Source: a virus (lineage: Duplodnaviria; Heunggongvirae; Uroviricota; Caudoviricetes). From it: DNA of 60,889 nucleotides. Below are positions 1-60,889 of this stretch, in pieces. The DNA is taken from positions 302,446 through 363,334 of the IMG/VR virus record IMGVR_UViG_3300028833_000055. One strand, given 5' to 3'. Position numbers and translations under genes: made by a program. A model generated the notes under the pieces. That model saw nothing but the letters and a program-made list of their open reading frames with translations, was not told the DNA's origin and made no database searches. Every line of letters begins with the position of its first letter. Position 1 is the stretch's first letter.

Positions 1-26
1 GTATTAATAAAATTATGGCAAAAATG

Positions 27-338
27 TTACTCTTCAAATTCCGGATATACCGTCTTCATTCCGAATGTGCAGTGACTCTGATGGTTCACGGCGTAGACTA
101 TGTGATATTCGTCAATCGTCAGTTCCGCTTTGTCGTCACCCGATTTCATATGAAAGATGAGGTTCGCCACGGCGTCGTGCATCGCATCCATACAGAAGGA
201 GTAGCTTACCAGCGACCTGATGAATCCGGATGAAATTGCATTGGCCGTTATGATTTCCGGATACTTCTGCAACGTATCCTTGTCCACGTTTATCGGGACA
301 CACATTTCTTTTTCTTTCAGAACCATATTCGCTTCCAT
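27..338 (-). CDS. hypothetical protein
   Basis: 103-aa ORF directly downstream of the promoter motif at 357. Confidence 0.7.
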   Translation of the reverse strand: MEANMVLKEKEMCVPINVDKDTLQKYPEIITANAISSGFIRSLVSYSFCMDAMHDAVANLIFHMKSGDDKAELTIDEYHIVYAVNHQSHCTFGMKTVYPEFEE

Positions 339-350
339 ATCCTTTTCCGT

Positions 351-381
351 TTTTTACAAAGATACTATTTATTTTCGAAAG
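351..381 (-). promoter_or_regulatory. Bacteroidota-type phage promoter (-7 TATCTTTG in TTTCGAAAATAAATAGTATCTTTGTAAAA)
   Basis: Matches TAnnTTTG; recurs ~15x ahead of minus-strand genes. Confidence 0.75.
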
Positions 382-562
382 ATTTCATCTTTTTTCCGTT
401 TATTTCCTTGAACTGCTCGTCCTTCCATACCGCCATCTTCATCAACGCATCCTCGATTTGCTTCCGCTGGGATATTCCGTTACAGCCGAAGTGGTCCCGA
501 TGCATTACTTCTTCAGACAGTTTCTGTGCCATCTCCTTGTTCGTCATTTCTATGCTTTCCAT
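365..562 (-). CDS. hypothetical protein
   Basis: 65-aa ORF in the tiled minus-strand run. Confidence 0.6.
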   Translation of the reverse strand: MESIEMTNKEMAQKLSEEVMHRDHFGCNGISQRKQIEDALMKMAVWKDEQFKEINGKKMKSFENK

Positions 563-563
563 T

Positions 564-887
564 TCAGTTCTTCTTTGGTGTTTCCTTGATTTCTTTCTTC
601 TTTACTTCTGCATTCAATATTGCACGTGCCGATGCTGTGTAGATATCCTTGAGTTTCTTCATCTTGGCTATGTTGTCAACCAGTCCGTCGAAGACAGCCT
701 TGGAAATCTTTATGGGTCTCACCCACGAAGGGAAGATTGCCCTCACCGGTTCACCGTTCTGGTCATATCCGACTCCGGTCTTGTTACACCACCAGCACTC
801 CGGTCCTTCCTGGTTGTCTTTTCGAAAATAACCCTCGAAGACCACAACTTGAATACATCCGACTATGAGGTTATACTTCGAGTTCAT
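564..887 (-). CDS. hypothetical protein
   Basis: 107-aa ORF, 4-nt overlap with neighbour. Confidence 0.7.
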   Translation of the reverse strand: MNSKYNLIVGCIQVVVFEGYFRKDNQEGPECWWCNKTGVGYDQNGEPVRAIFPSWVRPIKISKAVFDGLVDNIAKMKKLKDIYTASARAILNAEVKKKEIKETPKKN

Positions 888-1216
888 TTCTTGTCGTCAA
901 TCAAGGATACCGTAACTTCCTTTACTTCACACTTCATATCATGTGAGATGAACATCCTGGATTCCGCTCCACGGCGTGTGCTGAACAGGAAAGCTTTTTC
1001 GAAGCCTTCCTCCCATCCGTGTGCCGATGAGGTCGACTGGTTCTTCCAGTAGAACTTGCCGTCTTCCCGCTGCAACACGTACATCGTCCTGGTGAGTATC
1101 CTCTTGGAGAGTTCCTTCTCGTAGGATTTCAAGATTTCGTCACCGTCCATAAACGGTCCGGAAGCAAACTTGACGAACTCTACGAACTTCTTTATGTTTT
1201 CCCTTATTGTTGACAT
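884..1216 (-). CDS. hypothetical protein
   Basis: 110-aa ORF after promoter at 1236. Confidence 0.7.
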   Translation of the reverse strand: MSTIRENIKKFVEFVKFASGPFMDGDEILKSYEKELSKRILTRTMYVLQREDGKFYWKNQSTSSAHGWEEGFEKAFLFSTRRGAESRMFISHDMKCEVKEVTVSLIDDKK

Positions 1217-1231
1217 AACTGTTTCCCTTTC

Positions 1232-1260
1232 TTTACAAAGATACTATTTATTTTTCAAAA
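1232..1260 (-). promoter_or_regulatory. promoter (-7 TATCTTTG)
   Basis: Copy of recurring motif, core 1236-1243. Confidence 0.7.
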
Positions 1261-1283
1261 ACCATCAATATTTTAGTTTTTCG

Positions 1284-1302
1284 AAAGCGGGGTTTCCCCG
1301 CA
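1284..1302 (-). terminator. intrinsic terminator
   Basis: GCGGGG-AAA-CCCCGC followed by TTT right after the stop of 1305..1700. Confidence 0.55.
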
Positions 1303-1304
1303 GT

Positions 1305-1700
1305 TTACTTTTCTATCATTCCGTAGGCCATCATTTCACGGTAGTCCATAAAGGCTGCGTTCCTTTTCTGACACTCCTCGGGCAACGCCCTGAAAAATCC
1401 CGACTCTCTGGATATTCCCACAAGATGACCGGTCCTGTACGGGTTCTCGAAGTCGTCGGTCTTGTCTGCGTCGACACCTATTATGAAGAATGCACCCTTG
1501 TCTATGTACGACTGGCATTCCTCGCACGGTTTCTCGGTGAAACCGACCACCTGTCCGTTCATCTCGTTTATCCTACGGGCGTTCTTCTTGCTCGCCCTCT
1601 TTCCGATGAGGATTTCGCTTTCCGATTCAACTTCCTTGCCGCATATCGGGCATACTCTCTTTACAAGCGCTACTCCAAATCTCTCTGCCATAGTTTCCAT
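1305..1700 (-). CDS. hypothetical protein with CxxC...CxxC (possible Zn binding)
   Basis: CPIC and CEEC motifs. Confidence 0.7.
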   Translation of the reverse strand: METMAERFGVALVKRVCPICGKEVESESEILIGKRASKKNARRINEMNGQVVGFTEKPCEECQSYIDKGAFFIIGVDADKTDDFENPYRTGHLVGISRESGFFRALPEECQKRNAAFMDYREMMAYGMIEK

Positions 1701-1740
1701 TGTTCTGTTGTTTTAAGTTAAACTTCTTGTTATTTCTTAC

Positions 1741-1910
1741 ATTACAAAGGTAACACTTTCCAAAATATCCACCAAGGATTTTTTTAATTTTTTTCACAGT
1801 GGAAATCAAGCAGTTACAGAAAATTTGCAAAATTCTTCCGAAAACATCATAGAAAAACCGTCAGATTTCCGGCGATTTCTCCCGAATACGTGTTTTCGAA
1901 AAATTCCGAA
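1741..1910 (-). repeat. ~170-bp intergenic promoter module, copy 1
   Basis: Diverged duplicate of 4831-4995; includes TACCTTTG -7 element. Confidence 0.75.
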
Positions 1911-1924
1911 GAAATCTGAAACAC

Positions 1925-1958
1925 AAAAACAGACCGTGACGGGGAGTCACAGTCTGTC
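1925..1958 (-). terminator. intrinsic terminator
   Basis: Hairpin ACAGAC-GTGAC/GTCAC-GTCTGT plus T-run downstream of 2004..3029. Confidence 0.55.
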
Positions 1959-2003
1959 ACTTGTTTTAAAAAAAAATTTAATGATAATACAATTAAACGA
2001 ATT

Positions 2004-3029
2004 CTACCACCAAAGCGCCTCTAAGTTTTCACAGAAAAGCTTTATGCCTCTCTTGTGTTTTCTATCGAGTGAGGCACGTGCCCTCTTGGACAACCCGTAG
2101 TAGGATGAAAGCTTTTTCTTGTCGTCCTCATCCCACTCGTCATATGACATGACGGGTTCCAGGGTCTTTCTGTCGAATACCCAGTCGGCTATACAGAAGT
2201 ACCTGAATGACCACAGCATGCTTCGAAGCTCTTCATCCCACTGCTCCGGTGTCTTTCCTGTCGGGTATCCACCGTTTTCCTCTATGAAGACTTCGAGTCT
2301 CGGTACTATGAACTTCGCTATGGTTGAATCCAGGTTCCAGGTCTCGCTGTCGTCAAAACCACGTGTGAGACGCTGCAGCTTATAGGTAAGCTCCGTTTCC
2401 TCGTCGTTCGAATCGAATCCGAAGTAGATGGTCTTGTTGTTGGACATATCCTTTACATCCACACAACCTAACTCTTTGAGGCATCTGATTTTAAGTTTCA
2501 ACCTTCTCTTGTTTCGAAAATCTTCGTCCAAATCTGAACCGAGCGCCATCCCAGTCGTATCGTTGAAGTAAATCCCAAGCGCCTCATCGGATGCTGCATC
2601 GATTTCCTCCGGAGTGAACTTCCGCTTGTAGGCGGGAGTATCGTCGAAGGCTTCCGCCGACACACCGTGGAAAACGGTACCGTGCTTGGATACGTATTCC
2701 ATAAGCCTGTTGTAGTACCGGAGTTCCAGCTCGTCGTCTATCGTAAAGCTCCTGGTGTAAGTGCTGTCAGGCTCAGAGTCCTCGTCGAGCAGCTCTTCAA
2801 CCGGGATGAAATCCCGGAAAGTCTTCCTGTCCATCGGTTTCAGATACTTCACCTTGTACAGCGTGTCGACCCTGTAGGCGAAAGCCACCTTGTCGTCGCC
2901 GCATACCGCCATCTCGTCGGTCACCCGGACGACTTCGCCCGTATGGTCGCAGTCGACGGTACGGCCGTCTTCACCGGTACACAGATTATAGAACTGTCCC
3001 CTGGACAGATGTATCAGCCCTCTTTCCAT
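2004..3029 (-). CDS. hypothetical phage protein
   Basis: 341-aa acidic ORF. Confidence 0.8.
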   Translation of the reverse strand: MERGLIHLSRGQFYNLCTGEDGRTVDCDHTGEVVRVTDEMAVCGDDKVAFAYRVDTLYKVKYLKPMDRKTFRDFIPVEELLDEDSEPDSTYTRSFTIDDELELRYYNRLMEYVSKHGTVFHGVSAEAFDDTPAYKRKFTPEEIDAASDEALGIYFNDTTGMALGSDLDEDFRNKRRLKLKIRCLKELGCVDVKDMSNNKTIYFGFDSNDEETELTYKLQRLTRGFDDSETWNLDSTIAKFIVPRLEVFIEENGGYPTGKTPEQWDEELRSMLWSFRYFCIADWVFDRKTLEPVMSYDEWDEDDKKKLSSYYGLSKRARASLDRKHKRGIKLFCENLEALWW

Positions 3030-3298
3030 TACTCCTTCTTTTTACCGTTTCCGTTGAGATTCCAGTTCAGGCTCATACGGAAGATAAGCATCGTGACTAT
3101 GCTAAGCACCACCGTCTGCATGTAGCTGAGTTCCGGCAGCCCGAACAATCCGGGCATAAGCCAGTTCCAGAGCGGCCATACGACCAGTGCCGTCACAAAG
3201 CTGTAGATGCACGTGACTATGACGCCTATCACCATTATCACCAGTATCTGGAAAAGCTTTCCGAAGAAACCTCCTTCGTTATTGTAGTTGTAATGCAT
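3029..3298 (-). CDS. small membrane protein
   Basis: Two hydrophobic segments. Confidence 0.7.
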   Translation of the reverse strand: MHYNYNNEGGFFGKLFQILVIMVIGVIVTCIYSFVTALVVWPLWNWLMPGLFGLPELSYMQTVVLSIVTMLIFRMSLNWNLNGNGKKKE

Positions 3299-3313
3299 AT
3301 CCGTTCCGTTAAG

Positions 3314-3652
3314 CTACATTAATATGCAGGGTATGGTCACCTGCTCTTCGTTCTTCATTATGACATACACGTATTCGGAGTCACGCTGGAACTCGACTTC
3401 GTGTCCCTTGTACGAAAGAGCCGAACCCACGTTGCCCGGTTCAGAATCCAATGACACCATAAGCAGATAGTCGAGTTCCACCACCAGGTCCGCTTCGGTA
3501 CTTCTTTCAATCTTGTCCTCGCCCACCATCAGCTTGTAAATCCTGTCGATGAATGCCGAGTAGTCATACGGATTCCTGTTGGCTTCCTCGAGTCTCTTGA
3601 TTTCAAACTTGACACAATAGGCGGGTCTGTTGTTCTTGATATTAATCTCCAT
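3314..3652 (-). CDS. hypothetical protein
   Basis: 112-aa ORF after promoter core at 3686-3693. Confidence 0.7.
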   Translation of the reverse strand: MEINIKNNRPAYCVKFEIKRLEEANRNPYDYSAFIDRIYKLMVGEDKIERSTEADLVVELDYLLMVSLDSEPGNVGSALSYKGHEVEFQRDSEYVYVIMKNEEQVTIPCILM

Positions 3653-3713
3653 CTTTCTTCTCCTCTTTTCTTGAACCTTTTTTTACAAAGATACTATTTT
3701 ATTTTCGAAATAT

Positions 3714-3746
3714 GAAAAAAGGGGATAATTTTTTATCCCCCTTTTC
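3714..3746. terminator. intrinsic terminator (bidirectional-looking)
   Basis: AAAAAAGGGGATAA-TTTT-TTATCCCCTTTT palindrome after the sigma gene stop. Confidence 0.7.
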
Positions 3747-3748
3747 CG

Positions 3749-4660
3749 TTAGAGCGTCATTCCGGCGGCCGCCTTTTTCATCTTGTCCACCGCCTTCTTG
3801 ATGATGGCGTTGACGGTCGCCGGTGAAATTCCGAGAGTTTCCGCTATCATAGCGTTGTTGTATTCGTAGTCGTATCCGATGCCGAAGTTCATCTTCACAA
3901 CTCTCTTTTCCCTTTCGTCGAGTCTTCCGAGAACGGCCTCCAATATCTTCTGGCGGTCGGACTTCACGATGCCGTCATCCGAATTCATATGGCCGTCTAT
4001 CGTGTCGGCGATTGTATCCGAATGGTCTTCGTTTTCAGAATCCATAGGAGTGTCGAGCGATATGATATTCATATCGGAGAGCATCACCTCACGGATTTCC
4101 TTTTCAGTCACCTTCAGAGTGTTGCCCGACGTTGCGTTGACCGCCTGTGCGATTCTTTCCAAATCATACTTGAACTCTTCGTCCCCCTGATGTCTGGCGA
4201 TTGCAGAGCGAATCTTTGACGCTATGACTTCCGAGTCGTGGGTTCTTCTGACCATCCTGCCGTAGTTCTCGATTGCGTCCGTTATGTACTTGTTGATGTA
4301 CCACACTGCGTATGACGAGAACCTTGTGTTGTCGTGGTCACTCTCGCCCTTTACGTCTATCTTGTAGGCGTATCTTCTTGCCGCATCCATCACGCCCATA
4401 TTTCCGTACTGCACGAGGTCTGCAAATGACAGTCCCCTGTTGGCGTACTTCTTGGCCATCTTCACCACTATGAGGAGGTTGTGCTTTACGAACTTTTCGA
4501 AAGCCTTCTCATCGCCGAGAGCTATTCTCTTGGTGAGAGTCAATTCCTCTTCCCTGCTCAATGCCGGATACTTTCTGATTTCAGAGATGTAAACCTCCAC
4601 TTCACTCTTCTCGTCGAAGTTTATGATACCTTCGTTCAAATTAAACTTTGCTGTTCTCAT
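3749..4660 (-). CDS. RNA polymerase sigma-70 family factor (RpoD/SigB-like)
   Basis: Region 1.2 (YISEIRKYPALSREEE), region 2 (NLLIVVKMAKKY, DLVQYGNMG, RFSSYAVWYI), region 4 HTH (LDEREKRVVKMNFG...IAETLGIS). Confidence 0.92.
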   Translation of the reverse strand: MRTAKFNLNEGIINFDEKSEVEVYISEIRKYPALSREEELTLTKRIALGDEKAFEKFVKHNLLIVVKMAKKYANRGLSFADLVQYGNMGVMDAARRYAYKIDVKGESDHDNTRFSSYAVWYINKYITDAIENYGRMVRRTHDSEVIASKIRSAIARHQGDEEFKYDLERIAQAVNATSGNTLKVTEKEIREVMLSDMNIISLDTPMDSENEDHSDTIADTIDGHMNSDDGIVKSDRQKILEAVLGRLDEREKRVVKMNFGIGYDYEYNNAMIAETLGISPATVNAIIKKAVDKMKKAAAGMTL

Positions 4661-4678
4661 GACTGTAGTTTTTATAAG

Positions 4679-4807
4679 TTAAACAATTTCTATATATTCT
4701 ATCTCTACCGCTTCTACCTTTACACCCGCCGGAACTATTCTCATTCCGTTTCTCTGCATCCTCATTTCCTTGATGAGCCTTGCGATTCTGCTTACTAACT
4801 TTTTCAT
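4679..4807 (-). CDS. small hypothetical protein
   Basis: Start MKKLVS chosen because it lies downstream of the promoter at 4833. Confidence 0.5.
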   Translation of the reverse strand: MKKLVSRIARLIKEMRMQRNGMRIVPAGVKVEAVEIEYIEIV

Positions 4808-4830
4808 TTCCGTTATCTTTAATTGTTCAA

Positions 4831-4995
4831 TACAAAGATAAGGCATTCCAAAATACTGACCAAGGATTTTTTTAATTTTTTTCACAGTGAAAATCAAGCA
4901 CTTAACAGAAATTCGAAAATTTTTTTCAAAAAAATGTCCGAAAAAACCGTCAGATTTCTTCGTGTTTCTCCCGAAACCGTGTTTTCGAAAAAAAA
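4831..4995 (-). repeat. ~165-bp intergenic promoter module, copy 2 (upstream of sigma operon)
   Basis: Diverged duplicate of 1741-1910; TATCTTTG at 4833-4840. Confidence 0.75.
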
Positions 4996-5025
4996 ACCAC
5001 TCCGCTCAAAAACAGGCGGAGTGGG
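4990..5025 (-). terminator. intrinsic terminator
   Basis: CCACTCCGC/GCGGAGTGG stem followed by long T-run on minus strand. Confidence 0.65.
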
Positions 5026-5051
5026 AAATAATAATATGAAACACAGCAATT

Positions 5052-5444
5052 CTAATCCTTGCACTTTCCGATGAAAGGCATCTTACGGATGATGACAATC
5101 TTCAGACCCATAGACATCATAAATCCGTTGAGGTACTCGTCAAACATTATGGCTTCCGGAGTGTACTTACGGAGTCCCTCCACATCCATCCATACCACCG
5201 GTTTCGAAATATCCAGTCCGTATTTCTTTTTCTTCAGTTCCTCGTTCTTGTCCAAGTCAACCTTCGTTGCGTTGGAGAAGGTATGCTTGCACGCATCCAC
5301 GAAATCCGAAACGAAATCCTCGTTCCATTCACATCCGCCGTCACTCCACAGGGGCGATACCGCCCAGGCAGCGTTGGTCAGACATCTCTTGAAATAATCA
5401 AACGCTAAATCACCCATACTTATTATAATATTAATATATGTCAA
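5052..5444 (-). CDS. hypothetical protein
   Basis: 130-aa tiled ORF. Confidence 0.65.
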   Translation of the reverse strand: MTYINIIISMGDLAFDYFKRCLTNAAWAVSPLWSDGGCEWNEDFVSDFVDACKHTFSNATKVDLDKNEELKKKKYGLDISKPVVWMDVEGLRKYTPEAIMFDEYLNGFMMSMGLKIVIIRKMPFIGKCKD

Positions 5445-5835
5445 TATCCCATTTCACTCTTATCAGAACAACGTCCTCTTCGTTCTCGCTTCTGTTTGCA
5501 CACATTATCTTGTACACTCTACTGTTTATCCTTACTATGACTTCGAACGCATCCGACTTGTCGACACCATATCTCTCTTCGGTCCAGTTGACCAGTTCCT
5601 TCAAGGTCTTCATCGTAACCGTCGTGTCGTCAAAACCGTGTTCGGCGGACATCTCCACGAATGTGAAGACCTGGTTCATATAGTTCACGTCGAGTACGTT
5701 GAGTCCGCTAATGAAGCAAAAGTAGTTGGTGTGTCCGTCAAGTTCGATTCTCAACCTGGATTCCGGATTTTCCTCACACAGTTTCTTCAGCTCGTGCAGC
5801 GAGAAATATCTGTATTTGTTCTTGTCGTCACTCAT
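5431..5835 (-). CDS. hypothetical protein
   Basis: 134-aa tiled ORF. Confidence 0.7.
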   Translation of the reverse strand: MSDDKNKYRYFSLHELKKLCEENPESRLRIELDGHTNYFCFISGLNVLDVNYMNQVFTFVEMSAEHGFDDTTVTMKTLKELVNWTEERYGVDKSDAFEVIVRINSRVYKIMCANRSENEEDVVLIRVKWDIDIY

Positions 5836-6761
5836 ATCCTGTTAAGTTCATTGAAAGCATCAGCCATTTCCTTCGGGGTCAACCTGCGTCCGATTGTTAT
5901 CTTCCGCCCGCAGACCTTGGAGTCCTCATAGTTTACTTCATCACTCCGGTCCTCCAATATGACCTCGTGATACGCTGCATTTTCACCGTAGTAGTAACCA
6001 AAACAATCCAGTGGGTTCGTACAGGCATGAAAGCCGCACTCACACAACTTTGCGTTATCGCAGACGTAGGTTTTCCCCTCTTCGTACTGGAACCCACGGC
6101 AGGTCATATCGGAACGGAAGCCTTTATAGGCTTTATTGCCTTGTGGTTTACGCTTTACGCTCGTACCATCAAACGCATTGATATCAATTTCTTTCACCGA
6201 ATCGGGGATGACGACTGAAGTAAGGTTGCGGCAGCCGCAAAATGTGGAATCACCAATCTTCGTTACCGAGTTTCCTATTGTAACTGACGTAAGGTTAATG
6301 CAACCTCTGAATACCCACCATTCTATCTCTTTCACCGAATTTCCTATTGTAACCGACGTAAGGCTCGTACAATATTCAAACGCACAGAGACCAATCTTTT
6401 CCACCGAATCCGGTATCTTTATTGAGGTAAGGTTGCTGCAATCTTCAAATGCTTTATAACCAATTACCGTCACCGAATCGGGGATGACGATTGAAGTAAG
6501 TCCGTTGCAACTACAAAATGCATACGTGTCAATTTCTTTCACAGAATCGGGGATGACGATTGATGTAAGGGCGATGCAATTACAAAATGCCCTATCGCCA
6601 ATTTTCGTCACCGAATCGGGAATGATGACAGAGGTAAGACTGCTGCGACCATAAAATGCACAACTGCCAATTACCTTCACACCGTCCGGTATCACGGCAT
6701 CGCCACCATTACCTTTGTATTTGATGAGCACGCCGTCTTTTATTTCGAAGTCTTCTTTCAT
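5832..6761 (-). CDS. BspA/TpLRR-type leucine-rich repeat protein with C-terminal Cys/His phage domain
   Basis: ~8 23-aa repeats LTSxxIPDSVxxIGxxAFxxC; C-terminal YKGF..CRGFQY..GFHAC.NPLDCF. Confidence 0.9.
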   Translation of the reverse strand: MKEDFEIKDGVLIKYKGNGGDAVIPDGVKVIGSCAFYGRSSLTSVIIPDSVTKIGDRAFCNCIALTSIVIPDSVKEIDTYAFCSCNGLTSIVIPDSVTVIGYKAFEDCSNLTSIKIPDSVEKIGLCAFEYCTSLTSVTIGNSVKEIEWWVFRGCINLTSVTIGNSVTKIGDSTFCGCRNLTSVVIPDSVKEIDINAFDGTSVKRKPQGNKAYKGFRSDMTCRGFQYEEGKTYVCDNAKLCECGFHACTNPLDCFGYYYGENAAYHEVILEDRSDEVNYEDSKVCGRKITIGRRLTPKEMADAFNELNRI

Positions 6762-7291
6762 ATCCTTATCGTATCGTCTTTGTAAAATCTGTCCACTACG
6801 TTGTCTACGGCCGACTTGGCGGCTTTCGAAAATTTTTCGACCTCATCGGAACATATCTGGGACTGGAAACCGGCCAGTGTCTCAAGACTGAACTCGACGG
6901 AAATCCATCCGATACCGGTGTTACTCTCAATCTCCTCCCGCTCCGGTTTCCGGTACGCATACACCGTGAAGCGTCTGGCCGCATCGGCCAGCTTGAAGTA
7001 GACCTTCACCGAACATCCACGATAGTCGTGCTTGAAGAAAAGTGCAACCGGACCGTCGTAATTTATGCTTTCGAAAATTTTTCCGAAACCTATCCTTTCC
7101 ATAACACGCTCGTAGAGCAGACACTCTTCACGAAGCGAGCCGTGGTATGATGTCGACGTCGGGTCCAGCACGCTGTTCATGTCTTTCCATGCCAGTACGG
7201 CGAGTGTCGTCAATCCCACGGTGGCGATAACCGCTATCCCGATTTTTATCCACCCGAGTGTGTCGGGCATTATGAAAGTCAGAAGTTCCAT
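6758..7291 (-). CDS. membrane-anchored hypothetical protein
   Basis: N-terminal TM helix. Confidence 0.7.
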   Translation of the reverse strand: MELLTFIMPDTLGWIKIGIAVIATVGLTTLAVLAWKDMNSVLDPTSTSYHGSLREECLLYERVMERIGFGKIFESINYDGPVALFFKHDYRGCSVKVYFKLADAARRFTVYAYRKPEREEIESNTGIGWISVEFSLETLAGFQSQICSDEVEKFSKAAKSAVDNVVDRFYKDDTIRI

Positions 7292-7304
7292 CTTGGTCTT
7301 TTTT

Positions 7305-7608
7305 AAAAAAAGGGGGTATATGCACGACCCAGCTCTCCGGCCGCTACTTTCTTCACGGCAGCACGGTTTGCACTTCCCGCTCGCCTTCCCAGTATGCCGG
7401 TTACCCCTGCCGCATACTATGATTGGGTTCGGATTTGTTGTGGGTGCGTTAAGTTCCTTACGACTCCCGGTAATGCTGCACCGGTAACTATTCGATATGT
7501 CCCGACTGCACTCTTCTGCAAAATCGACACCTGCCGGTGCCGATGCGGGTTATCCACGCCCTCACCCCTTTTTGTGGATGAAGACCGTTTCACCGGACTT
7601 CACCCTGT
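7305..7608 (-). ncRNA. candidate structured ncRNA
   Basis: GC-rich gap with no minus-strand ORF; long-range AAAAAGGGGT/ACCCCTTTTT closure and internal hairpins. Confidence 0.35.
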
Positions 7609-7639
7609 CGTTAGTCAATAATAAAAAGAAGGATTATTC

Positions 7640-7876
7640 CTATTTGAACGGTATATTCTTCCGCCAGTCACGGCTACCATCGGTCTTCTTGATGACAATC
7701 CAGATTATCAGGAAGATTATTCCGAATGCCACAAGTACCAGCACCGGTATCCATATCGGTGAGAGAACCCACCACCATGACCAGTCGATTACGCCGCACA
7801 GTTTAAGTACTATGAACACTATTGCAAGTACTCCTGTAAAGCCGATTCCTCCCGAAACACTTTTCTCGTTACTCAT
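7640..7876 (-). CDS. small two-TM membrane protein
   Basis: FIVLKLCGVIDWSWWWVLSPIW, a common phage membrane-protein motif; promoter core at 7894-7901. Confidence 0.8.
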   Translation of the reverse strand: MSNEKSVSGGIGFTGVLAIVFIVLKLCGVIDWSWWWVLSPIWIPVLVLVAFGIIFLIIWIVIKKTDGSRDWRKNIPFK

Positions 7877-7927
7877 TGTATTTCTGTTTTTTACAAAGAT
7901 ACTATTCTTTTTCGAAAATATTCGGTT

Positions 7928-8371
7928 CTATGAAAGTTTCTTCATAACTATTTCTGACACTGTTCTGCCGTCCGCTGTCGGATAGGCGGACTTCACCATC
8001 TTGATGATTTGGCCCATATTCTTTTTCAGAGGTTCCACGCCGGATGAAATCACTCTGTCGACTTCATCCGAAATCTCTTCGACCGAAGCCTGCTTCGGAA
8101 GGAAGCCTTCTATGTATTCCGCCTCCCTTGTTTCCTTCAGCATGAGTTCCGGATTTACTCCTGTGTATATTCCGGCCGCCTCACGCCTCTGCTTCACCAT
8201 CCTGTTCAGTATGGATATTTCAACGCCATCATCCATAGGCTTGGATACCGCCTCCTTCGAGGTGTTGTATTTCTGCAATTCGGTCTTCACCATCCTCAGC
8301 ACACCTAATTCGAATTTCATATCGTTCTTCATTGCATCGGAGATGAGACTGTCTATCTTTTCCCTTATCAT
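7928..8371 (-). CDS. GatB/YqeY domain protein
   Basis: AMK..LRMVK..KQRREAA..Y..E...FLPKQ...MGQIIK...ADGRTVS pattern. Confidence 0.88.
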   Translation of the reverse strand: MIREKIDSLISDAMKNDMKFELGVLRMVKTELQKYNTSKEAVSKPMDDGVEISILNRMVKQRREAAGIYTGVNPELMLKETREAEYIEGFLPKQASVEEISDEVDRVISSGVEPLKKNMGQIIKMVKSAYPTADGRTVSEIVMKKLS

Positions 8372-8419
8372 CTTGCTGATTATTATGTGTTTATAATTTT
8401 TACTCTTCGTTTTCGAAAA

Positions 8420-9178
8420 TCAAATGAGATTTTCAAGGATGTATATGAACGCATTCTCATACGCTTCCTCCACCGTCCTTCCGGTACCGGAGTGTGTATT
8501 TATCCGTCCGGTCGAATCACTGTAGATGTTCCACAGATATCTGTTCTCGGTCCGAGTTGTGATATCCCTGGAGACTCCGACGAATATGTCGTGCATCTCG
8601 ATGAACCAGTCCTGTACGACACTGTACGGGATTAGCGGATAGCAGTTCACGTTTATACATCTCTCTTCGGCCTCGTTTCTGTCACATTCATCGTACCAGC
8701 TGTCAATCTTGTCGACGGGAAATCCCTTTTTTTCGAGCAGCTCCACTACGTCAAACGGTACGTATCCGTTCTTGGGTTTCCACTCCTTTCTCCTCGACGA
8801 CTCTATCATCTTCAGTGTGTCAAGAAGACCGGCACAGACTGCCTCCTCTTCCGTTTCGAATCCTTCCGGGTTCTCGTGTCTGACTATGTATCCGTCATCT
8901 TCGAACTTGTCCAGCTCGACTACATCCACCGTGTATTTCCAGTCGTCATCGAGGCTCTTCATATAACGCACCTCTATGAAATATCCGAATGTTTCCTTTA
9001 TCCACTGCTTCGCCTCGAATACGTTCGGAGTCGCTATTATGTTCTTCACCTCCGAGTTACGGATGGATGTACACGACACGGCGATGTCACCGTCCTTATG
9101 ATAGTAGAAGCTGCAGCTTTCATCAAACCCGAGGGTTCTCAGTGTTGTCGCTATCTTCTTAGTTACCGCTCTCATCAT
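8420..9178 (-). CDS. hypothetical phage protein (two related halves)
   Basis: 252-aa ORF; L..LGF...W...F.V pattern repeated. Confidence 0.75.
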   Translation of the reverse strand: MMRAVTKKIATTLRTLGFDESCSFYYHKDGDIAVSCTSIRNSEVKNIIATPNVFEAKQWIKETFGYFIEVRYMKSLDDDWKYTVDVVELDKFEDDGYIVRHENPEGFETEEEAVCAGLLDTLKMIESSRRKEWKPKNGYVPFDVVELLEKKGFPVDKIDSWYDECDRNEAEERCINVNCYPLIPYSVVQDWFIEMHDIFVGVSRDITTRTENRYLWNIYSDSTGRINTHSGTGRTVEEAYENAFIYILENLI

Positions 9179-9611
9179 TACGCTCTATATTTTTCTTATA
9201 TGCCTTTTCAAATACCAGCTGGCTTTCCGGCCATTCAATATTTTCACCTTGGTGTTTCACAAGATAAACCCAGTCATTGCAGTCGTTGTCCCAACGCACA
9301 CCTTTCACTTCGCCCATCTCATTTTCATCCTTCAAAGTGAATGAGAGATATCCCAGTACGTCTCCGACTTCGAACCTATGGTTTTCACCGGGAGTCCAGG
9401 TTTCCGCCCAGTATCCGTACTTGGGCAGTTCCATACAGTCGAATACCCGTCTGAACTTGTGGTGTCCCGGTATGACTTTCCAGTCACCCCAAGTACCGTG
9501 CAGATATCCGGACAAATCTACGGACTCGACTTCACCGTACCACGCTCTTCTCGGGTCATCGTCGTCGAGGATGACTATGGTGTCACCTGCGGTTATGTTA
9601 CATCTCATCAT
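9159..9611 (-). CDS. hypothetical protein, N-terminus DUF4314-like
   Basis: GDTIVI...GEVESVD.SGYLHGTWG; start trimmed. Confidence 0.6.
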   Translation of the reverse strand: MMRCNITAGDTIVILDDDDPRRAWYGEVESVDLSGYLHGTWGDWKVIPGHHKFRRVFDCMELPKYGYWAETWTPGENHRFEVGDVLGYLSFTLKDENEMGEVKGVRWDNDCNDWVYLVKHQGENIEWPESQLVFEKAYKKNIERNDESGN

Positions 9612-9804
9612 CCTCATCCTCCTCTTCGTCACCGCAGTATCCGGAAACCGGTTTGTCAAGGCAATCCTCGTAGAAGACCGTGTACCGGTTCCCACCTTCC
9701 GTTATCTTGATATACGCATCGCACAGGTCCCATCCGTTTTCGAGCCACTCGTTCTGCAAGTCGGCGACTTCCTTTGTGTTGTAGCAGATTCTAAATGTTA
9801 TCAT
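9598..9804 (-). CDS. small acidic hypothetical protein
   Basis: 68-aa tiled ORF. Confidence 0.6.
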   Translation of the reverse strand: MITFRICYNTKEVADLQNEWLENGWDLCDAYIKITEGGNRYTVFYEDCLDKPVSGYCGDEEEDEDDEM

Positions 9805-9807
9805 AGC

Positions 9808-10467
9808 CTATTTCTTTTTTTCACGCTTTCCGATGGCCGCATACAGGGCGGACGACCAGTTCTTCAGTTCGTCCGGAGTCACCGGCACTATCTCACGGTT
9901 CAGCCATTCCTCTTCGGTCATACCGTCTATGTTGATGAACTTGTCGTGCCTTATGGTCCTTACTACAGTGTCGGAGTGTGTAATCAGAAGTACTCCATAC
10001 GTCTTGTCACGCACCGTCTCCGGGTCGAGTATCCCGTTAAGCCAGAGGCAAGTTCCGGTCTGTACTTCCTTCGACATTCCGGTTTCGAGCTCATCGATTA
10101 CCAGGAACCTCTTCCCGCCATTTCCTTCGCTTTCATTGAAGACATCAAGAAGACCTTCCAGAAGACAGACGGTATGTTCCGACGTGCTTTCCCACGGGAG
10201 GTCTTTCATTATGGAGTCGAGTCCCGTCCCAAGCAGCGAGCCCGGAGTGTTGACACGCATCTGCATCGAGATGGATGAAACAACACTCTTGTCACAGCCG
10301 AGCTTTTTCATCAGATGACAGCTCAAAAGCTTTCTGATGACCGACTTGCCGGTTGCGTTTCCTCCGGTGAGGATTGTTATCTTTCCAGTCTCTATCTCAT
10401 CGAGTATGTCTATCAGACGGTCGATATGATTGTTGAGATTCTTCTTTGAAATATTCTTGTAGTCCAT
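9808..10467 (-). CDS. soluble ABC-superfamily ATPase
   Basis: Walker A GGNATGKS, Walker B LVIDE, H-loop LITHS; start MDYKN. Confidence 0.82.
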   Translation of the reverse strand: MDYKNISKKNLNNHIDRLIDILDEIETGKITILTGGNATGKSVIRKLLSCHLMKKLGCDKSVVSSISMQMRVNTPGSLLGTGLDSIMKDLPWESTSEHTVCLLEGLLDVFNESEGNGGKRFLVIDELETGMSKEVQTGTCLWLNGILDPETVRDKTYGVLLITHSDTVVRTIRHDKFINIDGMTEEEWLNREIVPVTPDELKNWSSALYAAIGKREKKK

Positions 10468-11093
10468 TATTCCGTTATTTTCCAAACCTTGCCTATTTCC
10501 GTCTTTCCCCCGTCGAGCTCCACTATGCACTCCTTCGCCCATTCCGTCATCGACCCGCCATTTTTGAGTGAGGCGTATTTCTCCAGATATCTTCTGATGA
10601 CCGGTATCTTTTCCTTCGTCACCATATTGTAGGCGTGATACTTTCCGTCCTCTTCGAGGAACGCCTGGAACTTCTTGACACCGCCGCCAACCGAGTACGT
10701 ATATCCGGTGGGTACGCCGAGGCTTTTGCTTCCCAGAATCATATTATGCACGTTGGTGAGGAAGACCTGCATCACCATGTTCTCGTCACCGGAGCCCTTC
10801 AGATATTCCTTTTCACATATTATAAGGTTGTTGCACATACAGCAGAAGTCGTGTGTCGTCTTCATAAGTATGACGTAGTACGGGTCGGTTTCGTCCGAAG
10901 TGTTCCAGATGTTCCTTGCCAGCAGAAGGAACTTTTTACATACATCTTTCAGCAGACTTCTGTCGAACTTTTCCCAGTAGGGGTGTTCCTTTATCTCGTC
11001 GTGGGTCTTCCGTAAAATACCCAGTCTTTTCTGTCTTTCCTCTTCAGTCATCTTCCTGTTAAAAACGGGAGGATGTTTCACCTCCCTTGGCAC
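10467..11093 (-). CDS. hypothetical protein
   Basis: 208-aa ORF, 1-nt overlap with next gene. Confidence 0.75.
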   Translation of the reverse strand: MPREVKHPPVFNRKMTEEERQKRLGILRKTHDEIKEHPYWEKFDRSLLKDVCKKFLLLARNIWNTSDETDPYYVILMKTTHDFCCMCNNLIICEKEYLKGSGDENMVMQVFLTNVHNMILGSKSLGVPTGYTYSVGGGVKKFQAFLEEDGKYHAYNMVTKEKIPVIRRYLEKYASLKNGGSMTEWAKECIVELDGGKTEIGKVWKITE

Positions 11094-11131
11094 AAATTAT
11101 TACTTCCGCCACACCTAATCCCGGTGTGCAT

Positions 11132-11668
11132 CTATTCTTTAAGTCTGTCGATGTCCATCTCTTCAAAAATCTTCAGAAATCTTTCGAATTCGGGATTCCG
11201 CCACGCCGTCATTGCATAGGGCACCGGATTGGTGTAGTGGTAACCGTTCAGCTCTATGTGTTTCTCGGCCGCACGCCTGGTCAGAAAGCATCCGGTCTGT
11301 TCCGAAATGCAGAAGCACTTCTCGGTCTCCACTGTCCTTACTTCCCTGTCGAGCCTCTCGGAGGCGAACTCGACCACCGCTTCCATATCCGTCTTGTCGA
11401 CTTCATCCCAGCCGGCAACCGTCTCGTCGTCCCAGTCCTCATCGGAAATGCACGTATCTATGATTTCCACGTACTCGTCGAGCGAATAGGACATACAGTC
11501 TCCGGTACTGTCGACTATCTTGACTTCATCCCCGCATCCGTCGGCGGTAGGTCTTTCGACCGTCTCGCCTATCCCCCAGAACCTCGGGGTTGCCTGGCCG
11601 CAGGTGTCCTGTGTCTTCATCTCGTTCTGAAGCTCCTTCAGAAACTCTATGTCTTCCTTCGTCAGCAT
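11132..11668 (-). CDS. conserved hypothetical phage protein
   Basis: Start MLTKEDIEF; TQD...PRFW and FLT..A..HI..N.YHY motifs. Confidence 0.75.
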   Translation of the reverse strand: MLTKEDIEFLKELQNEMKTQDTCGQATPRFWGIGETVERPTADGCGDEVKIVDSTGDCMSYSLDEYVEIIDTCISDEDWDDETVAGWDEVDKTDMEAVVEFASERLDREVRTVETEKCFCISEQTGCFLTRRAAEKHIELNGYHYTNPVPYAMTAWRNPEFERFLKIFEEMDIDRLKE

Positions 11669-11673
11669 ATTTC

Positions 11674-12249
11674 CTATAATATCTTCATTCCTTCTGCGTT
11701 GAACTTTGACACCGGATTGTCCTTTCCGAGCTTCTCCATCATCGAGATGCACTCGTGTCTGTCGATTTCGCCGGAAAGCATCCGGCCGATGAGCCTGTAG
11801 AAATCCAGGTTCGACCTTGTGACCTGCTCCACGGTGGCGTTTATCGAGTAGTACTCCGCCTCGTCGACATTGGATATGAACATCGAGGAGAAGAATCCGT
11901 GAAGTCCGGTCAGTGCGGCGAACTCCGAACAGTGGCAGGAAATCCCTATCACGTTGTTCGCCTTTATCCGGAAGACGTTTTCCTCGTGCAGCACATATGA
12001 CTGGAACGACTTCGGTACAAGCAGTCCGTATGGCGTTCCGTGCCCGCAGAACAGAAGCGTGTCCTTCTCCTTCCCTATGGCGAACTCCACCATCTTCCTT
12101 CTCAGATTGTTCCAGTGGTTTACATGCACCACCGTCAAGTCTATTTCGGGAGGCAGGTCCTTCCACATCGTGCTTAGAATGGAGGTGTCGTCGTCACCCC
12201 AGTCACACCATATTACTGTTACGCTTCTTTTCATTGCCTGTGTCTTCAT
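11674..12249 (-). CDS. hypothetical protein (alpha/beta fold; GHG and C motifs)
   Basis: 191-aa ORF downstream of ncRNA 12258-12346. Confidence 0.7.
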   Translation of the reverse strand: MKTQAMKRSVTVIWCDWGDDDTSILSTMWKDLPPEIDLTVVHVNHWNNLRRKMVEFAIGKEKDTLLFCGHGTPYGLLVPKSFQSYVLHEENVFRIKANNVIGISCHCSEFAALTGLHGFFSSMFISNVDEAEYYSINATVEQVTRSNLDFYRLIGRMLSGEIDRHECISMMEKLGKDNPVSKFNAEGMKIL

Positions 12250-12257
12250 TTGAAAAA

Positions 12258-12346
12258 AGACGGCCGGTCCAAGAATCCTTAAAAAACATCGTCCACTTCG
12301 ATAAATCTTAAAAGGTTCGCTGTATGATTCTTTAATCCGGTCGTCT
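12258..12346 (-). ncRNA. ACAGCGA stem-loop small RNA (skipping-rope-like)
   Basis: AAGAATC-AT-ACAGCGA...GATTCTTG inside outer stem AGACGACCGG/CCGGCCGTCT + T6; own promoter at 12374-12381. Confidence 0.65.
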
Positions 12347-12381
12347 CATTGTTTAACTTAAAAACCTACATTACAAAGATA

Positions 12382-12924
12382 CTATTTGTTTTCGAAAAAA
12401 TTCAGATTTCCGTAATTTTTTTCAATCTTTTTTACCAGCCATCTTCTCGCCCGAAGGAAATAGACCTTCGCCGTGCTTTCCGAGATGGAAAGCCTTCCGG
12501 CGATGTCCTTGAATTTCAGACCGTCTCTTCTCATTTCGAAAACTCTCATCAGATATCCGGGCATTTCATCCGCCATCTTTCCGAGTTCCGTCAAATCTTG
12601 ATTCCTTTCCGTGCTCTCGACGGGAAAGTCGGGGCAGTCGTCCATAGGGACAAGTACGATTCCTGCGTTTTTCCGTAGACGGTTGACCGCCTCGTTCCTC
12701 GTCAGGCTCATAATCCATCCGCCAAAGCTTCCTCTCTCCGAATATCTTCCGATGTTTTCGAAAATCTTTACGAAACATTCGGAAACAGTGTCGTCCACGT
12801 CGGCCTCGTTCTTCAGATATCTCCGGCAGAGCGATTTCATCTTGTTTCCGAAGGTTTCATAGAGCATATTCCACCCTTGCTCGTCGTTTTCACGGCATTT
12901 CAGTGCGATTTCATTTTCTTTCAT
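12382..12924 (-). CDS. ECF-type sigma factor
   Basis: Region 2 (CRRYL..EADVDD.V.E.FVKIF..I..Y..RGSF.GWI..L.RN) and region 4 HTH (FKDIAGRLSISESTAK). Confidence 0.88.
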   Translation of the reverse strand: MKENEIALKCRENDEQGWNMLYETFGNKMKSLCRRYLKNEADVDDTVSECFVKIFENIGRYSERGSFGGWIMSLTRNEAVNRLRKNAGIVLVPMDDCPDFPVESTERNQDLTELGKMADEMPGYLMRVFEMRRDGLKFKDIAGRLSISESTAKVYFLRARRWLVKKIEKNYGNLNFFENK

Positions 12925-13376
12925 TACATTTCACCGTTTCCGAAGACTCTATCGTACACTCTTCTGAGGAAATCCTCGTTGAATATCACCTGACGGGTGC
13001 GTGTGATGAACTTTCCGGCCTGAGTAGGTATCTTGTACGATACCGTCAAAGACTTTCCCGCAGTCTCGATGAGGTCTTCGAGCAGTTCCTTCCATCTGGT
13101 CTTGGAGTCACGCTTCATTTCGAAGTAGTCCATAAGGTATTCACCCTGCTTTTCCCAGTCGTGGTAGTCAACTCCCCACGGTTTCCCGCCGGCGAAGTCG
13201 GAGAACTTCATAACGAACTTATTGCCCGTCTTCCCCCTTGACTTCATCTCCTCCGAACCGGTCTCCTTTATTATGTCCATGACGGCATTCCGGATTTTTT
13301 CCTCGAGTTCGTTCCTCTCGGTCTCTATCTCGGAGAGCCTGCTGTTCATTTTTTCAATTTCTTCCCTTCTGTCCAT
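12924..13376 (-). CDS. hypothetical protein, coiled-coil N-terminus
   Basis: 150-aa tiled ORF. Confidence 0.7.
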   Translation of the reverse strand: MDRREEIEKMNSRLSEIETERNELEEKIRNAVMDIIKETGSEEMKSRGKTGNKFVMKFSDFAGGKPWGVDYHDWEKQGEYLMDYFEMKRDSKTRWKELLEDLIETAGKSLTVSYKIPTQAGKFITRTRQVIFNEDFLRRVYDRVFGNGEM

Positions 13377-13393
13377 AGTTTTTTTTACTTTAT

Positions 13394-15370
13394 TTATTTG
13401 TAGTCAGAGACAGGCCAGAGGGGTTCCTCTTCATTCCGCTTCATTCTCTCTCCGGTACGGACTTTCTTGGGATTCAGTATGTCCCGGCAGATTTCCGACA
13501 GGTCTTTCAGGTCCTTGTCACGCCCGTAAGTCTTCTTTGCGTCAAGTATGTGCTTCACCGTGGCCAGACGGAACCCTTCGACAAGTGAAATCTCCGTATC
13601 GAACTCCTCGTTCCCGTCAAGAACCCAGATATTGAACTCCACGTCCTTCCATCTGAATATGAACGGCTTGTGTTTCACTCCCTTGAAGGTGTCATCGGAT
13701 ATCCTGTAGAAGGTGTTGCCTCCGTGAATCTTCGTTATGGTCTGCAAGTCACGGTCAAGCTCCTCGTTTCCCCTTATCACGATGTCCACGTCGTGTATCT
13801 CACGCTCCGGCGGAAGCATTCCGTGCTTGAAAAGGGCGATGCTTCCCGTTATCATCACGTCTTTCCTGTCCAGACGCATCATATCCGTGAACTCCGCTAT
13901 CGTCCGGAGCAGACTTCTGCACGTCCTCTCGTTCATCTCTTCCATCGGAGGACGGGTGGGGCCGGTCTTGTGTGTTTCGTGCTTCCTTTCGAAAAATTTC
14001 ATCCTTGTGTCAGACACAAGGTTCCTTACGAACCCCTCGTCTATGCTCTCACGGATGGTAGATTCGGCACACGCCTTCTGCATCTCGGCCGTCATCTCGT
14101 CGAGCTTCTTGATGAGTTCCGAATATCCGAACTTACGGTTCCTTACATCCATAAGGAAGTCACGGTCACGACCGGTACGGTCGAGTATGAGGCCTTCGCC
14201 CTTCGCTATCTCCGTACACATCGCCACGTTCCTGAAGGAATGGTACATATTCTTGCAGTCGTACTTCATATCGGGGTCTCCGGACTTCTCACCCTCGAGG
14301 TTGGACTCGTATCTCGCCTTGTTACGCTTGCTCTTCCACTCCTCGTACTCCCTGAACTTCTTGCAGTGGCTTCCGTACCCCTCGCTGTTGTAGGTCATCA
14401 TACATACCGGAGTCTCGTCCTTGTTGGTGGAGCAGAGCCTTACCGTGTTGGATGTTCCGTCCTGGTTTATGATGCCGCAGTGTTCACCGTAGGGCGTACT
14501 TGTCTTCTCCCTCATATAGTCGACTATCGTGTATGTCTCGCCGTCTATGATGACGCTCACCTCCGGATAGCGGAGGTCAACCTTGCACAGTGCGTCCACC
14601 AGTTCCTCTTCGGTAATCTCCCCGCTGTTCCTTCTTGCGTATATCTCGTCCTTCTCCTCCAGAGCCTTTCCGACCCTTTCGTCGAACTGCTTTTCGAAAT
14701 GTCTTCTCATAAAGCGGAAGAACCTGCTCTTCGCTTGCATCTCCTCGTCAAGTGTCGTTCCGGCGAGACGGAAGTGCTGGGCGAAGTCGTAGTACATAAG
14801 GTAGCAGTCCTTCATATTGATGAGGTTCACAAGTCCACAGCAGTCCTGACGGAGGTCGTACCTGCCGAGCCACTCCTGTATGTTCACGCTTCCCTGTCTT
14901 CCATCGAAGGTGTAGCAGAAGTCGAGTGGAGTCATACGCTTCATATCCTCCATCTCCCAGTGTATCTTCTTGTTCTGGCCCTGTGCCTTCCTTATCTGTG
15001 AGACGGCGTATCCTCCGAATGGCATGAACGCCGCCTTCGTGACGAACTCGTCACGGTGCTTTCTGATTTCCTTGAAGAGCGGGTGCTCGAAGAGGACAAA
15101 TTCATCCGGAACGAAGAAAGCCTCTATGACGGCGGGGTTGGAAGTCATCGCCAGACGCATAAACTTGCCGAGCTCCCACCACTTAGTGTCGTTCTTCTCG
15201 TCGGACACCTCTTCGGTTATGTCGAAGTCGAAGTCCGGCGGACAGATGAACACGCCGCCCGTGTCGGTGTCGCTCTCCGGTGTGTCGGTGTGGTAGAGCT
15301 TGCTGCCCCTCACGTATTCGAAAAGGAGAAGTCCCCTTTCCCTGATTTCTTCAAATGTAAGTTTACTCAT
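13394..15370 (-). CDS. Pol-beta superfamily nucleotidyltransferase (YcgL/RlaP-like) fused to a second NTase-like domain
   Basis: N-terminal GSKLY.TDTPESDTD and NP..IE; C-terminal ITGSIAL...HDVDIV. Confidence 0.8.
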   Translation of the reverse strand: MSKLTFEEIRERGLLLFEYVRGSKLYHTDTPESDTDTGGVFICPPDFDFDITEEVSDEKNDTKWWELGKFMRLAMTSNPAVIEAFFVPDEFVLFEHPLFKEIRKHRDEFVTKAAFMPFGGYAVSQIRKAQGQNKKIHWEMEDMKRMTPLDFCYTFDGRQGSVNIQEWLGRYDLRQDCCGLVNLINMKDCYLMYYDFAQHFRLAGTTLDEEMQAKSRFFRFMRRHFEKQFDERVGKALEEKDEIYARRNSGEITEEELVDALCKVDLRYPEVSVIIDGETYTIVDYMREKTSTPYGEHCGIINQDGTSNTVRLCSTNKDETPVCMMTYNSEGYGSHCKKFREYEEWKSKRNKARYESNLEGEKSGDPDMKYDCKNMYHSFRNVAMCTEIAKGEGLILDRTGRDRDFLMDVRNRKFGYSELIKKLDEMTAEMQKACAESTIRESIDEGFVRNLVSDTRMKFFERKHETHKTGPTRPPMEEMNERTCRSLLRTIAEFTDMMRLDRKDVMITGSIALFKHGMLPPEREIHDVDIVIRGNEELDRDLQTITKIHGGNTFYRISDDTFKGVKHKPFIFRWKDVEFNIWVLDGNEEFDTEISLVEGFRLATVKHILDAKKTYGRDKDLKDLSEICRDILNPKKVRTGERMKRNEEEPLWPVSDYK

Positions 15371-15400
15371 AAGTCTGTTTCCTTTTTATTTTTTTGAAAC

Positions 15401-15562
15401 CTATCTGATAAATACGGTCTGTTCGCCGCCGATGTTGACGGGCTCCACATCCGTAGCCTCCCTGAAGTATCCGGTCATCTGGTCCTCGTCGAAGTCCCAT
15501 ATCTTCACCTTCGCCCCGCTCGGGACTTTCTGTAGTTTTTCTATAAGTTCTTTTGTATCCAT
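15401..15562 (-). CDS. small hypothetical protein (MDTKELIEKLQKVP...)
   Basis: 53-aa ORF read manually, below track cutoff. Confidence 0.5.
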   Translation of the reverse strand: MDTKELIEKLQKVPSGAKVKIWDFDEDQMTGYFREATDVEPVNIGGEQTVFIR

Positions 15563-15603
15563 CCTTCAACTAATTGATTTAGATTCAGTCCCACGGGAAG
15601 TAC

Positions 15604-15933
15604 TCATTTCCCGACTTTTTCTGTAACATTATACTCGTCCGATGTTATGCCTTTAAGCACCGGCATCCAGGTTCCGCTGTAATTCTTCTTTCCGACAACC
15701 ATCACTTCGGCGTCTGCCGGTCCGTGTCCGACCGGAGGCGGTCCGTACTTGGCGTTGTGGCATCTCACGTACTCCTCCTCGTTGTTCACGGTGATTTCCA
15801 CCCTTATCCACTTGTAGAGGCATCCGAACTTGTTCGGCACGTACGACCTGAGGTCGTTCCACGCATCCCTGTCGTTGTCGTATTCCTTTACGGGTGTTTC
15901 CCACAGGCCCGTCTTTATCATATACTCCGCCAT
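15604..15933 (-). CDS. hypothetical protein
   Basis: 109-aa ORF after promoter at 15950. Confidence 0.7.
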   Translation of the reverse strand: MAEYMIKTGLWETPVKEYDNDRDAWNDLRSYVPNKFGCLYKWIRVEITVNNEEEYVRCHNAKYGPPPVGHGPADAEVMVVGKKNYSGTWMPVLKGITSDEYNVTEKVGK

Positions 15934-15942
15934 AATAGTTTG

Positions 15943-15974
15943 TTTTTTACAAAGATACTATTTATTTTCGAAAG
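15943..15974 (-). promoter_or_regulatory. promoter (-7 TATCTTTG) at trailer end of the CRISPR array
   Basis: 32 bp identical to the copies at ~350 and ~18937. Confidence 0.75.
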
Positions 15975-15979
15975 TCTTT

Positions 15980-16543
15980 CAAAAATCCATCGTATAAAAC
16001 ATAGTGTCCAACATCTGTTTGATTTCGTTGAAAACAAATTTAATAGTTGTATCCACCGTATAAAACATAGTGTCCAACATCTGACAACGGTTTTATAATT
16101 CCCTCTTTTTCGTTGTATTCACCGTATAAAACATAGTGTCCAACATCAGTTGAACCGTCTTTGCTGTGTGTCAGAGTGTTGTATCCACCGTATAAAACAT
16201 AGTGTCCAACATCAGGGTGTTTTTGGACTTCTATGCAATCCAAGTTGTATCCACCGTATAAAACATAGTGTCCAACATCCACGCCGTTACGACCTAAAAA
16301 GTCAGTTTCGTTGTATCCACCGTATAAAACATGGTGTCCAACATCCTTTCGGAAGGTTTCTCCTAGTTCTCCTTCGCTGTATCCACCGTATAAAACATAG
16401 TGTCCAACATCGCTGATATGCGTAACGCAGGACTTGAAGTCGTTGTATCCACCGTATAAAACATAGTGTCCAACATCAAGTTTTCCACCTTCTGCGATAT
16501 ACTTCTCGTTGTATCCACCGTATAAAACATAGTGTCCAACATC
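15980..16543 (-). CRISPR. CRISPR array: 36-bp repeat GATGTTGGACACTATGTTTTATACGGTGGATACAAC, 8 full repeats + 1 degenerate, 8 spacers of 30 bp
   Basis: Repeats start (+) at 16046, 16112, 16178, 16244, 16310, 16376, 16442, 16508; degenerate trailer 15980-16015; single SNPs in three repeats. Confidence 0.98.
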
Positions 16544-16571
16544 TTACTCTGTCTAATTTCTTTTATTCCAG

Positions 16572-18926
16572 TTACTTATTACATTCATTCTCAATAAAAT
16601 TTCCGTTTTCATCGAGCTTTCCATATATTGCACCGAGAGTTTTCTTCAATGTGTTGAAGACACTTACATTGGAATTTTTCTTGTAGCACTCCTTCAAGTC
16701 AAACGCTGGTCTGTTATACATTTCCGTGCCGTCCTTTGTCCTTTTGAGGAACTTGTCCCTCAAAGTCTCGTTTTCGAAAATATACTTGATATTGTTGGCG
16801 GAGTTGGTGTCGGCGTTCATCCCGTTTACAAATGACTCCTGTTCTGTCCTCACGCTTTCCTTGGGGGCGACTATGTGTTCCTTCTTCTCCTTTCCCGTCT
16901 TCTCGTCCACCTTGACTGTCTCGATATAGTAGAGGGAGTGTGTCCTGCTGTCGGTCTGTGAGGTGTACGGGGACGGTACATATACCATCTGAATGTCCTT
17001 GTAGTTGGAGAGCTGGACGAACTTGTCCTTTATGCTCGCCCACCTCAGGAATTTCGGTACGAGGTTCTTGAACCTGTTCCTTCCACGGGCCTTCTCTCCC
17101 ATATCGCTGTATTTCACATCCGTGAGCATTCCGTTTCCGTCATATTCGAAAGAGTAGTATGACTTCGGTATCTTGTTCGCCTTCAAATAGGCGGTGACTT
17201 CGCCTTCCGGCTTCCCTTCGAGCTTGTGTCCTTTCAGGAGACCTCCGGTTGACGGTATTCTCCTTGCCTTCATCTGGGAGCTCTCCAGATATTCGAGTGC
17301 AACGGTGTCGTATCCGTTCCTTATGAAAAGGTTGACGGCGTATGTGACTATGTTGTCCCTGCATCCGATGATGTCCTTGTACACGTTGTTGAGCTTTCCG
17401 AGAATTTCCTTTCCCTTTTCGGTCTCGTTGAACTCGTCCTTGTACTTTATCTTATTCTCCTCGGACAAATCGCCGCTTCCTGCACGCTCGCTGTCATATT
17501 TGCCGAGCATCTCGTAGTACTTGTCCTTCAGGATGTAGGCGGACTTTATCTTTGCACGGAGAATCTTGTTGTAGTTGATGTAGTTTTCCGTATCTGTGTC
17601 GGATGTGCCTTTTCTCAACTTGTCGAGAACCCTCTCTATGGCGGCCTCCCTCTCTATGAGTTTCTTCTCCGCTTGCACCTTCAGTCCGTCCACGCTGTTT
17701 TCCTTCTTCTGCTTCACGATTCTCTCGTAGAGGCCGTCGTACTCTATTATGCCTATGTTCACGCCCTCGGCGAGTTTCTCGTATTTTTCAAGTTCGGTGG
17801 CGTTGAGTGTCTTACGGAACCCCTCGTCCTTCAGGAGTTCCTTGTATATGTTGAGGAAACCCTTCATATCAGATGCGTTGTCGCTTACGGATATGATGGA
17901 GTGCTTCATATTCATATCCACGCCTATGTATTTCTTCGCCTCCATACCGTTCTTGCTGAACTTCACCGGAGCGGAGATGCACACGTAGAGGTTGTCACCG
18001 TCCACAACGAAGACTTTGGAGTCACCGGATTTGTCGCCACAGATGTCCACGAGGTTCACACGCCTTCCGTTAACCACCTCCACCACACGCCTGTGTCCAA
18101 GAAGATGTATTTCCTTCAGTTTCTTGCTGACTTTCATAGTGTAGCCGGTGAGACCGTCCTCCTTTATGTCGGCTTTCTCCAATGTGACGGAGAACGAATT
18201 GGATTTGCTCCTGTTGCATCCGCCGAACTTCCTTATGTCATCCAGTACCAGACTTTCCCTGTACTCGTTAATCTTGTCGGTGTTGGTGGAGAAGTATTCC
18301 ATAAGGCACTGGAGCCTTTCCGCCTCTTGTGTCTTGCCTTTCTCGTTCAGATACTTTATGGTTTTTTCGAAATCACACTTGAACTCAAGTCCACGCTTCT
18401 CCATCTCGAAGACGGTCTGTCCGAGTATGGTCTCCTCATCGTCTTCCGCCGGATTGAACTTCTTGTACTTGATACCGGTTTTCAGGGTAGCGAACTTCGT
18501 TCTAATATTGGAGACTACGTTTTTCAAATATCCTCCCCTTACATATGACGACTTGCAGAATCCGAGTATGTTTCCCGTATTGCCTTCGGGATTTAATGCC
18601 TCCACATAGCGTTCGATGGAGTGGTCGATAAACATCGACGACGCCGCCTTTGTGAACATCTTGTATAGCGGAAGGTCTTTGTTTTCTTCTTTTATCAGAT
18701 ACTTGTAATACTCGTTCTTACGGTATTTTTCCGGTATGAAGCTCGCCACTTCGCCCCACGTCATATCCGTGAGTCTCTCACAGAGGAATGTTGTCAGCCT
18801 CTTGTAGTATTCCGAGTATTCGACTGCGGCCTTTCTGAATAATTCGACCGTCTCCTTGTCCGTTTTGACCTTGAACTTGAACGACTTCTGAATGTCACCC
18901 TCCCCCTTCTTCTTACTATTGTACAT
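16572..18926 (-). CDS. compact type V CRISPR effector, Cas-lambda-like (784 aa)
   Basis: RuvC-I YIGVDMNMKH, RuvC-II VALEYL, RuvC-III NADTNSANNI, plus VPSPYTSQ; TGNILGF, KFGGC.R and GCRDNI match my recollection of phage Cas-lambda; abuts array; start MYNSKK follows promoter. Confidence 0.9.
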   Translation of the reverse strand: MYNSKKKGEGDIQKSFKFKVKTDKETVELFRKAAVEYSEYYKRLTTFLCERLTDMTWGEVASFIPEKYRKNEYYKYLIKEENKDLPLYKMFTKAASSMFIDHSIERYVEALNPEGNTGNILGFCKSSYVRGGYLKNVVSNIRTKFATLKTGIKYKKFNPAEDDEETILGQTVFEMEKRGLEFKCDFEKTIKYLNEKGKTQEAERLQCLMEYFSTNTDKINEYRESLVLDDIRKFGGCNRSKSNSFSVTLEKADIKEDGLTGYTMKVSKKLKEIHLLGHRRVVEVVNGRRVNLVDICGDKSGDSKVFVVDGDNLYVCISAPVKFSKNGMEAKKYIGVDMNMKHSIISVSDNASDMKGFLNIYKELLKDEGFRKTLNATELEKYEKLAEGVNIGIIEYDGLYERIVKQKKENSVDGLKVQAEKKLIEREAAIERVLDKLRKGTSDTDTENYINYNKILRAKIKSAYILKDKYYEMLGKYDSERAGSGDLSEENKIKYKDEFNETEKGKEILGKLNNVYKDIIGCRDNIVTYAVNLFIRNGYDTVALEYLESSQMKARRIPSTGGLLKGHKLEGKPEGEVTAYLKANKIPKSYYSFEYDGNGMLTDVKYSDMGEKARGRNRFKNLVPKFLRWASIKDKFVQLSNYKDIQMVYVPSPYTSQTDSRTHSLYYIETVKVDEKTGKEKKEHIVAPKESVRTEQESFVNGMNADTNSANNIKYIFENETLRDKFLKRTKDGTEMYNRPAFDLKECYKKNSNVSVFNTLKKTLGAIYGKLDENGNFIENECNK

Positions 18927-18936
18927 AATCTGTTGT

Positions 18937-18968
18937 TTTTTTACAAAGATACTATTTATTTTCGAAAG
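18937..18968 (-). promoter_or_regulatory. promoter for cas gene/array
   Basis: TATCTTTG core 18944-18951, ~18 nt before ATG. Confidence 0.75.
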
Positions 18969-18971
18969 GAC

Positions 18972-18998
18972 AAAGAAAAACCGGAAAAAATTCCGGTT
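18972..18998 (-). terminator. metK terminator
   Basis: AACCGGAA-TTTT-TTCCGGTT then TTTCTTT. Confidence 0.65.
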
Positions 18999-19002
18999 CC
19001 CT

Positions 19003-20205
19003 CTATTCCATTTCGAAAATTTTTCTGATGTCTTCAACCAAATCCAAATCCTCCCACGGGAAGTACTTGATGCCGTCCTTCACATAGCTCTTCCTCCCGA
19101 AGTGTCCGTACTTGGCGGTCTCAAGATAAATCGGGTTGAGGAGGTTGAGCCTCGTTATCATACCGTGAGGCGTGAAGTCGATGTTCTCCATAAGGCGTCC
19201 GGCGATTTCTGCATCGCTCATTCCGATGTTGCACTTTCCGTGAGTGTCTATGAAGACCGAGAGGGGCTTGGCCATACCGATTGCATACGAGACCTGTATC
19301 GTAACCTCGTCCGCCACTCCGGCCGCCACAAGGTTCTTGGCCACGTATCTACAGAAGTAGGCCGCACTCCTGTCAACCTTCGACGGGTCCTTGCCCGAGA
19401 AGGCTCCGCCTCCGTGAGGACACTTGCCCCCGTAGGTGTCGACTATGATTTTTCTTCCGGTCAGACCGGTGTCCCCGTGAGGTCCGCCTATTACGAAGCG
19501 TCCGGTCGGGTTGATGAACAGCTTGAAGTCGTAGAACATATCCGAAATCCTCTTCGGAAGTTCCATCCTTACACAATGCAACGCTTCCTGAACCCAGTCA
19601 CCGAGAGCCTCGTTCGAAAGTTCCTCGCAGTGCTGCTGTGAGACGACTATGGTGTCTATCTTCTCGGGCTTGCCGTCTTCACCGTACTCTATAGTCACCT
19701 GTGACTTGGCGTCCGGTCTCAACCCGATTTCCGGATATCCCTTTCTCAGCCTTTCGAGCTGACGGAGTATCATATGGGAGAGCATTATTTCAAGTGGCAT
19801 GTACTCTATTCCGTCCTTGACTGCATATCCGAACATAATCCCCTGGTCTCCGGCACCCTGCATCTCCTCCTTCTGGCGGGACACGCCCATATTGATGTCG
19901 GGGCTCTGCTCGTGTATGGTGTTTATCACCGCACAGGAGTTTCCGTCGAAGTAGAGTTCACCGTTGTCGTAGCCGATGTCGTTGATGGTGTTACGCACCG
20001 TCTTCTGCAAGTCAACATACGCTTCGGCGGTAACTTCGCCCGAGATGACAACCAGTCCGGTCGTCACAAGTGTCTCACACGCCACGTGGGCGTTCTTGTC
20101 CTGTCTTATTATTTCATCCAGTACGGCGTCCGAAATCTGGTCGGCCACCTTGTCGGGATGACCCGATGAAACGGATTCCGACGTAAAATATCTCTTATCG
20201 CTCAT
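19003..20205 (-). CDS. metK: S-adenosylmethionine synthetase
   Basis: FTSESV..GHPDK, GAGDQG, GGGAFSGKDPSKVDRS. Confidence 0.98.
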   Translation of the reverse strand: MSDKRYFTSESVSSGHPDKVADQISDAVLDEIIRQDKNAHVACETLVTTGLVVISGEVTAEAYVDLQKTVRNTINDIGYDNGELYFDGNSCAVINTIHEQSPDINMGVSRQKEEMQGAGDQGIMFGYAVKDGIEYMPLEIMLSHMILRQLERLRKGYPEIGLRPDAKSQVTIEYGEDGKPEKIDTIVVSQQHCEELSNEALGDWVQEALHCVRMELPKRISDMFYDFKLFINPTGRFVIGGPHGDTGLTGRKIIVDTYGGKCPHGGGAFSGKDPSKVDRSAAYFCRYVAKNLVAAGVADEVTIQVSYAIGMAKPLSVFIDTHGKCNIGMSDAEIAGRLMENIDFTPHGMITRLNLLNPIYLETAKYGHFGRKSYVKDGIKYFPWEDLDLVEDIRKIFEME

Positions 20206-20219
20206 TTTCTTTTAATTTT

Positions 20220-20247
20220 AAAAGGAGGGTGTGTAACCACCCTCCGG
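20220..20247 (-). terminator. intrinsic terminator
   Basis: GGAGGGTG/CACCCTCC stem + TTTT. Confidence 0.6.
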
Positions 20248-20259
20248 TCCGCTTTTTTT

Positions 20260-20544
20260 TTACAGACTTGTCACATAGTAGAGACCGGTCTTCACGTCCT
20301 TCTCGAGGTAGCGATTGTTGCACCTGCTCGGGAACAGTACCGAGTTGCTCGATACGTTGTCGAGGTACGATACTCCCCAGTCCTTTTCGGAAAGGCTCCT
20401 GCCGGCGACCGTGAGGACAACCTCGTGGAGTTTTGTCCAGGTCTGTGGTCCGTTCGCCTCCACAAAGTTGCAGAGGATGTTACGCATATTGTAGCGGTTC
20501 ACTTTCTTCTTGGTGGTCTTGGCCACCTTCTTGGTCTTTTTCAT
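20260..20544 (-). CDS. small basic hypothetical protein
   Basis: Lys-rich N-terminus, 94 aa. Confidence 0.7.
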   Translation of the reverse strand: MKKTKKVAKTTKKKVNRYNMRNILCNFVEANGPQTWTKLHEVVLTVAGRSLSEKDWGVSYLDNVSSNSVLFPSRCNNRYLEKDVKTGLYYVTSL

Positions 20545-20571
20545 AATTTTTATGATTAAACGTTTAACAAT

Positions 20572-21306
20572 CTAAAACAATGCATCCTCGGTACCGCAAA
20601 TCTCCGGTTGCTTTCTTCCGAGTATGAAGTCACATATCCAGTTCCGTGCATAGTCCTTTGAAATCATACTCCTGTCCTCCGAGCAGAGTCCCGCCTGACC
20701 GCTCGGTTTCGAGTCGAGTATGTTCTTGACCACTCTGCTTTTCTGGTAGGTGAACCCGTCGGTGGGGACACAGTTGACAAAGAAGTAGGCGGTCGGCTTC
20801 TTGAAGTAGTCACCCCTCTGGGTACGGTCCATATCGACTATGGTCGGGGGCATCACGAAGTTCCATTTGAGGAAGGTCTGTTCCGACCAAGGATTCTCCA
20901 TCACGAGTCTCAGTCCTCTCATCTCCGCTACCGCCAGCATCTTCACCGCAAGGGCGAAGAACATCTCACGGTTGTGTGAGCGTTCGAGTATCATATCGGT
21001 CTTCTCCTTCACGCTCTTCTTCCGGTAGTTCACACAGGTCCAGTACATGGACATCTGTGAGAGAGCCGAGAAGTAGATGCAGGGGAAGAAGGCGATGATG
21101 AGGTCGTCTTTCGAAATGTTGTCGAACAACGACGGCTTTCCGTCATATGCGTCCTCTATCGCCTTGAACAAGTCGTCCGTGTGGTCGGTCTGTCCGAAGT
21201 TGTTCTGAATGTCGTAGTCTTCCGCCGGGATTCCGAGCTTGATGAACTCGTTCTTGAACGTGCCGGACTGCTCGAAGAAACAATGTACCTTACCCTTTAT
21301 TTCCAT
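20572..21306 (-). CDS. divergent DNA cytosine-C5 methyltransferase-like protein
   Basis: FEQSG (motif I-like), catalytic FFPC, ENP, KPT. Confidence 0.65.
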   Translation of the reverse strand: MEIKGKVHCFFEQSGTFKNEFIKLGIPAEDYDIQNNFGQTDHTDDLFKAIEDAYDGKPSLFDNISKDDLIIAFFPCIYFSALSQMSMYWTCVNYRKKSVKEKTDMILERSHNREMFFALAVKMLAVAEMRGLRLVMENPWSEQTFLKWNFVMPPTIVDMDRTQRGDYFKKPTAYFFVNCVPTDGFTYQKSRVVKNILDSKPSGQAGLCSEDRSMISKDYARNWICDFILGRKQPEICGTEDALF

Positions 21307-21307
21307 A

Positions 21308-22315
21308 TTAGAACTTCCTTTTGATTATATCAACTGCAAACTTGCTGATTATCTTGTTGATAACCTTCTGTTCCGAAGAATCGAGCGAGTCGTATTCCGG
21401 ATGGTCACGCCTGAACTCGTCTATCGTGTCGATAGAGTATTCCTTCAGTACGAGACCTGTCTGCTTCGGCATCTCTATCTCTCCGAGATGTGAGATTACA
21501 TTGTTGAGCCTCGATTCGGTGCAGTAGTTTCCGACTTCCTCGATACACTTGTTGCAAGTATCCGAATAGACCGGAGCCTCCTTCGGCTTCTTGTCCTTCT
21601 TTTCGAATTCCTCGAACTTCGGGTTCTTGTTCTTGATGATGATTCTCTCACCGTTCGCCATAAAGAGCGGTTCGACCGGCTTGATGACAACGCCTTCTGC
21701 AAAGTTGTCCTCTATTTCCGGATAACCGAGTCTTGTACCTATCGTGCTGATGAACACCGGACTGTATGCAAGACATTCGTCAAGTGTGCCACGGAAAAGT
21801 TCCTTGTTGTAGAACAGTCCGGCATTTTCGAAAATCTCGTTGCACTTGTCAACGCCAATCCATTCAGATTTTCCGTCGGTGCCGGTCACCAGAATGTCGA
21901 AGGCGTAGAACATATGTTCGGGACAGTAGTCTATTCCCTTCTGTATCCTTGACTCATTTGTCTTGTAACCCTTGTATCCTCCTCCGAAGAACTCGCCGAA
22001 CATCTGTACGTTGTGTACCGGAGTGTCGTTATACACGGAGATGTATTTGAAGATACCGGTTATCTTTTCCTTGAGCATCTTCTCTGCGTATTCCTGAAAT
22101 CCGTAGAACTTTTCGTCCGGTTCGAGGATTGAAGACCTCTTGCCGGTTATTATGTTTTCCCCGTCCGTGATTACAGATACGTTGCATCCGTCGACTTTCT
22201 CCGAGACCGAGAACTTTGCGTCCTCACAACCGAAGTACTTGAGGGTTTCCCTTACGCTTTCAAGATACTTTTCCCTGTAGCTGTTCTCTATCGAACTGTA
22301 TTTCCTAAATTCCAT
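21308..22315 (-). CDS. RNA ligase, Rnl2 family
   Basis: YSSIEN, SEKVDGCN, FGEFFGG, FYAFDI, EGVVIKP, IIKNKN. Confidence 0.92.
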   Translation of the reverse strand: MEFRKYSSIENSYREKYLESVRETLKYFGCEDAKFSVSEKVDGCNVSVITDGENIITGKRSSILEPDEKFYGFQEYAEKMLKEKITGIFKYISVYNDTPVHNVQMFGEFFGGGYKGYKTNESRIQKGIDYCPEHMFYAFDILVTGTDGKSEWIGVDKCNEIFENAGLFYNKELFRGTLDECLAYSPVFISTIGTRLGYPEIEDNFAEGVVIKPVEPLFMANGERIIIKNKNPKFEEFEKKDKKPKEAPVYSDTCNKCIEEVGNYCTESRLNNVISHLGEIEMPKQTGLVLKEYSIDTIDEFRRDHPEYDSLDSSEQKVINKIISKFAVDIIKRKF

Positions 22316-22327
22316 ATACTAATTTTT

Positions 22328-22522
22328 TTAATTGAATATTCTTGTAATCAAGAAGGCGAACATCATAGTCGTTGAAAGTATTCCGCCTATTTGAAGTATC
22401 ACCTCCGTCTTCGTCAACTCACGGTACTTGGCCTGAAATGAAAGGTTCCATATCTGACACACTATTCCGACCAGATAGTAGATGAGTGCAAACAACGCAA
22501 GCACTAATTTTTCAGTTTCCAT
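22328..22522 (-). CDS. small membrane protein
   Basis: Two TM segments. Confidence 0.65.
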   Translation of the reverse strand: METEKLVLALFALIYYLVGIVCQIWNLSFQAKYRELTKTEVILQIGGILSTTMMFAFLITRIFN

Positions 22523-22543
22523 ATTAAATATAACAAAAAGTTT

Positions 22544-23275
22544 CTAAATCCGCTTGTTTTCAAGAAGATATTTCACCGTCTTCACGAGAACTTCCATAAG
22601 GTCGCCATACGCTTCGTACACGGGTGTCTCCTCGTAGAAGTCAAGTACCGGATTGGTGTATGAAACAACATACTTGTCCTTCAGCTTGTCGAATGAGAAC
22701 TCCCATTCGTAGTCGTGCTTCACGTTCACCGCCTTTATCTTCTCCGGTATGATTTCAAGCAACGCACCGGCGGACCAGCACGGAATGTCGTTTCTTCCTT
22801 CCATTCCCTCCCTTACGGAGGGTATGTCGTAATGTCCTCCGTCCGTCTTCTCGGGATAGACCAAATCGGAAGTCTCCCCTTTCAGTCCCGCCTTTTCGAG
22901 CATATCCGACTGTTCCCTGTCGGTGTAGAGTCTCTTCGGGGCAATCTCCTTGAACGGGATGAAGAATGCGTATCCATCGTCGTCCTCGAAGTGGCAGCAG
23001 GTGTCGGTAAATGTCGAGTTGAACTTGTACCTCTTGTACTCGAACTCCTTTCCGTTCCACTTTGCACGGTCGGTGTTCCTGTTGTCACCGATGTACCAGC
23101 ATCCTTCTTTAAGCATACTCTTCGGTATCGCCCCGCATCTGATGAGGTTGGGGACTACCGTATCTCTGAAGAACCTTTCCTCTTCCTCTCCACGGTACAC
23201 GGGTATGCCGGGTATGTCCTCCGGTTTTTCGAAAACCTTGAGGTTCTCCCAGTATTCCTTGTTCATCTTGTTCAT
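22544..23275 (-). CDS. hypothetical phage protein
   Basis: 243-aa ORF. Confidence 0.75.
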   Translation of the reverse strand: MNKMNKEYWENLKVFEKPEDIPGIPVYRGEEEERFFRDTVVPNLIRCGAIPKSMLKEGCWYIGDNRNTDRAKWNGKEFEYKRYKFNSTFTDTCCHFEDDDGYAFFIPFKEIAPKRLYTDREQSDMLEKAGLKGETSDLVYPEKTDGGHYDIPSVREGMEGRNDIPCWSAGALLEIIPEKIKAVNVKHDYEWEFSFDKLKDKYVVSYTNPVLDFYEETPVYEAYGDLMEVLVKTVKYLLENKRI

Positions 23276-24237
23276 TATAGTGCAAGCCTTAAATTGTTCA
23301 ACACTTCCTTCTTTACCACATTGGTGTTTCCGCCCACGAACTCGGAGTACTGTCTGTCCACCTCACGCTCTATTTCCTCAGACAGTCTCTCTTCAGCCTC
23401 CTTCAATGTCGGGTCTTCGCTTTCTTCAGTCTCCACTTCGCTTCTCTTCATTTCTATGAAGTCGGTCTTTGAACCGTATTCCTTTCTGTCCCAGACCCTT
23501 TCGTCTGCAAGGACACAGATGCAAGTTGTCATTCCGTTCAAATCCTCCTCCTCGAATGTGGCATATTTCACGTTATTGAGGTTGAACTTTTCCAGAATGT
23601 CCTTCAGGTCGTATGAAGAACCGCCGTCGAGTACGACAAGCGTCTTGTCGGTGGAGAGCCACTGCTCCAAGTCATCGTCACCCTTGTACTTCCTTATGTA
23701 CTCGCATACTGCGTGTGCCGTCTGTATCCCCTTGTTGAGACCGTTGAGGTGTCTGAGCACTATTCCGTACATCTTGAACTCGTGCTTGTCCGGTCTGGCA
23801 CTAATGAGGTCTCTGTATTTTTCTTTCAACTTTTTATATGCCGCCTCTTCGCTTTCCCCCATATTGACGACAAGATGCTGATATGCCTCGCCGTCATCGG
23901 CGAAGTACCCGCAGGTCCAGATTTTCCCGAAAGGTGTATCGGTGGATGTACTCTTGTACTTGTACTCCTTGTCACCCTCTTCAATCGTTTCGGGAAGAAA
24001 TTCACCCGGCAGGCACTTGCAGAGTTTCTCGTAGAGTATGTTTTTGGCGGCAATCCCCGACTCGAGTGAACACCCCGACAGATAGACGCAATATCCGTCC
24101 AAGTACACATAACCGGTGGTATGGGTGTCATTTCTTTCGTAGTATACTCTCCAGTATTCCGAAAGGAGACCGTTCATTTTCTCTCTCTTCAAGGTCATTT
24201 CAACACCCTTTACATTTAATTTTTCAGGTAATGTCAT
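23275..24237 (-). CDS. protein with C-terminal Pth2-like peptidyl-tRNA hydrolase domain
   Basis: MYGIV...L....KGIQTAHA...W....KTLVVL...F.E.DL....TCI; promoter core 24252-24259. Confidence 0.7.
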   Translation of the reverse strand: MTLPEKLNVKGVEMTLKREKMNGLLSEYWRVYYERNDTHTTGYVYLDGYCVYLSGCSLESGIAAKNILYEKLCKCLPGEFLPETIEEGDKEYKYKSTSTDTPFGKIWTCGYFADDGEAYQHLVVNMGESEEAAYKKLKEKYRDLISARPDKHEFKMYGIVLRHLNGLNKGIQTAHAVCEYIRKYKGDDDLEQWLSTDKTLVVLDGGSSYDLKDILEKFNLNNVKYATFEEEDLNGMTTCICVLADERVWDRKEYGSKTDFIEMKRSEVETEESEDPTLKEAEERLSEEIEREVDRQYSEFVGGNTNVVKKEVLNNLRLAL

Positions 24238-24311
24238 GTTTCTTTTTTTTACAAAGATACTATTTTTAATTAAAACCTTCGTATTCTCTCTTCTTTTTTT
24301 CGTTAAGTCGG

Positions 24312-25394
24312 TTATTCCTCCTCTTCCGCTTTCTTTTCCTTTATAACTTCAATGCACTTCTCAAGAAAGTTAAGGTGCTGGTTATAATCGACATCTTGAC
24401 GATAGTAGTTTGTAACACCCCAGGTCAGTTCAAGAATGTGAAGACCGTCGATTAGAGCCGCCGTTTCGACAACCTCTTTCATATATTCCGGTTTGAGATG
24501 CTCTTCATAAAATCCGAACTGTGAAAGGATGCAACCGGTCATACCTATTCCCTCTCTGTAACGGAAAAGACCTTGACCGTGACCATAACAGTGGCGTTTG
24601 AACGAGTATCCCTCCAAATCACGTTTTCCAAAATCCATCGAATCACATTCTTCAGAATTTACCGAATCACATTCTTCTTTGAAGACGCTTTCGAAAAATG
24701 TTTCCTCAAATTCCTCCGGAACATCACAACCGATTTTTTCACAAAGTCCGGCGAGTGTGTGTGAGACCTTTTCATACTGCTTGAACTCATCCTCGAGCCA
24801 GACATAGCACTCCTCCTTGAGTTTCGGAAGGGTTTCGTGAGTCCAGTCTATCACCTCGTATCCCTTATATGTACCGAGCTGGTTCTTTCTGTAACCGAGC
24901 GCTTCTATATACTCGTGCGGTATTCTCCAGAAGTATCTGTCTTTCTTCTTGGGGTTGGCGATGGAGACAATATGGTCGAAGATTTTCTCGTGTTCCATAA
25001 TGTACGTCAGAGTCAATTCCGTATCGCTATAACCACTGTGGTTCAAAATGGTTTTGAGAACCTCTTTTGCAATCATATTCTCATCTTTCATCTGGTCTTC
25101 ACAGCCACAACAAGTTCTCTCGGCGAGGTCAACGAGTTTGGTTGTTTCCATACCGAAGAACTTTTCGAGTACATCTATCGCCGGTGTTCTGTCAATGTTT
25201 TCTATACCACCGTAGTCGTTGTATTCTCCTCTGATTGGGACGGAGATTGGTACAAATGAATGTCCCGGTGAAAAGTTATCGAGTTCTTGACCGAATACTT
25301 TACCGGTCGGTCTTACACCGACAATTACAACAATTCTGTCACCATAAGTTATAGGCAGGTTTGAAAAATTTCCTTTATGGTTGAAACATCCCAT
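24312..25394 (-). CDS. hypothetical phage protein
   Basis: 360 aa; SNLPI..GD and PIRGEYNDYG. Confidence 0.8.
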   Translation of the reverse strand: MGCFNHKGNFSNLPITYGDRIVVIVGVRPTGKVFGQELDNFSPGHSFVPISVPIRGEYNDYGGIENIDRTPAIDVLEKFFGMETTKLVDLAERTCCGCEDQMKDENMIAKEVLKTILNHSGYSDTELTLTYIMEHEKIFDHIVSIANPKKKDRYFWRIPHEYIEALGYRKNQLGTYKGYEVIDWTHETLPKLKEECYVWLEDEFKQYEKVSHTLAGLCEKIGCDVPEEFEETFFESVFKEECDSVNSEECDSMDFGKRDLEGYSFKRHCYGHGQGLFRYREGIGMTGCILSQFGFYEEHLKPEYMKEVVETAALIDGLHILELTWGVTNYYRQDVDYNQHLNFLEKCIEVIKEKKAEEEE

Positions 25395-25414
25395 TTTTAT
25401 TTCTTTTTTAAGTG

Positions 25415-26503
25415 TTAAACAACGGGGCTGTCGGTTATTCCTATGTTCCCGAAGGTCTTCTTGAACTCATCGGTCCTGTCCATTTCGTCACAGTGTGTGA
25501 GTTCCACCTTGTAGTTAAGGTTTTCGGCGTCCCCTTCTATTCTTCTCTTCAATTCCTTTATGTCGAGTTTTCCGTATCTGAAATCACCCTGCCCTTCGTT
25601 GTAGTTGTTGCACCTGTCTTCCGAAATATATGACGAGATTGTTTTCATCGAGGTCTCGTCTTTCAGCAGTCCGTCACCGTGTCTTGTGAGATACGGGCGT
25701 GTTACATAGTGTGCGGTCAGAGTGTATTTATCAAGACCAGATTCCTTCAGCACACACAAGGCGTCGTGTACACCCGTGTTGGAAGGTGTGGTGTCGTAAG
25801 TGTCTTTCCCTCTGTCGGTTAGCAGAAGTCCCTGTCCATTTTCGAAAATAATTCCGTCATACTTCACAAACTCGTCCTTCGTTCCGTATGCGGGTATCGT
25901 GTTCTGCAACATAAACGTACAGTCATCCATAAAGTTGGTGATGAGGAACGGACTGTTCCAAATCCCCTTCCATTCGTCGGGGACGGGAATTCTCCTCTCA
26001 TACCACTTCTTGATGTCTTCGAGTATTGCCAGCTTTCCGCTGTAAGGAAGGGAGTTGAAGTCGTCAAACGAGATGAAGTTCATCTCTCTGTTACGCAGTA
26101 TCGTGTTCCATACACCCATCCGGCAGCTCCCGTGTGTACCTTTGAGCTGTTCCGTGATGGTGTTCGCAATCATATCGAATGGAACCGTCCACTTGCATCT
26201 TGTGTCCCTGAACACTTTCGGCTTGATGACAAGTGAGTTCCACTCCTTTCTGAACTCCATAGGGTTCAGGATAAAAAAGCGGGAACAGTATGTTGCCGCA
26301 CCGGACAGGGTTCCGGAACCGAAATGATGGAAGGTGTGAACCGTATCATTCGTCACCACCGTGTGTCCCCTCTGGGCTCCTCCGTTGGTGAGGATGTTGA
26401 GGACTTCACCGTCTTCCTTCGAGTACTTCGCCACTATCGTGCCTTTCCCCTCGTCGCCGTAATTGGCTCCCAATACTATTCTCGCTTGTATAATTTTTGG
26501 CAT
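25415..26503 (-). CDS. adenylosuccinate synthetase-like protein (short PurA family)
   Basis: GANYGDEGKG, GGAQRGHTV, FENGQGLLL, TPSNTG, YLTRHGDG. Confidence 0.85.
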   Translation of the reverse strand: MPKIIQARIVLGANYGDEGKGTIVAKYSKEDGEVLNILTNGGAQRGHTVVTNDTVHTFHHFGSGTLSGAATYCSRFFILNPMEFRKEWNSLVIKPKVFRDTRCKWTVPFDMIANTITEQLKGTHGSCRMGVWNTILRNREMNFISFDDFNSLPYSGKLAILEDIKKWYERRIPVPDEWKGIWNSPFLITNFMDDCTFMLQNTIPAYGTKDEFVKYDGIIFENGQGLLLTDRGKDTYDTTPSNTGVHDALCVLKESGLDKYTLTAHYVTRPYLTRHGDGLLKDETSMKTISSYISEDRCNNYNEGQGDFRYGKLDIKELKRRIEGDAENLNYKVELTHCDEMDRTDEFKKTFGNIGITDSPVV

Positions 26504-26524
26504 TTTTTCTTAAAATTTGCCGGT

Positions 26525-27397
26525 TTACCAGGTGATTTCTCCGTTCTCGTTCAACTGTGAAACCGGTGCCGTCTCCGTACTTGATGAGCCGGTAGACTCG
26601 TCGATGCAACTTTCTATCGTCTTGGCAAGGTCGTTGACCGTAGATGTTTTAAGTCTGTTGCCGAGAAGCTGTCCGAAAGTCTTCTCTATTCCCATCTTGT
26701 GTGAAGCGTAGCAGTTGTAGCGGTCATCCACAGCGATATGGAAGATGTCGAACTTCTCACTTGCCTCATTGTAGAGTTCACGGGTTTCAATATCCTTCTG
26801 CTCGCTCGAAGCGGTATAGTGGTTCAACTGGCGTACCGGAAGATAAGGGTTGAGTTCCTCGTCACCCATAGTGATGATAATTCCCTTACGACCCTGCTTG
26901 TCGAATGCGTCAAGTTTGGTTCTCTTCAATCCCATATACCAGGCCGCAGTGTAACTTTCGAAAGAGTTTCCGCCGCCACCGTGTTCCATCCAGAGCTTGT
27001 CAATCGCCTCTGCGATTCTAACATCCGATTCAAACTGGGACATCTGTACCGGTGCCTCATCGTATGCAAGGTCTCCGATTCCCATTATGCAGAACTCGAT
27101 GTCCTTGTGCTTCTCGTAGAGGTTGCTCATTATTACACCGAGAGCCTCTGCACATTCCTTGCAGCTCTGTCCCATAGAACCGGTTACGTCGAGTGCAAGT
27201 ATGACCGGTATGGTATTGGGGTGTTCGTCCGAGTTTACACACTCACGGATGGAGAATTTCTTGGGGTCAAGTTCCTCTGCAAGCTCTCTTGTTGTAAACT
27301 CCTGTACAGTAGACCTGCAAGTTATTGTGTCATAGCTCCTACCCATAGATGTAGAGTAGCAAGCATATGAACTTATATCAAATGAACCACCACCCAT
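26525..27397 (-). CDS. von Willebrand factor A domain protein
   Basis: MIDAS LDVTGSM, SQFESD, GGGGN..ESY, MGDE. Confidence 0.85.
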   Translation of the reverse strand: MGGGSFDISSYACYSTSMGRSYDTITCRSTVQEFTTRELAEELDPKKFSIRECVNSDEHPNTIPVILALDVTGSMGQSCKECAEALGVIMSNLYEKHKDIEFCIMGIGDLAYDEAPVQMSQFESDVRIAEAIDKLWMEHGGGGNSFESYTAAWYMGLKRTKLDAFDKQGRKGIIITMGDEELNPYLPVRQLNHYTASSEQKDIETRELYNEASEKFDIFHIAVDDRYNCYASHKMGIEKTFGQLLGNRLKTSTVNDLAKTIESCIDESTGSSSTETAPVSQLNENGEITW

Positions 27398-28047
27398 TAC
27401 TTATCCTCCTTTTTGTTTTCGAGATTCTTGTCGGTGTCTTCACACTCGTCGGTGTCTTCACACTCGTCAATGTCCATGTCCATGTCAATGTTGAAGTCGA
27501 ACATTTCCTCGAAAGGATTTTCGTTCTTGTTTCCGCCCATAAGCATCGACATCGCCATCATCTGTCCGAGTCCGCCACCGTTGTTGCTACCGCCCATCAG
27601 GCTGGACATTACCATCATCTTCATAATGTTCTTCAGTCCCTTTCCCTTTGACAAGGAGCTACCGAACATAGAGACAATCTTGCCGTAGAAGTAGGTGCTT
27701 CCCATAAAGACGTGTCTTTCGGGAACGATTTCCTTGATTTCGGAGTTGTCGTAGTCGATGACCTTGATGCTCTCCTTGTTGACGCCGATGACACACTTCG
27801 GTTTTCCCGAAACAAGTATTATGTCACCAATCTGTACCTTTGTGGTAGGCATTACGAAGAACATCTCTGCACCAAGGTCGAAGCAGAAGTTCGAGACATT
27901 TGTCAGTCTCTTGTTCTTCAGATTGTAGGTCTTGTAATCACCATTGCTGCACTTTACGGCAATCTCGCCGTTCATTGTGATTCTGCATTTGCCGGATTCC
28001 ACTTTTCCGAACATTCCGTTGAAATTTTTCTGAATGTTTTCAAACAT
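27397..28047 (-). CDS. hypothetical protein with Met/Gly-rich C-terminus
   Basis: 216 aa, coupled to vWA gene. Confidence 0.75.
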   Translation of the reverse strand: MFENIQKNFNGMFGKVESGKCRITMNGEIAVKCSNGDYKTYNLKNKRLTNVSNFCFDLGAEMFFVMPTTKVQIGDIILVSGKPKCVIGVNKESIKVIDYDNSEIKEIVPERHVFMGSTYFYGKIVSMFGSSLSKGKGLKNIMKMMVMSSLMGGSNNGGGLGQMMAMSMLMGGNKNENPFEEMFDFNIDMDMDIDECEDTDECEDTDKNLENKKEDK

Positions 28048-28101
28048 AATTTTAATTTTTTATTGGTTTAACTATATTAAATATAACAAATTTTTAAAGA
28101 A

Positions 28102-28530
28102 TTACTCTTCGTCTCTTGGTGTTTCTTCGATTTCTCCGGTTTTATCCCTTTCTTCACCCTTTTCACGCTGTTCGTCGTTGATGTTGTCAAGATAGAGACT
28201 GAGAGCCTCGACCGCCTTGTCGGGTATCTGCTTAATCTTGTCGTTATCCTGCACCCATTCGAGTGTTCCTCCGACTCCGTAGATGATAAGTGCGTCATTG
28301 GTGGAAGGTATGAATATCACACCGGCAACGACTATCGGCAGTATTATGACAAACGGTCTGAAACCCTTTGCAACCTTCTTTGCACACTCCTGGTCGGATT
28401 CATACTCGGCCGCCAGCCCACAAATTCTTGCAACCACAAAGGCGAGAGACCCGATAATTGCAAACACCATTACGACGAGAAATGTCGTGTTAATTGAATC
28501 AAGTCTTGTAATCCAGTACATTAAGTCCAT
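28102..28530 (-). CDS. membrane protein
   Basis: YWITRLD + two TM + FIPS. Confidence 0.75.
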   Translation of the reverse strand: MDLMYWITRLDSINTTFLVVMVFAIIGSLAFVVARICGLAAEYESDQECAKKVAKGFRPFVIILPIVVAGVIFIPSTNDALIIYGVGGTLEWVQDNDKIKQIPDKAVEALSLYLDNINDEQREKGEERDKTGEIEETPRDEE

Positions 28531-28576
28531 TTTTATTCCTCCTGTTTAATTTGTTTTAATAAAATTTCCTTTTTCA

Positions 28577-29164
28577 TTATTTCTTGCATTTTTTAAGTAT
28601 GTCCAGTGTTATTATACCACCCCTTTCGAGTGACATCTCATCGAGTTTCTTGATGTCAAACTCTTCCGTTCTGAACTTGAACTGTATCCAGTTGGGTTCG
28701 GTTTCACGGTAGTCGAGCCAAGACTTCGGCTCATCCGTTTCAAGAACCATCTTCACCATACGGAGAAGTCTCTCGCCGGCGGGTTTTGATGCAACGAAAC
28801 CGGAGACGTCGTGTGTACTTACACCACGGCTTGCCCAGTATTCACCTTCCTCCGGACGCTTGTCGGGTGCAACATAGTACAGACGCTCGCTGTATGAACC
28901 CTCGATGTCCGTGCAAAACGAACCTATCATTCCGAGTGTTCCGAAAGAAGTGGATGCTCCGTTGATGCAGTACATCTTCGAATCCACCGATATGAACACC
29001 GGTACTTCCGACGGGTTGATGTGGTTCGCTTCGGCGTTCTTTTTCATATTCATAAGCGCCTCTATGGCCTCTTCGAGGGAAAAAGTCCTGATTCCCTTGG
29101 CTTCATCATTGGCTTTCCACTGGTCACAGTGGTAATTTTCGAATTTTTTACTGTCTAGTATCAT
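28577..29164 (-). CDS. hypothetical protein
   Basis: Start MILDSKK. Confidence 0.7.
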   Translation of the reverse strand: MILDSKKFENYHCDQWKANDEAKGIRTFSLEEAIEALMNMKKNAEANHINPSEVPVFISVDSKMYCINGASTSFGTLGMIGSFCTDIEGSYSERLYYVAPDKRPEEGEYWASRGVSTHDVSGFVASKPAGERLLRMVKMVLETDEPKSWLDYRETEPNWIQFKFRTEEFDIKKLDEMSLERGGIITLDILKKCKK

Positions 29165-29760
29165 TTCTTTATTTCTCTTAAAACTGTTTTTGAAACTGCG
29201 TAGTAAATTCTGTCCATAGGATTTACCGCAAACATCTCGGAAACCCTTTCCGCCTCTTCCTTCGTATCGAACACGAAGATGCTCTTCCAAGTGCCTCTTA
29301 TCTTCTTGTCCCATACGAACCAGTCGAGTTCGTGAACCGCCGGACGGGAAACCCTTATGTCATCCGAGAATGATATAATCCATTTTCTGTCAACCTTGCA
29401 TAAATTCTCCTCGGTGACTTCTACCATCTTGTCGTTGTTGTCCTTGACGGTGTATGTTGTGGTTACGGACAATCCACTTTTGCTTTCCGACACCTTGTGC
29501 TTCACATCACATATAACATATGTACACTTGTCGTTTATTGTACACTTGTCGTTTATCAAATGGAACATCGAACCGGTGTATCTTACCAAATCACCTTTCT
29601 TGTATTCATCGTTGAACACCGACTCGAAATACTTGGTGTTACTTAAGTCCAGAAACGGATAGGCGGACAGAAGTTCGTCACGCTTGTAGATTTTTCCCGC
29701 TTCCACCATATTTTCTATCGGCATAATCGCCTTGACCATCGGTATGTATTTCTTCGCCAT
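29161..29760 (-). CDS. hypothetical protein
   Basis: Start MAKKY; contains 18-bp tandem duplication (INDKCT x2). Confidence 0.7.
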   Translation of the reverse strand: MAKKYIPMVKAIMPIENMVEAGKIYKRDELLSAYPFLDLSNTKYFESVFNDEYKKGDLVRYTGSMFHLINDKCTINDKCTYVICDVKHKVSESKSGLSVTTTYTVKDNNDKMVEVTEENLCKVDRKWIISFSDDIRVSRPAVHELDWFVWDKKIRGTWKSIFVFDTKEEAERVSEMFAVNPMDRIYYAVSKTVLREIKK

Positions 29761-29761
29761 T

Positions 29762-30196
29762 TTATTCTCTGTTTTTAAATTCATCTATGATATTCCTTGT
29801 CATAAGACAGTCCGCCAAATCGTCCTTGTAGAGTTCCCTTCCTATTCCCTTCTCTACACAGTCACGGCAGAGCATCGTGTACTTGTTGTCCGGTACGGTT
29901 TTGCACATAGTTCTGACTACGTTGAAAAATCTCACCTCCTGTTCATATCCTTTCGGAAGTCTGTATGCGTGTGATATTTCTCGAGGTACAAACTCCTTTA
30001 TACCAAGACCTTGAAGCGCCTTTCTCCATACATCGCCCTTCAAGACCGGCGACCTCATATAGAGTTCATCCTTTCCACAGCACGAACAGGTGTAGTGATA
30101 GTGGGCGTCTATGAAGTCCGACAGACCTCTTGGACTTTTGCACGCCTCCTGTAATTTAGGAAGTTCCTCCTTTGTCAATTCGAAATACTTTGGCAT
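29762..30196 (-). CDS. hypothetical protein with CxxC pairs
   Basis: CSCC...LCRDC; start MPKYF. Confidence 0.65.
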   Translation of the reverse strand: MPKYFELTKEELPKLQEACKSPRGLSDFIDAHYHYTCSCCGKDELYMRSPVLKGDVWRKALQGLGIKEFVPREISHAYRLPKGYEQEVRFFNVVRTMCKTVPDNKYTMLCRDCVEKGIGRELYKDDLADCLMTRNIIDEFKNRE

Positions 30197-30200
30197 AGTC

Positions 30201-30485
30201 TTATTTCTTAAACGGACACCAGTCCGGTATTTCACAATCCGTGTTCCTGTGCATCGAACCTCCGAGACACATGAGACCGGGCTTATTGTATTTCGAAAGC
30301 ACCGGATATTCGTAGTTGGCCGCTTCCTTGTGCTTGCAATACCAGTCGAAGTTGGGTTCATCGAAAGTGTCGATGCAGCTCGAAGTGTCGACTTCCTCCT
30401 TGAAGTAAGGGCAGTCGTTACATCTGTCGATAGTAAATTCCTGTGTTACTGTGATTTTCATAACCTTATGATTTTCTTCTTTCAA
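30201..30485 (-). CDS. Cys-rich hypothetical protein
   Basis: CNDCPY...IPDWCP. Confidence 0.65.
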   Translation of the reverse strand: MKEENHKVMKITVTQEFTIDRCNDCPYFKEEVDTSSCIDTFDEPNFDWYCKHKEAANYEYPVLSKYNKPGLMCLGGSMHRNTDCEIPDWCPFKK

Positions 30486-31107
30486 TAATAGACCAGCAGT
30501 TATCTATAAAGTCGTCCACCGAACTGTCGTTGTAGAAGCAGTCAACCTTGAACTCACTCACAGCAGTTCTGGCGACACCGTACTTTGAATCAATGTAGTT
30601 GAATACGGACTGTCCGTATCTGATTTCCTTTCTGCGTACTTCGGCGGCGGACTTGATGTCGTTTATGAACTCCTCCTTGGTCATAAAGTTGACCATATAT
30701 CTCGTGATGTTGTCCTTTGCGTTAAGAAGGTAGCAGTTCTCTTTGTAGATTTCATCCGCCTTTTTGTAATTTAATGTATATACCTCCTCAATATCTTTGA
30801 GGATTTTTTTCATCTTATTGCTCTTGTATTCGGCTTCGGTCAAATTCGGATGGATGGTAAAGTATGTCATACCGCACTCGGTTAGGTTTTCACACTGAAT
30901 TTCCACAAAATTCTCCTCTTCATACACTTCCGGTGTTTCAAAGTTAAATTCGTCCTCCTTTACCTCTTCCGGTGAAAGATAGTCGTAAACCAACCTCTTC
31001 ATTGTGGGGTTTTCAAGACAGTCTTTGTTTAATGACTCGAGGATTTCCCTGTCCCATCTTGACTCTTCGTTTATTCTTTTAAAGAAACCTTTTATTTTCT
31101 CGTCCAT
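30466..31107 (-). CDS. hypothetical protein
   Basis: Start MDEKIK after promoter core 31125-31132. Confidence 0.7.
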   Translation of the reverse strand: MDEKIKGFFKRINEESRWDREILESLNKDCLENPTMKRLVYDYLSPEEVKEDEFNFETPEVYEEENFVEIQCENLTECGMTYFTIHPNLTEAEYKSNKMKKILKDIEEVYTLNYKKADEIYKENCYLLNAKDNITRYMVNFMTKEEFINDIKSAAEVRRKEIRYGQSVFNYIDSKYGVARTAVSEFKVDCFYNDSSVDDFIDNCWSIIERRKS

Positions 31108-31169
31108 CTTTGTTCTATTTTTCACAAAGATACTATTTATTTTCGAAAAAATATGTTTCTCCCGAAAAT

Positions 31170-31364
31170 TTATTCAGGAGAAACATTTGTGGTGATGATA
31201 TACGGTGCGTATATTATTTCACCCGCTTTAAAGTTCTTGCACTCTTTCGGTTTACTTTCCAGAAACCTTTTGTCGTGGTTGCAGTACGGATGGAAATCTA
31301 TATGTGCCGAACACATACATCCGTCACAAGCGGCTTTCCCGCTATCCTTTGTATTTTCTTTCAT
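31170..31364 (-). CDS. small Cys-rich protein
   Basis: 64 aa. Confidence 0.5.
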   Translation of the reverse strand: MKENTKDSGKAACDGCMCSAHIDFHPYCNHDKRFLESKPKECKNFKAGEIIYAPYIITTNVSPE

Positions 31365-31743
31365 ATTCGGTTATGTTTTCAGTTGCTATTGTTATAACTT
31401 CCACTATTTCAAAATCTTCCGTGTTTTTTCCATACTTTTGCAAGTGAAGGTCAAGATGGAGGCAGGCGTTCTTTGCACCGGCGACATTCTTGAAAACCTT
31501 CGCCGTTTCGAATGGACCGAATGATTCTCCCATAGTGTTGAAAGTCTGGTTTCCGGTGTAATAGTCCATACTTTCCTTACGCCGGATTACAAATCTTCCA
31601 TTCTTTTTGTCCATTTGCTTCGGCAATATCTGTGTTGCAAAGGTATATACTTGATGTTCACTGTCATAGCAGAGGTCATCACTTATGAAACCTCTGCTTT
31701 CCAGCCATTTCATAAACTTCAACAGGATTTCTTTCATATTCAA
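31342..31743 (-). CDS. hypothetical protein
   Basis: 133 aa. Confidence 0.65.
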   Translation of the reverse strand: MNMKEILLKFMKWLESRGFISDDLCYDSEHQVYTFATQILPKQMDKKNGRFVIRRKESMDYYTGNQTFNTMGESFGPFETAKVFKNVAGAKNACLHLDLHLQKYGKNTEDFEIVEVITIATENITEYERKYKG

Positions 31744-31747
31744 TGTT

Positions 31748-32101
31748 TTAAAGGTCTGGCAAGTAATATTCCTTCACGAAGTCGGAAGGCTCGTATGGTC
31801 TATGTTGGTTGGCAACCGACATAAAAGCCTCGAATGAGTTTAACGCATTTATACCGATAGACACCTTTGGCAGTTCAGCCCAAGCGACAACTCGGCTGTC
31901 GGCATAGTCGCATATATGGTTGCTTCCATCGGCATCGTGTTCCTCCGTTGTCTGGGTACACCAGTATTTGCTTATGTCGTCATAGACATAGCAGTACATT
32001 CCGCCCATATAGGAATCGTAGCACAAGCACCTCTGCAAGTGCTTCGGTCTGTCCTTTCGGGCATCGTTCCATCTGATTTCAGTAGTCGTATTCATAGTCA
32101 A
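31748..32101 (-). CDS. DUF551-like phage protein
   Basis: W.....RP ... VVAWAELP. Confidence 0.6.
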   Translation of the reverse strand: MTMNTTTEIRWNDARKDRPKHLQRCLCYDSYMGGMYCYVYDDISKYWCTQTTEEHDADGSNHICDYADSRVVAWAELPKVSIGINALNSFEAFMSVANQHRPYEPSDFVKEYYLPDL

Positions 32102-32111
32102 TGTTTTTAAT

Positions 32112-32429
32112 TTAGTTATAATGTACCGTGTCTTTCGTGTCGGCTTCGCCGTCCACCATATTCAGCACTTCCCCGACCGAGTAGTCACCCCCGCCAAAGA
32201 CACCGTACTTTGCGTCAATACCTCTGTCCTTCATCGTTTCTATTATGTTAGTTATATTGAACATTAGCCCTTCACAGTTCTCCTCATCATAGTAAATGCC
32301 ATCGTCACCAGTGGCGTGGATTTCATAGCCAATGTAGTTGTAGTCCCCACGGTATGTCCTTATATTGACCTTCGTGAAGCCAAACGCAATCAGCAACAGT
32401 TTCAATACATCCTTTCCGCTCATAACCAA
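32112..32429 (-). CDS. hypothetical protein
   Basis: 105 aa. Confidence 0.65.
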   Translation of the reverse strand: MVMSGKDVLKLLLIAFGFTKVNIRTYRGDYNYIGYEIHATGDDGIYYDEENCEGLMFNITNIIETMKDRGIDAKYGVFGGGDYSVGEVLNMVDGEADTKDTVHYN

Positions 32430-32432
32430 TGT

Positions 32433-32627
32433 TTATTTTCGTCCGTATATCTTCTTCTGTGTTTTAACTCCAAGTTCAAAGAAATGTTTAGCAATTTCTT
32501 TTATATCTTCAACAGTAAGATAATATGTCGAACCTTTAACTGCTACACCATCAAGGTCAAAATATATATCATCAATATCCTCTTTTAGGTGCTTCTTCAG
32601 TTCGCCCTTGTATGTCCTGTCTTTCAT
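32433..32627 (-). CDS. small hypothetical protein
   Basis: IAKHFFELG motif; start trimmed. Confidence 0.55.
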   Translation of the reverse strand: MKDRTYKGELKKHLKEDIDDIYFDLDGVAVKGSTYYLTVEDIKEIAKHFFELGVKTQKKIYGRK

Positions 32628-32853
32628 CAATGCAAATCCCTTTTCCGTCATCAATACATTCATCACCAATAAACAAATTATAACCATCAGAATGTACATA
32701 CTTAAATCTTTCACTTGCTTTGTGGCAAATATTTCTGAAGGGGTTATTCTCATCAGTATCGTTTATGTTTAACTCAGCATAATTATCAATATTATCCAAT
32801 ATTTCCCACAACTTAACAACTACTTGTTGCAAAAATTTAACATCGGTACTCAT
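32572..32853 (-). CDS. hypothetical protein
   Basis: 93 aa. Confidence 0.55.
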   Translation of the reverse strand: MSTDVKFLQQVVVKLWEILDNIDNYAELNINDTDENNPFRNICHKASERFKYVHSDGYNLFIGDECIDDGKGICIDERQDIQGRTEEAPKRGY

Positions 32854-33455
32854 TGTTTTCCAATTTCACTATCTCTTCCGAACCATTTGTTTGTACGACC
32901 TTGTAGTTTTTCAATCGAACAGATTGCATCGAGCAAGGTATCTGCTAAAATGAAGTCTGGCATATTACAAATGGTATCTATACCATAATTGTTCATTAAA
33001 GTTCCCAAATCTTTCAAGAGATTCTCTCTGTCCACTTTGTCAGAATGTTTTAATTCGAAATATTCCATTACACGTTCGACACCACCATTCTTGGCAGCAT
33101 CAACAAATGCCTTTCTTGCTTCTTGTGAAATTTTCGGAGCAAATGTTCTATTCTCAACAACTCCACCTTCATCAATATACAACGGTTCGTTATATATTTG
33201 CTCGAACTCCGCCTTCCGTGTCTCTATTGATTGTCTTACTGAATGGTCACAAAGTATTTTCATTAGTTCCACTGGGTCAATACCATAAAGAGCACATATT
33301 ACTCTTAATGAATCTAACTTGTGGTTTTCGTACTCCTTTTCAAAGTCCACATTAGTCATATTGACAATCTTACGACATTCTTCTGCAATACTATCTTGTA
33401 ATTGCTTTCTTGCTTCACCAACCTTGTTGGATTTGTTTTCTAAATTTGTATTCAT
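32850..33455 (-). CDS. hypothetical protein; N-terminus duplicated in 34930..36021
   Basis: Shared MNTNLENKSNKVGE...IYNEPLY. Confidence 0.75.
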   Translation of the reverse strand: MNTNLENKSNKVGEARKQLQDSIAEECRKIVNMTNVDFEKEYENHKLDSLRVICALYGIDPVELMKILCDHSVRQSIETRKAEFEQIYNEPLYIDEGGVVENRTFAPKISQEARKAFVDAAKNGGVERVMEYFELKHSDKVDRENLLKDLGTLMNNYGIDTICNMPDFILADTLLDAICSIEKLQGRTNKWFGRDSEIGKQ

Positions 33456-33503
33456 ATTTATTAAATTTAATTATTTTCCAAACAATACTTTATATCGTCA
33501 CTT

Positions 33504-33884
33504 TCATTGTTCTCGAACACCGAACTGAACGGTAAACATATCATCAAGGCAGTCATTGCTTGCATCGACCATCCATAGACGCAATCCACTATCGGATGCC
33601 ATACGGACAAACTTTGAAAGCGTATCAAAATACTCCTCCCAGTTTTCCTTGAAACCTCCGACCGCACTTCCGCCGTTATGTCCGCCTCCCACGCTTATAA
33701 AAAGTGTACCGTCTTCAACTTCCGTGAAGTTGGGGTCATCCATTGGAAATACGCAAAACTGACAGTTTCCGACTTGCTTCGCAAGTGATGACAACATGCA
33801 ATATATTTCCTTGTGCCTTTCCGTTAATTGTTCCAAAGTGTCGTAATGTTTTACTTCTTTTTTAATAGTCGTATCCATATTCAT
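33504..33884 (-). CDS. hypothetical protein
   Basis: 126 aa. Confidence 0.65.
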   Translation of the reverse strand: MNMDTTIKKEVKHYDTLEQLTERHKEIYCMLSSLAKQVGNCQFCVFPMDDPNFTEVEDGTLFISVGGGHNGGSAVGGFKENWEEYFDTLSKFVRMASDSGLRLWMVDASNDCLDDMFTVQFGVREQ

Positions 33885-33889
33885 TAAAT

Positions 33890-34465
33890 TTAATTATTTT
33901 CTAAACAATATTTTATATACTCATTATACAACTCGTCACGGCTATAATAGGGTCCTTCCAACTTGTGATACAATAAGGAATCGTTTAGGAATGATATGTT
34001 GCCCCACCATCCATTTTCAGTATGGAATGCAACAAGATAAAGACCGAACATCTTTTGTATTATTTCATCTGCCAACCAAATAGACGGGCAATATACAAAT
34101 TCGTCATACCCGTATGGCGGTTTATCAATCTTGCTTCTAATCCATCTGCTTCCGCCAAACCCATACCAACCATAATCACAGCGTTCACTTAAATCAGCGG
34201 CTTCGTTTAAACCGCTCGTTTCAAGAAGTTTTGCAACCTCTACACAAACATAATCTATAGTCACCATATCTACTTTTTTCTTTCTCCAACAACTACAAGC
34301 AGGGGTATCTTCTTTGGGCATCCGTTCACCAAAATGACTTCTTCTCAACATATAGTCAAGACATAGAACATTGGAATTTTCAAAATGAAAATAAGAGCAG
34401 TTCTTACATTTAGGGGTTGCCCAAAAACTACATTCATTTTTGAACACTATACTGTTTGTTTCCAT
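33890..34465 (-). CDS. hypothetical protein, Cys-rich N-terminus
   Basis: 191 aa. Confidence 0.7.
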   Translation of the reverse strand: METNSIVFKNECSFWATPKCKNCSYFHFENSNVLCLDYMLRRSHFGERMPKEDTPACSCWRKKKVDMVTIDYVCVEVAKLLETSGLNEAADLSERCDYGWYGFGGSRWIRSKIDKPPYGYDEFVYCPSIWLADEIIQKMFGLYLVAFHTENGWWGNISFLNDSLLYHKLEGPYYSRDELYNEYIKYCLENN

Positions 34466-34519
34466 TGTCTAAATTTAATTATTTTCCAAACAATACTTTA
34501 AATCTGTGTCTCTTAGATT

Positions 34520-34906
34520 CTAGATAACCTTGAAAGGTAGCACAAGCATCTTGTCCTTGAGATACTCAATTTCAGCCTTTATCCCGTCTGGCTCTGGTGG
34601 ATTGAGATACTTGGGTTCATCGTCTATCGTGTCCCCGAACTCAACCTCGACATCGGGTATTCTCCACGACAACGCCACCTTGCCGTAAGCGTCCGCCATA
34701 TACACCATAACAAAGGCGTAGTCCTTTGTGAGTTCCCCGTTTTTGTTCTTCAGCAGCGTAATTTCGAATCGTGTCTTGTCCTCGTCATATAGAGACTCGT
34801 TGAAGTATGCATATGGCTCTTTCACATCATTCCTGTCGAAGTCCGATATGTTCCGCCTGAACTCGTAATTCTCGCCAAAAAATTCAAATCTCACAATTAC
34901 TTCCAT
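34520..34906 (-). CDS. hypothetical protein
   Basis: 128 aa. Confidence 0.65.
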   Translation of the reverse strand: MEVIVRFEFFGENYEFRRNISDFDRNDVKEPYAYFNESLYDEDKTRFEITLLKNKNGELTKDYAFVMVYMADAYGKVALSWRIPDVEVEFGDTIDDEPKYLNPPEPDGIKAEIEYLKDKMLVLPFKVI

Positions 34907-34929
34907 ATCTCTGTTAGTATTATGATGGT

Positions 34930-36021
34930 TTATATTACATCCCTATTCTCGTCCTTCTTGTCGGTGTCGGTTATTTCTTCATCACCTTTCAATTCCATTA
35001 TTTCGGAAATTATTTTCGCCATCTTCATCTGCTTGATTAACTTCTCACATCTTCTCTTGGATTTTTCAGAATGCATATATTTGTGCTGTGTGGTCAAGTA
35101 TTCGATGAATGTGTCGATATTCTCATCCTCAATAGATGCAGTTGATGTCAAGTTACGCTCATCGTGTATGATTTCATAGCGTGTAAGACTTACATTATCA
35201 ATCGGAATCAAGCCTTTCGCCTTGAGATATGCTTCGGCATAGTCCAAAAATTTCACTCTGTTGTCATACGGGAAATCACTAGTTTTCGGTATATTCCTGT
35301 ACAGTGCCTCATCCATTGGTACTTCCACCATAGTGTACTCCGGTGGACGGTCAGCATAAGCTTGTTTTACTTCAAAGCGGACACTGCACTTGTTACCACA
35401 CTCTTCCGTAACCTTGATTTCTGGTGCAAACATACCGGCCAATGACATCTTAACATTGGCATCGACTATCGCCTTCTTGTCGATATCGGTCAGTTCCTCA
35501 TCATTGTCCACAAATTCCACGAAGAAGCTGTTGTCTATAGGTGTTATCTTGCCGATTAGCATTCCCTTTGGTGGATATATCTTTGTTCCTCTGATACTCA
35601 CCTCCGTTGCAAGTTTGTCGGTGTCACCCTTTGGTGTGCAGAACACTTTAACCATACCTTTGAGCGTCTCATCCTCGTTATCCACTTTGTCGATTGCTCT
35701 AATCCGAGCAAATGTTCTATCTACATCTTCATCAATATACATATACAACGGTTCGTTATATATTTGCTCGAACTCCGACTCCCATATCCTTATTAATTGT
35801 CTTACTAAATGGTTACGAAGTATTCTCATCAGTTGCACCGGGTTAATGCTATAAAGTTCACATATCACCCTCAATGAATCTAACTTGTGGTTTTCATACT
35901 CCTTTTCAAAGTCTGCATTGGTCATATTTATCAATTTATGTCTTTCTTCTACAATACTATCTTGTAATTGCTTTCTTACTTCACCAACCTTGTTGGATTT
36001 GTTTTCTAAATTTGTATTCAT
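34930..36021 (-). CDS. hypothetical protein; N-terminus duplicated in 32850..33455
   Basis: 363 aa. Confidence 0.75.
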   Translation of the reverse strand: MNTNLENKSNKVGEVRKQLQDSIVEERHKLINMTNADFEKEYENHKLDSLRVICELYSINPVQLMRILRNHLVRQLIRIWESEFEQIYNEPLYMYIDEDVDRTFARIRAIDKVDNEDETLKGMVKVFCTPKGDTDKLATEVSIRGTKIYPPKGMLIGKITPIDNSFFVEFVDNDEELTDIDKKAIVDANVKMSLAGMFAPEIKVTEECGNKCSVRFEVKQAYADRPPEYTMVEVPMDEALYRNIPKTSDFPYDNRVKFLDYAEAYLKAKGLIPIDNVSLTRYEIIHDERNLTSTASIEDENIDTFIEYLTTQHKYMHSEKSKRRCEKLIKQMKMAKIISEIMELKGDEEITDTDKKDENRDVI

Positions 36022-36033
36022 AATCTTTAATTT

Positions 36034-36303
36034 TTATTTGTTATTATGTTTGGGTTCATCATCGTGGATATACTCCTCAACCCACTTGACACTATATTGA
36101 CAACTTGGGTCACAAGTGTCGGCGGTATCACTTACTTTGTACCATACCTTATATAATTTATTATCTTCAATGTTCGATTCCATTCCTTTAGGGTATGTCC
36201 AAGTGTCTATACCATTGGTGTATTTCCAAGTGTGCATATTTTCACCACGCATTATAGACACCACACATTCCGATAATATCTTTGTGTTCGGTTTACTTTT
36301 CAT
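36034..36303 (-). CDS. hypothetical protein
   Basis: 89 aa. Confidence 0.6.
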   Translation of the reverse strand: MKSKPNTKILSECVVSIMRGENMHTWKYTNGIDTWTYPKGMESNIEDNKLYKVWYKVSDTADTCDPSCQYSVKWVEEYIHDDEPKHNNK

Positions 36304-36308
36304 AACTT

Positions 36309-36557
36309 CTACTCGCTTTCCCTGCCAGTTAATTCAAAGCCGCATAGTCCAGTAACACCGTTGATACGCACGAAATACTCTCGCCCAGTTTTCGTATCTC
36401 TCCATACCTCGTGATGTTCTCGCTTCTCGATGAGTTCCATCGTTTCCGAACCAACGATTACCTTGTTATTACTATCGCTATCCGTGCTATGCCCGTTGCA
36501 CGAAACACATACGGCAACCGCCGCAAGCATCACCATTGCCAAAAATATCCTTTTCAT
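36309..36557 (-). CDS. putative lipoprotein
   Basis: Signal peptide ending VSC. Confidence 0.65.
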   Translation of the reverse strand: MKRIFLAMVMLAAVAVCVSCNGHSTDSDSNNKVIVGSETMELIEKREHHEVWRDTKTGREYFVRINGVTGLCGFELTGRESE

Positions 36558-36575
36558 AATCGTTTATTTAATGGT

Positions 36576-36863
36576 TTAATTGTTTATGAATCCACTCAAA
36601 TCTTTAATTTTATGACATTCACAATCGGGGTCATGGACAATGCCTCCCCACCCTTTATATCCATTCGTTCCCCAAAAAGCAATATATGTATGTCCTTCAT
36701 AATTGAACCTTTGGGTATTTTTAAACGGAAAATAAGAAGACTCTCCGAACTCCGCCTCGATAGGTTCCGATAGTACGGGTTTAATCTCCGTTTTCTTACA
36801 CTGTTCACACGAACAGCAAGTCATTGCCATTCCAACCAATATAACAATCAGTAATCTTTTCAT
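36576..36863 (-). CDS. putative lipoprotein
   Basis: Signal peptide + Cys; VHDPDC.C motif. Confidence 0.65.
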   Translation of the reverse strand: MKRLLIVILVGMAMTCCSCEQCKKTEIKPVLSEPIEAEFGESSYFPFKNTQRFNYEGHTYIAFWGTNGYKGWGGIVHDPDCECHKIKDLSGFINN

Positions 36864-36879
36864 ATACTTTCGATTTTTA

Positions 36880-37080
36880 TTATTTTCCAGTTCTTAAATT
36901 ATATTCCTCCCAGCTTATTACCATTCTATAGCCAACATCACTCTTAATGTTGGGTTTATGTTCCATTGCTTCGATAAGAACATCTACAGCTTCACAAGTC
37001 TCCATCATTCCGTAGCCCATTTCAGTCCTTATCATTTTTGCAATTTGATTTCTTGTATCTGAATTAAGTTTCTTGCCCAT
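36880..37080 (-). CDS. small hypothetical protein
   Basis: 66 aa. Confidence 0.55.
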   Translation of the reverse strand: MGKKLNSDTRNQIAKMIRTEMGYGMMETCEAVDVLIEAMEHKPNIKSDVGYRMVISWEEYNLRTGK

Positions 37081-37085
37081 ATCTT

Positions 37086-37391
37086 TTATATATAACGTTC
37101 CCCATTAAAATTTTCCCAAACATGTTTATTGTTATGTTCAAGTTCAAACGGTACAAGTTCCGTGCTGATGTCCATCTCATCAATAAAGGGTTCCCTGTAT
37201 TTGAATGTACCATCTGCATAATCATCCTTATATACATCATCCAAAAGGTAACGCTTATACTTATGAAGTTCTTCAAGATGTTTTTCTGCAAGCTCCTTGC
37301 TATTGTACCACACACTTGCCTTATAGAACCATCGTTCCCATTCACAAGTATCTGCATTGTTGTGACAGAATATTGCTCTATATAATTTCAT
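37086..37391 (-). CDS. hypothetical protein
   Basis: 101 aa. Confidence 0.6.
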   Translation of the reverse strand: MKLYRAIFCHNNADTCEWERWFYKASVWYNSKELAEKHLEELHKYKRYLLDDVYKDDYADGTFKYREPFIDEMDISTELVPFELEHNNKHVWENFNGERYI

Positions 37392-37432
37392 AATCTTTTA
37401 ATTTTTATTGTTATTATTCTTGTTCTTCCATA

Positions 37433-37690
37433 TTAAAGCCTTATTGTATGCTGACATTTGATTTTTTCAAACTCCTCATCGGACACTTCTTTAATAAAAA
37501 CCTTTCCTATGGTACCTCCTCTGTCAATGATATTGTATAACTCCTTTTTAAACATTGCTTCGGATGTATATTCATTTACAAAACTAAAACATCCTACCTT
37601 CCACGGTGCTTCAATACAACCTATTAATCCACCATCTCTGGTATTTTCTCGTTCACGAATCCATTCCTCTATACAGTAAATCAGTTTCAT
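37433..37690 (-). CDS. hypothetical protein
   Basis: 85 aa. Confidence 0.6.
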   Translation of the reverse strand: MKLIYCIEEWIRERENTRDGGLIGCIEAPWKVGCFSFVNEYTSEAMFKKELYNIIDRGGTIGKVFIKEVSDEEFEKIKCQHTIRL

Positions 37691-38049
37691 ACCACATCTA
37701 TTGATATTATATCCAATTTCTTAAACTGCTTTTCTCCGTTCTCATCGGTTTCATATTCACATATCAGTCTTGGAGCAAATTTTAACTCAGCGCCGGACTC
37801 CACACAAGACTGCAAGAATTTTCCATCTCCGGTGTCAAGAAGTTCGACATCAAACATAAGGTTTCCATCATCAAACTCTATATCTTCAATTCGATGAGAT
37901 ATGTGACCGATTTGAACATAAGGTTCTGCATTGTGTTCAAAATTCAGTGTACCAAGCATATTAGACTTTTTATATTCTCTAATCGCTTCCTCCATCACAG
38001 ATTCCGGACACTTTGTTTTAAGTTCATATTTTACATTTTCAAGTTTCAT
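37687..38049 (-). CDS. T4 gp21-like prohead protease paralog, probably inactive
   Basis: LGTL..ISHRI..VELLDT..GK.L...VESG; catalytic motifs appear altered. Confidence 0.5.
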   Translation of the reverse strand: MKLENVKYELKTKCPESVMEEAIREYKKSNMLGTLNFEHNAEPYVQIGHISHRIEDIEFDDGNLMFDVELLDTGDGKFLQSCVESGAELKFAPRLICEYETDENGEKQFKKLDIISIDVV

Positions 38050-38050
38050 A

Positions 38051-38320
38051 TTATTTGTTTTTAATTGATAAGATATCCTCGATGGAACGGGAATAACGCA
38101 AACCCGGATGTTCCATAACAAGCTCGTGCATATCGTCATACGAGTAGCCGTCTGGTGTTATCCTCACACTACGCCATCCCAACGGCTCGTTATCGTATCC
38201 AAACGCAATCAGCACGGTATGTTCGTCATCAAGTTTTGCACTTGATTTTATTTCGCTAATAATTTCATCAAGTTTTGCACTCGGTTTTATTTCACCGAAA
38301 ATCTCGTCAAGTTCTTTCAT
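38051..38320 (-). CDS. hypothetical protein with tandem LDEIxxEIKxSAK repeat
   Basis: 89 aa. Confidence 0.6.
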   Translation of the reverse strand: MKELDEIFGEIKPSAKLDEIISEIKSSAKLDDEHTVLIAFGYDNEPLGWRSVRITPDGYSYDDMHELVMEHPGLRYSRSIEDILSIKNK

Positions 38321-38326
38321 CCATCC

Positions 38327-39361
38327 CTATTTAAAAAGTTCCCTGCATTTCTCCGTATACTCCTCGTCTATGGATACGATGTTGTATTTGTCGGAGTCGT
38401 ATATCTCGTCCCTGAGTATGACCGGTGAATGGGAGATTATAATTATCTGTTTCTTATACTTGTCTATAAGTTCCGGAAGTATTTTCGAATAAAGTTCAAA
38501 TACATTCAGAATATCCATAGACTTGTCTACCTCATCGAACAGATATGTGTTTATCCCCTTGTCGTCAAACGCCATCGGGAACGAACTGTAATATTCCATC
38601 TGTGTCTCATATGCAACCCTCCACGCATCGGTCTTATTGAATTTTTCATACCTTTTGTGTGGCTTGAGAATATCACCGAAGGTTATGTTCTTGGACATCA
38701 AGTTACAGAGTTTGTTGAACTGATAGAACATATTCTGTCCACCCGACATCTTCCCCTTGCTCATAACATAGTTTATCTCCTCGAATGTGCTTTTGATTAT
38801 GGAACCGGTCAAGTCTCCGAGACTTCCGAAGTTCTGTCTGTTTTCGAAATTGTGGTAGTATATCGGACTTCCGTCCCAGTCTATGACCGATGATGTTCTC
38901 GCCATCCCGACAATTCTCTGATACAGACCTTTCATATAGTCCTTCTTGGTCGGTGTGCTAAATATCCCCGTTGTTTGAAGTTCAAACGGTCCCAGGAATT
39001 TTGAGAATCCGTCCTCACAGAAGGCGTGAGACGCTATGGAGCGTATAATCGTGGTCTTTCCCGAGGCATTCGGTCCGAATATGAGATTTACCTTGTCCGG
39101 TGAGAACTCAAACGTCCTTCCCACAAGAAGTTTAGAACATTCAACCTTGTATTCCCCCTTGACTTTCTTGAAGAATTCCAATTCGGACTCGTATCTTTCC
39201 ATATCCCTTTTGTATTTCTCCTCATCAAAGACACGATAATGGGTTTCACCCCTTTTCTGGTAGTTAAGAGCGTTCTTATTAGGTTTGGACGGTTTGTCCT
39301 CGTTGGAGTATTTTGCACCGATATAACCGGATTTACCATCGAATGTTATGCTTCTTATCAT
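38327..39361 (-). CDS. soluble ABC-superfamily ATPase
   Basis: Walker A GPNASGKT, signature MSGGQ, Walker B YLFDE, H-loop ISHS. Confidence 0.85.
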   Translation of the reverse strand: MIRSITFDGKSGYIGAKYSNEDKPSKPNKNALNYQKRGETHYRVFDEEKYKRDMERYESELEFFKKVKGEYKVECSKLLVGRTFEFSPDKVNLIFGPNASGKTTIIRSIASHAFCEDGFSKFLGPFELQTTGIFSTPTKKDYMKGLYQRIVGMARTSSVIDWDGSPIYYHNFENRQNFGSLGDLTGSIIKSTFEEINYVMSKGKMSGGQNMFYQFNKLCNLMSKNITFGDILKPHKRYEKFNKTDAWRVAYETQMEYYSSFPMAFDDKGINTYLFDEVDKSMDILNVFELYSKILPELIDKYKKQIIIISHSPVILRDEIYDSDKYNIVSIDEEYTEKCRELFK

Positions 39362-39627
39362 TATTTTCTCCTTTTGTTCTTTCTTTTTCTTCTCGCTTTC
39401 GCCGCCTTCTGTTCGGACATAGGTCTTGGTGCGTTGGGACTGCTGTAACGGGATGTTCTCGCTATCGTAAGTGAACCGATTGAAATATCGGCATTTTTCG
39501 TTACGTCATCGTAATCTTCACAGTTTTCTGCATCCATCTCCTCGTGTTCCACCTTGCACCACCACTGTCCGAGATTTATACTGTGTCCGTAGTGTGAACA
39601 CTTTGAACATTTCTTTTCTTCATCCAT
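39361..39627 (-). CDS. small Cys-rich protein with basic tail
   Basis: 88 aa. Confidence 0.6.
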   Translation of the reverse strand: MDEEKKCSKCSHYGHSINLGQWWCKVEHEEMDAENCEDYDDVTKNADISIGSLTIARTSRYSSPNAPRPMSEQKAAKARRKRKNKRRK

Positions 39628-39636
39628 ATCCTTATG

Positions 39637-40461
39637 TTAAAATGATGACAATAAAAGGTCCTCTCCTGAAATCAACGAGGTAAGAGCCTCCCTTTCTATC
39701 TCGTCCGTCAATACCGGCATAGGAAACGCCTTCCATGTCTTTCTTGTAGTTGTAGTCACACCGTTCCTTACATACTTTTCGGGTATCGGAAACTCTTCCT
39801 CCACCTTCTTGATAAGTCTTCCGTACTTCCAGTCTTCCCTGAACGAGTTCCAGTCCACATTGTGTTCGCTTTTGAGAAGTTCTATCTGCTCGTCGCTGTT
39901 TTTCCCCGAAAGTTTCTTCTGTGAGAACCAAGTCTGTGCGGCCTGCTGTTTCGAATTACGGATACAGTCTATCTGCCTGTATAGAAACCAGGCGAAAACT
40001 TCGTTCTCATTAGGTACATTCCACACCTTGCAGTCGAACTGTGCCGGTTTGTGTTCCTTGATGGTCGGGATGACCTGACTTGCAGTTGAACCTATGAGTT
40101 TGTTCATAATATAGAGCTGGTTGAACTTTCCCGTTGCCAGCGAAGCCGCTATCGAAAGCAACTTGTTACTTCTCAAATTGAAGAATGAATCCGAGATGTA
40201 TTCGTCCTTTATGTAGAGCGAAATTTCATCCGACTGAACATAGGCGAACTGGACTCCCGATATATTTTCACACAAGTACTTGGCGGTTTCGTTCATCATA
40301 TCGACAAACTTGTCGTCAAACGGTTTCTTGAACTTGTTCTTGATGAGTTTCGAAAATGAACGACCATCGAGCATCATCAATATGTGTCCGTTTGGTAACA
40401 AATTGTGTTCACCCAAATCCCTGTAAAAATTGCATTTTTCTTTAAGTGTTCCAAAAATCAT
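39637..40461 (-). CDS. Thg1-like tRNA(His) guanylyltransferase / 3'-5' RNA polymerase
   Basis: LDGRSFS, KPFD, YVQSDEISL, FDCKV, RQIDC.RNS. Confidence 0.9.
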   Translation of the reverse strand: MIFGTLKEKCNFYRDLGEHNLLPNGHILMMLDGRSFSKLIKNKFKKPFDDKFVDMMNETAKYLCENISGVQFAYVQSDEISLYIKDEYISDSFFNLRSNKLLSIAASLATGKFNQLYIMNKLIGSTASQVIPTIKEHKPAQFDCKVWNVPNENEVFAWFLYRQIDCIRNSKQQAAQTWFSQKKLSGKNSDEQIELLKSEHNVDWNSFREDWKYGRLIKKVEEEFPIPEKYVRNGVTTTTRKTWKAFPMPVLTDEIEREALTSLISGEDLLLSSF

Positions 40462-40488
40462 ATCCTAATATTTTTTTATCCACACATA

Positions 40489-40638
40489 TTATTCTTCTAC
40501 CTCTTCGATTTCTACCATATCGTAGTAGTCACTCCTTTTTGATATCTTCTGTTCTGCATCCTCGTAGTTGAACGCTTCAATGGACACACATACCTCTCTG
40601 TTATGTGTGTCCAAATAAGTAACTTTGAATTTTTGCAT
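40489..40638 (-). CDS. small hypothetical protein
   Basis: Start MQKFKV. Confidence 0.5.
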   Translation of the reverse strand: MQKFKVTYLDTHNREVCVSIEAFNYEDAEQKISKRSDYYDMVEIEEVEE

Positions 40639-40639
40639 A

Positions 40640-40843
40640 TTATTCAAGTGTTGCAAGTTTTTTCTGTTCAAGTTCATCCACCGCTTTAAGTAAACTCTGT
40701 GCCTTTTCCTTTCTTCTCTGACACATCTCCCTAATTTCTTTACAAACGTTTTCTTCACTCATAAGTTCGTCCATCATTGAAATTTCCTTTTCAAAGTTTC
40801 CTTTCAGTCCCTTGAATGCGTCTTTAATTTCTTCTTTTGTCAT
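40640..40843 (-). CDS. small coiled-coil protein
   Basis: 67 aa. Confidence 0.55.
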   Translation of the reverse strand: MTKEEIKDAFKGLKGNFEKEISMMDELMSEENVCKEIREMCQRRKEKAQSLLKAVDELEQKKLATLE

Positions 40844-40897
40844 ATGCGTATTTTTTAAATGTTAAATGTCAGTTATATCCATTCCTTTGTAGTCCCG

Positions 40898-41332
40898 CTA
40901 GTCATAGTGATGACCACAAGCAATCCTGAATCTCTCCCACTTGGTTCTGAACCAGTAAAGTCTGAACACATAGATTTTCAATATGGTCTTCAGACTGTTT
41001 GTATACCAGATTCTCCAACGCTTTCCGGATTTAGTCCACTGCCAATATGTTTCGTCGGAGTTTTCCCATCTTTCACCAACCTTTTCGTATTCTTCAAGAT
41101 AACCGTTACTGAAAAGATAGTCGAGCTGCTCTTTCGTGTAACTCTTGATGTAGTTCTCCTTCGGGGCACGGAAATCAACACTCAATGCAAAACCCGTTAC
41201 AACACTGGACTTTTCGAATTTTGTAAGGAAAGCGTCCTTGCGTTTCATCTTTGGTTTCCTCCCCATACTCACCTTGTTGTTGTTTCCGATAATAATGGGG
41301 GAATTGTTTCCGTAAGTTACATTATAATTCAT
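40898..41332 (-). CDS. hypothetical protein
   Basis: 144 aa. Confidence 0.6.
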   Translation of the reverse strand: MNYNVTYGNNSPIIIGNNNKVSMGRKPKMKRKDAFLTKFEKSSVVTGFALSVDFRAPKENYIKSYTKEQLDYLFSNGYLEEYEKVGERWENSDETYWQWTKSGKRWRIWYTNSLKTILKIYVFRLYWFRTKWERFRIACGHHYD

Positions 41333-41333
41333 A

Positions 41334-41720
41334 TTAAATAGTTTTTAAGTTCTTAACCGCTTCCTCTATATCCGATACGAGTTCATCGACGGTATATTCT
41401 ATCCCATCGTAGACTGTGCCGTACTTGTCATCGCAGTGGGCGTAATCCCATCCAATCCAATATCCTTTCTTGAAAATGTTATCATTTTCGATATTCTCCG
41501 AGAATGTAAGTCCACCGTGGCACATTAACGGGATGTCATCGTAGTTCTTTCCGTAAAACTTGTTCGATTCATCGAGACGGATGTAGCAGCACGGGTGTGT
41601 CCCCAGTGATAAAACCAGTATGTCATAACCTTCGTATTGTCCCTCTGCAAGGATTTCACGCTTACGGATGCCATCATATACCATCTGTCCCTTTATAATT
41701 ATTCCATTATTCTCTGTCAT
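41334..41720 (-). CDS. conserved hypothetical phage protein
   Basis: HPCCYI, HGGLTFS, WIGWDYAH..D. Confidence 0.7.
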   Translation of the reverse strand: MTENNGIIIKGQMVYDGIRKREILAEGQYEGYDILVLSLGTHPCCYIRLDESNKFYGKNYDDIPLMCHGGLTFSENIENDNIFKKGYWIGWDYAHCDDKYGTVYDGIEYTVDELVSDIEEAVKNLKTI

Positions 41721-41736
41721 ATCTCTTGTATTAAGT

Positions 41737-42195
41737 TTATACTTTATATGTATTTTCGGACATATTCGTCCAGTGGAGATAGAGAGCCACTTCACGCTTC
41801 CAGCTCACATTGTCCTCCTTGAGTTTTATCTCGTAGTTGGAGACCTTCTGTCCGAGTACGTTCGTGTTCAACATATCGGTTATCTTGTTTATAGTCTCAC
41901 CGTTTCTTCCGATGAACAGAGACGGGTTTTCGAGGTATATGAATATCGTATTGTTTACCGCCACAATCTCCGTTATACCCACCCTTGCAAGAGCATCCGT
42001 CCTATCCTTGTAGAACTTTGCAATCGTGTAGCAGGCATGCTGGAAGAGACTTCTGTCCTGTATGTTCTTGGCAATCCACCACCAGAGTGTGAATGTCATA
42101 TCCTTCTTATTGTCTCTCAAAGAAAGATACTCTCTCATATTTGACTTGAGGAGTTTCCTTTCTATGAATTTTTCGAGCCACTTCTTGAATATCAT
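41737..42195 (-). CDS. KH-domain protein (ribosomal uS3-type KH-II)
   Basis: IFIYLENPSLFIGRNGETINKI with GxxG loop; promoter core 42211-42218. Confidence 0.6.
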   Translation of the reverse strand: MIFKKWLEKFIERKLLKSNMREYLSLRDNKKDMTFTLWWWIAKNIQDRSLFQHACYTIAKFYKDRTDALARVGITEIVAVNNTIFIYLENPSLFIGRNGETINKITDMLNTNVLGQKVSNYEIKLKEDNVSWKREVALYLHWTNMSENTYKV

Positions 42196-42218
42196 AATAC
42201 TAATTTTTTACAAAGATA

Positions 42219-42491
42219 CTATTTTCCCAATTCTCTTTTCACCATATCCCAAGTGAAGTAAAATTCGTATGTACTGCAAACATTGTAGAGCCAGCACTGC
42301 TTGTGTCTGGACCAGATTTTGAATACCAACAGGTCGGTGTATCCGTTTTCCTTGAACTCCTTGTCCGTACAGTAGTCGACTATGGTGTGTTTCTCTCTGT
42401 CACACCACATAAACTTCGTCCCAGCGGGAAAATCTTTCTTGAAACTCTCCAAATCGGGATACTTTTCCAAAAAATCTTCAATCGTTATCAT
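42219..42491 (-). CDS. hypothetical protein
   Basis: Start MITIEDF. Confidence 0.6.
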   Translation of the reverse strand: MITIEDFLEKYPDLESFKKDFPAGTKFMWCDREKHTIVDYCTDKEFKENGYTDLLVFKIWSRHKQCWLYNVCSTYEFYFTWDMVKRELGK

Positions 42492-42913
42492 AAAACTCCT
42501 ATTGAGATTAATAAATTTGCAAGTCTGGGAAACGGTTTCTCCGAATTCCACGAGAGGACATAACCGTCCATCTCCGGAAGTGTCCTTCCACTTATCTTGG
42601 ACACGAAAGTTGACTTGCACACGAGTTTTGACACATCTATGTCGTAGTCAAGTCTCACGTAGAAAAGATACAAATCCTTACCCTTACGGTAGAAAAACCT
42701 ACCGAGTTCCTTGATTTCACTCTTGAAGTCATTGACATCGAGACCAGTCTCCTCTTTCAGTTCCCTTGCACATGCCTCGAAGTAGTCTTCACCCGGTTCG
42801 ACGTGTCCTTTCGGTATGTCATAGTTGCCGTCCTTGTCTGATTTCTCCGTAGGATGACACATCAGTATTCCCGAAGGGCAGCTTATTATTATTCCGGCAC
42901 TAATTTCTTTCAT
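42488..42913 (-). CDS. NUDIX hydrolase
   Basis: Nudix box GHVEPGE....ACARELKEETG. Confidence 0.92.
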   Translation of the reverse strand: MKEISAGIIISCPSGILMCHPTEKSDKDGNYDIPKGHVEPGEDYFEACARELKEETGLDVNDFKSEIKELGRFFYRKGKDLYLFYVRLDYDIDVSKLVCKSTFVSKISGRTLPEMDGYVLSWNSEKPFPRLANLLISIGVL

Positions 42914-42916
42914 ACT

Positions 42917-43108
42917 TTAACTCCTCGCTATTATGGCGTCAAACAATTCGTTTATTCCATTGTCTGTACTTAATATACGCACATCTGTGATTAAAACGGT
43001 GTTGTCGTTCTCAAACTCCCTGTACAACTGACAAGCCTCTTCCACACTTTTTGCCACCACCAGTCTGTTATTCACGCTATAAACGTGTGTTAATTTCCAG
43101 TTATCCAT
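42917..43108 (-). CDS. small hypothetical protein
   Basis: 63 aa. Confidence 0.55.
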   Translation of the reverse strand: MDNWKLTHVYSVNNRLVVAKSVEEACQLYREFENDNTVLITDVRILSTDNGINELFDAIIARS

Positions 43109-43303
43109 AGTTCTATTCTTTAATTAAATTCTTTTCTTTAAGTTTCTCATACATTTTCTTAGCGCCTTTATAAATACTTGGACTAGCACAGCTGTATTCA
43201 TAAGATGCACAACTATCGGGGTCTTCTGGCTTGCAGTCTTCACACATTCCTGCAATATCTCTTGCCATTTTGTCTATCATTTTCTCATCCATATTCTTTT
43301 AAA

Positions 43304-44014
43304 TTAAATTCTTGAAAGTCGGTCAAGTCTCCGGAGCATATCGTCGAGAAACAAACTTTTTCCGAAATATATCTCCCCTATGGAAAGGTCTTCGAGGTTC
43401 GCCCAGAAACCTTCCTTACCGCCTTTGGTTTCATCTATGCCACGCTCTCCTTTCACTTCACCTCTGAAATCCACAAAGGTGAACCTTCCTTTGGCGGGAC
43501 ACCATATAAGCGCCACCGCTCCGAACTTCTTGTACTCCTTGTCTTCGTTACCACGGAAGAAAAACTTCTTGTGTTTTATGAATTTGCCGTTCCAGTCTAT
43601 CTTCAGGTCGAACCTTATTTTCGAATTATTGTCAAGATTGGTGAAGATGAAGTCGGGTAAGTCGGAAACCTCCGTCTCTATGTCCCTTTTCTCCTTTTCG
43701 TTCAGAGTTATCTCGACATCGGGATATGTTCTGTTTATATTCTGGACCAGCAGGTCTTCCATTATGAAGTTGGAACAAATGTCCCTCGCAGTGTCAAATG
43801 GAGAACGAACATCCCTTCTTTTCTTGTCGAATGACTTCACTATCCTCTTGTACTCCTTCTCGAATTTTTTCGAAAATTCCTCCTCGTCAAATGTAAGAAG
43901 TCCTCTTATGTAATCCTTGTATCCAAACTCATAGCAGAAATCCTCGATAGTTCTGTCGGGGAAGACCGAATTGAGATAGGATACCACCTTGCTGTAGTTG
44001 TTGTTCCTCGCCAT
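43304..44014 (-). CDS. putative PD-(D/E)XK nuclease-fold protein
   Basis: E...LPDF...FDLK. Confidence 0.5.
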   Translation of the reverse strand: MARNNNYSKVVSYLNSVFPDRTIEDFCYEFGYKDYIRGLLTFDEEEFSKKFEKEYKRIVKSFDKKRRDVRSPFDTARDICSNFIMEDLLVQNINRTYPDVEITLNEKEKRDIETEVSDLPDFIFTNLDNNSKIRFDLKIDWNGKFIKHKKFFFRGNEDKEYKKFGAVALIWCPAKGRFTFVDFRGEVKGERGIDETKGGKEGFWANLEDLSIGEIYFGKSLFLDDMLRRLDRLSRI

Positions 44015-44015
44015 A

Positions 44016-44546
44016 TCAATATAGAAATTCCGTAAGTGGGGCGAACTGTATTTCCTTTACGGTTCTTCCGTCGAATATCATAGAGTTCAAGGCGCTTGTT
44101 CCGTTGAACACTATATAACCGGACCTGTATGTTTCGACCTGCACTATCAGATTTTTTCCGGAACGATGGTTATACGGCTTTTGCAACTGGATGTTCATAT
44201 AACCGTTTTTTATTTCGGTTTGTCCCACAAACACTTCTGTATCAACCACTTCAAGTTTTTTAAGTTTTTTCTTACCGGTATCTTTCATACAGATTCTCAC
44301 TATGGGGAATGTGTTGTTTGAATACGATACCACCTTGTACCTGATTGTGGTTATGTTCTTGTCGTCAAGAAAACCTATGTTACGGTAAATAACCTGTGTG
44401 GTGTATGTCCAGTCGTCCTCACCGACAAGTTTGTATTCGGAAACCGGTGAGACATCACAAGTCGCCGACCCGATATTCACCGGTATCGTCTGTGACATTA
44501 CCGTCAACGAAAGGAAGACCGACATTATCAACAGAACGTTTCTCAT
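44016..44546 (-). CDS. secreted protein
   Basis: Bacteroidota-style signal peptide ending ..MS-Q. Confidence 0.65.
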   Translation of the reverse strand: MRNVLLIMSVFLSLTVMSQTIPVNIGSATCDVSPVSEYKLVGEDDWTYTTQVIYRNIGFLDDKNITTIRYKVVSYSNNTFPIVRICMKDTGKKKLKKLEVVDTEVFVGQTEIKNGYMNIQLQKPYNHRSGKNLIVQVETYRSGYIVFNGTSALNSMIFDGRTVKEIQFAPLTEFLY

Positions 44547-44827
44547 TATTTTTCCTCCGAAACAAAGATTCCACCCTGAATCCAAATTCTTTTTCCATCA
44601 AGGTCGAAGAAAATCTGGTTGTCGTTGTTTTCGTCACGGATATCGAACTTTCCTTCCCAAGTCTTGATTGTGTCACCTTCGTAGTCCATAAGGACAGCGG
44701 TTCTTTCAAGACCTCCGAACTCGGAATCCCACGATTTCAATCCCCTACTGCAAGACTCACACGATGTGGTTGAGAACACAAGCACTGTCAAAAGTGCAAA
44801 AACCAATGCAAAAAATACTTTTTTCAT
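44546..44827 (-). CDS. putative lipoprotein (DUF5052-like)
   Basis: TTSC lipobox; GGLERT..DYEG..IKTWEGKFDI. Confidence 0.7.
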   Translation of the reverse strand: MKKVFFALVFALLTVLVFSTTSCESCSRGLKSWDSEFGGLERTAVLMDYEGDTIKTWEGKFDIRDENNDNQIFFDLDGKRIWIQGGIFVSEEK

Positions 44828-44831
44828 CTCT

Positions 44832-45266
44832 TTATTCCTTTATGTTATTATTCTTAATGTTTGTAGTCACTGAAATGTTTTCGATAGGGAATTTAGGAAG
44901 TTCCCCTACTTCTTTGTAATAGAATGATTCAAGATACCAGTTATCGTGATACTTCTTTGACATGTCTATGAGTTCGTTCATATCCTCTATGTCGTTCTTG
45001 TATTCCAACACAACACCTATCGGCAGTTCATATTCCTTCTGAAGTATCTGATATTCCAGATTTGCCTTTTCGTACTTGGACATATCGTCTTCCAGTTCCG
45101 AGTGTTTCAACCAGGGTAATAGACTGGATAAACCATACGTCACCAACACAATGGATATGATAATTACAAAGAAAAACCAATTGTCATCCTTTATTCTATC
45201 TATAAACTTGAAAATCAATGCAAATCCCAATAACATCGATACGATTGAAATTACTACATAAACCAT
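44832..45266 (-). CDS. membrane protein
   Basis: Two N-terminal TM; promoter core 45283-45290. Confidence 0.7.
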   Translation of the reverse strand: MVYVVISIVSMLLGFALIFKFIDRIKDDNWFFFVIIISIVLVTYGLSSLLPWLKHSELEDDMSKYEKANLEYQILQKEYELPIGVVLEYKNDIEDMNELIDMSKKYHDNWYLESFYYKEVGELPKFPIENISVTTNIKNNNIKE

Positions 45267-45294
45267 ATTCTTCTATTTTTTACAAAGATACTAT

Positions 45295-45594
45295 TTATAA
45301 ACGAATTACTTCACTATATTCTTTGGGAAATTCAATCTGGCAATATCCTAATATGAAGGCGTTCTTTCTTTCGTTGAAGAAATCGTGTCCCAATATGATA
45401 ATATCGTTTGGACATATCTCGAGGGTTTCAATCGAGTCTTCATACACCGTTTTATCCCTCCACTTCTTGTGGTCATATTCTTCGTGACCTTCCCTGTAGA
45501 TGATAAAGAACATATTTCCTTTCTTCTTTAAGAAATTCATAGTGTCCCTGTTCGCCGGCATCGGATTCTCAAACTTTTCAAATTCCACTTTCAT
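45295..45594 (-). CDS. hypothetical protein
   Basis: Start MKVEF. Confidence 0.55.
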   Translation of the reverse strand: MKVEFEKFENPMPANRDTMNFLKKKGNMFFIIYREGHEEYDHKKWRDKTVYEDSIETLEICPNDIIILGHDFFNERKNAFILGYCQIEFPKEYSEVIRL

Positions 45595-45773
45595 TTTGTT
45601 TTCTCTTTTCTTAAATAATACGACCAGAACATATTGTTTGCAAGTACCACGGAGACAAGTTCCCATCCTTTCTGTGAAAGGAGATTGAGTTGACTTGATG
45701 TCATCTCCGTCTGTGAGCGTACTATTTTATATTCGTATTTCATATTCTAATTTTTTACAAAGATACTATATTT

Positions 45774-47111
45774 TTAATCAAACCTTCCATCTTTTCCGTA
45801 AAAATAGACAACTGTCGGGAATCTTAACGATATTCCGCCTTGCAGATTGCTGGTTTCCTCGAAGTACTGCACCTTTACTATTGAACCTATTATCTCTTCC
45901 GGATGGTCGTGCAAGTATTCCCTCTGTTCTTTCGAAAAACCGCTGCCCACCTTGACATCAAATCCCTTGTGGTTTATCGTTATGGAGGCGAGAACCTCCT
46001 TTTCGACCTGTCTTCCCTCCTCAACGAACCTCATATCACCCATCTCATATCCGGTAATGGTGTATTCGTTGTCAAAAAATCCCTTTACTTTCAACAAGTT
46101 ATTCGTTCTACCACACTCATATGGTATATTTTTTCTTATCATAAGACCTTCCCAGCCTTTTTTCCTCGATTCCGTAAAGGCCTCCATCAATTCCTCCTTG
46201 GAAACGACCAGTTTCTGTTCAACAAGGTTGAAATTGGAGTTAATATCGGGGTTACAAAGGAAAAATAGACGGAGTTCCTCGTATCTTACCTCAAAATTGT
46301 CACTCTCCTTCCTTCCGTAGAACTCATCCTCCGTGAGTTTGTCGAAAACCTTCATAACCGGATGCTCTATGGTGTAGTTTTTCTTGGTTATGACCTTCAT
46401 AATCTCCTGAAAATTCTCATTTCCATCGTCATCTATGATACAAACCTCCCCATCGAGGACAAAATCACCGGAAACTTTGCCTATGACCCTCTTCAACACA
46501 CCGAGAGTCTTTATTTCCTTGCCCTGTCTTGAAAAACAAGTCACATTTTCTCCCCTTTTTATCAAAATTAACCTGTTTCCGTCAAGTTTTCTTGACATAA
46601 ACCACTTTTCCTTCGTGAAATCAACCTTGTCTTCACGCTCGAAGTACTTGTTGGCGAGGGCGACATACTCCGTGAACGGAAGTTTCACCGGAAACACCTT
46701 CGCCATCGTCTTTACATTGACCCCGCACTTGAAATCCTTGTCAAGTATCATCTTGAACATCTCGGTCGCCTCATCCCCCTTGTTTCTACGGAGATTTTCC
46801 ATATAGAATTTCACGGAAGAGAGGGCAGTGTCACCCGTCAACCTTCTGTCCATAAGGTCTGTCAGGATATATTTCACATAATCGCCGTTATATTCGACCG
46901 GAGGAGTGTCTTTCGAAAATGATTCGACTTTTTCCGAAGTAACTCCGAACGTTATGTCCCCGTCATATATGAAATTGAATATTTCAAGATACGACTCCTC
47001 GTTGTTCCTGTACTCTTCACTTTCCTTGAACTCGCACAACGTCTCTATTTTCTTCTTTACCGATGAGCAGGAGGCAAGTTCCTTGTGTAATCTGTATAAT
47101 CTTTCAAGCAT
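45774..47111 (-). CDS. ATP-dependent DNA ligase
   Basis: KLDGNR, SRQGK, LDGE, EGLMIR, LLKVK, VGSGFS, SLRFP. Confidence 0.95.
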   Translation of the reverse strand: MLERLYRLHKELASCSSVKKKIETLCEFKESEEYRNNEESYLEIFNFIYDGDITFGVTSEKVESFSKDTPPVEYNGDYVKYILTDLMDRRLTGDTALSSVKFYMENLRRNKGDEATEMFKMILDKDFKCGVNVKTMAKVFPVKLPFTEYVALANKYFEREDKVDFTKEKWFMSRKLDGNRLILIKRGENVTCFSRQGKEIKTLGVLKRVIGKVSGDFVLDGEVCIIDDDGNENFQEIMKVITKKNYTIEHPVMKVFDKLTEDEFYGRKESDNFEVRYEELRLFFLCNPDINSNFNLVEQKLVVSKEELMEAFTESRKKGWEGLMIRKNIPYECGRTNNLLKVKGFFDNEYTITGYEMGDMRFVEEGRQVEKEVLASITINHKGFDVKVGSGFSKEQREYLHDHPEEIIGSIVKVQYFEETSNLQGGISLRFPTVVYFYGKDGRFD

Positions 47112-47117
47112 AACTAC

Positions 47118-48020
47118 TTAATCTTTTATGTTTTTCAATATGTGTGCAATCACATCCACAGTCCATCCGTTACCGAGAGCCCTCTTCGCTTGACTTTCAC
47201 TTATCGGTGATGTGTATCCGTCAGGCAGAGTCTGCAATCTTTCACATTCAGTCCTGTTCAGGTATCTCCAAGGGAGTTTTCTTCCGTTCAGACCGAAAGC
47301 GTCAACGTGTCTTCCAAACGGAAGAGGTGTCAAGACATTATCCTTCCCCACCGTAGTGAGACAGTTGACCTTCCTGTTGTTCGACTTTCTCACTTCAAGA
47401 CACTGTGTGATAGGTATCCCCTTGTTATAGTCCTGTCTGTGCCCGCTTCTGTCGAGTCTTCTGCCTACTATGGTCGCCTTGTGCAATTCGTCACCACCGA
47501 AGTCGTCACCATCGATGATGTCTTCAAGAAATATGTACCGGTCCTTCGGCTGTCCCACATTCGGTATGTTCGTCCAGTACAGTCTCACCCTGTTCTGGGC
47601 GGAGACAAGCGAACTGTTTATGCAAATCGGTTCCACTCCAAGATAATCCGTTATTATATCCTCGTGCTGTCTTTTCATCTTGACATTTTCAAGAAGAAAG
47701 TACTTCGGTTCGGCTTCCTTCAGAGCCCTTACGAACTCGAAGAACAATTTCGACCTCGGGTCGTTGAAGTTGAGACCTTTTCCGGCGGATGAAAATCCCT
47801 GGCAGGGACTTCCTCCCATCAGAATGTCATACCCCTTGAACTGGGTGAAGTCCGCTCCGACCACCGAACCGTGTTGTCTTATGTCGGGGTAGTTGGTGTT
47901 CGCCACCTTCATGGCGTTTTCATCTATTTCGAAAGAATCGTATGACTCGACATCGAACCCGCACCTTTCAAGTGCAACCCTTCCACAGGCTATTCCGTCA
48001 AATAAACTTAATATTTTCAT
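47118..48020 (-). CDS. DNA cytosine-C5 methyltransferase (paralog A)
   Basis: LSLFDG, GGSPCQGFS, LLENV, QNRVRLYW, ERLQT, LGNGW. Confidence 0.93.
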   Translation of the reverse strand: MKILSLFDGIACGRVALERCGFDVESYDSFEIDENAMKVANTNYPDIRQHGSVVGADFTQFKGYDILMGGSPCQGFSSAGKGLNFNDPRSKLFFEFVRALKEAEPKYFLLENVKMKRQHEDIITDYLGVEPICINSSLVSAQNRVRLYWTNIPNVGQPKDRYIFLEDIIDGDDFGGDELHKATIVGRRLDRSGHRQDYNKGIPITQCLEVRKSNNRKVNCLTTVGKDNVLTPLPFGRHVDAFGLNGRKLPWRYLNRTECERLQTLPDGYTSPISESQAKRALGNGWTVDVIAHILKNIKD

Positions 48021-48850
48021 TCTACAATGTTTTTCAATATGTGTGAAATCACATCCACAGTCCATCCGTTCCCAATCATCTTGTATCTGGCCGAATCACT
48101 CACACCTTCCGTATAGTTGTCCGGAAGTGTCTGCAACCTCTCACATTCAACCGGAGTAAGTCTCCTGTATCCACTTTCGGTAAAGTCACTCTTTACATAT
48201 GGACAATATGGAGGTTGTTTATAATATGACGCCAGAATAGGTTTAGATTTGCCTTCTAACGGACTTTCTTTCCAAGATGGATAAGATTTAAGGAAAGCGT
48301 CATAATGTCGTTTAGAAAGGGGATATGACCCCTTATCGTCTTCGAGGATGTCTTTCAGCAATATCCCACGGTCTTCCGGTAGTGTAATATCCGGTATGTT
48401 CGTCCAGTACAACCTCTGTCTGTTCTGGGCGGAAACCAAGTTACTGTTTATTAGTACCGGTTCCACTCCGAGATGTTCCGTAATGACCTTTTCGAAATTC
48501 TTCGGCATCTTTACGTTTTCAAGAAGAAAGTATTTCGGTTCGATTTCCTTCAGAGCCCTTACGAACTCGAAGAACAACACAGACCTTTCATCCTCGAAGT
48601 TAAGTCTTTCACCGGCGAAACTAAATCCCTGACAAGGACTTCCTCCCATCAGCAGGTCATACCCCTTGAAACGGGTGAAGTCCGCTCCGACCACCGAACC
48701 GTGCTGTATTATGTCCGGATAGTTCTTCAGACTTATCTTTATCGGGTCCTTCTCGATTTCAAACGCATCATATGTTTCCACATCGAACCCGCACCTTTCA
48801 AGGGCGACCCTGCCGCAACCCATTCCATCGAAAAGACTAATCACCTTCAT
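48017..48850 (-). CDS. DNA cytosine-C5 methyltransferase (paralog B)
   Basis: Same motifs, different variable region. Confidence 0.93.
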   Translation of the reverse strand: MKVISLFDGMGCGRVALERCGFDVETYDAFEIEKDPIKISLKNYPDIIQHGSVVGADFTRFKGYDLLMGGSPCQGFSFAGERLNFEDERSVLFFEFVRALKEIEPKYFLLENVKMPKNFEKVITEHLGVEPVLINSNLVSAQNRQRLYWTNIPDITLPEDRGILLKDILEDDKGSYPLSKRHYDAFLKSYPSWKESPLEGKSKPILASYYKQPPYCPYVKSDFTESGYRRLTPVECERLQTLPDNYTEGVSDSARYKMIGNGWTVDVISHILKNIVE

Positions 48851-49823
48851 ACCACAAATCAATATTGGTTTTTGACAACGGGGTGGCCGCCGAAGCACCA
48901 CAAGGAAATCCCATAAGGTATTCTGCATTTGTGGGGGTGGCCTTCTTGAAGACAGTGACAAAGTTTCTGCAACCCCGATGTTTCTGCATAGACGAACACG
49001 AATAGTTGGGTATTGTTACGGGTGTGGAGATGTATCCGAAATCCATTCCGTATGTCCTTTTTATCCACGAGTTTTTCACTTCAAAGACTTCCGATATTTC
49101 TTTCCGTGAAGCGGTCAGCGGACATTTGACATCCCTGATGTATCTGTTGACGAGTATACGGAAGGCGGTCGCCGCCACATATGGGGACTGTGCATTGCCG
49201 ACACCCCTCAACTGCTCGAACCTGTTTTCAACCGGAACGGTTTCACCGAAATGTTCCAAGTCGTTGTTCCACACTGAAGCCTTGAGTTTTTTCCATACCG
49301 ACAGATGTTGTGCTATCTTGTTGAACACATCGGTATCCTTGACACCGAGAAGCCAGAACCTGGTTCTTCTATGGTCTCCCCCGAGTTCACCGCAGGAAAG
49401 TTCGACGACCTGTGTGACATACCCGATGGACTCAAGGTCTTTTCTTGCCATCGTTATCGCCTTTGATGTAACATTCTCACCGAACACAACCGGAGCGTCC
49501 GATTCTTTTGCAAAACGGAACATCTCACCCCACAGGTTCTTGGATGATATGTTTCTTCCATGGGCGGCGTGTGAAAACGCCTGGCAAGGAAAACCCCCGC
49601 AAAGCACATCGAATGTCCCCTTGAATGAAGTCCCGTCCAGTTCGGTCAAGTCATCGTAAATTGGAAATTCGTTCATCCATCCGTCCTTCTGTCTCTGTAG
49701 CAGAACATCCTTGCAATGTTCGTCTATTTCAACGGCACCACTGCACTTGTGTCCGAGAAGTTTTCCGCCATATATTCCACCGCCTATACCGGCGAACAAG
49801 TGTAATTCCCTTATGTCTTCCAT
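48837..49823 (-). CDS. DNA cytosine-C5 methyltransferase (distinct clade)
   Basis: LFAGIGG, GGFPCQ, ENV, HRRTRFW, GNAQ, EYLMGFP. Confidence 0.88.
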   Translation of the reverse strand: MEDIRELHLFAGIGGGIYGGKLLGHKCSGAVEIDEHCKDVLLQRQKDGWMNEFPIYDDLTELDGTSFKGTFDVLCGGFPCQAFSHAAHGRNISSKNLWGEMFRFAKESDAPVVFGENVTSKAITMARKDLESIGYVTQVVELSCGELGGDHRRTRFWLLGVKDTDVFNKIAQHLSVWKKLKASVWNNDLEHFGETVPVENRFEQLRGVGNAQSPYVAATAFRILVNRYIRDVKCPLTASRKEISEVFEVKNSWIKRTYGMDFGYISTPVTIPNYSCSSMQKHRGCRNFVTVFKKATPTNAEYLMGFPCGASAATPLSKTNIDLWYEGD

Positions 49824-50467
49824 TATTTTTCGGTCGAATAAAGTTCTGAGAGTTTCTTTGCAAACCTCGTATAGGCCATTTCCACTATTTTATCGGAATA
49901 TCCGAAGAAACGGTCGTATCTCTCATCCCTTGCAACCTTGAGGAAGATGTCTTTGAGGGAGACTTTCGGTTCCTTGTTGAGTTTTCTCTTTATGTTGTCC
50001 ACCATCTTTCCAATCATACCGGTGTGTCTTTCCTCCACAAGTCCGTTCAACTTGACCTCGTGGTCGAGCTGTTCGAAAAAGTCAGAGTCGGCGAGACCGT
50101 TTATGTCAACAAACATACCGTCATTCGCCGAAACTTCATAAAGGGCAAGGAAAAGACAACCCTTCTCCGTGAGACAGTATCTTATCTCATCGAACTTGTC
50201 ACACACTCTTCCGCCGGGTGTAAAGTTCTTGCAATTATCCTGTCTGGTGCAGTCTTCACAAGATGGTTCCACTGAATAGTCCTTGCAGACGGCCTTGTTT
50301 CTTATATAGCCCCGACATTTGTCCTTTTTTGAACAGTCGTTACAAGTGGCGGCTTCCTCATCGAACCCGTAATAATCACAAAGAATAGGTTTTTCTTCGT
50401 TAATGTTCTCGCAATCGAACCTGTTCAGACAGTTCATACAGTTGTTAAAAGTTACATCTCTATTCAT
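49823..50467 (-). CDS. protein with three Cys-rich repeats
   Basis: CxxCxxxxxC...C units. Confidence 0.7.
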   Translation of the reverse strand: MNRDVTFNNCMNCLNRFDCENINEEKPILCDYYGFDEEAATCNDCSKKDKCRGYIRNKAVCKDYSVEPSCEDCTRQDNCKNFTPGGRVCDKFDEIRYCLTEKGCLFLALYEVSANDGMFVDINGLADSDFFEQLDHEVKLNGLVEERHTGMIGKMVDNIKRKLNKEPKVSLKDIFLKVARDERYDRFFGYSDKIVEMAYTRFAKKLSELYSTEK

Positions 50468-50543
50468 TTCCTTAAAATTAAATGATTATCAAGTTAAATA
50501 TAACAAAAAATGGAAGAAAGGTTGGTTCTTTCTTCCAAAAATA

Positions 50544-50960
50544 TTATCTCAAATCAAACAAATTACCTTGTCCTCTGTCTCCGTGTCTCCTTATCACGGA
50601 TATTCTCCAAGGAATAGCATGATAGAAGTTTCCACATTGTGTTTCAAGAGCCGAATTGCATACCTCACAAAGTCCGTGTCTCAATCTCCACGGTGTCCTG
50701 ACCTCCCTTCCACAACGGTAGCAATGGTTGTCAAGTTTCCTGACGAACCGTATGTGCAAGTCGGAATCGAATATCTCGTGCTTTCTGTTCTGGTGTCTTC
50801 TTCTTCCGAATATTTCTTCACGTCTCTGCAACCTGTTGAACTGGTCGAGTGTCAGATTGTCGTCTTCAAGAAACTCCATATCCGGAAGTCTCAACTCATC
50901 GTCTATCACGTTGTCACCGAAATCACGATGTTCGGTGAGGTCTATCTTTTGTGGAATCAT
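50544..50960 (-). CDS. hypothetical Zn-finger protein
   Basis: CYRC...LCEVC. Confidence 0.65.
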   Translation of the reverse strand: MIPQKIDLTEHRDFGDNVIDDELRLPDMEFLEDDNLTLDQFNRLQRREEIFGRRRHQNRKHEIFDSDLHIRFVRKLDNHCYRCGREVRTPWRLRHGLCEVCNSALETQCGNFYHAIPWRISVIRRHGDRGQGNLFDLR

Positions 50961-51748
50961 TTCTTGCTGAATACACTTCTAACCTTCTTGAAAAACCTCT
51001 TGACTGGATTACCGTTTGTCTTCTGGTATGTTGGAAGTGCAACCCTTTCATTCTCAATGGTAAGTGCATATCTGGAGTCTTCCGGCTTATTGTTCTCCTT
51101 GTATTCGTTCAAGATTGAAAGAAGTTCTTCGGCATCCTTCGGAATAGAAGTTGTCACCGTAGGATTTATGTTCTTTTTCTCCTTGTATTCGTTAATCATC
51201 TTGTCGAGGGTGAGGTCACAGTATTCATCAACCCAGTCTCCGAGGAAATAGAAGCGGTCGGCCACATTCGAGTTGTTTTTGAAAACACCGAAAAGAATGG
51301 GGTCCTTGTCCCTTCTTTCCTTTTCAACTTTTCTCTCTTCCTCGCCGGTATAGTCGGTAAATACGACATACATTTCGTCAAAGAGACCGTTGACCTTTTC
51401 TATTGTGTCAACAAGTTCATCGGGAATTTCCCTCATATACCTCGAAAGTTCTATAATCTTGACAGTCTGGTCGGCCACATTCTCGATATAGTCCTCGATG
51501 ACATCCTTATAGACGAATGTTGTGATACCCATCTCAATAAGTTTCTCTTCCTTTACAAGTGTCTCTGCAAGGAAACAGAGCTTTTTAAGGGATTCGACTT
51601 GCCCGAGTTTCTTATACTTCTCTGCAAGTTTAAGAAATACATCGAAAGAGTCATGGAGTGCTTTCGTGGTTATTGTTTTCTTCGCTTCCTTCAATGTGTC
51701 AAAATATTGACTCGGTGTAATCACCTTTTCGTTCTTATTGTCTTTCAT
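50957..51748 (-). CDS. conserved hypothetical phage protein
   Basis: 263 aa; KDPILFG, DWVDEYCDLT. Confidence 0.8.
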   Translation of the reverse strand: MKDNKNEKVITPSQYFDTLKEAKKTITTKALHDSFDVFLKLAEKYKKLGQVESLKKLCFLAETLVKEEKLIEMGITTFVYKDVIEDYIENVADQTVKIIELSRYMREIPDELVDTIEKVNGLFDEMYVVFTDYTGEEERKVEKERRDKDPILFGVFKNNSNVADRFYFLGDWVDEYCDLTLDKMINEYKEKKNINPTVTTSIPKDAEELLSILNEYKENNKPEDSRYALTIENERVALPTYQKTNGNPVKRFFKKVRSVFSKK

Positions 51749-51763
51749 AATTAAATTTTTAAG

Positions 51764-51837
51764 AGTCTGGGGTGGGATTCGAACCCACGAAAAATAGTTT
51801 TGCAGACTATCCCCTTAGACCACTCGGGCACCCAGAC
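51764..51837 (-). tRNA. tRNA-Cys(GCA)
   Basis: Cloverleaf, loop CT-GCA-AA. Confidence 0.85.
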
Positions 51838-51841
51838 ATTT

Positions 51842-51915
51842 GTTCACCCAACAGGACTCGAACCCGTACCAGATGGTCCGTAGCCACCCGTTCTATCCAT
51901 TAAACTATGGGTGAA
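51842..51915 (-). tRNA. tRNA-Arg(ACG)
   Basis: Loop CT-ACG-GA; 5' end overlaps the stop of the upstream CDS. Confidence 0.8.
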
Positions 51916-52351
51916 TTATTTTGTATCCAAGTTCGGAAAGATGTTCAATCGCTTCCTTGGTATATTTATCTTTTTGTTTTTTCTCCACTTCCTCTATGAG
52001 TGAAATGGCGTTGTCTATCTCTCTTTTTTCCCTCTCTATTCTTTCTACACGCTTTTCTTCGGGTTCATTCACGGTGGTCTGGACATAGATGTCTATTCTT
52101 GCATCATCCGATATGGAACATCTGATTTCGTCTTCATCTTTCGGTGATTCGGTGAGGGTGAATATGACTTCCTTTTCATCGGCCTTGATGTCTTCAAGTG
52201 ACTTGCTTATGTTTTCAAGCATCTTGATGAAATTCGAAAATTCATCCGGTTCAAAGATTATCTCGTCGATGAAGTTTCCTTTCACGGTGGTGACATATGT
52301 CTTTTCCACATTGTTTTCACAGTCTCTTATAAAATGTCCTCTATAATCCAT
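51905..52351 (-). CDS. hypothetical protein
   Basis: 148 aa. Confidence 0.7.
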   Translation of the reverse strand: MDYRGHFIRDCENNVEKTYVTTVKGNFIDEIIFEPDEFSNFIKMLENISKSLEDIKADEKEVIFTLTESPKDEDEIRCSISDDARIDIYVQTTVNEPEEKRVERIEREKREIDNAISLIEEVEKKQKDKYTKEAIEHLSELGYKIIHP

Positions 52352-52393
52352 ATCTTCAATTTTTTATTCTGGACAGTCGGTATAAGTTAAAAA

Positions 52394-52518
52394 GGTTGGC
52401 GGTGTATGACAGAGACAGCCTTCAGCACAAGAAAACTTTTAAATAGGCAGCCGTCCACTTCTCATCTTCTCGTTATTTGTCTATACTTTTCTTGTTTGTG
52501 TTCATACACCACTCAACC
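52394..52518 (-). ncRNA. rod-shaped candidate ncRNA
   Basis: GGTTG..GGTGTATGA/TCATACACC..CAACC and ACAAGAAAA/TTTTCTTGT helices. Confidence 0.45.
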
Positions 52519-52523
52519 GGGTG

Positions 52524-52609
52524 TGCCGGAGGTGGGACTCGAACCCACACGGGCATTACTGCCCAAAGGATTTTAAGTCCTTCGCGTCTACCAGTTCCGC
52601 CACTCCGAC
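52524..52609 (-). tRNA. tRNA-Leu(TAA)
   Basis: Long variable arm; CT-TAA-AA. Confidence 0.9.
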
Positions 52610-52613
52610 ATTG

Positions 52614-52742
52614 TGGGAGATGAAGGATTCGAACCTCCTAAGCCGAAAACGGCAACAGCTCCACTTGAGAACAGTTCGCTGGATGATTCTTTAACAAGAA
52701 TCTTATCTCTCTGTCCCAACTCTCCTACGTTGGCGCTCTCCC
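52614..52742 (-). tRNA. tRNA-like (Tyr-type body) with ACAGC-module insert; anticodon unresolved
   Basis: Acceptor, D, V and T arms intact; ~50-nt insert GATTCTT-GTTA-AAGAATC-AT-CCAGCGA. Confidence 0.6.
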
Positions 52743-52751
52743 TTGATTTTG

Positions 52752-52835
52752 TGCCGATGACAGGACTCGAACCTGTATGGGCTTTCGCCCGCCACATCCT
52801 GAATGTGGTGCGTCTACCAGTTCCGCCACACCGGC
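52752..52835 (-). tRNA. tRNA-Leu(CAG)
   Basis: TT-CAG-GA. Confidence 0.9.
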
Positions 52836-52844
52836 GATTTGTTG

Positions 52845-52928
52845 TGCCCAGGACAGGACTTGAACCTGCACGGGGATACCCCCACCAGCCCCTCAAGCTG
52901 GCGCGTCTACCAATTCCGCCACCTGGGC
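52845..52928 (-). tRNA. tRNA-Leu(GAG)
   Basis: TT-GAG-GG. Confidence 0.9.
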
Positions 52929-52932
52929 ATTG

Positions 52933-53005
52933 TTGAGTAGGAAGGATTCGAACCTTCAACTTTCTGATTCAGAGTCAGATGCTCTACCAATTGAACTACT
53001 ACTCA
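52933..53005 (-). tRNA. tRNA-Gln(CTG)
   Basis: CT-CTG-AA. Confidence 0.85.
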
Positions 53006-53013
53006 ATATTTTG

Positions 53014-53086
53014 CAGTGCCACCGGGACTCGAACCCGGATTTCCAGCTTGAGAGGCTGGCCTCCTAACCGGTTAGAGGATGGCACC
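53014..53086 (-). tRNA. tRNA-Glu(CTC)
   Basis: CT-CTC-AA. Confidence 0.85.
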
Positions 53087-53088
53087 AT

Positions 53089-53208
53089 TGGCAGAAGTGG
53101 AAGGAATCGAACCCTCATCTGTGGTTTTATTTTTACAAGTGAATTAAAGGCTCTCACAGGACCTTACTCTGTATGGAGACCACCATTCTACCATTGAACT
53201 ACACTTCT
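53089..53208 (-). tRNA. tRNA-Trp(CCA) with ~46-nt intron just 3' of the anticodon
   Basis: GTGGT-CT-CCA-[53128-53173]-AA-ACCAC; G73 and encoded CCA. Confidence 0.75.
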
Positions 53209-53214
53209 ATCTTG

Positions 53215-53292
53215 TAGGGAAATTGGGACTCGAACCCAAAGCTACACCTAATGGTTTCGGTGTCGGTTTATGTACCATTAACCTATTTCCCA
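53215..53292 (-). tRNA. pseudo-tRNA / tRNA-like (10-nt anticodon loop)
   Basis: Acceptor and T arm good; loop GAAACCATTA. Confidence 0.45.
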
Positions 53293-53321
53293 AAATACTT
53301 ATAAGTATAGTCTTTCGACCG

Positions 53322-53393
53322 TGGGTCAGGAGGGATTCGAACCCTCGACTCCCGCCTTAAAGGGGCGGTACTCTACCACTGAGTTACTGACCC
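53322..53393 (-). tRNA. tRNA-Lys(TTT) with C33
   Basis: CCGCC-CC-TTT-AA-GGCGG. Confidence 0.8.
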
Positions 53394-53709
53394 GTAAATA
53401 GGTTTTAATTCAAGTTTTTTTTAGTTTTTGTTCTGACCGGTGCCTTCCAAAACTTGTGCAGTGGTGTTACTGCTTTCATAAGGGATAACCTATAAAACCG
53501 CTTTTCATAAAAATACACCGGTTCCGGCCTTTGTTTAAACATTTGACAAGCTAATCAATTTCCTATTTGGGACACCACCCCCAAGAAGAAGTATTTTAGA
53601 GCTCATATTATTACTTCCCGACAAGGAATTTTCACTTATGTTCCGTGGAAAGCCACTACCACGAGTCTGAATTTTATGTCTTAGCGACCACCGACATTTT
53701 ATGTGTTTG

Positions 53710-53784
53710 CTCCAGAAGAGGGATTCGAACCCCCATCTCCGAGATTTTTACTCTCGACGGCTTCAGCCATTTGCCCATTCTGAA
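53710..53784 (-). tRNA. atypical tRNA, anticodon AAA (Phe?)
   Basis: CGAGA-GT-AAA-AA-TCTCG; good T arm. Confidence 0.5.
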
Positions 53785-53809
53785 TGTTCACCAACCGGAG
53801 TTGGTGTGT

Positions 53810-53887
53810 GGGTGAATGGTGGGACTCGAACCCACGACCTCTGGTTCCACAGACCAGCGCTCTAAAACCGACTGAGCTACATACACC
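53810..53887 (-). tRNA. tRNA-His(GTG)
   Basis: CT-GTG-GA; encoded G-1 and C73. Confidence 0.9.
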
Positions 53888-54015
53888 ATAATATTTTACA
53901 GAACCAAGTCGCTATCTCGGAATGGATGTTTCTATACCTTGGGGACCACAGCTACTCACCTTCCGTCAGCCTTTCGGCTTACTCAAACAGCACCATTGTC
54001 TTTCGACTTCTGTAG

Positions 54016-54101
54016 TGGGAGAGGAGGGATTCGAACCCCCTGTGTATCTTACGTAACGGATTTACAGTCCGCCGCCACTCCACCATCGTAGCCGCTCTCC
54101 C
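54016..54101 (-). tRNA. tRNA-Tyr(GTA)
   Basis: CT-GTA-AA, long V arm. Confidence 0.85.
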
Positions 54102-54140
54102 GTTCAAACTTATTTTAACCATCCAGTATGTCAAAGAACC

Positions 54141-54170
54141 TTTTTTGCAAAGATACTATATTTTTTTCTT
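54141..54170 (-). promoter_or_regulatory. promoter within tRNA array
   Basis: TATCTTTG core 54148-54155. Confidence 0.65.
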
Positions 54171-54197
54171 TCTGCAAAGAAAAATTTAATTTTTTTG

Positions 54198-54270
54198 TGA
54201 CCTCGGTGGGACTCGAACCCACAACCTTCTGATTAAGAGTCAGAAGCTCTACCAGTTGAGCCACGAGGTC
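54198..54270 (-). tRNA. tRNA-Lys(CTT)
   Basis: CT-CTT-AA. Confidence 0.9.
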
Positions 54271-54387
54271 ATTGACTCATAACAAAAAATGGGGTGCTCT
54301 ACCACTATTAGCACCAATGTTTCATTTTAGTCACCCGCCAAATAGAAACTTCAATCTAAAAGATTGTGGAAATGCTTGCATTATAAG

Positions 54388-54515
54388 TGCAGACGACAGG
54401 ACTCGAACCTGTAACCCATATGGGAGCGGTTTGAACCCGAAAACTTGCTGTCCAATTCTTTATCAAGAATCTGTTGATATTGGACCGCCGTGTTTACCAA
54501 TTCCACCACATCTGC
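54388..54515 (-). tRNA. tRNA-Leu-type body with ACAGC-module insert (probable anticodon CAA)
   Basis: Leu D-arm GTGGAATTGGTAAACAC; insert GATTCTT-GATA-AAGAATT-GG-ACAGCAA; TTCAAA before 3' stem. Confidence 0.6.
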
Positions 54516-54527
54516 AATTTTCTCCGG

Positions 54528-54612
54528 TGTACCGATGGTAGGACTCGAACCTACACGGACTTTCGTCCACCTGTTCCTAAAACAGGCGTGTCTACCATTC
54601 CACCACACCGGC
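54528..54612 (-). tRNA. tRNA-Leu(TAG)
   Basis: TT-TAG-GA. Confidence 0.88.
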
Positions 54613-54617
54613 GTTTG

Positions 54618-54792
54618 TGGAGTTATACAGATTCGAACTTCGTCTTCCAAACATCCTCCAATGTTCCTTTGTCGTATGTGAGGTCTGACGAAAAGGTAAA
54701 AAGTTTTATAAAACCTCTGTTCCCGCTCCCGTAACAACTGTGGCCACAACTGTTACGGCCGGCTTCCAGCCCGTTTAAGCGACCTTAACCCC
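54618..54792 (-). ncRNA. Ala-acceptor (G3:U70) tRNA-like / mini tmRNA-like RNA
   Basis: GGGGTTA/TAACTCC-A acceptor, TTCGAAT loop, ~140-nt interior. Confidence 0.45.
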
Positions 54793-54801
54793 GTTTTTTT
54801 G

Positions 54802-54872
54802 AGCGGATGATGGGAATCGAACCCACACATCCAGCTTGGAAGGCTGGCATACTACCGTTGTACTACACCCGC
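54802..54872 (-). tRNA. tRNA-Gly(TCC)
   Basis: CT-TCC-AA. Confidence 0.9.
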
Positions 54873-54878
54873 ATATCG

Positions 54879-54963
<85 letters not shown>

Positions 54964-55072
54964 ATATAAAGGTCGGGGTTTCGTATCAATCTTACTCGAG
55001 TACTACGCCGATTGAGTGTTATCCCCTGGATAGACTTTTTCCAGTGTATACTTCCGGAGTCTATCTTTAATG

Positions 55073-55147
55073 TGGGATTCCAGGGAGTTGAACCCCAGCC
55101 TCTGGATTTTCAGTCCAGCGTACAATAACCACCTATACGAGAATCCC
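55073..55147 (-). tRNA. tRNA-Phe(GAA)
   Basis: CT-GAA-AA. Confidence 0.85.
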
Positions 55148-55381
55148 AAAATATCCGGTTATTTTTACATCCACCGGAAGTAGTAGTACCGTATGGAGAA
55201 ACCTAATTAAAACAAGACATCTCCTTCCCGCTTCACAGAACCACCGCTTTTTAGGTTGCTTACACAACGGTCATCCACTGTCGGGTTCTCCACGGGCTTG
55301 AATTCGGCGGTACGGCCGCCTATTGTCCGGATTGTCAACCTTTAACACAATGTCCGGACATTGTGACACTCTTGTGTTTTG

Positions 55382-55456
55382 TGGGTAGAGAAGGACTCGA
55401 ACCTTCGACCTCATGCGTATCAGGCATGCGTTCTAAACCAACTGAACTACCTACCC
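55382..55456 (-). tRNA. tRNA-Ile(GAT) with C38
   Basis: CT-GAT-AC. Confidence 0.8.
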
Positions 55457-55461
55457 AAGTG

Positions 55462-55535
55462 TGGACACAGATGGGACTCGAACCCATGACACCCTGCTTG
55501 CAAGGCAGGCGTTCTTCCAACTGAACTACTGGCCC
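55462..55535 (-). tRNA. tRNA-Ala(TGC)
   Basis: CT-TGC-AA. Confidence 0.88.
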
Positions 55536-55542
55536 AGATATG

Positions 55543-55617
55543 TGCGGGATGATGGATTCGAACCAACGACCCCCTGCTTGTAAGGCAGATACTCTGAACC
55601 AACTGAGCTAATCCCGC
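55543..55617 (-). tRNA. tRNA-Val(TAC)
   Basis: CT-TAC-AA. Confidence 0.9.
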
Positions 55618-55699
55618 ATAAAGGAGAGTTTTATCGTAAACTCTCAACCTAAACCGTCCGACATACGGAAGGAAAGTGATATCGGCTTTCCTATATTTG

Positions 55700-55773
55700 T
55701 GCCGGTGGAAGGACTCGAACCTTCGTCTCCGCCTTATGAGAGCGGCGCAAGAAACCACCTCCGCCACACCGAC
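55700..55773 (-). tRNA. tRNA with CAT anticodon (Met or Ile2)
   Basis: CT-CAT-AA. Confidence 0.8.
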
Positions 55774-55779
55774 ATTTTG

Positions 55780-55902
55780 TTGGGAGGGCAGGACTCGAAC
55801 CTGCGACCACTGCTTTATCAGAGCAATTAGAAAAAGGTTCGCTGTTCGATTCTTTCACAAGAATCTTTTCATATAGTGCTCTACCCACTGAGCTACCTCC
55901 CA
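55780..55902 (-). tRNA. tRNA-Ile(GAT) with 50-nt ACAGC-module insert at 28/29
   Basis: Removing 55825-55874 gives CTGCT-CTGATAA-AGCAG. Confidence 0.75.
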
Positions 55903-55904
55903 AG

Positions 55905-55976
55905 TTGTCCCGGAGGGACTCGAACCCCCAGCCCACAGAACCAAAATCTGTTGTGCTACCATTGCACCACGGGACA
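55905..55976 (-). tRNA. tRNA-Gln(TTG)
   Basis: TT-TTG-GT. Confidence 0.9.
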
Positions 55977-56209
55977 TCGTATAATAAAAAATCCCACACT
56001 TTCTTGTGAATGTGTGAGATGTTGGATATTATCGAGATAAACCGGTTTTGGATTCAAAATTTATACAATTCTACACTCACACGAGATATATGCAAAGAGG
56101 ACGAGTAACGCCTGATAAAACCAGCGATACATCCCGCACTTAATCTCAATATGTTGTTTTATTGCATTCATTTCTCTTTTATTTATGAAAATTATTTTTC
56201 GAAAATTTT

Positions 56210-56284
56210 TGGAGCGGGAGATGGGACTCGAACCCACGACCTGAACCATGGCAAGGTCCCGTTCTACCACTGAACTACTCCCGC
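56210..56284 (-). tRNA. tRNA-Gly(GCC)
   Basis: TT-GCC-AT, encoded CCA. Confidence 0.9.
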
Positions 56285-56481
56285 ATTAAGCGGCTTTCCG
56301 TCCCTACTAACCTAAATTTCAAGACGGCATTATCTAACGGTGTGAAACAACAGTCTGCATTATATTTATTCGTCGACAGCACAGACTATGTTTGCCGCTT
56401 ACAAAATATCACCGGATGGTTTATTTTAACGTCTTAACATTAAACCACCAAAGACGAGTTGCCCGTTTAGGCGGACTACTG

Positions 56482-56603
56482 CTGCTACAACCGGACTCGA
56501 ACCGGTGTATGGGATTTATAACACTACCTTTACCAGTATACCCACAGGGCGTCCCGAAATAAATTCTACTGCGTCCTTGCTTGCCAATCTTGCATATGTA
56601 GCA
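56482..56603 (-). ncRNA. enlarged tRNA-like RNA
   Basis: TGCTACA/TGTAGCA acceptor and perfect T arm around a non-canonical core. Confidence 0.5.
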
Positions 56604-56681
56604 TAAAAAGTTGTCACCCAAATGTCCGCTTCACAGCAGGTGAAACAGTGACATAGTTTCTTTGGCGTAAGAATAAAACAT

Positions 56682-56776
56682 TGAGACCACTGTTGGAGTT
56701 GAACCAACAAGGGAGGCATACCACGGAGGTTTAGTCCTCGTTATGTGCCGTTTACCGACACTTCCTCAGCAGTTTC
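56682..56776 (-). ncRNA. non-canonical tRNA-like RNA (long acceptor, 6-bp D stem)
   Basis: GTGTCG-GTAAA-CGGCAC and GTTGG-TTCAACT-CCAAC. Confidence 0.4.
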
Positions 56777-56830
56777 AGGAACCCGTCCATCCACCGCCTT
56801 CTTTACCTAATTTGAATAAGTGGTCAAATT

Positions 56831-57349
56831 CTATTTCCAAGTTATACGCTTGTACTCACCGTTCTCACCCCTGTAACCGAAAGCGAAATTGTTCGGTTCA
56901 AGTTCCACGAGTTCATCGAGAACATATTTCCTGTACTTTTTCGCCATCCCTTTCTTCATATAGGCTATGGTCATATGAGGATGATAACTGTATTCGGTGT
57001 GCATTTCGAAATTCCTGCCGATTTCCGAATTTGTTTCAACCATCTGTTCCGATGATATGGAACACTTCAACACATCGTATTCTTCATTTTCGAAAATACT
57101 TATGTCCGTTATTCTCGCCTTGTACTCCTCTAACGGTTTCAACACTTTCTTCAACTCTTTGAGCAGACCCAAGTCATTTTCAAGACAAGGTGCAAGTGTT
57201 ACGTGTGATTCCGTTTCAAGTCCGTATTCGGCATCGTCATCGAGGTCTTCCGAAAAATATAGTTCGTCCTTCGGTATCCTTTCTTGCAATCGTAAGATTA
57301 ATTTCGGCATCTTGAAATCAATCATTAAAAATGAATATCTCTCTTCCAT
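56831..57349 (-). CDS. 2H phosphoesterase, Acb1/T4 gp57B-like (candidate anti-CBASS)
   Basis: Two HxT motifs (SHVTL, PHMTIAY); tRNA-array location. Confidence 0.78.
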   Translation of the reverse strand: MEERYSFLMIDFKMPKLILRLQERIPKDELYFSEDLDDDAEYGLETESHVTLAPCLENDLGLLKELKKVLKPLEEYKARITDISIFENEEYDVLKCSISSEQMVETNSEIGRNFEMHTEYSYHPHMTIAYMKKGMAKKYRKYVLDELVELEPNNFAFGYRGENGEYKRITWK

Positions 57350-57365
57350 AAGAAAAAAAATTATG

Positions 57366-57438
57366 TCGGAGTAGCTGGATTCGAACCAGCGACCACTTGG
57401 TCCCGAACCAAGTATTCTCCCAACTGAACTACACCCCG
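57366..57438 (-). tRNA. tRNA-Pro(CGG)
   Basis: TT-CGG-GA. Confidence 0.9.
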
Positions 57439-57452
57439 AAATTTAATTTAAG

Positions 57453-57525
57453 TCGGGGTAGCAGGACTCGAACCTGCGACCCCCTGGTCCCAAACCAGGT
57501 GTTCTGCCAACTAAACTACACCCCG
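57453..57525 (-). tRNA. tRNA-Pro(TGG)
   Basis: TT-TGG-GA. Confidence 0.9.
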
Positions 57526-57940
57526 AAAAAAAAATCCAAAGCGAAGTGAAAAACCGGTACCCACACAACCGGACATTGACCATTTCCGAGGGAATGATTT
57601 TTTGATTCCAGTGAAATCAAGGACTAACCATTTGGAGTGTTTTCACTCCCGCCCTCACTTTGGGAAGACATTCTCTTAATAATTTCCCCTTCCAGCAGTC
57701 TTCGATACTGGTCGTAGTAGTCTGTTCGGTTTCATCTTCACGGTGATGAACGAGACAACTTCTTCCGTGTGTTTCCGACTTGAGACTGTTATAGGACAGT
57801 CATCGGAGTTTCGATGGTCTCCGTACCCATATTAAATGAGTGTAACCGGGCCGGAGGCAATTATCCATATATAATACCACGACTTCTCTCCCTATACTCT
57901 CCGGATGATAATTCCGAACCCTATTCCTCGTGATATTCTG

Positions 57941-58014
57941 TGGACCCCGTGGGACTCGAACCCACAACATTCTGCGTGCAAGGCAGACGCTCTACCAATT
58001 GGAGCTAGGAGCCC
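57941..58014 (-). tRNA. tRNA-Ala(TGC)
   Basis: CT-TGC-AC. Confidence 0.88.
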
Positions 58015-58070
58015 ATTTTTAACACGGTTAACCGAAAACCCCCTATAACAGTTCTGTCGTCCGTTTTATA

Positions 58071-58162
58071 CAAGGTTCATTTTTACCGGAATAAGTGTTT
58101 TTCGGTGAACCGTGTTGATTTGCAATCAGAATCTTTATTCGGTGATTGCTGTAAGAACCTTT
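58071..58162 (-). ncRNA. ACAGCAA stem-loop small RNA (skipping-rope-like)
   Basis: AAGGTTC-TT-ACAGCAA...GAACCTTG. Confidence 0.6.
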
Positions 58163-58175
58163 ACGGACTCCATAG

Positions 58176-58248
58176 AGCCGGAGGAGGGAGTCGAACCCAC
58201 AACCTTCTGATTACAAATCAGATGCAACTACCATTGTGCTACTCCGGC
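58176..58248 (-). tRNA. tRNA-Thr(TGT)
   Basis: TT-TGT-AA. Confidence 0.9.
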
Positions 58249-58254
58249 ATTTTG

Positions 58255-58327
58255 CGGGGACAGTAGGATTCGAACCTACGACCTACTGGTTAACAGCCAG
58301 TTGCTCTACCTATTGAGCTATGTCCCC
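58255..58327 (-). tRNA. tRNA-Asn(GTT)
   Basis: CT-GTT-AA. Confidence 0.9.
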
Positions 58328-58569
58328 AAGAAATCGTTAGTCCGTAAGAACTAATATGTGGCAAAAGACCTGTTTTACTGGCGTCACAGAACTCCGTACT
58401 CCGTGTACGGTATGTTAATGTAATATATTTCAAGCCATCTTACCATTGCATGCCCACAGTAAGCACTCTCAAAAATTACTTCTATCTACTCAATATTCAA
58501 CTCTCCGGGTCATGACTCCAAATCCTTGTACATCTTTCAAATAAGTCAGAACTTACACCAATCTTTTAG

Positions 58570-58643
58570 CGGTGCGTATGGGACTCGAACCCATGACCCT
58601 CGGCGTGACAGGCCGATATTCTAACCAGCTGAACTAACGCACC
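58570..58643 (-). tRNA. tRNA-Asp(GTC)
   Basis: CT-GTC-AC. Confidence 0.9.
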
Positions 58644-58691
58644 AGACAAATATTTGTCATTATTTATGTTTTTTCAAAAAGGAAAAATTTA

Positions 58692-58758
58692 CAAGGTTCT
58701 TCGATACTTTTAGAAACCCAAATTCTACGTTGTCAAAAGATTTGCTGTTTGAACCTTT
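58692..58758 (-). ncRNA. ACAGCAA stem-loop small RNA (skipping-rope-like)
   Basis: AAGGTTC-AA-ACAGCAA...GAACCTTG. Confidence 0.6.
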
Positions 58759-58775
58759 AATGACTATTTTTCCTA

Positions 58776-58863
58776 TGGCGGAGAGTAAGGGACTCGAACC
58801 CCTGCCACAACGAGGTGGGCTTCAGATTAGCAATCTGACCAGTTACCACTCCTGCAACTCTCC
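58776..58863 (-). tRNA. tRNA-Ser(GCT)
   Basis: TT-GCT-AA, long V arm, CCA. Confidence 0.88.
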
Positions 58864-59003
58864 AAACTAACTCGGAACTATCCGGATTAGTACGCAATTT
58901 CGCATTAGTAAAACATTGTGGTCTTTTACACCACTCCATACCGGTATGGCTATAACCAAGCGGGCTTGCTAGTCACATACAATTCCGAGTTAAATCGGTT
59001 TTG

Positions 59004-59076
59004 TGAGCACAGCAGGATTCGAACCTGCAACTTACGGCTTAGAAGGCCGTTATTCTTCCAATTGAATTATGCGCCC
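59004..59076 (-). tRNA. tRNA-Arg(TCT)
   Basis: CT-TCT-AA. Confidence 0.88.
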
Positions 59077-59292
59077 ATAGATGTTATGGTTGCAACAAAA
59101 CCGTAACCAGTTTTCCATACTTGTTTTTCGGTAAGCGACTTTTCCGATGTACCTTCTCTTACAAGGGTGATGAATCTATTTAAGGTTCACCTTCCTTTTC
59201 CGTTCTGCAATCCTCTGTTTAAACCTAATTCTCATAGATGCCGTGTCACCACGGTGTGAGTTCACAACTAGTACGATTTCATAACATCTTTG

Positions 59293-59411
59293 CTGGGAGG
59301 ACAGGACTCGAACCTGCGACCACGGTCTTAAAAGGACTGAATAAATGTATCGCGTTTGATTCTTTTGCAAGAATCCCAAAATACGTGCTCTACCAACTGA
59401 GCTACCTCCCA
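59293..59411 (-). tRNA. tRNA-Lys(TTT) with 46-nt ACAGC-type insert at 28/29
   Basis: Removing 59338-59383 gives CGGTC-CTTTTAA-GACCG. Confidence 0.75.
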
Positions 59412-59427
59412 ATTTGATATATTCTTT

Positions 59428-59517
59428 TGGCGGAGGGGGAGGGATTCGAACCCCCGGACCCCGTTAGAGGTCAACGGTTTTCAAGACCGCCGCAATCAGC
59501 CACTCTGCCACCCCTCC
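59428..59517 (-). tRNA. tRNA-Ser(TGA)
   Basis: CT-TGA-AA, CCA. Confidence 0.9.
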
Positions 59518-59643
59518 AAATGAAAGATTGATTGAAATAACCCCGTTCAATCTTTCGAAAACGTGCCGACCTACGATTCGGATGCCGAGTTTGACTGATG
59601 TCAGGGACTAGCACATCTTCGTTCCCTTGTACTTCGGGCTAAT

Positions 59644-59721
59644 TGGTAGCGGAAGCCGGACTCGAACCGGCGTGGAACGGCTTATGAGACCGTGCTGGGA
59701 CCATCTCCAGTCTATTCCGCA
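59644..59721 (-). tRNA. tRNA-Met(CAT), initiator-like (1:72 mismatch)
   Basis: CT-CAT-AA, CCA. Confidence 0.75.
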
Positions 59722-59731
59722 ATATATTTTT

Positions 59732-59874
59732 GACATTACGACCGGACTCGAACCGGCAGTACCTATATGTTTGTGATATAGGGCAACTTTTACGTCCCAC
59801 TCCCAGGACTTCCATCTGGCTGCTCACAACAGCAGTTACAGGCGAGGGTTTACCAATTCCCCTTCACATAATGT
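59732..59874 (-). ncRNA. enlarged tRNA-like RNA with 8-bp acceptor and GTG-loop hairpin
   Basis: ACATTATG/CGTAATGT, D-loop AATTGGTAAA, T arm; GCTG-TTGTGAG-CAGC inside. Confidence 0.5.
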
Positions 59875-59880
59875 TCTTTT

Positions 59881-59953
59881 GTGATACGACACGACTCGAA
59901 CGTGCATCACCCTGCTTCCCGCTCGGGTGTCCTAACCGTTAGACGACGTATCT
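59881..59953 (-). tRNA. pseudo-tRNA (Glu-type body, aberrant anticodon arm)
   Basis: GTCTAACGGTTAGGAC D arm; anticodon arm mispaired. Confidence 0.45.
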
Positions 59954-60002
59954 GGCCTCCTGTTAGCTACTCAAAAGACCAATAAAAGTACTTTTAAACC
60001 AG

Positions 60003-60077
60003 CACTCCCGACGAGACTCGAACTCGTAATCTCCGCCGTGAAGGGGCGGTGTCCTAACCTATTAGACGACAGGAGCA
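60003..60077 (-). tRNA. tRNA-Glu(TTC) with C33
   Basis: CCGCC-CC-TTC-AC-GGCGG. Confidence 0.8.
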
Positions 60078-60084
60078 TATTATG

Positions 60085-60156
60085 TAGCTCGACCAAGAAT
60101 CGAACTTGAATCTGTGGTTTAGGAAACCACTGTTCTATCCGTTGAACTATCAAGCC
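60085..60156 (-). tRNA. tRNA-Arg(CCT)
   Basis: TT-CCT-AA. Confidence 0.88.
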
Positions 60157-60230
60157 ATATCGAGAGTTTCTTTTCACTCCCAAGCCACTACCTTATCTTT
60201 TTGTCTTGTCGTAAGTTCGGAAACGACAAT

Positions 60231-60679
60231 TTATTCACAATTTGCATCTTCGTTATTTATGAGATGTCCATCTTTATCCAATTTTATCAATCCGGCATGT
60301 ATTTCTCTGTGGCAATTTGAACAAACCAATATACACTTATCCAATTCAGATTTAACGTGTTCAAAAGATTTAGTTCCACCACTAATCGAAAAATCCTTTT
60401 CTTCTGGATTTATATGATGAAAATCTAATGCGTCAATACATTTACAATATCCACATATTTGACATTTTCCACCTTTATAATCAACAAGTTTTTGCTTTAT
60501 GTCTCTTCTATATTTCCTTGTATCTCTTCTTCTATTTGTTCTTAATCTATTCTTATTTTTGAATATTAAAAAACCTTTTAGTGTATTGTATGAAATATGA
60601 GATATTTTTGCAACTTTTTTACATTTCCTATTTTATTATACAATTCTTGTAACTCTTCTTTTTGTTTTTCTGTTACCAT
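60231..60679 (-). CDS. HNH endonuclease requiring a -1 frameshift (programmed shift or pseudogene)
   Basis: ATG at 60679; a -1 shift at A_AAA_AAG (60614-60620) joins it to GGKCQICGY...LDFHH...CILVCSNCHREIH. Confidence 0.75.
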
Positions 60680-60699
60680 TAGAATTTAATTTTATTTTG

Positions 60700-60776
60700 T
60701 TGGGGTGGTGGGGGTTGAACCCACGTGCAACCAACTACCCTTTCGACAGTTTATAAGACTGAGGGGATACACCCCA
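60700..60776 (-). ncRNA. rearranged tRNA-like RNA (TAT anticodon, no D arm in normal position)
   Basis: TGGGGTG/CACCCCA acceptor, CAGT-CTTATAA-ACTG arm, T arm GTGGG-TTCAACC-CCCAC. Confidence 0.55.
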
Positions 60777-60784
60777 AAAAATTA

Positions 60785-60846
60785 CAAGGTTCTTAAACAC
60801 AATTAACAATTTTGATTTGTTTGATATTATTGCTGTATGAACCTTT
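60785..60846 (-). ncRNA. ACAGCAA stem-loop small RNA (skipping-rope-like)
   Basis: AAGGTTC-AT-ACAGCAA...GAACCTTG. Confidence 0.6.
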
Positions 60847-60853
60847 ACCAAAG

Positions 60854-60889
60854 AGCCGGCGGGAGGACTCGAACCTTCGACTTGCGAAT
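60854..60889 (-). tRNA. tRNA 3' half, truncated by window edge
   Basis: Acceptor 3' strand + T arm. Confidence 0.7.

Follow-up and report, generated by a model that had tools for sequence, protein, structure and literature searches.

The window analysed here, a stretch of 60,889 nucleotides, is the end of a 363,334 bp virus record that is 96% complete and has a terminal overlap of 145 nt. On its minus strand lie a cas-lambda effector gene (16572..18926), recognized by homology, alignment and structural modelling and encoding a protein of 784 aa from its ATG (P0001), a leader of 28 nt measured from the stop codon to the first repeat (16544..16571), and a CRISPR array (15980..16543) with nine counted repeats of 36 nt, the last of them eroded, and eight spacers of 30 nt. 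The unit is flanked by genes for an RlaP-family nucleotidyltransferase (658 aa; 13394-15370) and MetK (19003-20205); an RlaP gene is found beside cas in another Cas-lambda locus (L015) too. The phage genome has 38 tRNA calls and a tmRNA, and a second short repeat, in three copies with a period of 75 nt, is located at C1:223883-224050 of the genome. Most of the cas-lambda locus is present in sequencing runs of sheep and bovine gut, which come from three studies. Comparison of MetK gave no pointer to the host of the phage. The carrier is best read as a jumbo phage of sheep and cattle gut with Bacteroidales as its putative host; known Cas-lambda systems are likewise carried by jumbo phages of the animal gut.

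Promoters of the Bacteroidota follow the consensus TTTG ... TAnnTTTG. A motif of this type (TTTG-N19-TAnnTTTG; 18932..18974, minus strand), with TTTG at 18974-18971 and TAnnTTTG at 18951-18944, precedes the effector gene and sits behind an intrinsic-terminator-like hairpin predicted at 18976..19001 (minus strand), which closes the upstream metK. This predicted promoter belongs to a phage promoter motif with about 35 copies across the genome. A second copy (15938..15974, minus strand) abuts the eroded trailer repeat and is placed to drive the downstream gene. The cas-array unit is bracketed by these two near-identical copies (15938-15974 and 18932-18968) and could move as a cassette through recombination between them. 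Read joints that skip 2.97 kb were rejected as signs of excision, their sides being only 22-27 nt long and lying on the repeated promoter. The sequence TTTCGAAA is enriched 12-fold in the phage genome. RNA-library contigs from two studies cover the cas-lambda gene and break at the repeats; DNA carry-over is possible in these libraries.

Cas-lambda1 was reportedly introduced by Al-Shayeb et al. in 2022. In a phmmer search of the PDB, P0001 matched CasLambda 8DC2 (E 1.7e-107) and Cas-lambda2 (E 1.6e-98), and no other match was significant. The AlphaFold model of P0001 (pLDDT 88.9) aligned with Cas-lambda2 9IZR over 717 residues (Z 43.7, TM 0.83, rmsd 2.8 A); structural Z was 42-44 for Cas-lambda, against 12.5 for the next family and 11.1 for TnpB. 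P0001 is nested within the Cas-lambda family tree, and its single RuvC domain has all four catalytic residues intact, D337/N339/E545/D706 aligning with D324/N326/E526/D680 of Cas-lambda2. Full-length homology, fold and catalytic residues are the same as in Cas-lambda1 (8DC2), Cas-lambda2 (9IZM-9IZS; PMC12141684) and EphcCas-lambda (PMC11576732), and sequence, fold and architecture all identify the effector as a Cas-lambda. Identity to the solved members is only about 30-34%, and beyond its own cluster the nearest database relatives stand at 72% (P0002) and then 42%. The earlier note, which had described a phage-borne, divergent Cas-lambda with an intact D/E/D site, was right on these points; its word 'hypercompact' is to be taken in a relative sense, as the length of 784 aa exceeds those of Cas-lambda1 (747) and Cas-lambda2 (741). 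The N-terminus of P0001 and the repeat did not occur in the literature searched, and the protein could be one of the orthologues of 2022 or appear in patents. In a relative, P0005 (L007:4001-6343 region), the third catalytic Asp (column 706) is Gly, as seen in the protein alignment only, and this Cas-lambda is possibly nuclease-dead.

Eight repeats of the array are near-identical (0-1 mismatch; 16508-16543 down to 16046-16081), and the ninth (15980-16015) has six mismatches. The period is exactly 66, and all eight spacers are unique. In its MFE fold the repeat is closed by a GUUG/CAAC end stem with the G(-33):C(-1) pair described for Cas-lambda2 (PMC12141684) and a U-rich loop. At -5 kcal/mol (z -0.77) this is a weak hairpin, with a stability not above that of shuffles, and the support for the fold is homology: end pairing of the GUUG/CAAC type is also present in most relatives' repeats, and Cas-lambda1, Cas-lambda2 and EphcCas-lambda share the 36-nt repeat with this stem and loop and the order of gene, then array. 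Repeats in the relatives' arrays are 36 nt long, 52 of their 69 spacers measure 30 nt, and most keep the array in the same position. L011 and L012 depart from this order, with the array at about 2760-2990, roughly 1 kb upstream of cas and behind a tRNA. The first spacer base is G more often than composition predicts (26/69 in relatives, 5/8 here). Seven spacers are free of stops in one frame, which is not significant when compared with relatives.

At 28 nt, the leader is the shortest among 11 loci with the array behind the gene; that of P0002 is equal, and the others span 50-127 nt. The visible part of the P0002 repeat has a one-base difference from the repeat here. Of nine leaders from more distant Cas-lambda loci, seven (L004, L006, L008, L009, L013, L014 and L015) contain a boxA-like motif, GYTCTTTRACA, which ends up 41-96 nt ahead of the first repeat; it is absent from the leader here, which sets this locus apart from known Cas-lambda systems. 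Exact copies are found only twice in the phage genome, both at tRNA clusters (window 54139; genome 1506). The boxA sequence is an element of Nus antitermination, and its distribution suggests that Cas-lambda arrays are subject to host Nus antitermination, lost in the 28-nt leader. Cas1, Cas2 and Cas4 were not detected at E<=1 across the phage genome (96% complete), nor was an anti-repeat within 10 mismatches over the whole of it; there was no Rfam hit. The earlier note's picture of a gene with its own promoter, 28 nt from the first repeat, with an end-pairing repeat and neither adaptation genes nor an anti-repeat, thus stands, the promoter as a prediction and the pairing as a weak hairpin.

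A sister strain (L038), whose effector is 98% identical to P0001 with 14 amino-acid differences, carries an array of seven spacers. One of these seven is common to the array here: spacer 8 (16016..16045, minus strand), near the trailer, with two differences and no target found. Since the rest of the set is different and the shared spacer is near the trailer, new spacers enter cas-proximally without adaptation genes of the phage. Spacer turnover is evident from this comparison, which involves a single sister array because the repeat had no match in the IMG/VR or JGI scans. The simplest agent of acquisition would be host Cas1-Cas2 acting in trans, as has been demonstrated in Flavobacterium, where a VI-B array is supplied in this way (PMC8092290). 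The VI-B/II-C system of Flavobacterium columnare resembles the present one in its Bacteroidota setting, lack of its own cas1/2, spacer turnover and motif upstream of protospacers; unlike VI-B, the system here is phage-borne and probably targets DNA.

Three spacers of the array were traced to genes of integrated islands. Spacer 1 (16478..16507, minus strand) matches an island serine resolvase gene at 30/30 in the sense orientation (L028/L029); spacer 5 (16214..16243, minus strand) matches an island tyrosine integrase gene at 29/30 in antisense (L051, L056-L060); and spacer 7 (16082..16111, minus strand) matches an excisionase/AlpA-type HTH gene at 28/30 in sense (L051), so that the last two targets share one 2.7-kb contig. 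Two spacers of L038 match islands of the same kind, V5 the primase-like gene (26/31) and V7 an intergenic region (26/30). The targets of spacers 5 and 7 were predicted from translated spacers and then confirmed on DNA; on the same 488 kb, none of 150 shuffled spacers matched at <=5 mismatches. Spacers 1 and 5 match perfectly over the guide length of 16-18 nt that homology predicts after trimming. For the spacer 1 target gene, which is on a JGI contig, the best homologues in a plasmid collection are from Segatella and Bacteroides. All traceable guides are directed at a single family of integrated Bacteroidales islands, whose core they match. They are five of the 14 distinct spacers of the two strains, a figure that gives no unbiased share and does not prove specialization, because after the first match the search was steered to, and made mainly within, this island family.

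BLAST of the array against cultured phages and plasmids gave chance matches only, and a 24/30 match of spacer 1 to a T4-like contig in IMG/VR (L003) was likewise dismissed as chance. Exact seeds of spacers 2 and 4 and of GG+6 had no IMG/VR match. Self-targeting was not seen in the phage genome (best 8 mismatches), and the spacers matched none of ten other Cas-lambda phage records. Spacer 10 of another Cas-lambda phage (L006) matches C1:14313 of the present genome at 24/30, a borderline value that may reflect phage-phage targeting.

The bases directly 5' of the protospacers are CGG for spacer 1, TGG for spacers 5 and 7, and TGG for both L038 spacers. YGG is thus present at all five sites and TTR at none, and the 3' flanks have nothing in common. 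By chance, five sites would have some dinucleotide in common on one side or the other with a probability of about 7e-5. Two of the five GG flanks stem from conserved Trp and Pro codons. Among alleles of the spacer-1 site, GG accompanies only the perfect match, and the diverged ones read CGT, AAG or AAA. The array would not be its own target, because the repeat ends in AAC. For Cas-lambda1, Cas-lambda2 and EphcCas-lambda, the PAM is 5'-TTR (PMC12141684; PMC11576732), and its purine is read by Asn89 in Cas-lambda2 (PMC12141684). All five PAM contacts of Cas-lambda2 (N89, T113, F118, I237 and Q239) differ in P0001 (H102, S126, G131, T248 and E250), which was noted before any target had been found. 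At the position of the PAM-reading Asn, 39 of 46 homologues have N, the three closest outgroups among them, but P0001 has H and P0002 has Y. This change is the only strong protein signal, because columns 248 and 250 are poorly conserved. From general protein-DNA chemistry, a His reading G together with lost contacts to the thymine methyl groups would fit a GG PAM. P0001 thus appears to depart from the TTR PAM of its family and hence to be a variant within it; TTR is a trait known from the three characterized members and does not define the family. A control for TTR with relatives' spacers found nothing usable. In the literature searched, to which the founding 2022 paper did not belong, no GG-PAM Cas-lambda is reported.

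GG might instead be the motif by which a host Cas1-Cas2(-Cas9) acquires spacers for the array, with the PAM of the effector relaxed or different. Spacers taken up in trans by the Flavobacterium VI-B array are preceded by the II-C PAM in reverse-complement form (PMC8092290). The missing adaptation genes of the phage and the relatives' uniform 36-nt repeats and mostly 30-nt spacers are also in keeping with such a source. Against it, the motif of the Cas9 would have to be CCR directly abutting the protospacer, and the CC-upstream geometry of type I systems fits neither orientation. To our knowledge, Cas9 PAMs are offset by N, unlike an abutting CCR. Moreover, the altered PAM-reading Asn in the same lineage is left unexplained, and none of the five mapped spacers could serve an effector that still needed TTR. 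A host acquisition motif is therefore judged an unlikely source of the GG flank, though the strongest competitor to a GG PAM read by the effector.

The islands are integrated elements of about 10-13 kb with a core of tyrosine integrase, excisionase/AlpA HTH, primase-like and serine resolvase genes. In L048 the island is 12.8 kb long, the 3' end of a tRNA-Leu is duplicated as att at 3114/15899, and GC is 0.40 compared with 0.50-0.59 in the flanks; other copies adjoin T9SS and housekeeping genes, which are chromosomal neighbours. Cargo is variable and largely defensive by PADLOC and Pfam: type I, II and III RM, GmrSD/HEC-06, ShosTA, TmtA, PDC-S11 and a DrmD-like helicase. Islands were delimited at L048:3114-15920, L033:4226-19981 and L056:840-11362. 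With 931 integrases at E<=1e-40, this integrase-AlpA-primase-resolvase family with its defence hotspot is a large one in Bacteroidales, and several cargo genes that belong to no family are candidate defence systems.

It is also conceivable, with a somewhat lower probability than the host acquisition motif, that the phage targets the islands as satellite-like parasites or competitors, induced by it or exploiting it, and not for their defence cargo. Integrase, AlpA/excisionase HTH and primase-like genes form a satellite-like layout, and the spacers match the island core and none of the cargo. On the other side, no packaging or capsid gene was recognized in the core, and with variable cargo it is efficient to aim at the conserved genes whichever motive applies. 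Both motives are compatible with each other.

In P0001, two conserved aromatic residues with roles in Cas-lambda2 are replaced, F533 by M552 and the Y548 cap by G566, and only two of six Cas-lambda homologues cut dsDNA in one survey (PMC11576732); on both counts its nuclease activity may be regarded as uncertain. A protein that binds but cuts poorly could silence island genes in the manner of Cas12m, sparing the host chromosome a break, and the weak repeat hairpin, the one intergenic target and the chromosomal position of the targets would agree with this. Yet the four catalytic residues are intact, Met occupies column 552 in 6 of 46 homologues, the targets inside genes lie on both strands, and a lytic phage can tolerate breaks in host DNA; silencing is held to be quite improbable. 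A transposon nuclease of the IS200/605 TnpB kind, next to an array that is dead or has nothing to do with it, would share the RuvC fold (Z about 11) but is refuted by Z 42-44 to Cas-lambda, 784 aa in place of about 400, a CRISPR array in place of element-end RNA, array position kept in most relatives, spacers that turn over and match real DNA and no adjacent transposase, which leaves it next to no probability.

Under the preferred reading, in which this Cas-lambda uses a G-rich PAM, the following course is proposed. Effector gene and array would be transcribed from the phage's own promoter; the protein, by homology to Cas-lambda1 and Cas-lambda2, would bind the 36-nt repeat and trim the spacer with its RuvC site to 16-18 nt by a ruler-type mechanism, and would make staggered cuts in dsDNA beside a 5'-YGG PAM. 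Co-transcription and self-processing had also been suggested in the earlier note, which knew neither the YGG flank nor the defence-island targets. Cuts in the conserved island core would put out of action any defence cargo or parasitic function that an island holds, and new spacers, which enter cas-proximally, would be supplied by host Cas1-Cas2 in trans. As a whole, a G-rich-PAM Cas-lambda with host-supplied spacers that cuts defence-carrying islands is considered the probable explanation. The more specific version, a tracrRNA-free compact Cas12 with a 5'-YGG/NGG PAM through replacement of the conserved Asn, which imposes this PAM on in-trans host acquisition and serves a jumbo phage as a weapon against a defence-island chassis, is given about an even chance.

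The closest functional parallel is the type I-F system of phage ICP1, which is directed at PLE (PMC11656645): in both cases a phage CRISPR system aims several spacers at a chromosomal anti-phage island of the host. Unlike ICP1, the present phage relies on one type V effector, lacks an adaptation module and has a putative Bacteroidales host; unlike PLE, the islands hold defence cargo that varies, and a satellite nature is known for PLE only. The system would work as ICP1 does against PLE without being of the same type, on the premise that the islands restrict the phage. In a 2024 review, ICP1 was the only phage with a tested role of CRISPR in anti-defence (PMC11656645), and the locus offers a second candidate, of class 2 and with named targets. 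It also brings an old question within reach of tests, namely by what route an effector that lacks Cas1-Cas2 comes by spacers with its own PAM.

Type V editors mostly recognize T-rich PAMs. Purine-rich PAMs off this rule are likewise found in Cas12h1 and Cas12n (PMC11830025; PMC12216341), which are other families (Foldseek TM about 0.3 for Cas12h1); known Cas-lambda differ from the protein here by their TTR motif. The findings suggest both a weapon against host defence and a compact editor that follows a new targeting rule, and if this is true, a self-processing GG-PAM enzyme of 784 aa would open G-rich targets. P0001 and its 72% relative P0002 (L001:37-2382) differ at four of five PAM contacts (H/S/G/T/E and Y/S/Y/R/Q respectively) and form a natural map for PAM engineering. 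The residues of P0002 make a third PAM possible.

Follow-up and report, generated by a model that had tools for sequence, protein, structure and literature searches.

To our knowledge, the only tRNA introns of bacteria and their viruses are self-splicing ones, belonging to group I and rarely to group II, and protein-dependent tRNA splicing is regarded as an archaeal and eukaryal trait. Group I introns measure at least ~200 nt, interrupt the anticodon loop and carry a conserved catalytic core with P3-P8 helices. Archaeal bulge-helix-bulge (BHB) introns are small and protein-spliced, may sit in stems including the anticodon stem, and bear at their splice sites the BHB motif, in which a 4-bp helix stands between two 3-nt bulges; splicing of BHB introns in archaea and eukaryotes calls for an EndA-type endonuclease and RtcB (or Trl1/Tpt1). 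T4 Pnkp and Rnl1/Rnl2 counter anticodon nucleases by repairing tRNAs cut in the anticodon loop; ligases of the Rnl2 type act on nicks in duplex RNA. A further kind of insert has been reported as “enigmatic” introns in the tRNAs of Lak megaphages (Devoto et al., 2019; PMC6784885, Table S6); those listed there directly follow the anticodon within its loop, are 79-93 nt long, start with an ACAG-loop-CTGT hairpin and often end with a T-arm-like element.

The window analysed here, a 60,889-nt stretch of a rumen giant phage genome, has an ARAGORN count of 36 tRNA genes, and its tRNA genes are all on the minus strand. Four minus-strand tRNA-like genes share one module, carried in inserts of 46-53 nt that interrupt the anticodon stem on its 5' side. 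Like group I introns, inserts of this kind interrupt phage tRNA genes and their removal restores a tRNA, but they are 46-60 nt long, lie in a stem and have no Rfam match. The contention of a first-pass annotation that they are not group I introns therefore stands, with no Rfam intron match at E<=10 for the insert searched alone. A perfect cloverleaf on removal of a small stem insert is also what archaeal BHB introns give; however, the host here is bacterial, the BHB motif is absent at both splice sites (flank inspection and minimum-energy folds), and none of four phage genomes has an EndA or RtcB gene. As far as the Lak introns listed allow comparison (PMC6784885), both sets are short, not possibly group I, highly conserved and without Rfam match or known mechanism, and both occur in tRNAs of gut megaphages with Bacteroidales hosts, but ACAGCA/ACAGCG, the module core here, is absent among those listed. 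The window does contain a Lak-like insert, in tRNA-Trp (53092-53208), which lies in the anticodon loop and has the ACAG-loop-CTGT start, neither of which is seen in the four inserts; the latter are a separate class. In otherwise normal tRNA genes of a rumen giant phage, such a conserved folded insert of the anticodon stem is unlike any described intron.

The module and its four tRNA genes

The module consists of a 7-bp hairpin (stem S) with a GNNA loop, 2 nt, and then ACAGCRA. In full, each insert has a short A/U-rich 5' segment, the G..A-capped 7-bp stem, the conserved single-stranded ACAGCRA and a U-rich tail; the window's four inserts start with TA and are located at 28/29 or within 28-32. 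With zero mismatches the hairpin pattern has exactly four sites in the window, all inside tRNA-like bodies as first proposed (shuffles gave 3.4 +/- 2.3 loose matches), and the same four are the only matches in the 363-kb phage genome, where a reversed-pattern control gave 0. No Rfam match to the module was found at E<=1 in a scan of the array, or at E<=10 with the insert alone and with the free-standing copies described below.

The tRNA-Ile(GAU) gene (55780..55903, minus strand) carries a 50-nt insert (55825-55874) at 28/29, with the module core at 55839..55865 (stem S and GNNA loop 55848-55865, 2 nt, ACAGCGA 55839-55845). The tRNA-Lys(UUU) gene (59293..59411, minus strand) has a 46-nt insert (59338-59383), also at 28/29, with the core variant ACGCGA at 59350-59355. 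Reading the sequence directly confirms the earlier claim that deletion at this position gives perfect anticodon arms, with 5-bp stems and the loops CTGATAA (GAU) and CTTTTAA (UUU), respectively; in the Ile copy the boundary slides by one base, so that 27/28 fits as well as 28/29. The third gene is a Leu-bodied class II tRNA (54388..54520, minus strand; hairpin 54454-54471, core 54445-54451), and the fourth a tRNA-like gene with a long variable arm (52614..52750, minus strand; hairpin 52685-52702, core CCAGCGA 52676-52682). The Rfam tRNA model matches three of the four bodies end-to-end at 43.6-49.9 bits (Ile 49.9, over model positions 1-71; Lys 45.8; Leu-bodied 43.6) and does not match the 52614 copy.

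These last two copies are less regular. In the 52614 copy a canonical anticodon arm is unrecoverable by any deletion. The Leu-bodied copy has an intact 5' stem strand, its cut site could be either 28/29 or 31/32, and deletion would leave a non-canonical loop, UCA or a defective CAA. The first-pass annotation was right that this gene carries the module, but its argument that the copy provides an otherwise missing Leu isoacceptor, CAA, fails: the genome does have a tRNA-Leu(CAA) gene, just beyond the window end (G000:1341-1427). In the G002 ortholog a clean CAA loop is restored, with the insert after position 30-31. Judged by their sequences with the insert removed, the Ile and Lys copies look like functional tRNAs, as do 17 relatives: the stems of their cloverleaf covary, the anticodon loop has 7 nt with U33 and a purine at 37, and the identity elements match the anticodon. 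The 52614 copy does not look functional in this sense, and the 54388 copy is doubtful.

Selection across the insert in related megaphages

Insert-bearing tRNAs are present in this phage and in related rumen megaphages as 19 distinct copies (Pro, Gln, Asp, Lys, Ile, Thr). A conserved 28/29 position with compensatory pairs had been set as a check on the original proposal, and both are found: the insert is at 28/29 in 16 of the 19 copies, from several phages, and both the hairpin and the split stem show compensatory change. Cloverleaf pairing across the insert is kept in 97.2% of cells (85% in shuffles), 21 of 28 pairs differ between copies in both partners, and in the lower anticodon stem each of the three pairs has undergone compensatory change. 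Stem S covaries between copies, its two halves changing together with pairing kept, such that five alternative stem sequences are all paired. The anticodon loops are canonical 7-mers, and the alignment shows identity elements that fit the anticodon, as with C1:G72/A73 in the Pro copies and G73, G10 and C38 in the Asp copies. A strain variant of the Lys copy (metatranscriptome run X3) has exchanged pair 31:39 from C:G to G:C and kept the Lys loop. Since the insert is under selection yet unable to splice as a group I intron, it suggests either an unfamiliar cut-and-rejoin pathway or tRNAs with a built-in extra domain. The insert would imply cutting and rejoining, or masking, of tRNAs by a route not known in bacteria and their viruses.

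Less is fixed around the splice sites. With distances to the two splice sites that vary (7-11 nt and 10-18 nt), the module is no simple ruler; no conservation is seen in the strand facing the core, and the 3' splice site has no conserved flanking base except the following G. Exon bases 26-28 together with the first intron bases can pair with bases just past the core. This helix recurs, yet it exceeds shuffles in the Gln copies only, where it reaches 6 bp (9-16 of 300 shuffles reach or exceed it). By eye, the U-rich tail can pair with the D-arm in some copies.

A junction-pattern search of IMG/VR found no insert-less allele of an insert-bearing tRNA family, the matches being unrelated tRNAs with a UAU anticodon loop. 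Every insert-bearing tRNA compared (Ile, Lys, Pro, Gln, Asp) does have an insert-less isoacceptor twin in the same genome. Among 185,579 bacterial and archaeal species genomes there were 39 scattered single pattern matches, none in a tRNA or an array and roughly the number that we estimate for chance, and GenBank phages contained nothing similar to the window or to the AT-rich arrays mentioned below.

RNA-processing genes and a proposed removal of the insert

The neighbours of the tRNA array include genes for a CCA-adding enzyme, an RNA ligase (PF09414), a PHA02142-OB protein, a metallophosphoesterase and an AAA_33 kinase, and this array-adjacent RNA-repair gene set is conserved in G000-G002; the array-linked ligase is encoded at G000:3255-3911. 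The phage Rnl2 ligase invoked by the first-pass annotation is present as a 335-aa Rnl2-type protein (21308..22315, minus strand; phrog_548, 2.3e-60) and is a candidate for sealing a nick in the anticodon stem. A LigT-like 2H phosphoesterase is encoded within the array itself (56831..57349, minus strand; PF13563, 1.3e-9); being limited to this phage and its near-identical contig, it is probably not essential to the inserts. As in phage tRNA repair, kinase, phosphoesterase and ATP-dependent RNA ligase genes thus lie beside a tRNA cluster, and the duplex nick that removal would leave at 28/29 has the geometry sealed by Rnl2-type ligases. In contrast to T4 repair, they are here candidates for the joining step only, and no T4 Rnl1-type ligase was found in the four phage genomes.

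We tentatively favour, at somewhat less than even confidence, the reading that these genes form one paralog family and encode working phage tRNAs whose structured intervening sequence, usually at 28/29, is excised by protein enzymes. A host or phage endonuclease would be guided by the module together with the tRNA body; excision would leave a nick inside the anticodon-stem duplex, which one of the phage ATP-dependent RNA ligases would seal, the neighbouring kinase and phosphoesterase first healing the ends if the cuts leave a cyclic phosphate and a 5'-OH. We infer the excision itself, the enzymes and the end chemistry from several lines of evidence: the 19 copies keep a cloverleaf with a compensatory lower stem and a covarying stem S; their loops are canonical, their identity elements match and the 31:39 variant preserves the arm; the 5' splice site can pair beside the core in the Gln copies; and repair genes adjoin the array while the IMG/VR search yielded no insert-less allele. 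In established ribosome-tRNA structures the ribosome contacts the tRNA anticodon stem around 28/29, where a 50-nt arm would sit, so decoding would probably require that the insert be removed.

Counting against excision, no nuclease candidate was found in the four phage genomes: EndA (PF01974), RtcB (PF01139) and RNase III are absent, as is Tpt1 (PF01885) (a control search of Bacteroides thetaiotaomicron recovered RtcB and not EndA). A 227-aa array ORF (G000:631-1314) was rejected as the nuclease, being of a widespread family without a Pfam match and having, by our own consensus reading, a lipoprotein-signal-peptide-like N-terminus. A 263-aa “transposase” (phrog_10081) beside the array has no Pfam, NCBIfam or PDB match and is not conserved beside the arrays of relatives. 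The variable spacing of the module, its occurrence outside tRNAs and the lack of a canonical arm in two of the four window copies also count against excision, and decoding has no obvious need of the insert-bearing tRNAs given the insert-less isoacceptors in the same genome. The insert-bearing tRNAs may also give phage Rnl2-type ligases and end-healing enzymes a natural task other than the repair of damage.

Permuted copies of the module outside tRNA genes

New here, besides the insert-less isoacceptor twins, are a circularly permuted, free-standing form of the module and tandem module arrays in AT-rich contigs. The permuted form is predicted to yield mini-RNAs in which the core and a linker lie between the two halves of the stem, together with a hairpin of 5 bp with a 7-nt loop that resembles an anticodon arm. 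In the tRNA array such copies are found, all on the minus strand, at 60785..60845 (6 nt after a tRNA), at 58692..58757 (internal loop identical to the tRNA-Pro(UGG) anticodon loop) and, as a 91-nt copy, at 58071..58161 (just past tRNA-Thr). A perfect 5-bp/7-nt-loop hairpin lies 8-19 nt after the core in 12 of 16 free-standing copies (24% of shuffles), and in six of the 16 the loop has U33/R37 and exactly matches the anticodon loop for Lys, Pro or Ile (4.9% of shuffles). In the tRNA form the host anticodon arm stands at the same distance from the core.

This correspondence is what would be expected if the insert were never removed, a reading we regard as unlikely. The product would then be a tRNA-shaped RNA whose anticodon arm is held or masked by a scaffold of stem S and ACAGCRA, which could distract host anticodon nucleases or shield against them, or could act as a protein-binding arm or a regulated reserve tRNA, with the free-standing copies as its minimal version, scaffold plus anticodon-arm mimic. 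The insert-less twins agree with it, and the split-stem covariation fits an unspliced three-way junction equally well. Only unspliced forms appear in assembled contigs of four sheep/cattle metatranscriptomes over 52400-60800, which span all four copies; among the 15 joints listed, out of 70, an insert is never skipped. Such contigs lose rare forms, do not reveal rare or small spliced products and may include DNA, so that they weigh neither for nor against splicing. A pure decoy, however, would find the complete aminoacylation identity sets, U33 and purine 37 superfluous. The original alternative between conditional splicing and an extra protein-binding arm is, as a whole, partly supported.

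Excision by proteins can also be joined to the mini-RNAs in a broader, previously undescribed scheme of rumen megaphage tRNA splicing, which we consider possible but rather doubtful: the portable module would mark the 5' anticodon-stem strand for two cuts, a phage duplex-nick RNA ligase would reseal it, the mini-RNAs would be bound by that same enzyme or by an anticodon nuclease of the host, and the intron-bearing tRNAs would be a protected or conditionally released reserve. At the least, a compact RNA motif with two natural permutations is now defined and directly amenable to bench tests.

Hammerhead and twister ribozymes typically occur in nature as circular permutations. The module might accordingly be a small ribozyme that self-cleaves at or near the 5' splice site, in the helix beside ACAGCRA, with rejoining by the reverse reaction or by phage heal-and-seal enzymes. 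An unpaired conserved heptamer beside a conserved helix, a 5' splice site able to pair next to the core, and kinase, phosphoesterase and ligase genes suited to cyclic-phosphate ends would all be in keeping with this. We nevertheless judge it improbable: two cuts would be demanded from one small core with an unconserved opposite strand and a 3' site that is nearly featureless, and cmscan gave no match to hammerhead, twister, pistol, hatchet, hairpin or HDV-like ribozymes for the array, the insert alone or the free-standing copies.

The free-standing copies end in 7-bp terminal inverted repeats, mostly with TA on both flanks. Together with the tandem arrays, the single orientation of all copies and the two defective-looking window copies, this recalls a selfish DNA element of the tiny inverted-repeat type that landed in tRNA genes and left decaying pseudogenes with intact twins. 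Such an origin appears very improbable, since compensatory changes and retained identity elements in 19 diverged copies indicate continued tRNA selection, the stem halves co-change with pairing kept, the IMG/VR search gave no empty-site allele and the insert at 28/29 has no target duplication. Two other roles were rejected, mimicry of a CRISPR repeat and an antisense target: the hairpin is unrelated to the Cas-lambda repeat that the phage itself carries (array near 16000-16560), and the heptamer complement is not enriched in the genome. The occurrence of the module outside tRNAs, free-standing and in arrays, suggests that it has a function of its own, which the permuted copies make more plausible. 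One of these, at 12270..12332 (minus strand), lies outside the tRNA array, enclosed by an outer stem with a T-run after it.

Insert-bearing tRNA genes in the array and in relatives

The virus record is 363 kb long, with a completeness of 96% by CheckV estimate, and the window is its final 61 kb. ARAGORN identifies 36 tRNA genes in the window, every one on the minus strand between 51.7 and 60.2 kb, and since the two record ends repeat each other, this array continues at the record start with tRNA-Thr, tmRNA and tRNA-Leu(CAA). The last of these (G000:1341-1427, in whole-genome coordinates) contradicts the first-pass annotation, which had held Leu(CAA) to be otherwise missing. Four stretches had also been singled out there as tRNA genes with a common module, and on the minus strand these read as tRNA-like genes, each with the module, at 52614-52750, 54388-54520, 55780-55903 and 59293-59411. 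The module comprises a hairpin with a 7-bp stem (stem S) and a GNNA loop, followed two bases later by a heptamer occurring as ACAGCGA, ACAGCAA, CCAGCGA or ACGCGA. A pattern scan for the hairpin finds four occurrences in the window and the same four in the whole genome, and a reversed-pattern control gave zero. Three of the four genes are spanned in full by the Rfam tRNA model, with scores of 43.6-49.9 bits. As had been proposed, excision of 55825-55874 or 59338-59383, both cut at 28/29 in tRNA numbering, gives a perfect 5-bp anticodon stem with an Ile(GAU) or a Lys(UUU) loop, respectively. The cut site of the Leu-bodied copy (54388-54520) is ambiguous because a 3-base repeat stands at each insert end, and its remaining loop is non-canonical; for the copy at 52614, no deletion yields a canonical anticodon arm.

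Pattern scans of IMG/VR and metagenome contigs, together with searches for tRNA genes in three records of related megaphages (185-361 kb), recovered 19 distinct insert-bearing tRNAs for Pro(UGG, GGG), Gln(UUG), Asp(GUC), Lys(UUU), Ile(GAU) and Thr(GGU), and one further copy, from the related rumen megaphage G003, with a loop without assignable anticodon. The inserts are real and extend far beyond the window. A conserved position and compensatory pairs, the check proposed at the outset, are both found in these relatives: the insert lies at 28/29 in 16 of the 19, and at 29/30, between the same flanking bases, in one Lys copy. In the Leu-bodied copies, which do not belong to the 19, it sits a further three or four bases downstream. 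With the insert removed, insert-bearing tRNAs are 67-86% identical to one another versus 62-82% to the insert-less tRNAs with which they share a genome and an anticodon, and because of this closer mutual resemblance they form one paralog family in which anticodons changed and the insert was retained, so that its conserved position is partly due to common descent. An insert-less version of the family's own tRNA body was not found in IMG/VR.

Across the insert, 97.2% of cloverleaf cells pair in the alignment of the 19, compared with 85% in shuffles and 39-55% with slid partners, and in 21 of the 28 cloverleaf pairs, among them all three of the lower anticodon stem, both partners vary. A strain variant of the Lys copy in a cattle run, reconstructed from difference tables, changes pair 31:39 from C:G to G:C and leaves the loop unchanged. 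Read from the alignment, Pro copies have C1:G72 and A73, and Asp copies G73, G10 and C38, in each case matching the anticodon. Judging from the kept and compensatory pairing and from acceptor ends that match the anticodons, the insert-bearing tRNAs are under selection and are not wrecks; that the module is a selfish DNA element within dying genes ranks as highly improbable.

Insert anatomy and free-standing permuted copies

Most inserts start with TA, followed by 7-11 mostly A/U bases. Stem S is next, separated from the heptamer by two bases, and the insert closes with 10-18 bases of U-rich tail, ending ahead of a G. Stem S shows full compensatory replacement: five or more distinct stem sequences occur and every one pairs, including that of a copy whose stem is wholly different and has an 8-nt loop. 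Distances from the module to the cut sites vary on both sides. Bases directly 3' of the heptamer could form a short helix with exon positions 26-28 and the first intron bases, and the 5' cut site would then lie within it, next to the conserved heptamer; we rate this helix as only probable because it is better than shuffles in the Gln copies alone. That the module is a ribozyme we consider quite unlikely.

The module also occurs outside tRNA genes, in four confirmed minus-strand copies in the window (60785-60845, 58692-58757, 58071-58161 and 12270-12332) and about a dozen more in relatives. These copies are permuted, in the order 3' half of S, two bases, heptamer, 34-98 variable bases, 5' half of S and G. 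The A preceding S and the G following it are common to both forms; in the tRNA form, the tetraloop begins and ends with these two bases. Neighbouring free-standing copies have different stems that pair within each copy and not between neighbours, and therefore both permutations are real. A perfect hairpin of 5 bp with a 7-nt loop lies 8-19 bases past the heptamer in 12 of 16 free-standing copies versus 24% of shuffles, and U33 with purine 37 is present in 6 of the 16 versus 4.9% of shuffles, with exact matches to Lys, Pro and Ile anticodon loops among them. Since the host's own anticodon arm stands at an equal distance past the heptamer in the tRNA form, the basic unit looks like stem S, heptamer, linker and an anticodon-type arm, with the split tRNAs being a tRNA body joined to that arm. 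On another phage contig, a free-standing copy overlaps a tRNA-Ile(GAU) called by ARAGORN (L199:10229-10312), in which the heptamer ACAGCAA forms the acceptor 5' strand and the module stem competes for the same 3' strand.

Proposed processing, RNA repair genes and known introns

Our best, if tentative, reading is that the inserts form a new class of intervening sequences in phage tRNAs whose removal depends on protein. Runs containing window DNA are gut metatranscriptomes of sheep and cattle, and assembled metatranscriptome contigs carry unspliced precursors, such contigs being unable to reveal rare products. The main rival has the module stay in place as a scaffold, mask or decoy around an anticodon arm. 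The free-standing copies favour it, and so does redundancy: for all five copies compared (Ile, Lys, Pro, Gln and Asp), the same genome has an insert-less tRNA with the same anticodon. Overall, we regard this rival as rather unlikely. For an intervening sequence, excision at 28/29 would leave a nick within a duplex. Rnl2-type ligases seal nicks in duplex RNA, and one is encoded at 21308-22315. Just past the array, and conserved in relatives, are genes for a CCA-adding enzyme, an RNA ligase (PF09414), a calcineurin-type phosphoesterase, an AAA_33 kinase and a 515-aa protein with an OB domain of the PHA02142 family, whose members are annotated as putative RNA ligases. A 2H phosphoesterase within the array is limited to this phage and its near-identical contig. 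Together, these genes amount to a complete RNA heal-and-seal kit, but because such kits are ordinary phage equipment against anticodon nucleases, this context is permissive rather than diagnostic.

The module had no family match in Rfam in any form searched, and EndA, RtcB, Tpt1, RNase III and T4 Rnl1 were not found in the phage genomes searched. Group I introns were rejected as the insert is far too small, bulge-helix-bulge introns as no such motif could be drawn, and CRISPR repeat mimicry as the module is unlike the phage's own repeat. That CRISPR array (16000-16560, minus strand) has ten full repeats of ~36 nt and a degenerate terminal copy, and is adjoined by an 821-aa ORF (16572-19037). 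A literature search found no description of the present insert class. 'Enigmatic' tRNA introns are reported for Lak megaphages (PMC6784885); those listed there occupy the anticodon loop, exceed the present stem inserts in length and open with another hairpin. A fifth split gene, tRNA-Trp(CCA) at 53092-53208 (minus strand, CCA encoded, spanned end to end by the Rfam tRNA model), has an insert of a different class from the four, ~46 nt long and just 3' of the anticodon, which begins with an ACAG-loop-CTGT hairpin like the listed Lak introns. This split tRNA-Trp is conserved in the related megaphage G002 (134129-134267), and a tRNA-Tyr in G001 (147764-147940) has a 92-nt insert of the same kind.

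Tandem arrays and other neighbours

Tandem arrays of the hairpin and ACAGCAA, with 7-11 units at a period of 52-55 bases and a T-run after each unit, occur in AT-rich metagenome contigs (23-33% GC) whose ORFs require TAG as a sense codon (L221:3074-3660, L177, L201:4835-5280, L242, L210 and L170). One array comes straight after a tRNA-Leu, and downstream of several there is a protein of 680-710 aa that matches vWA weakly; other neighbours include Hsp70, DUF3522 and a weak EF1G-domain match, and the source may be a Lak-like phage or a eukaryote. Across 185,579 prokaryote species (one genome each), the module pattern gave hits only at about the chance number.

A 263-aa ORF adjoining the tRNA array (50957-51748, minus strand) matches PHROG 10081 ('transposase', 1e-75), with no match in Pfam, NCBIfam or PDB and no counterpart in the relatives' array flanks. 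Three C5 cytosine DNA methylase genes lie side by side at 47118-49823 (minus strand), with a fourth near the genome start (G000:16144-17325). Within the array, a tRNA-like gene at 53214-53292 (minus strand; Rfam tRNA, 41.8 bits) has an overlong anticodon loop with a four-base anticodon, ACCA, per ARAGORN. A tRNA-Phe at 53709-53784 (minus strand) has the anticodon AAA, an unmodified A34 being unusual in tRNA, and a normal GAA copy is present at 55072-55147. Between the tmRNA and tRNA-Leu(CAA) lies a 227-aa ORF (G000:631-1314) with an N-terminus resembling a lipoprotein signal peptide, whose family comprises >200 uncharacterised proteins, several from contigs >100 kb.
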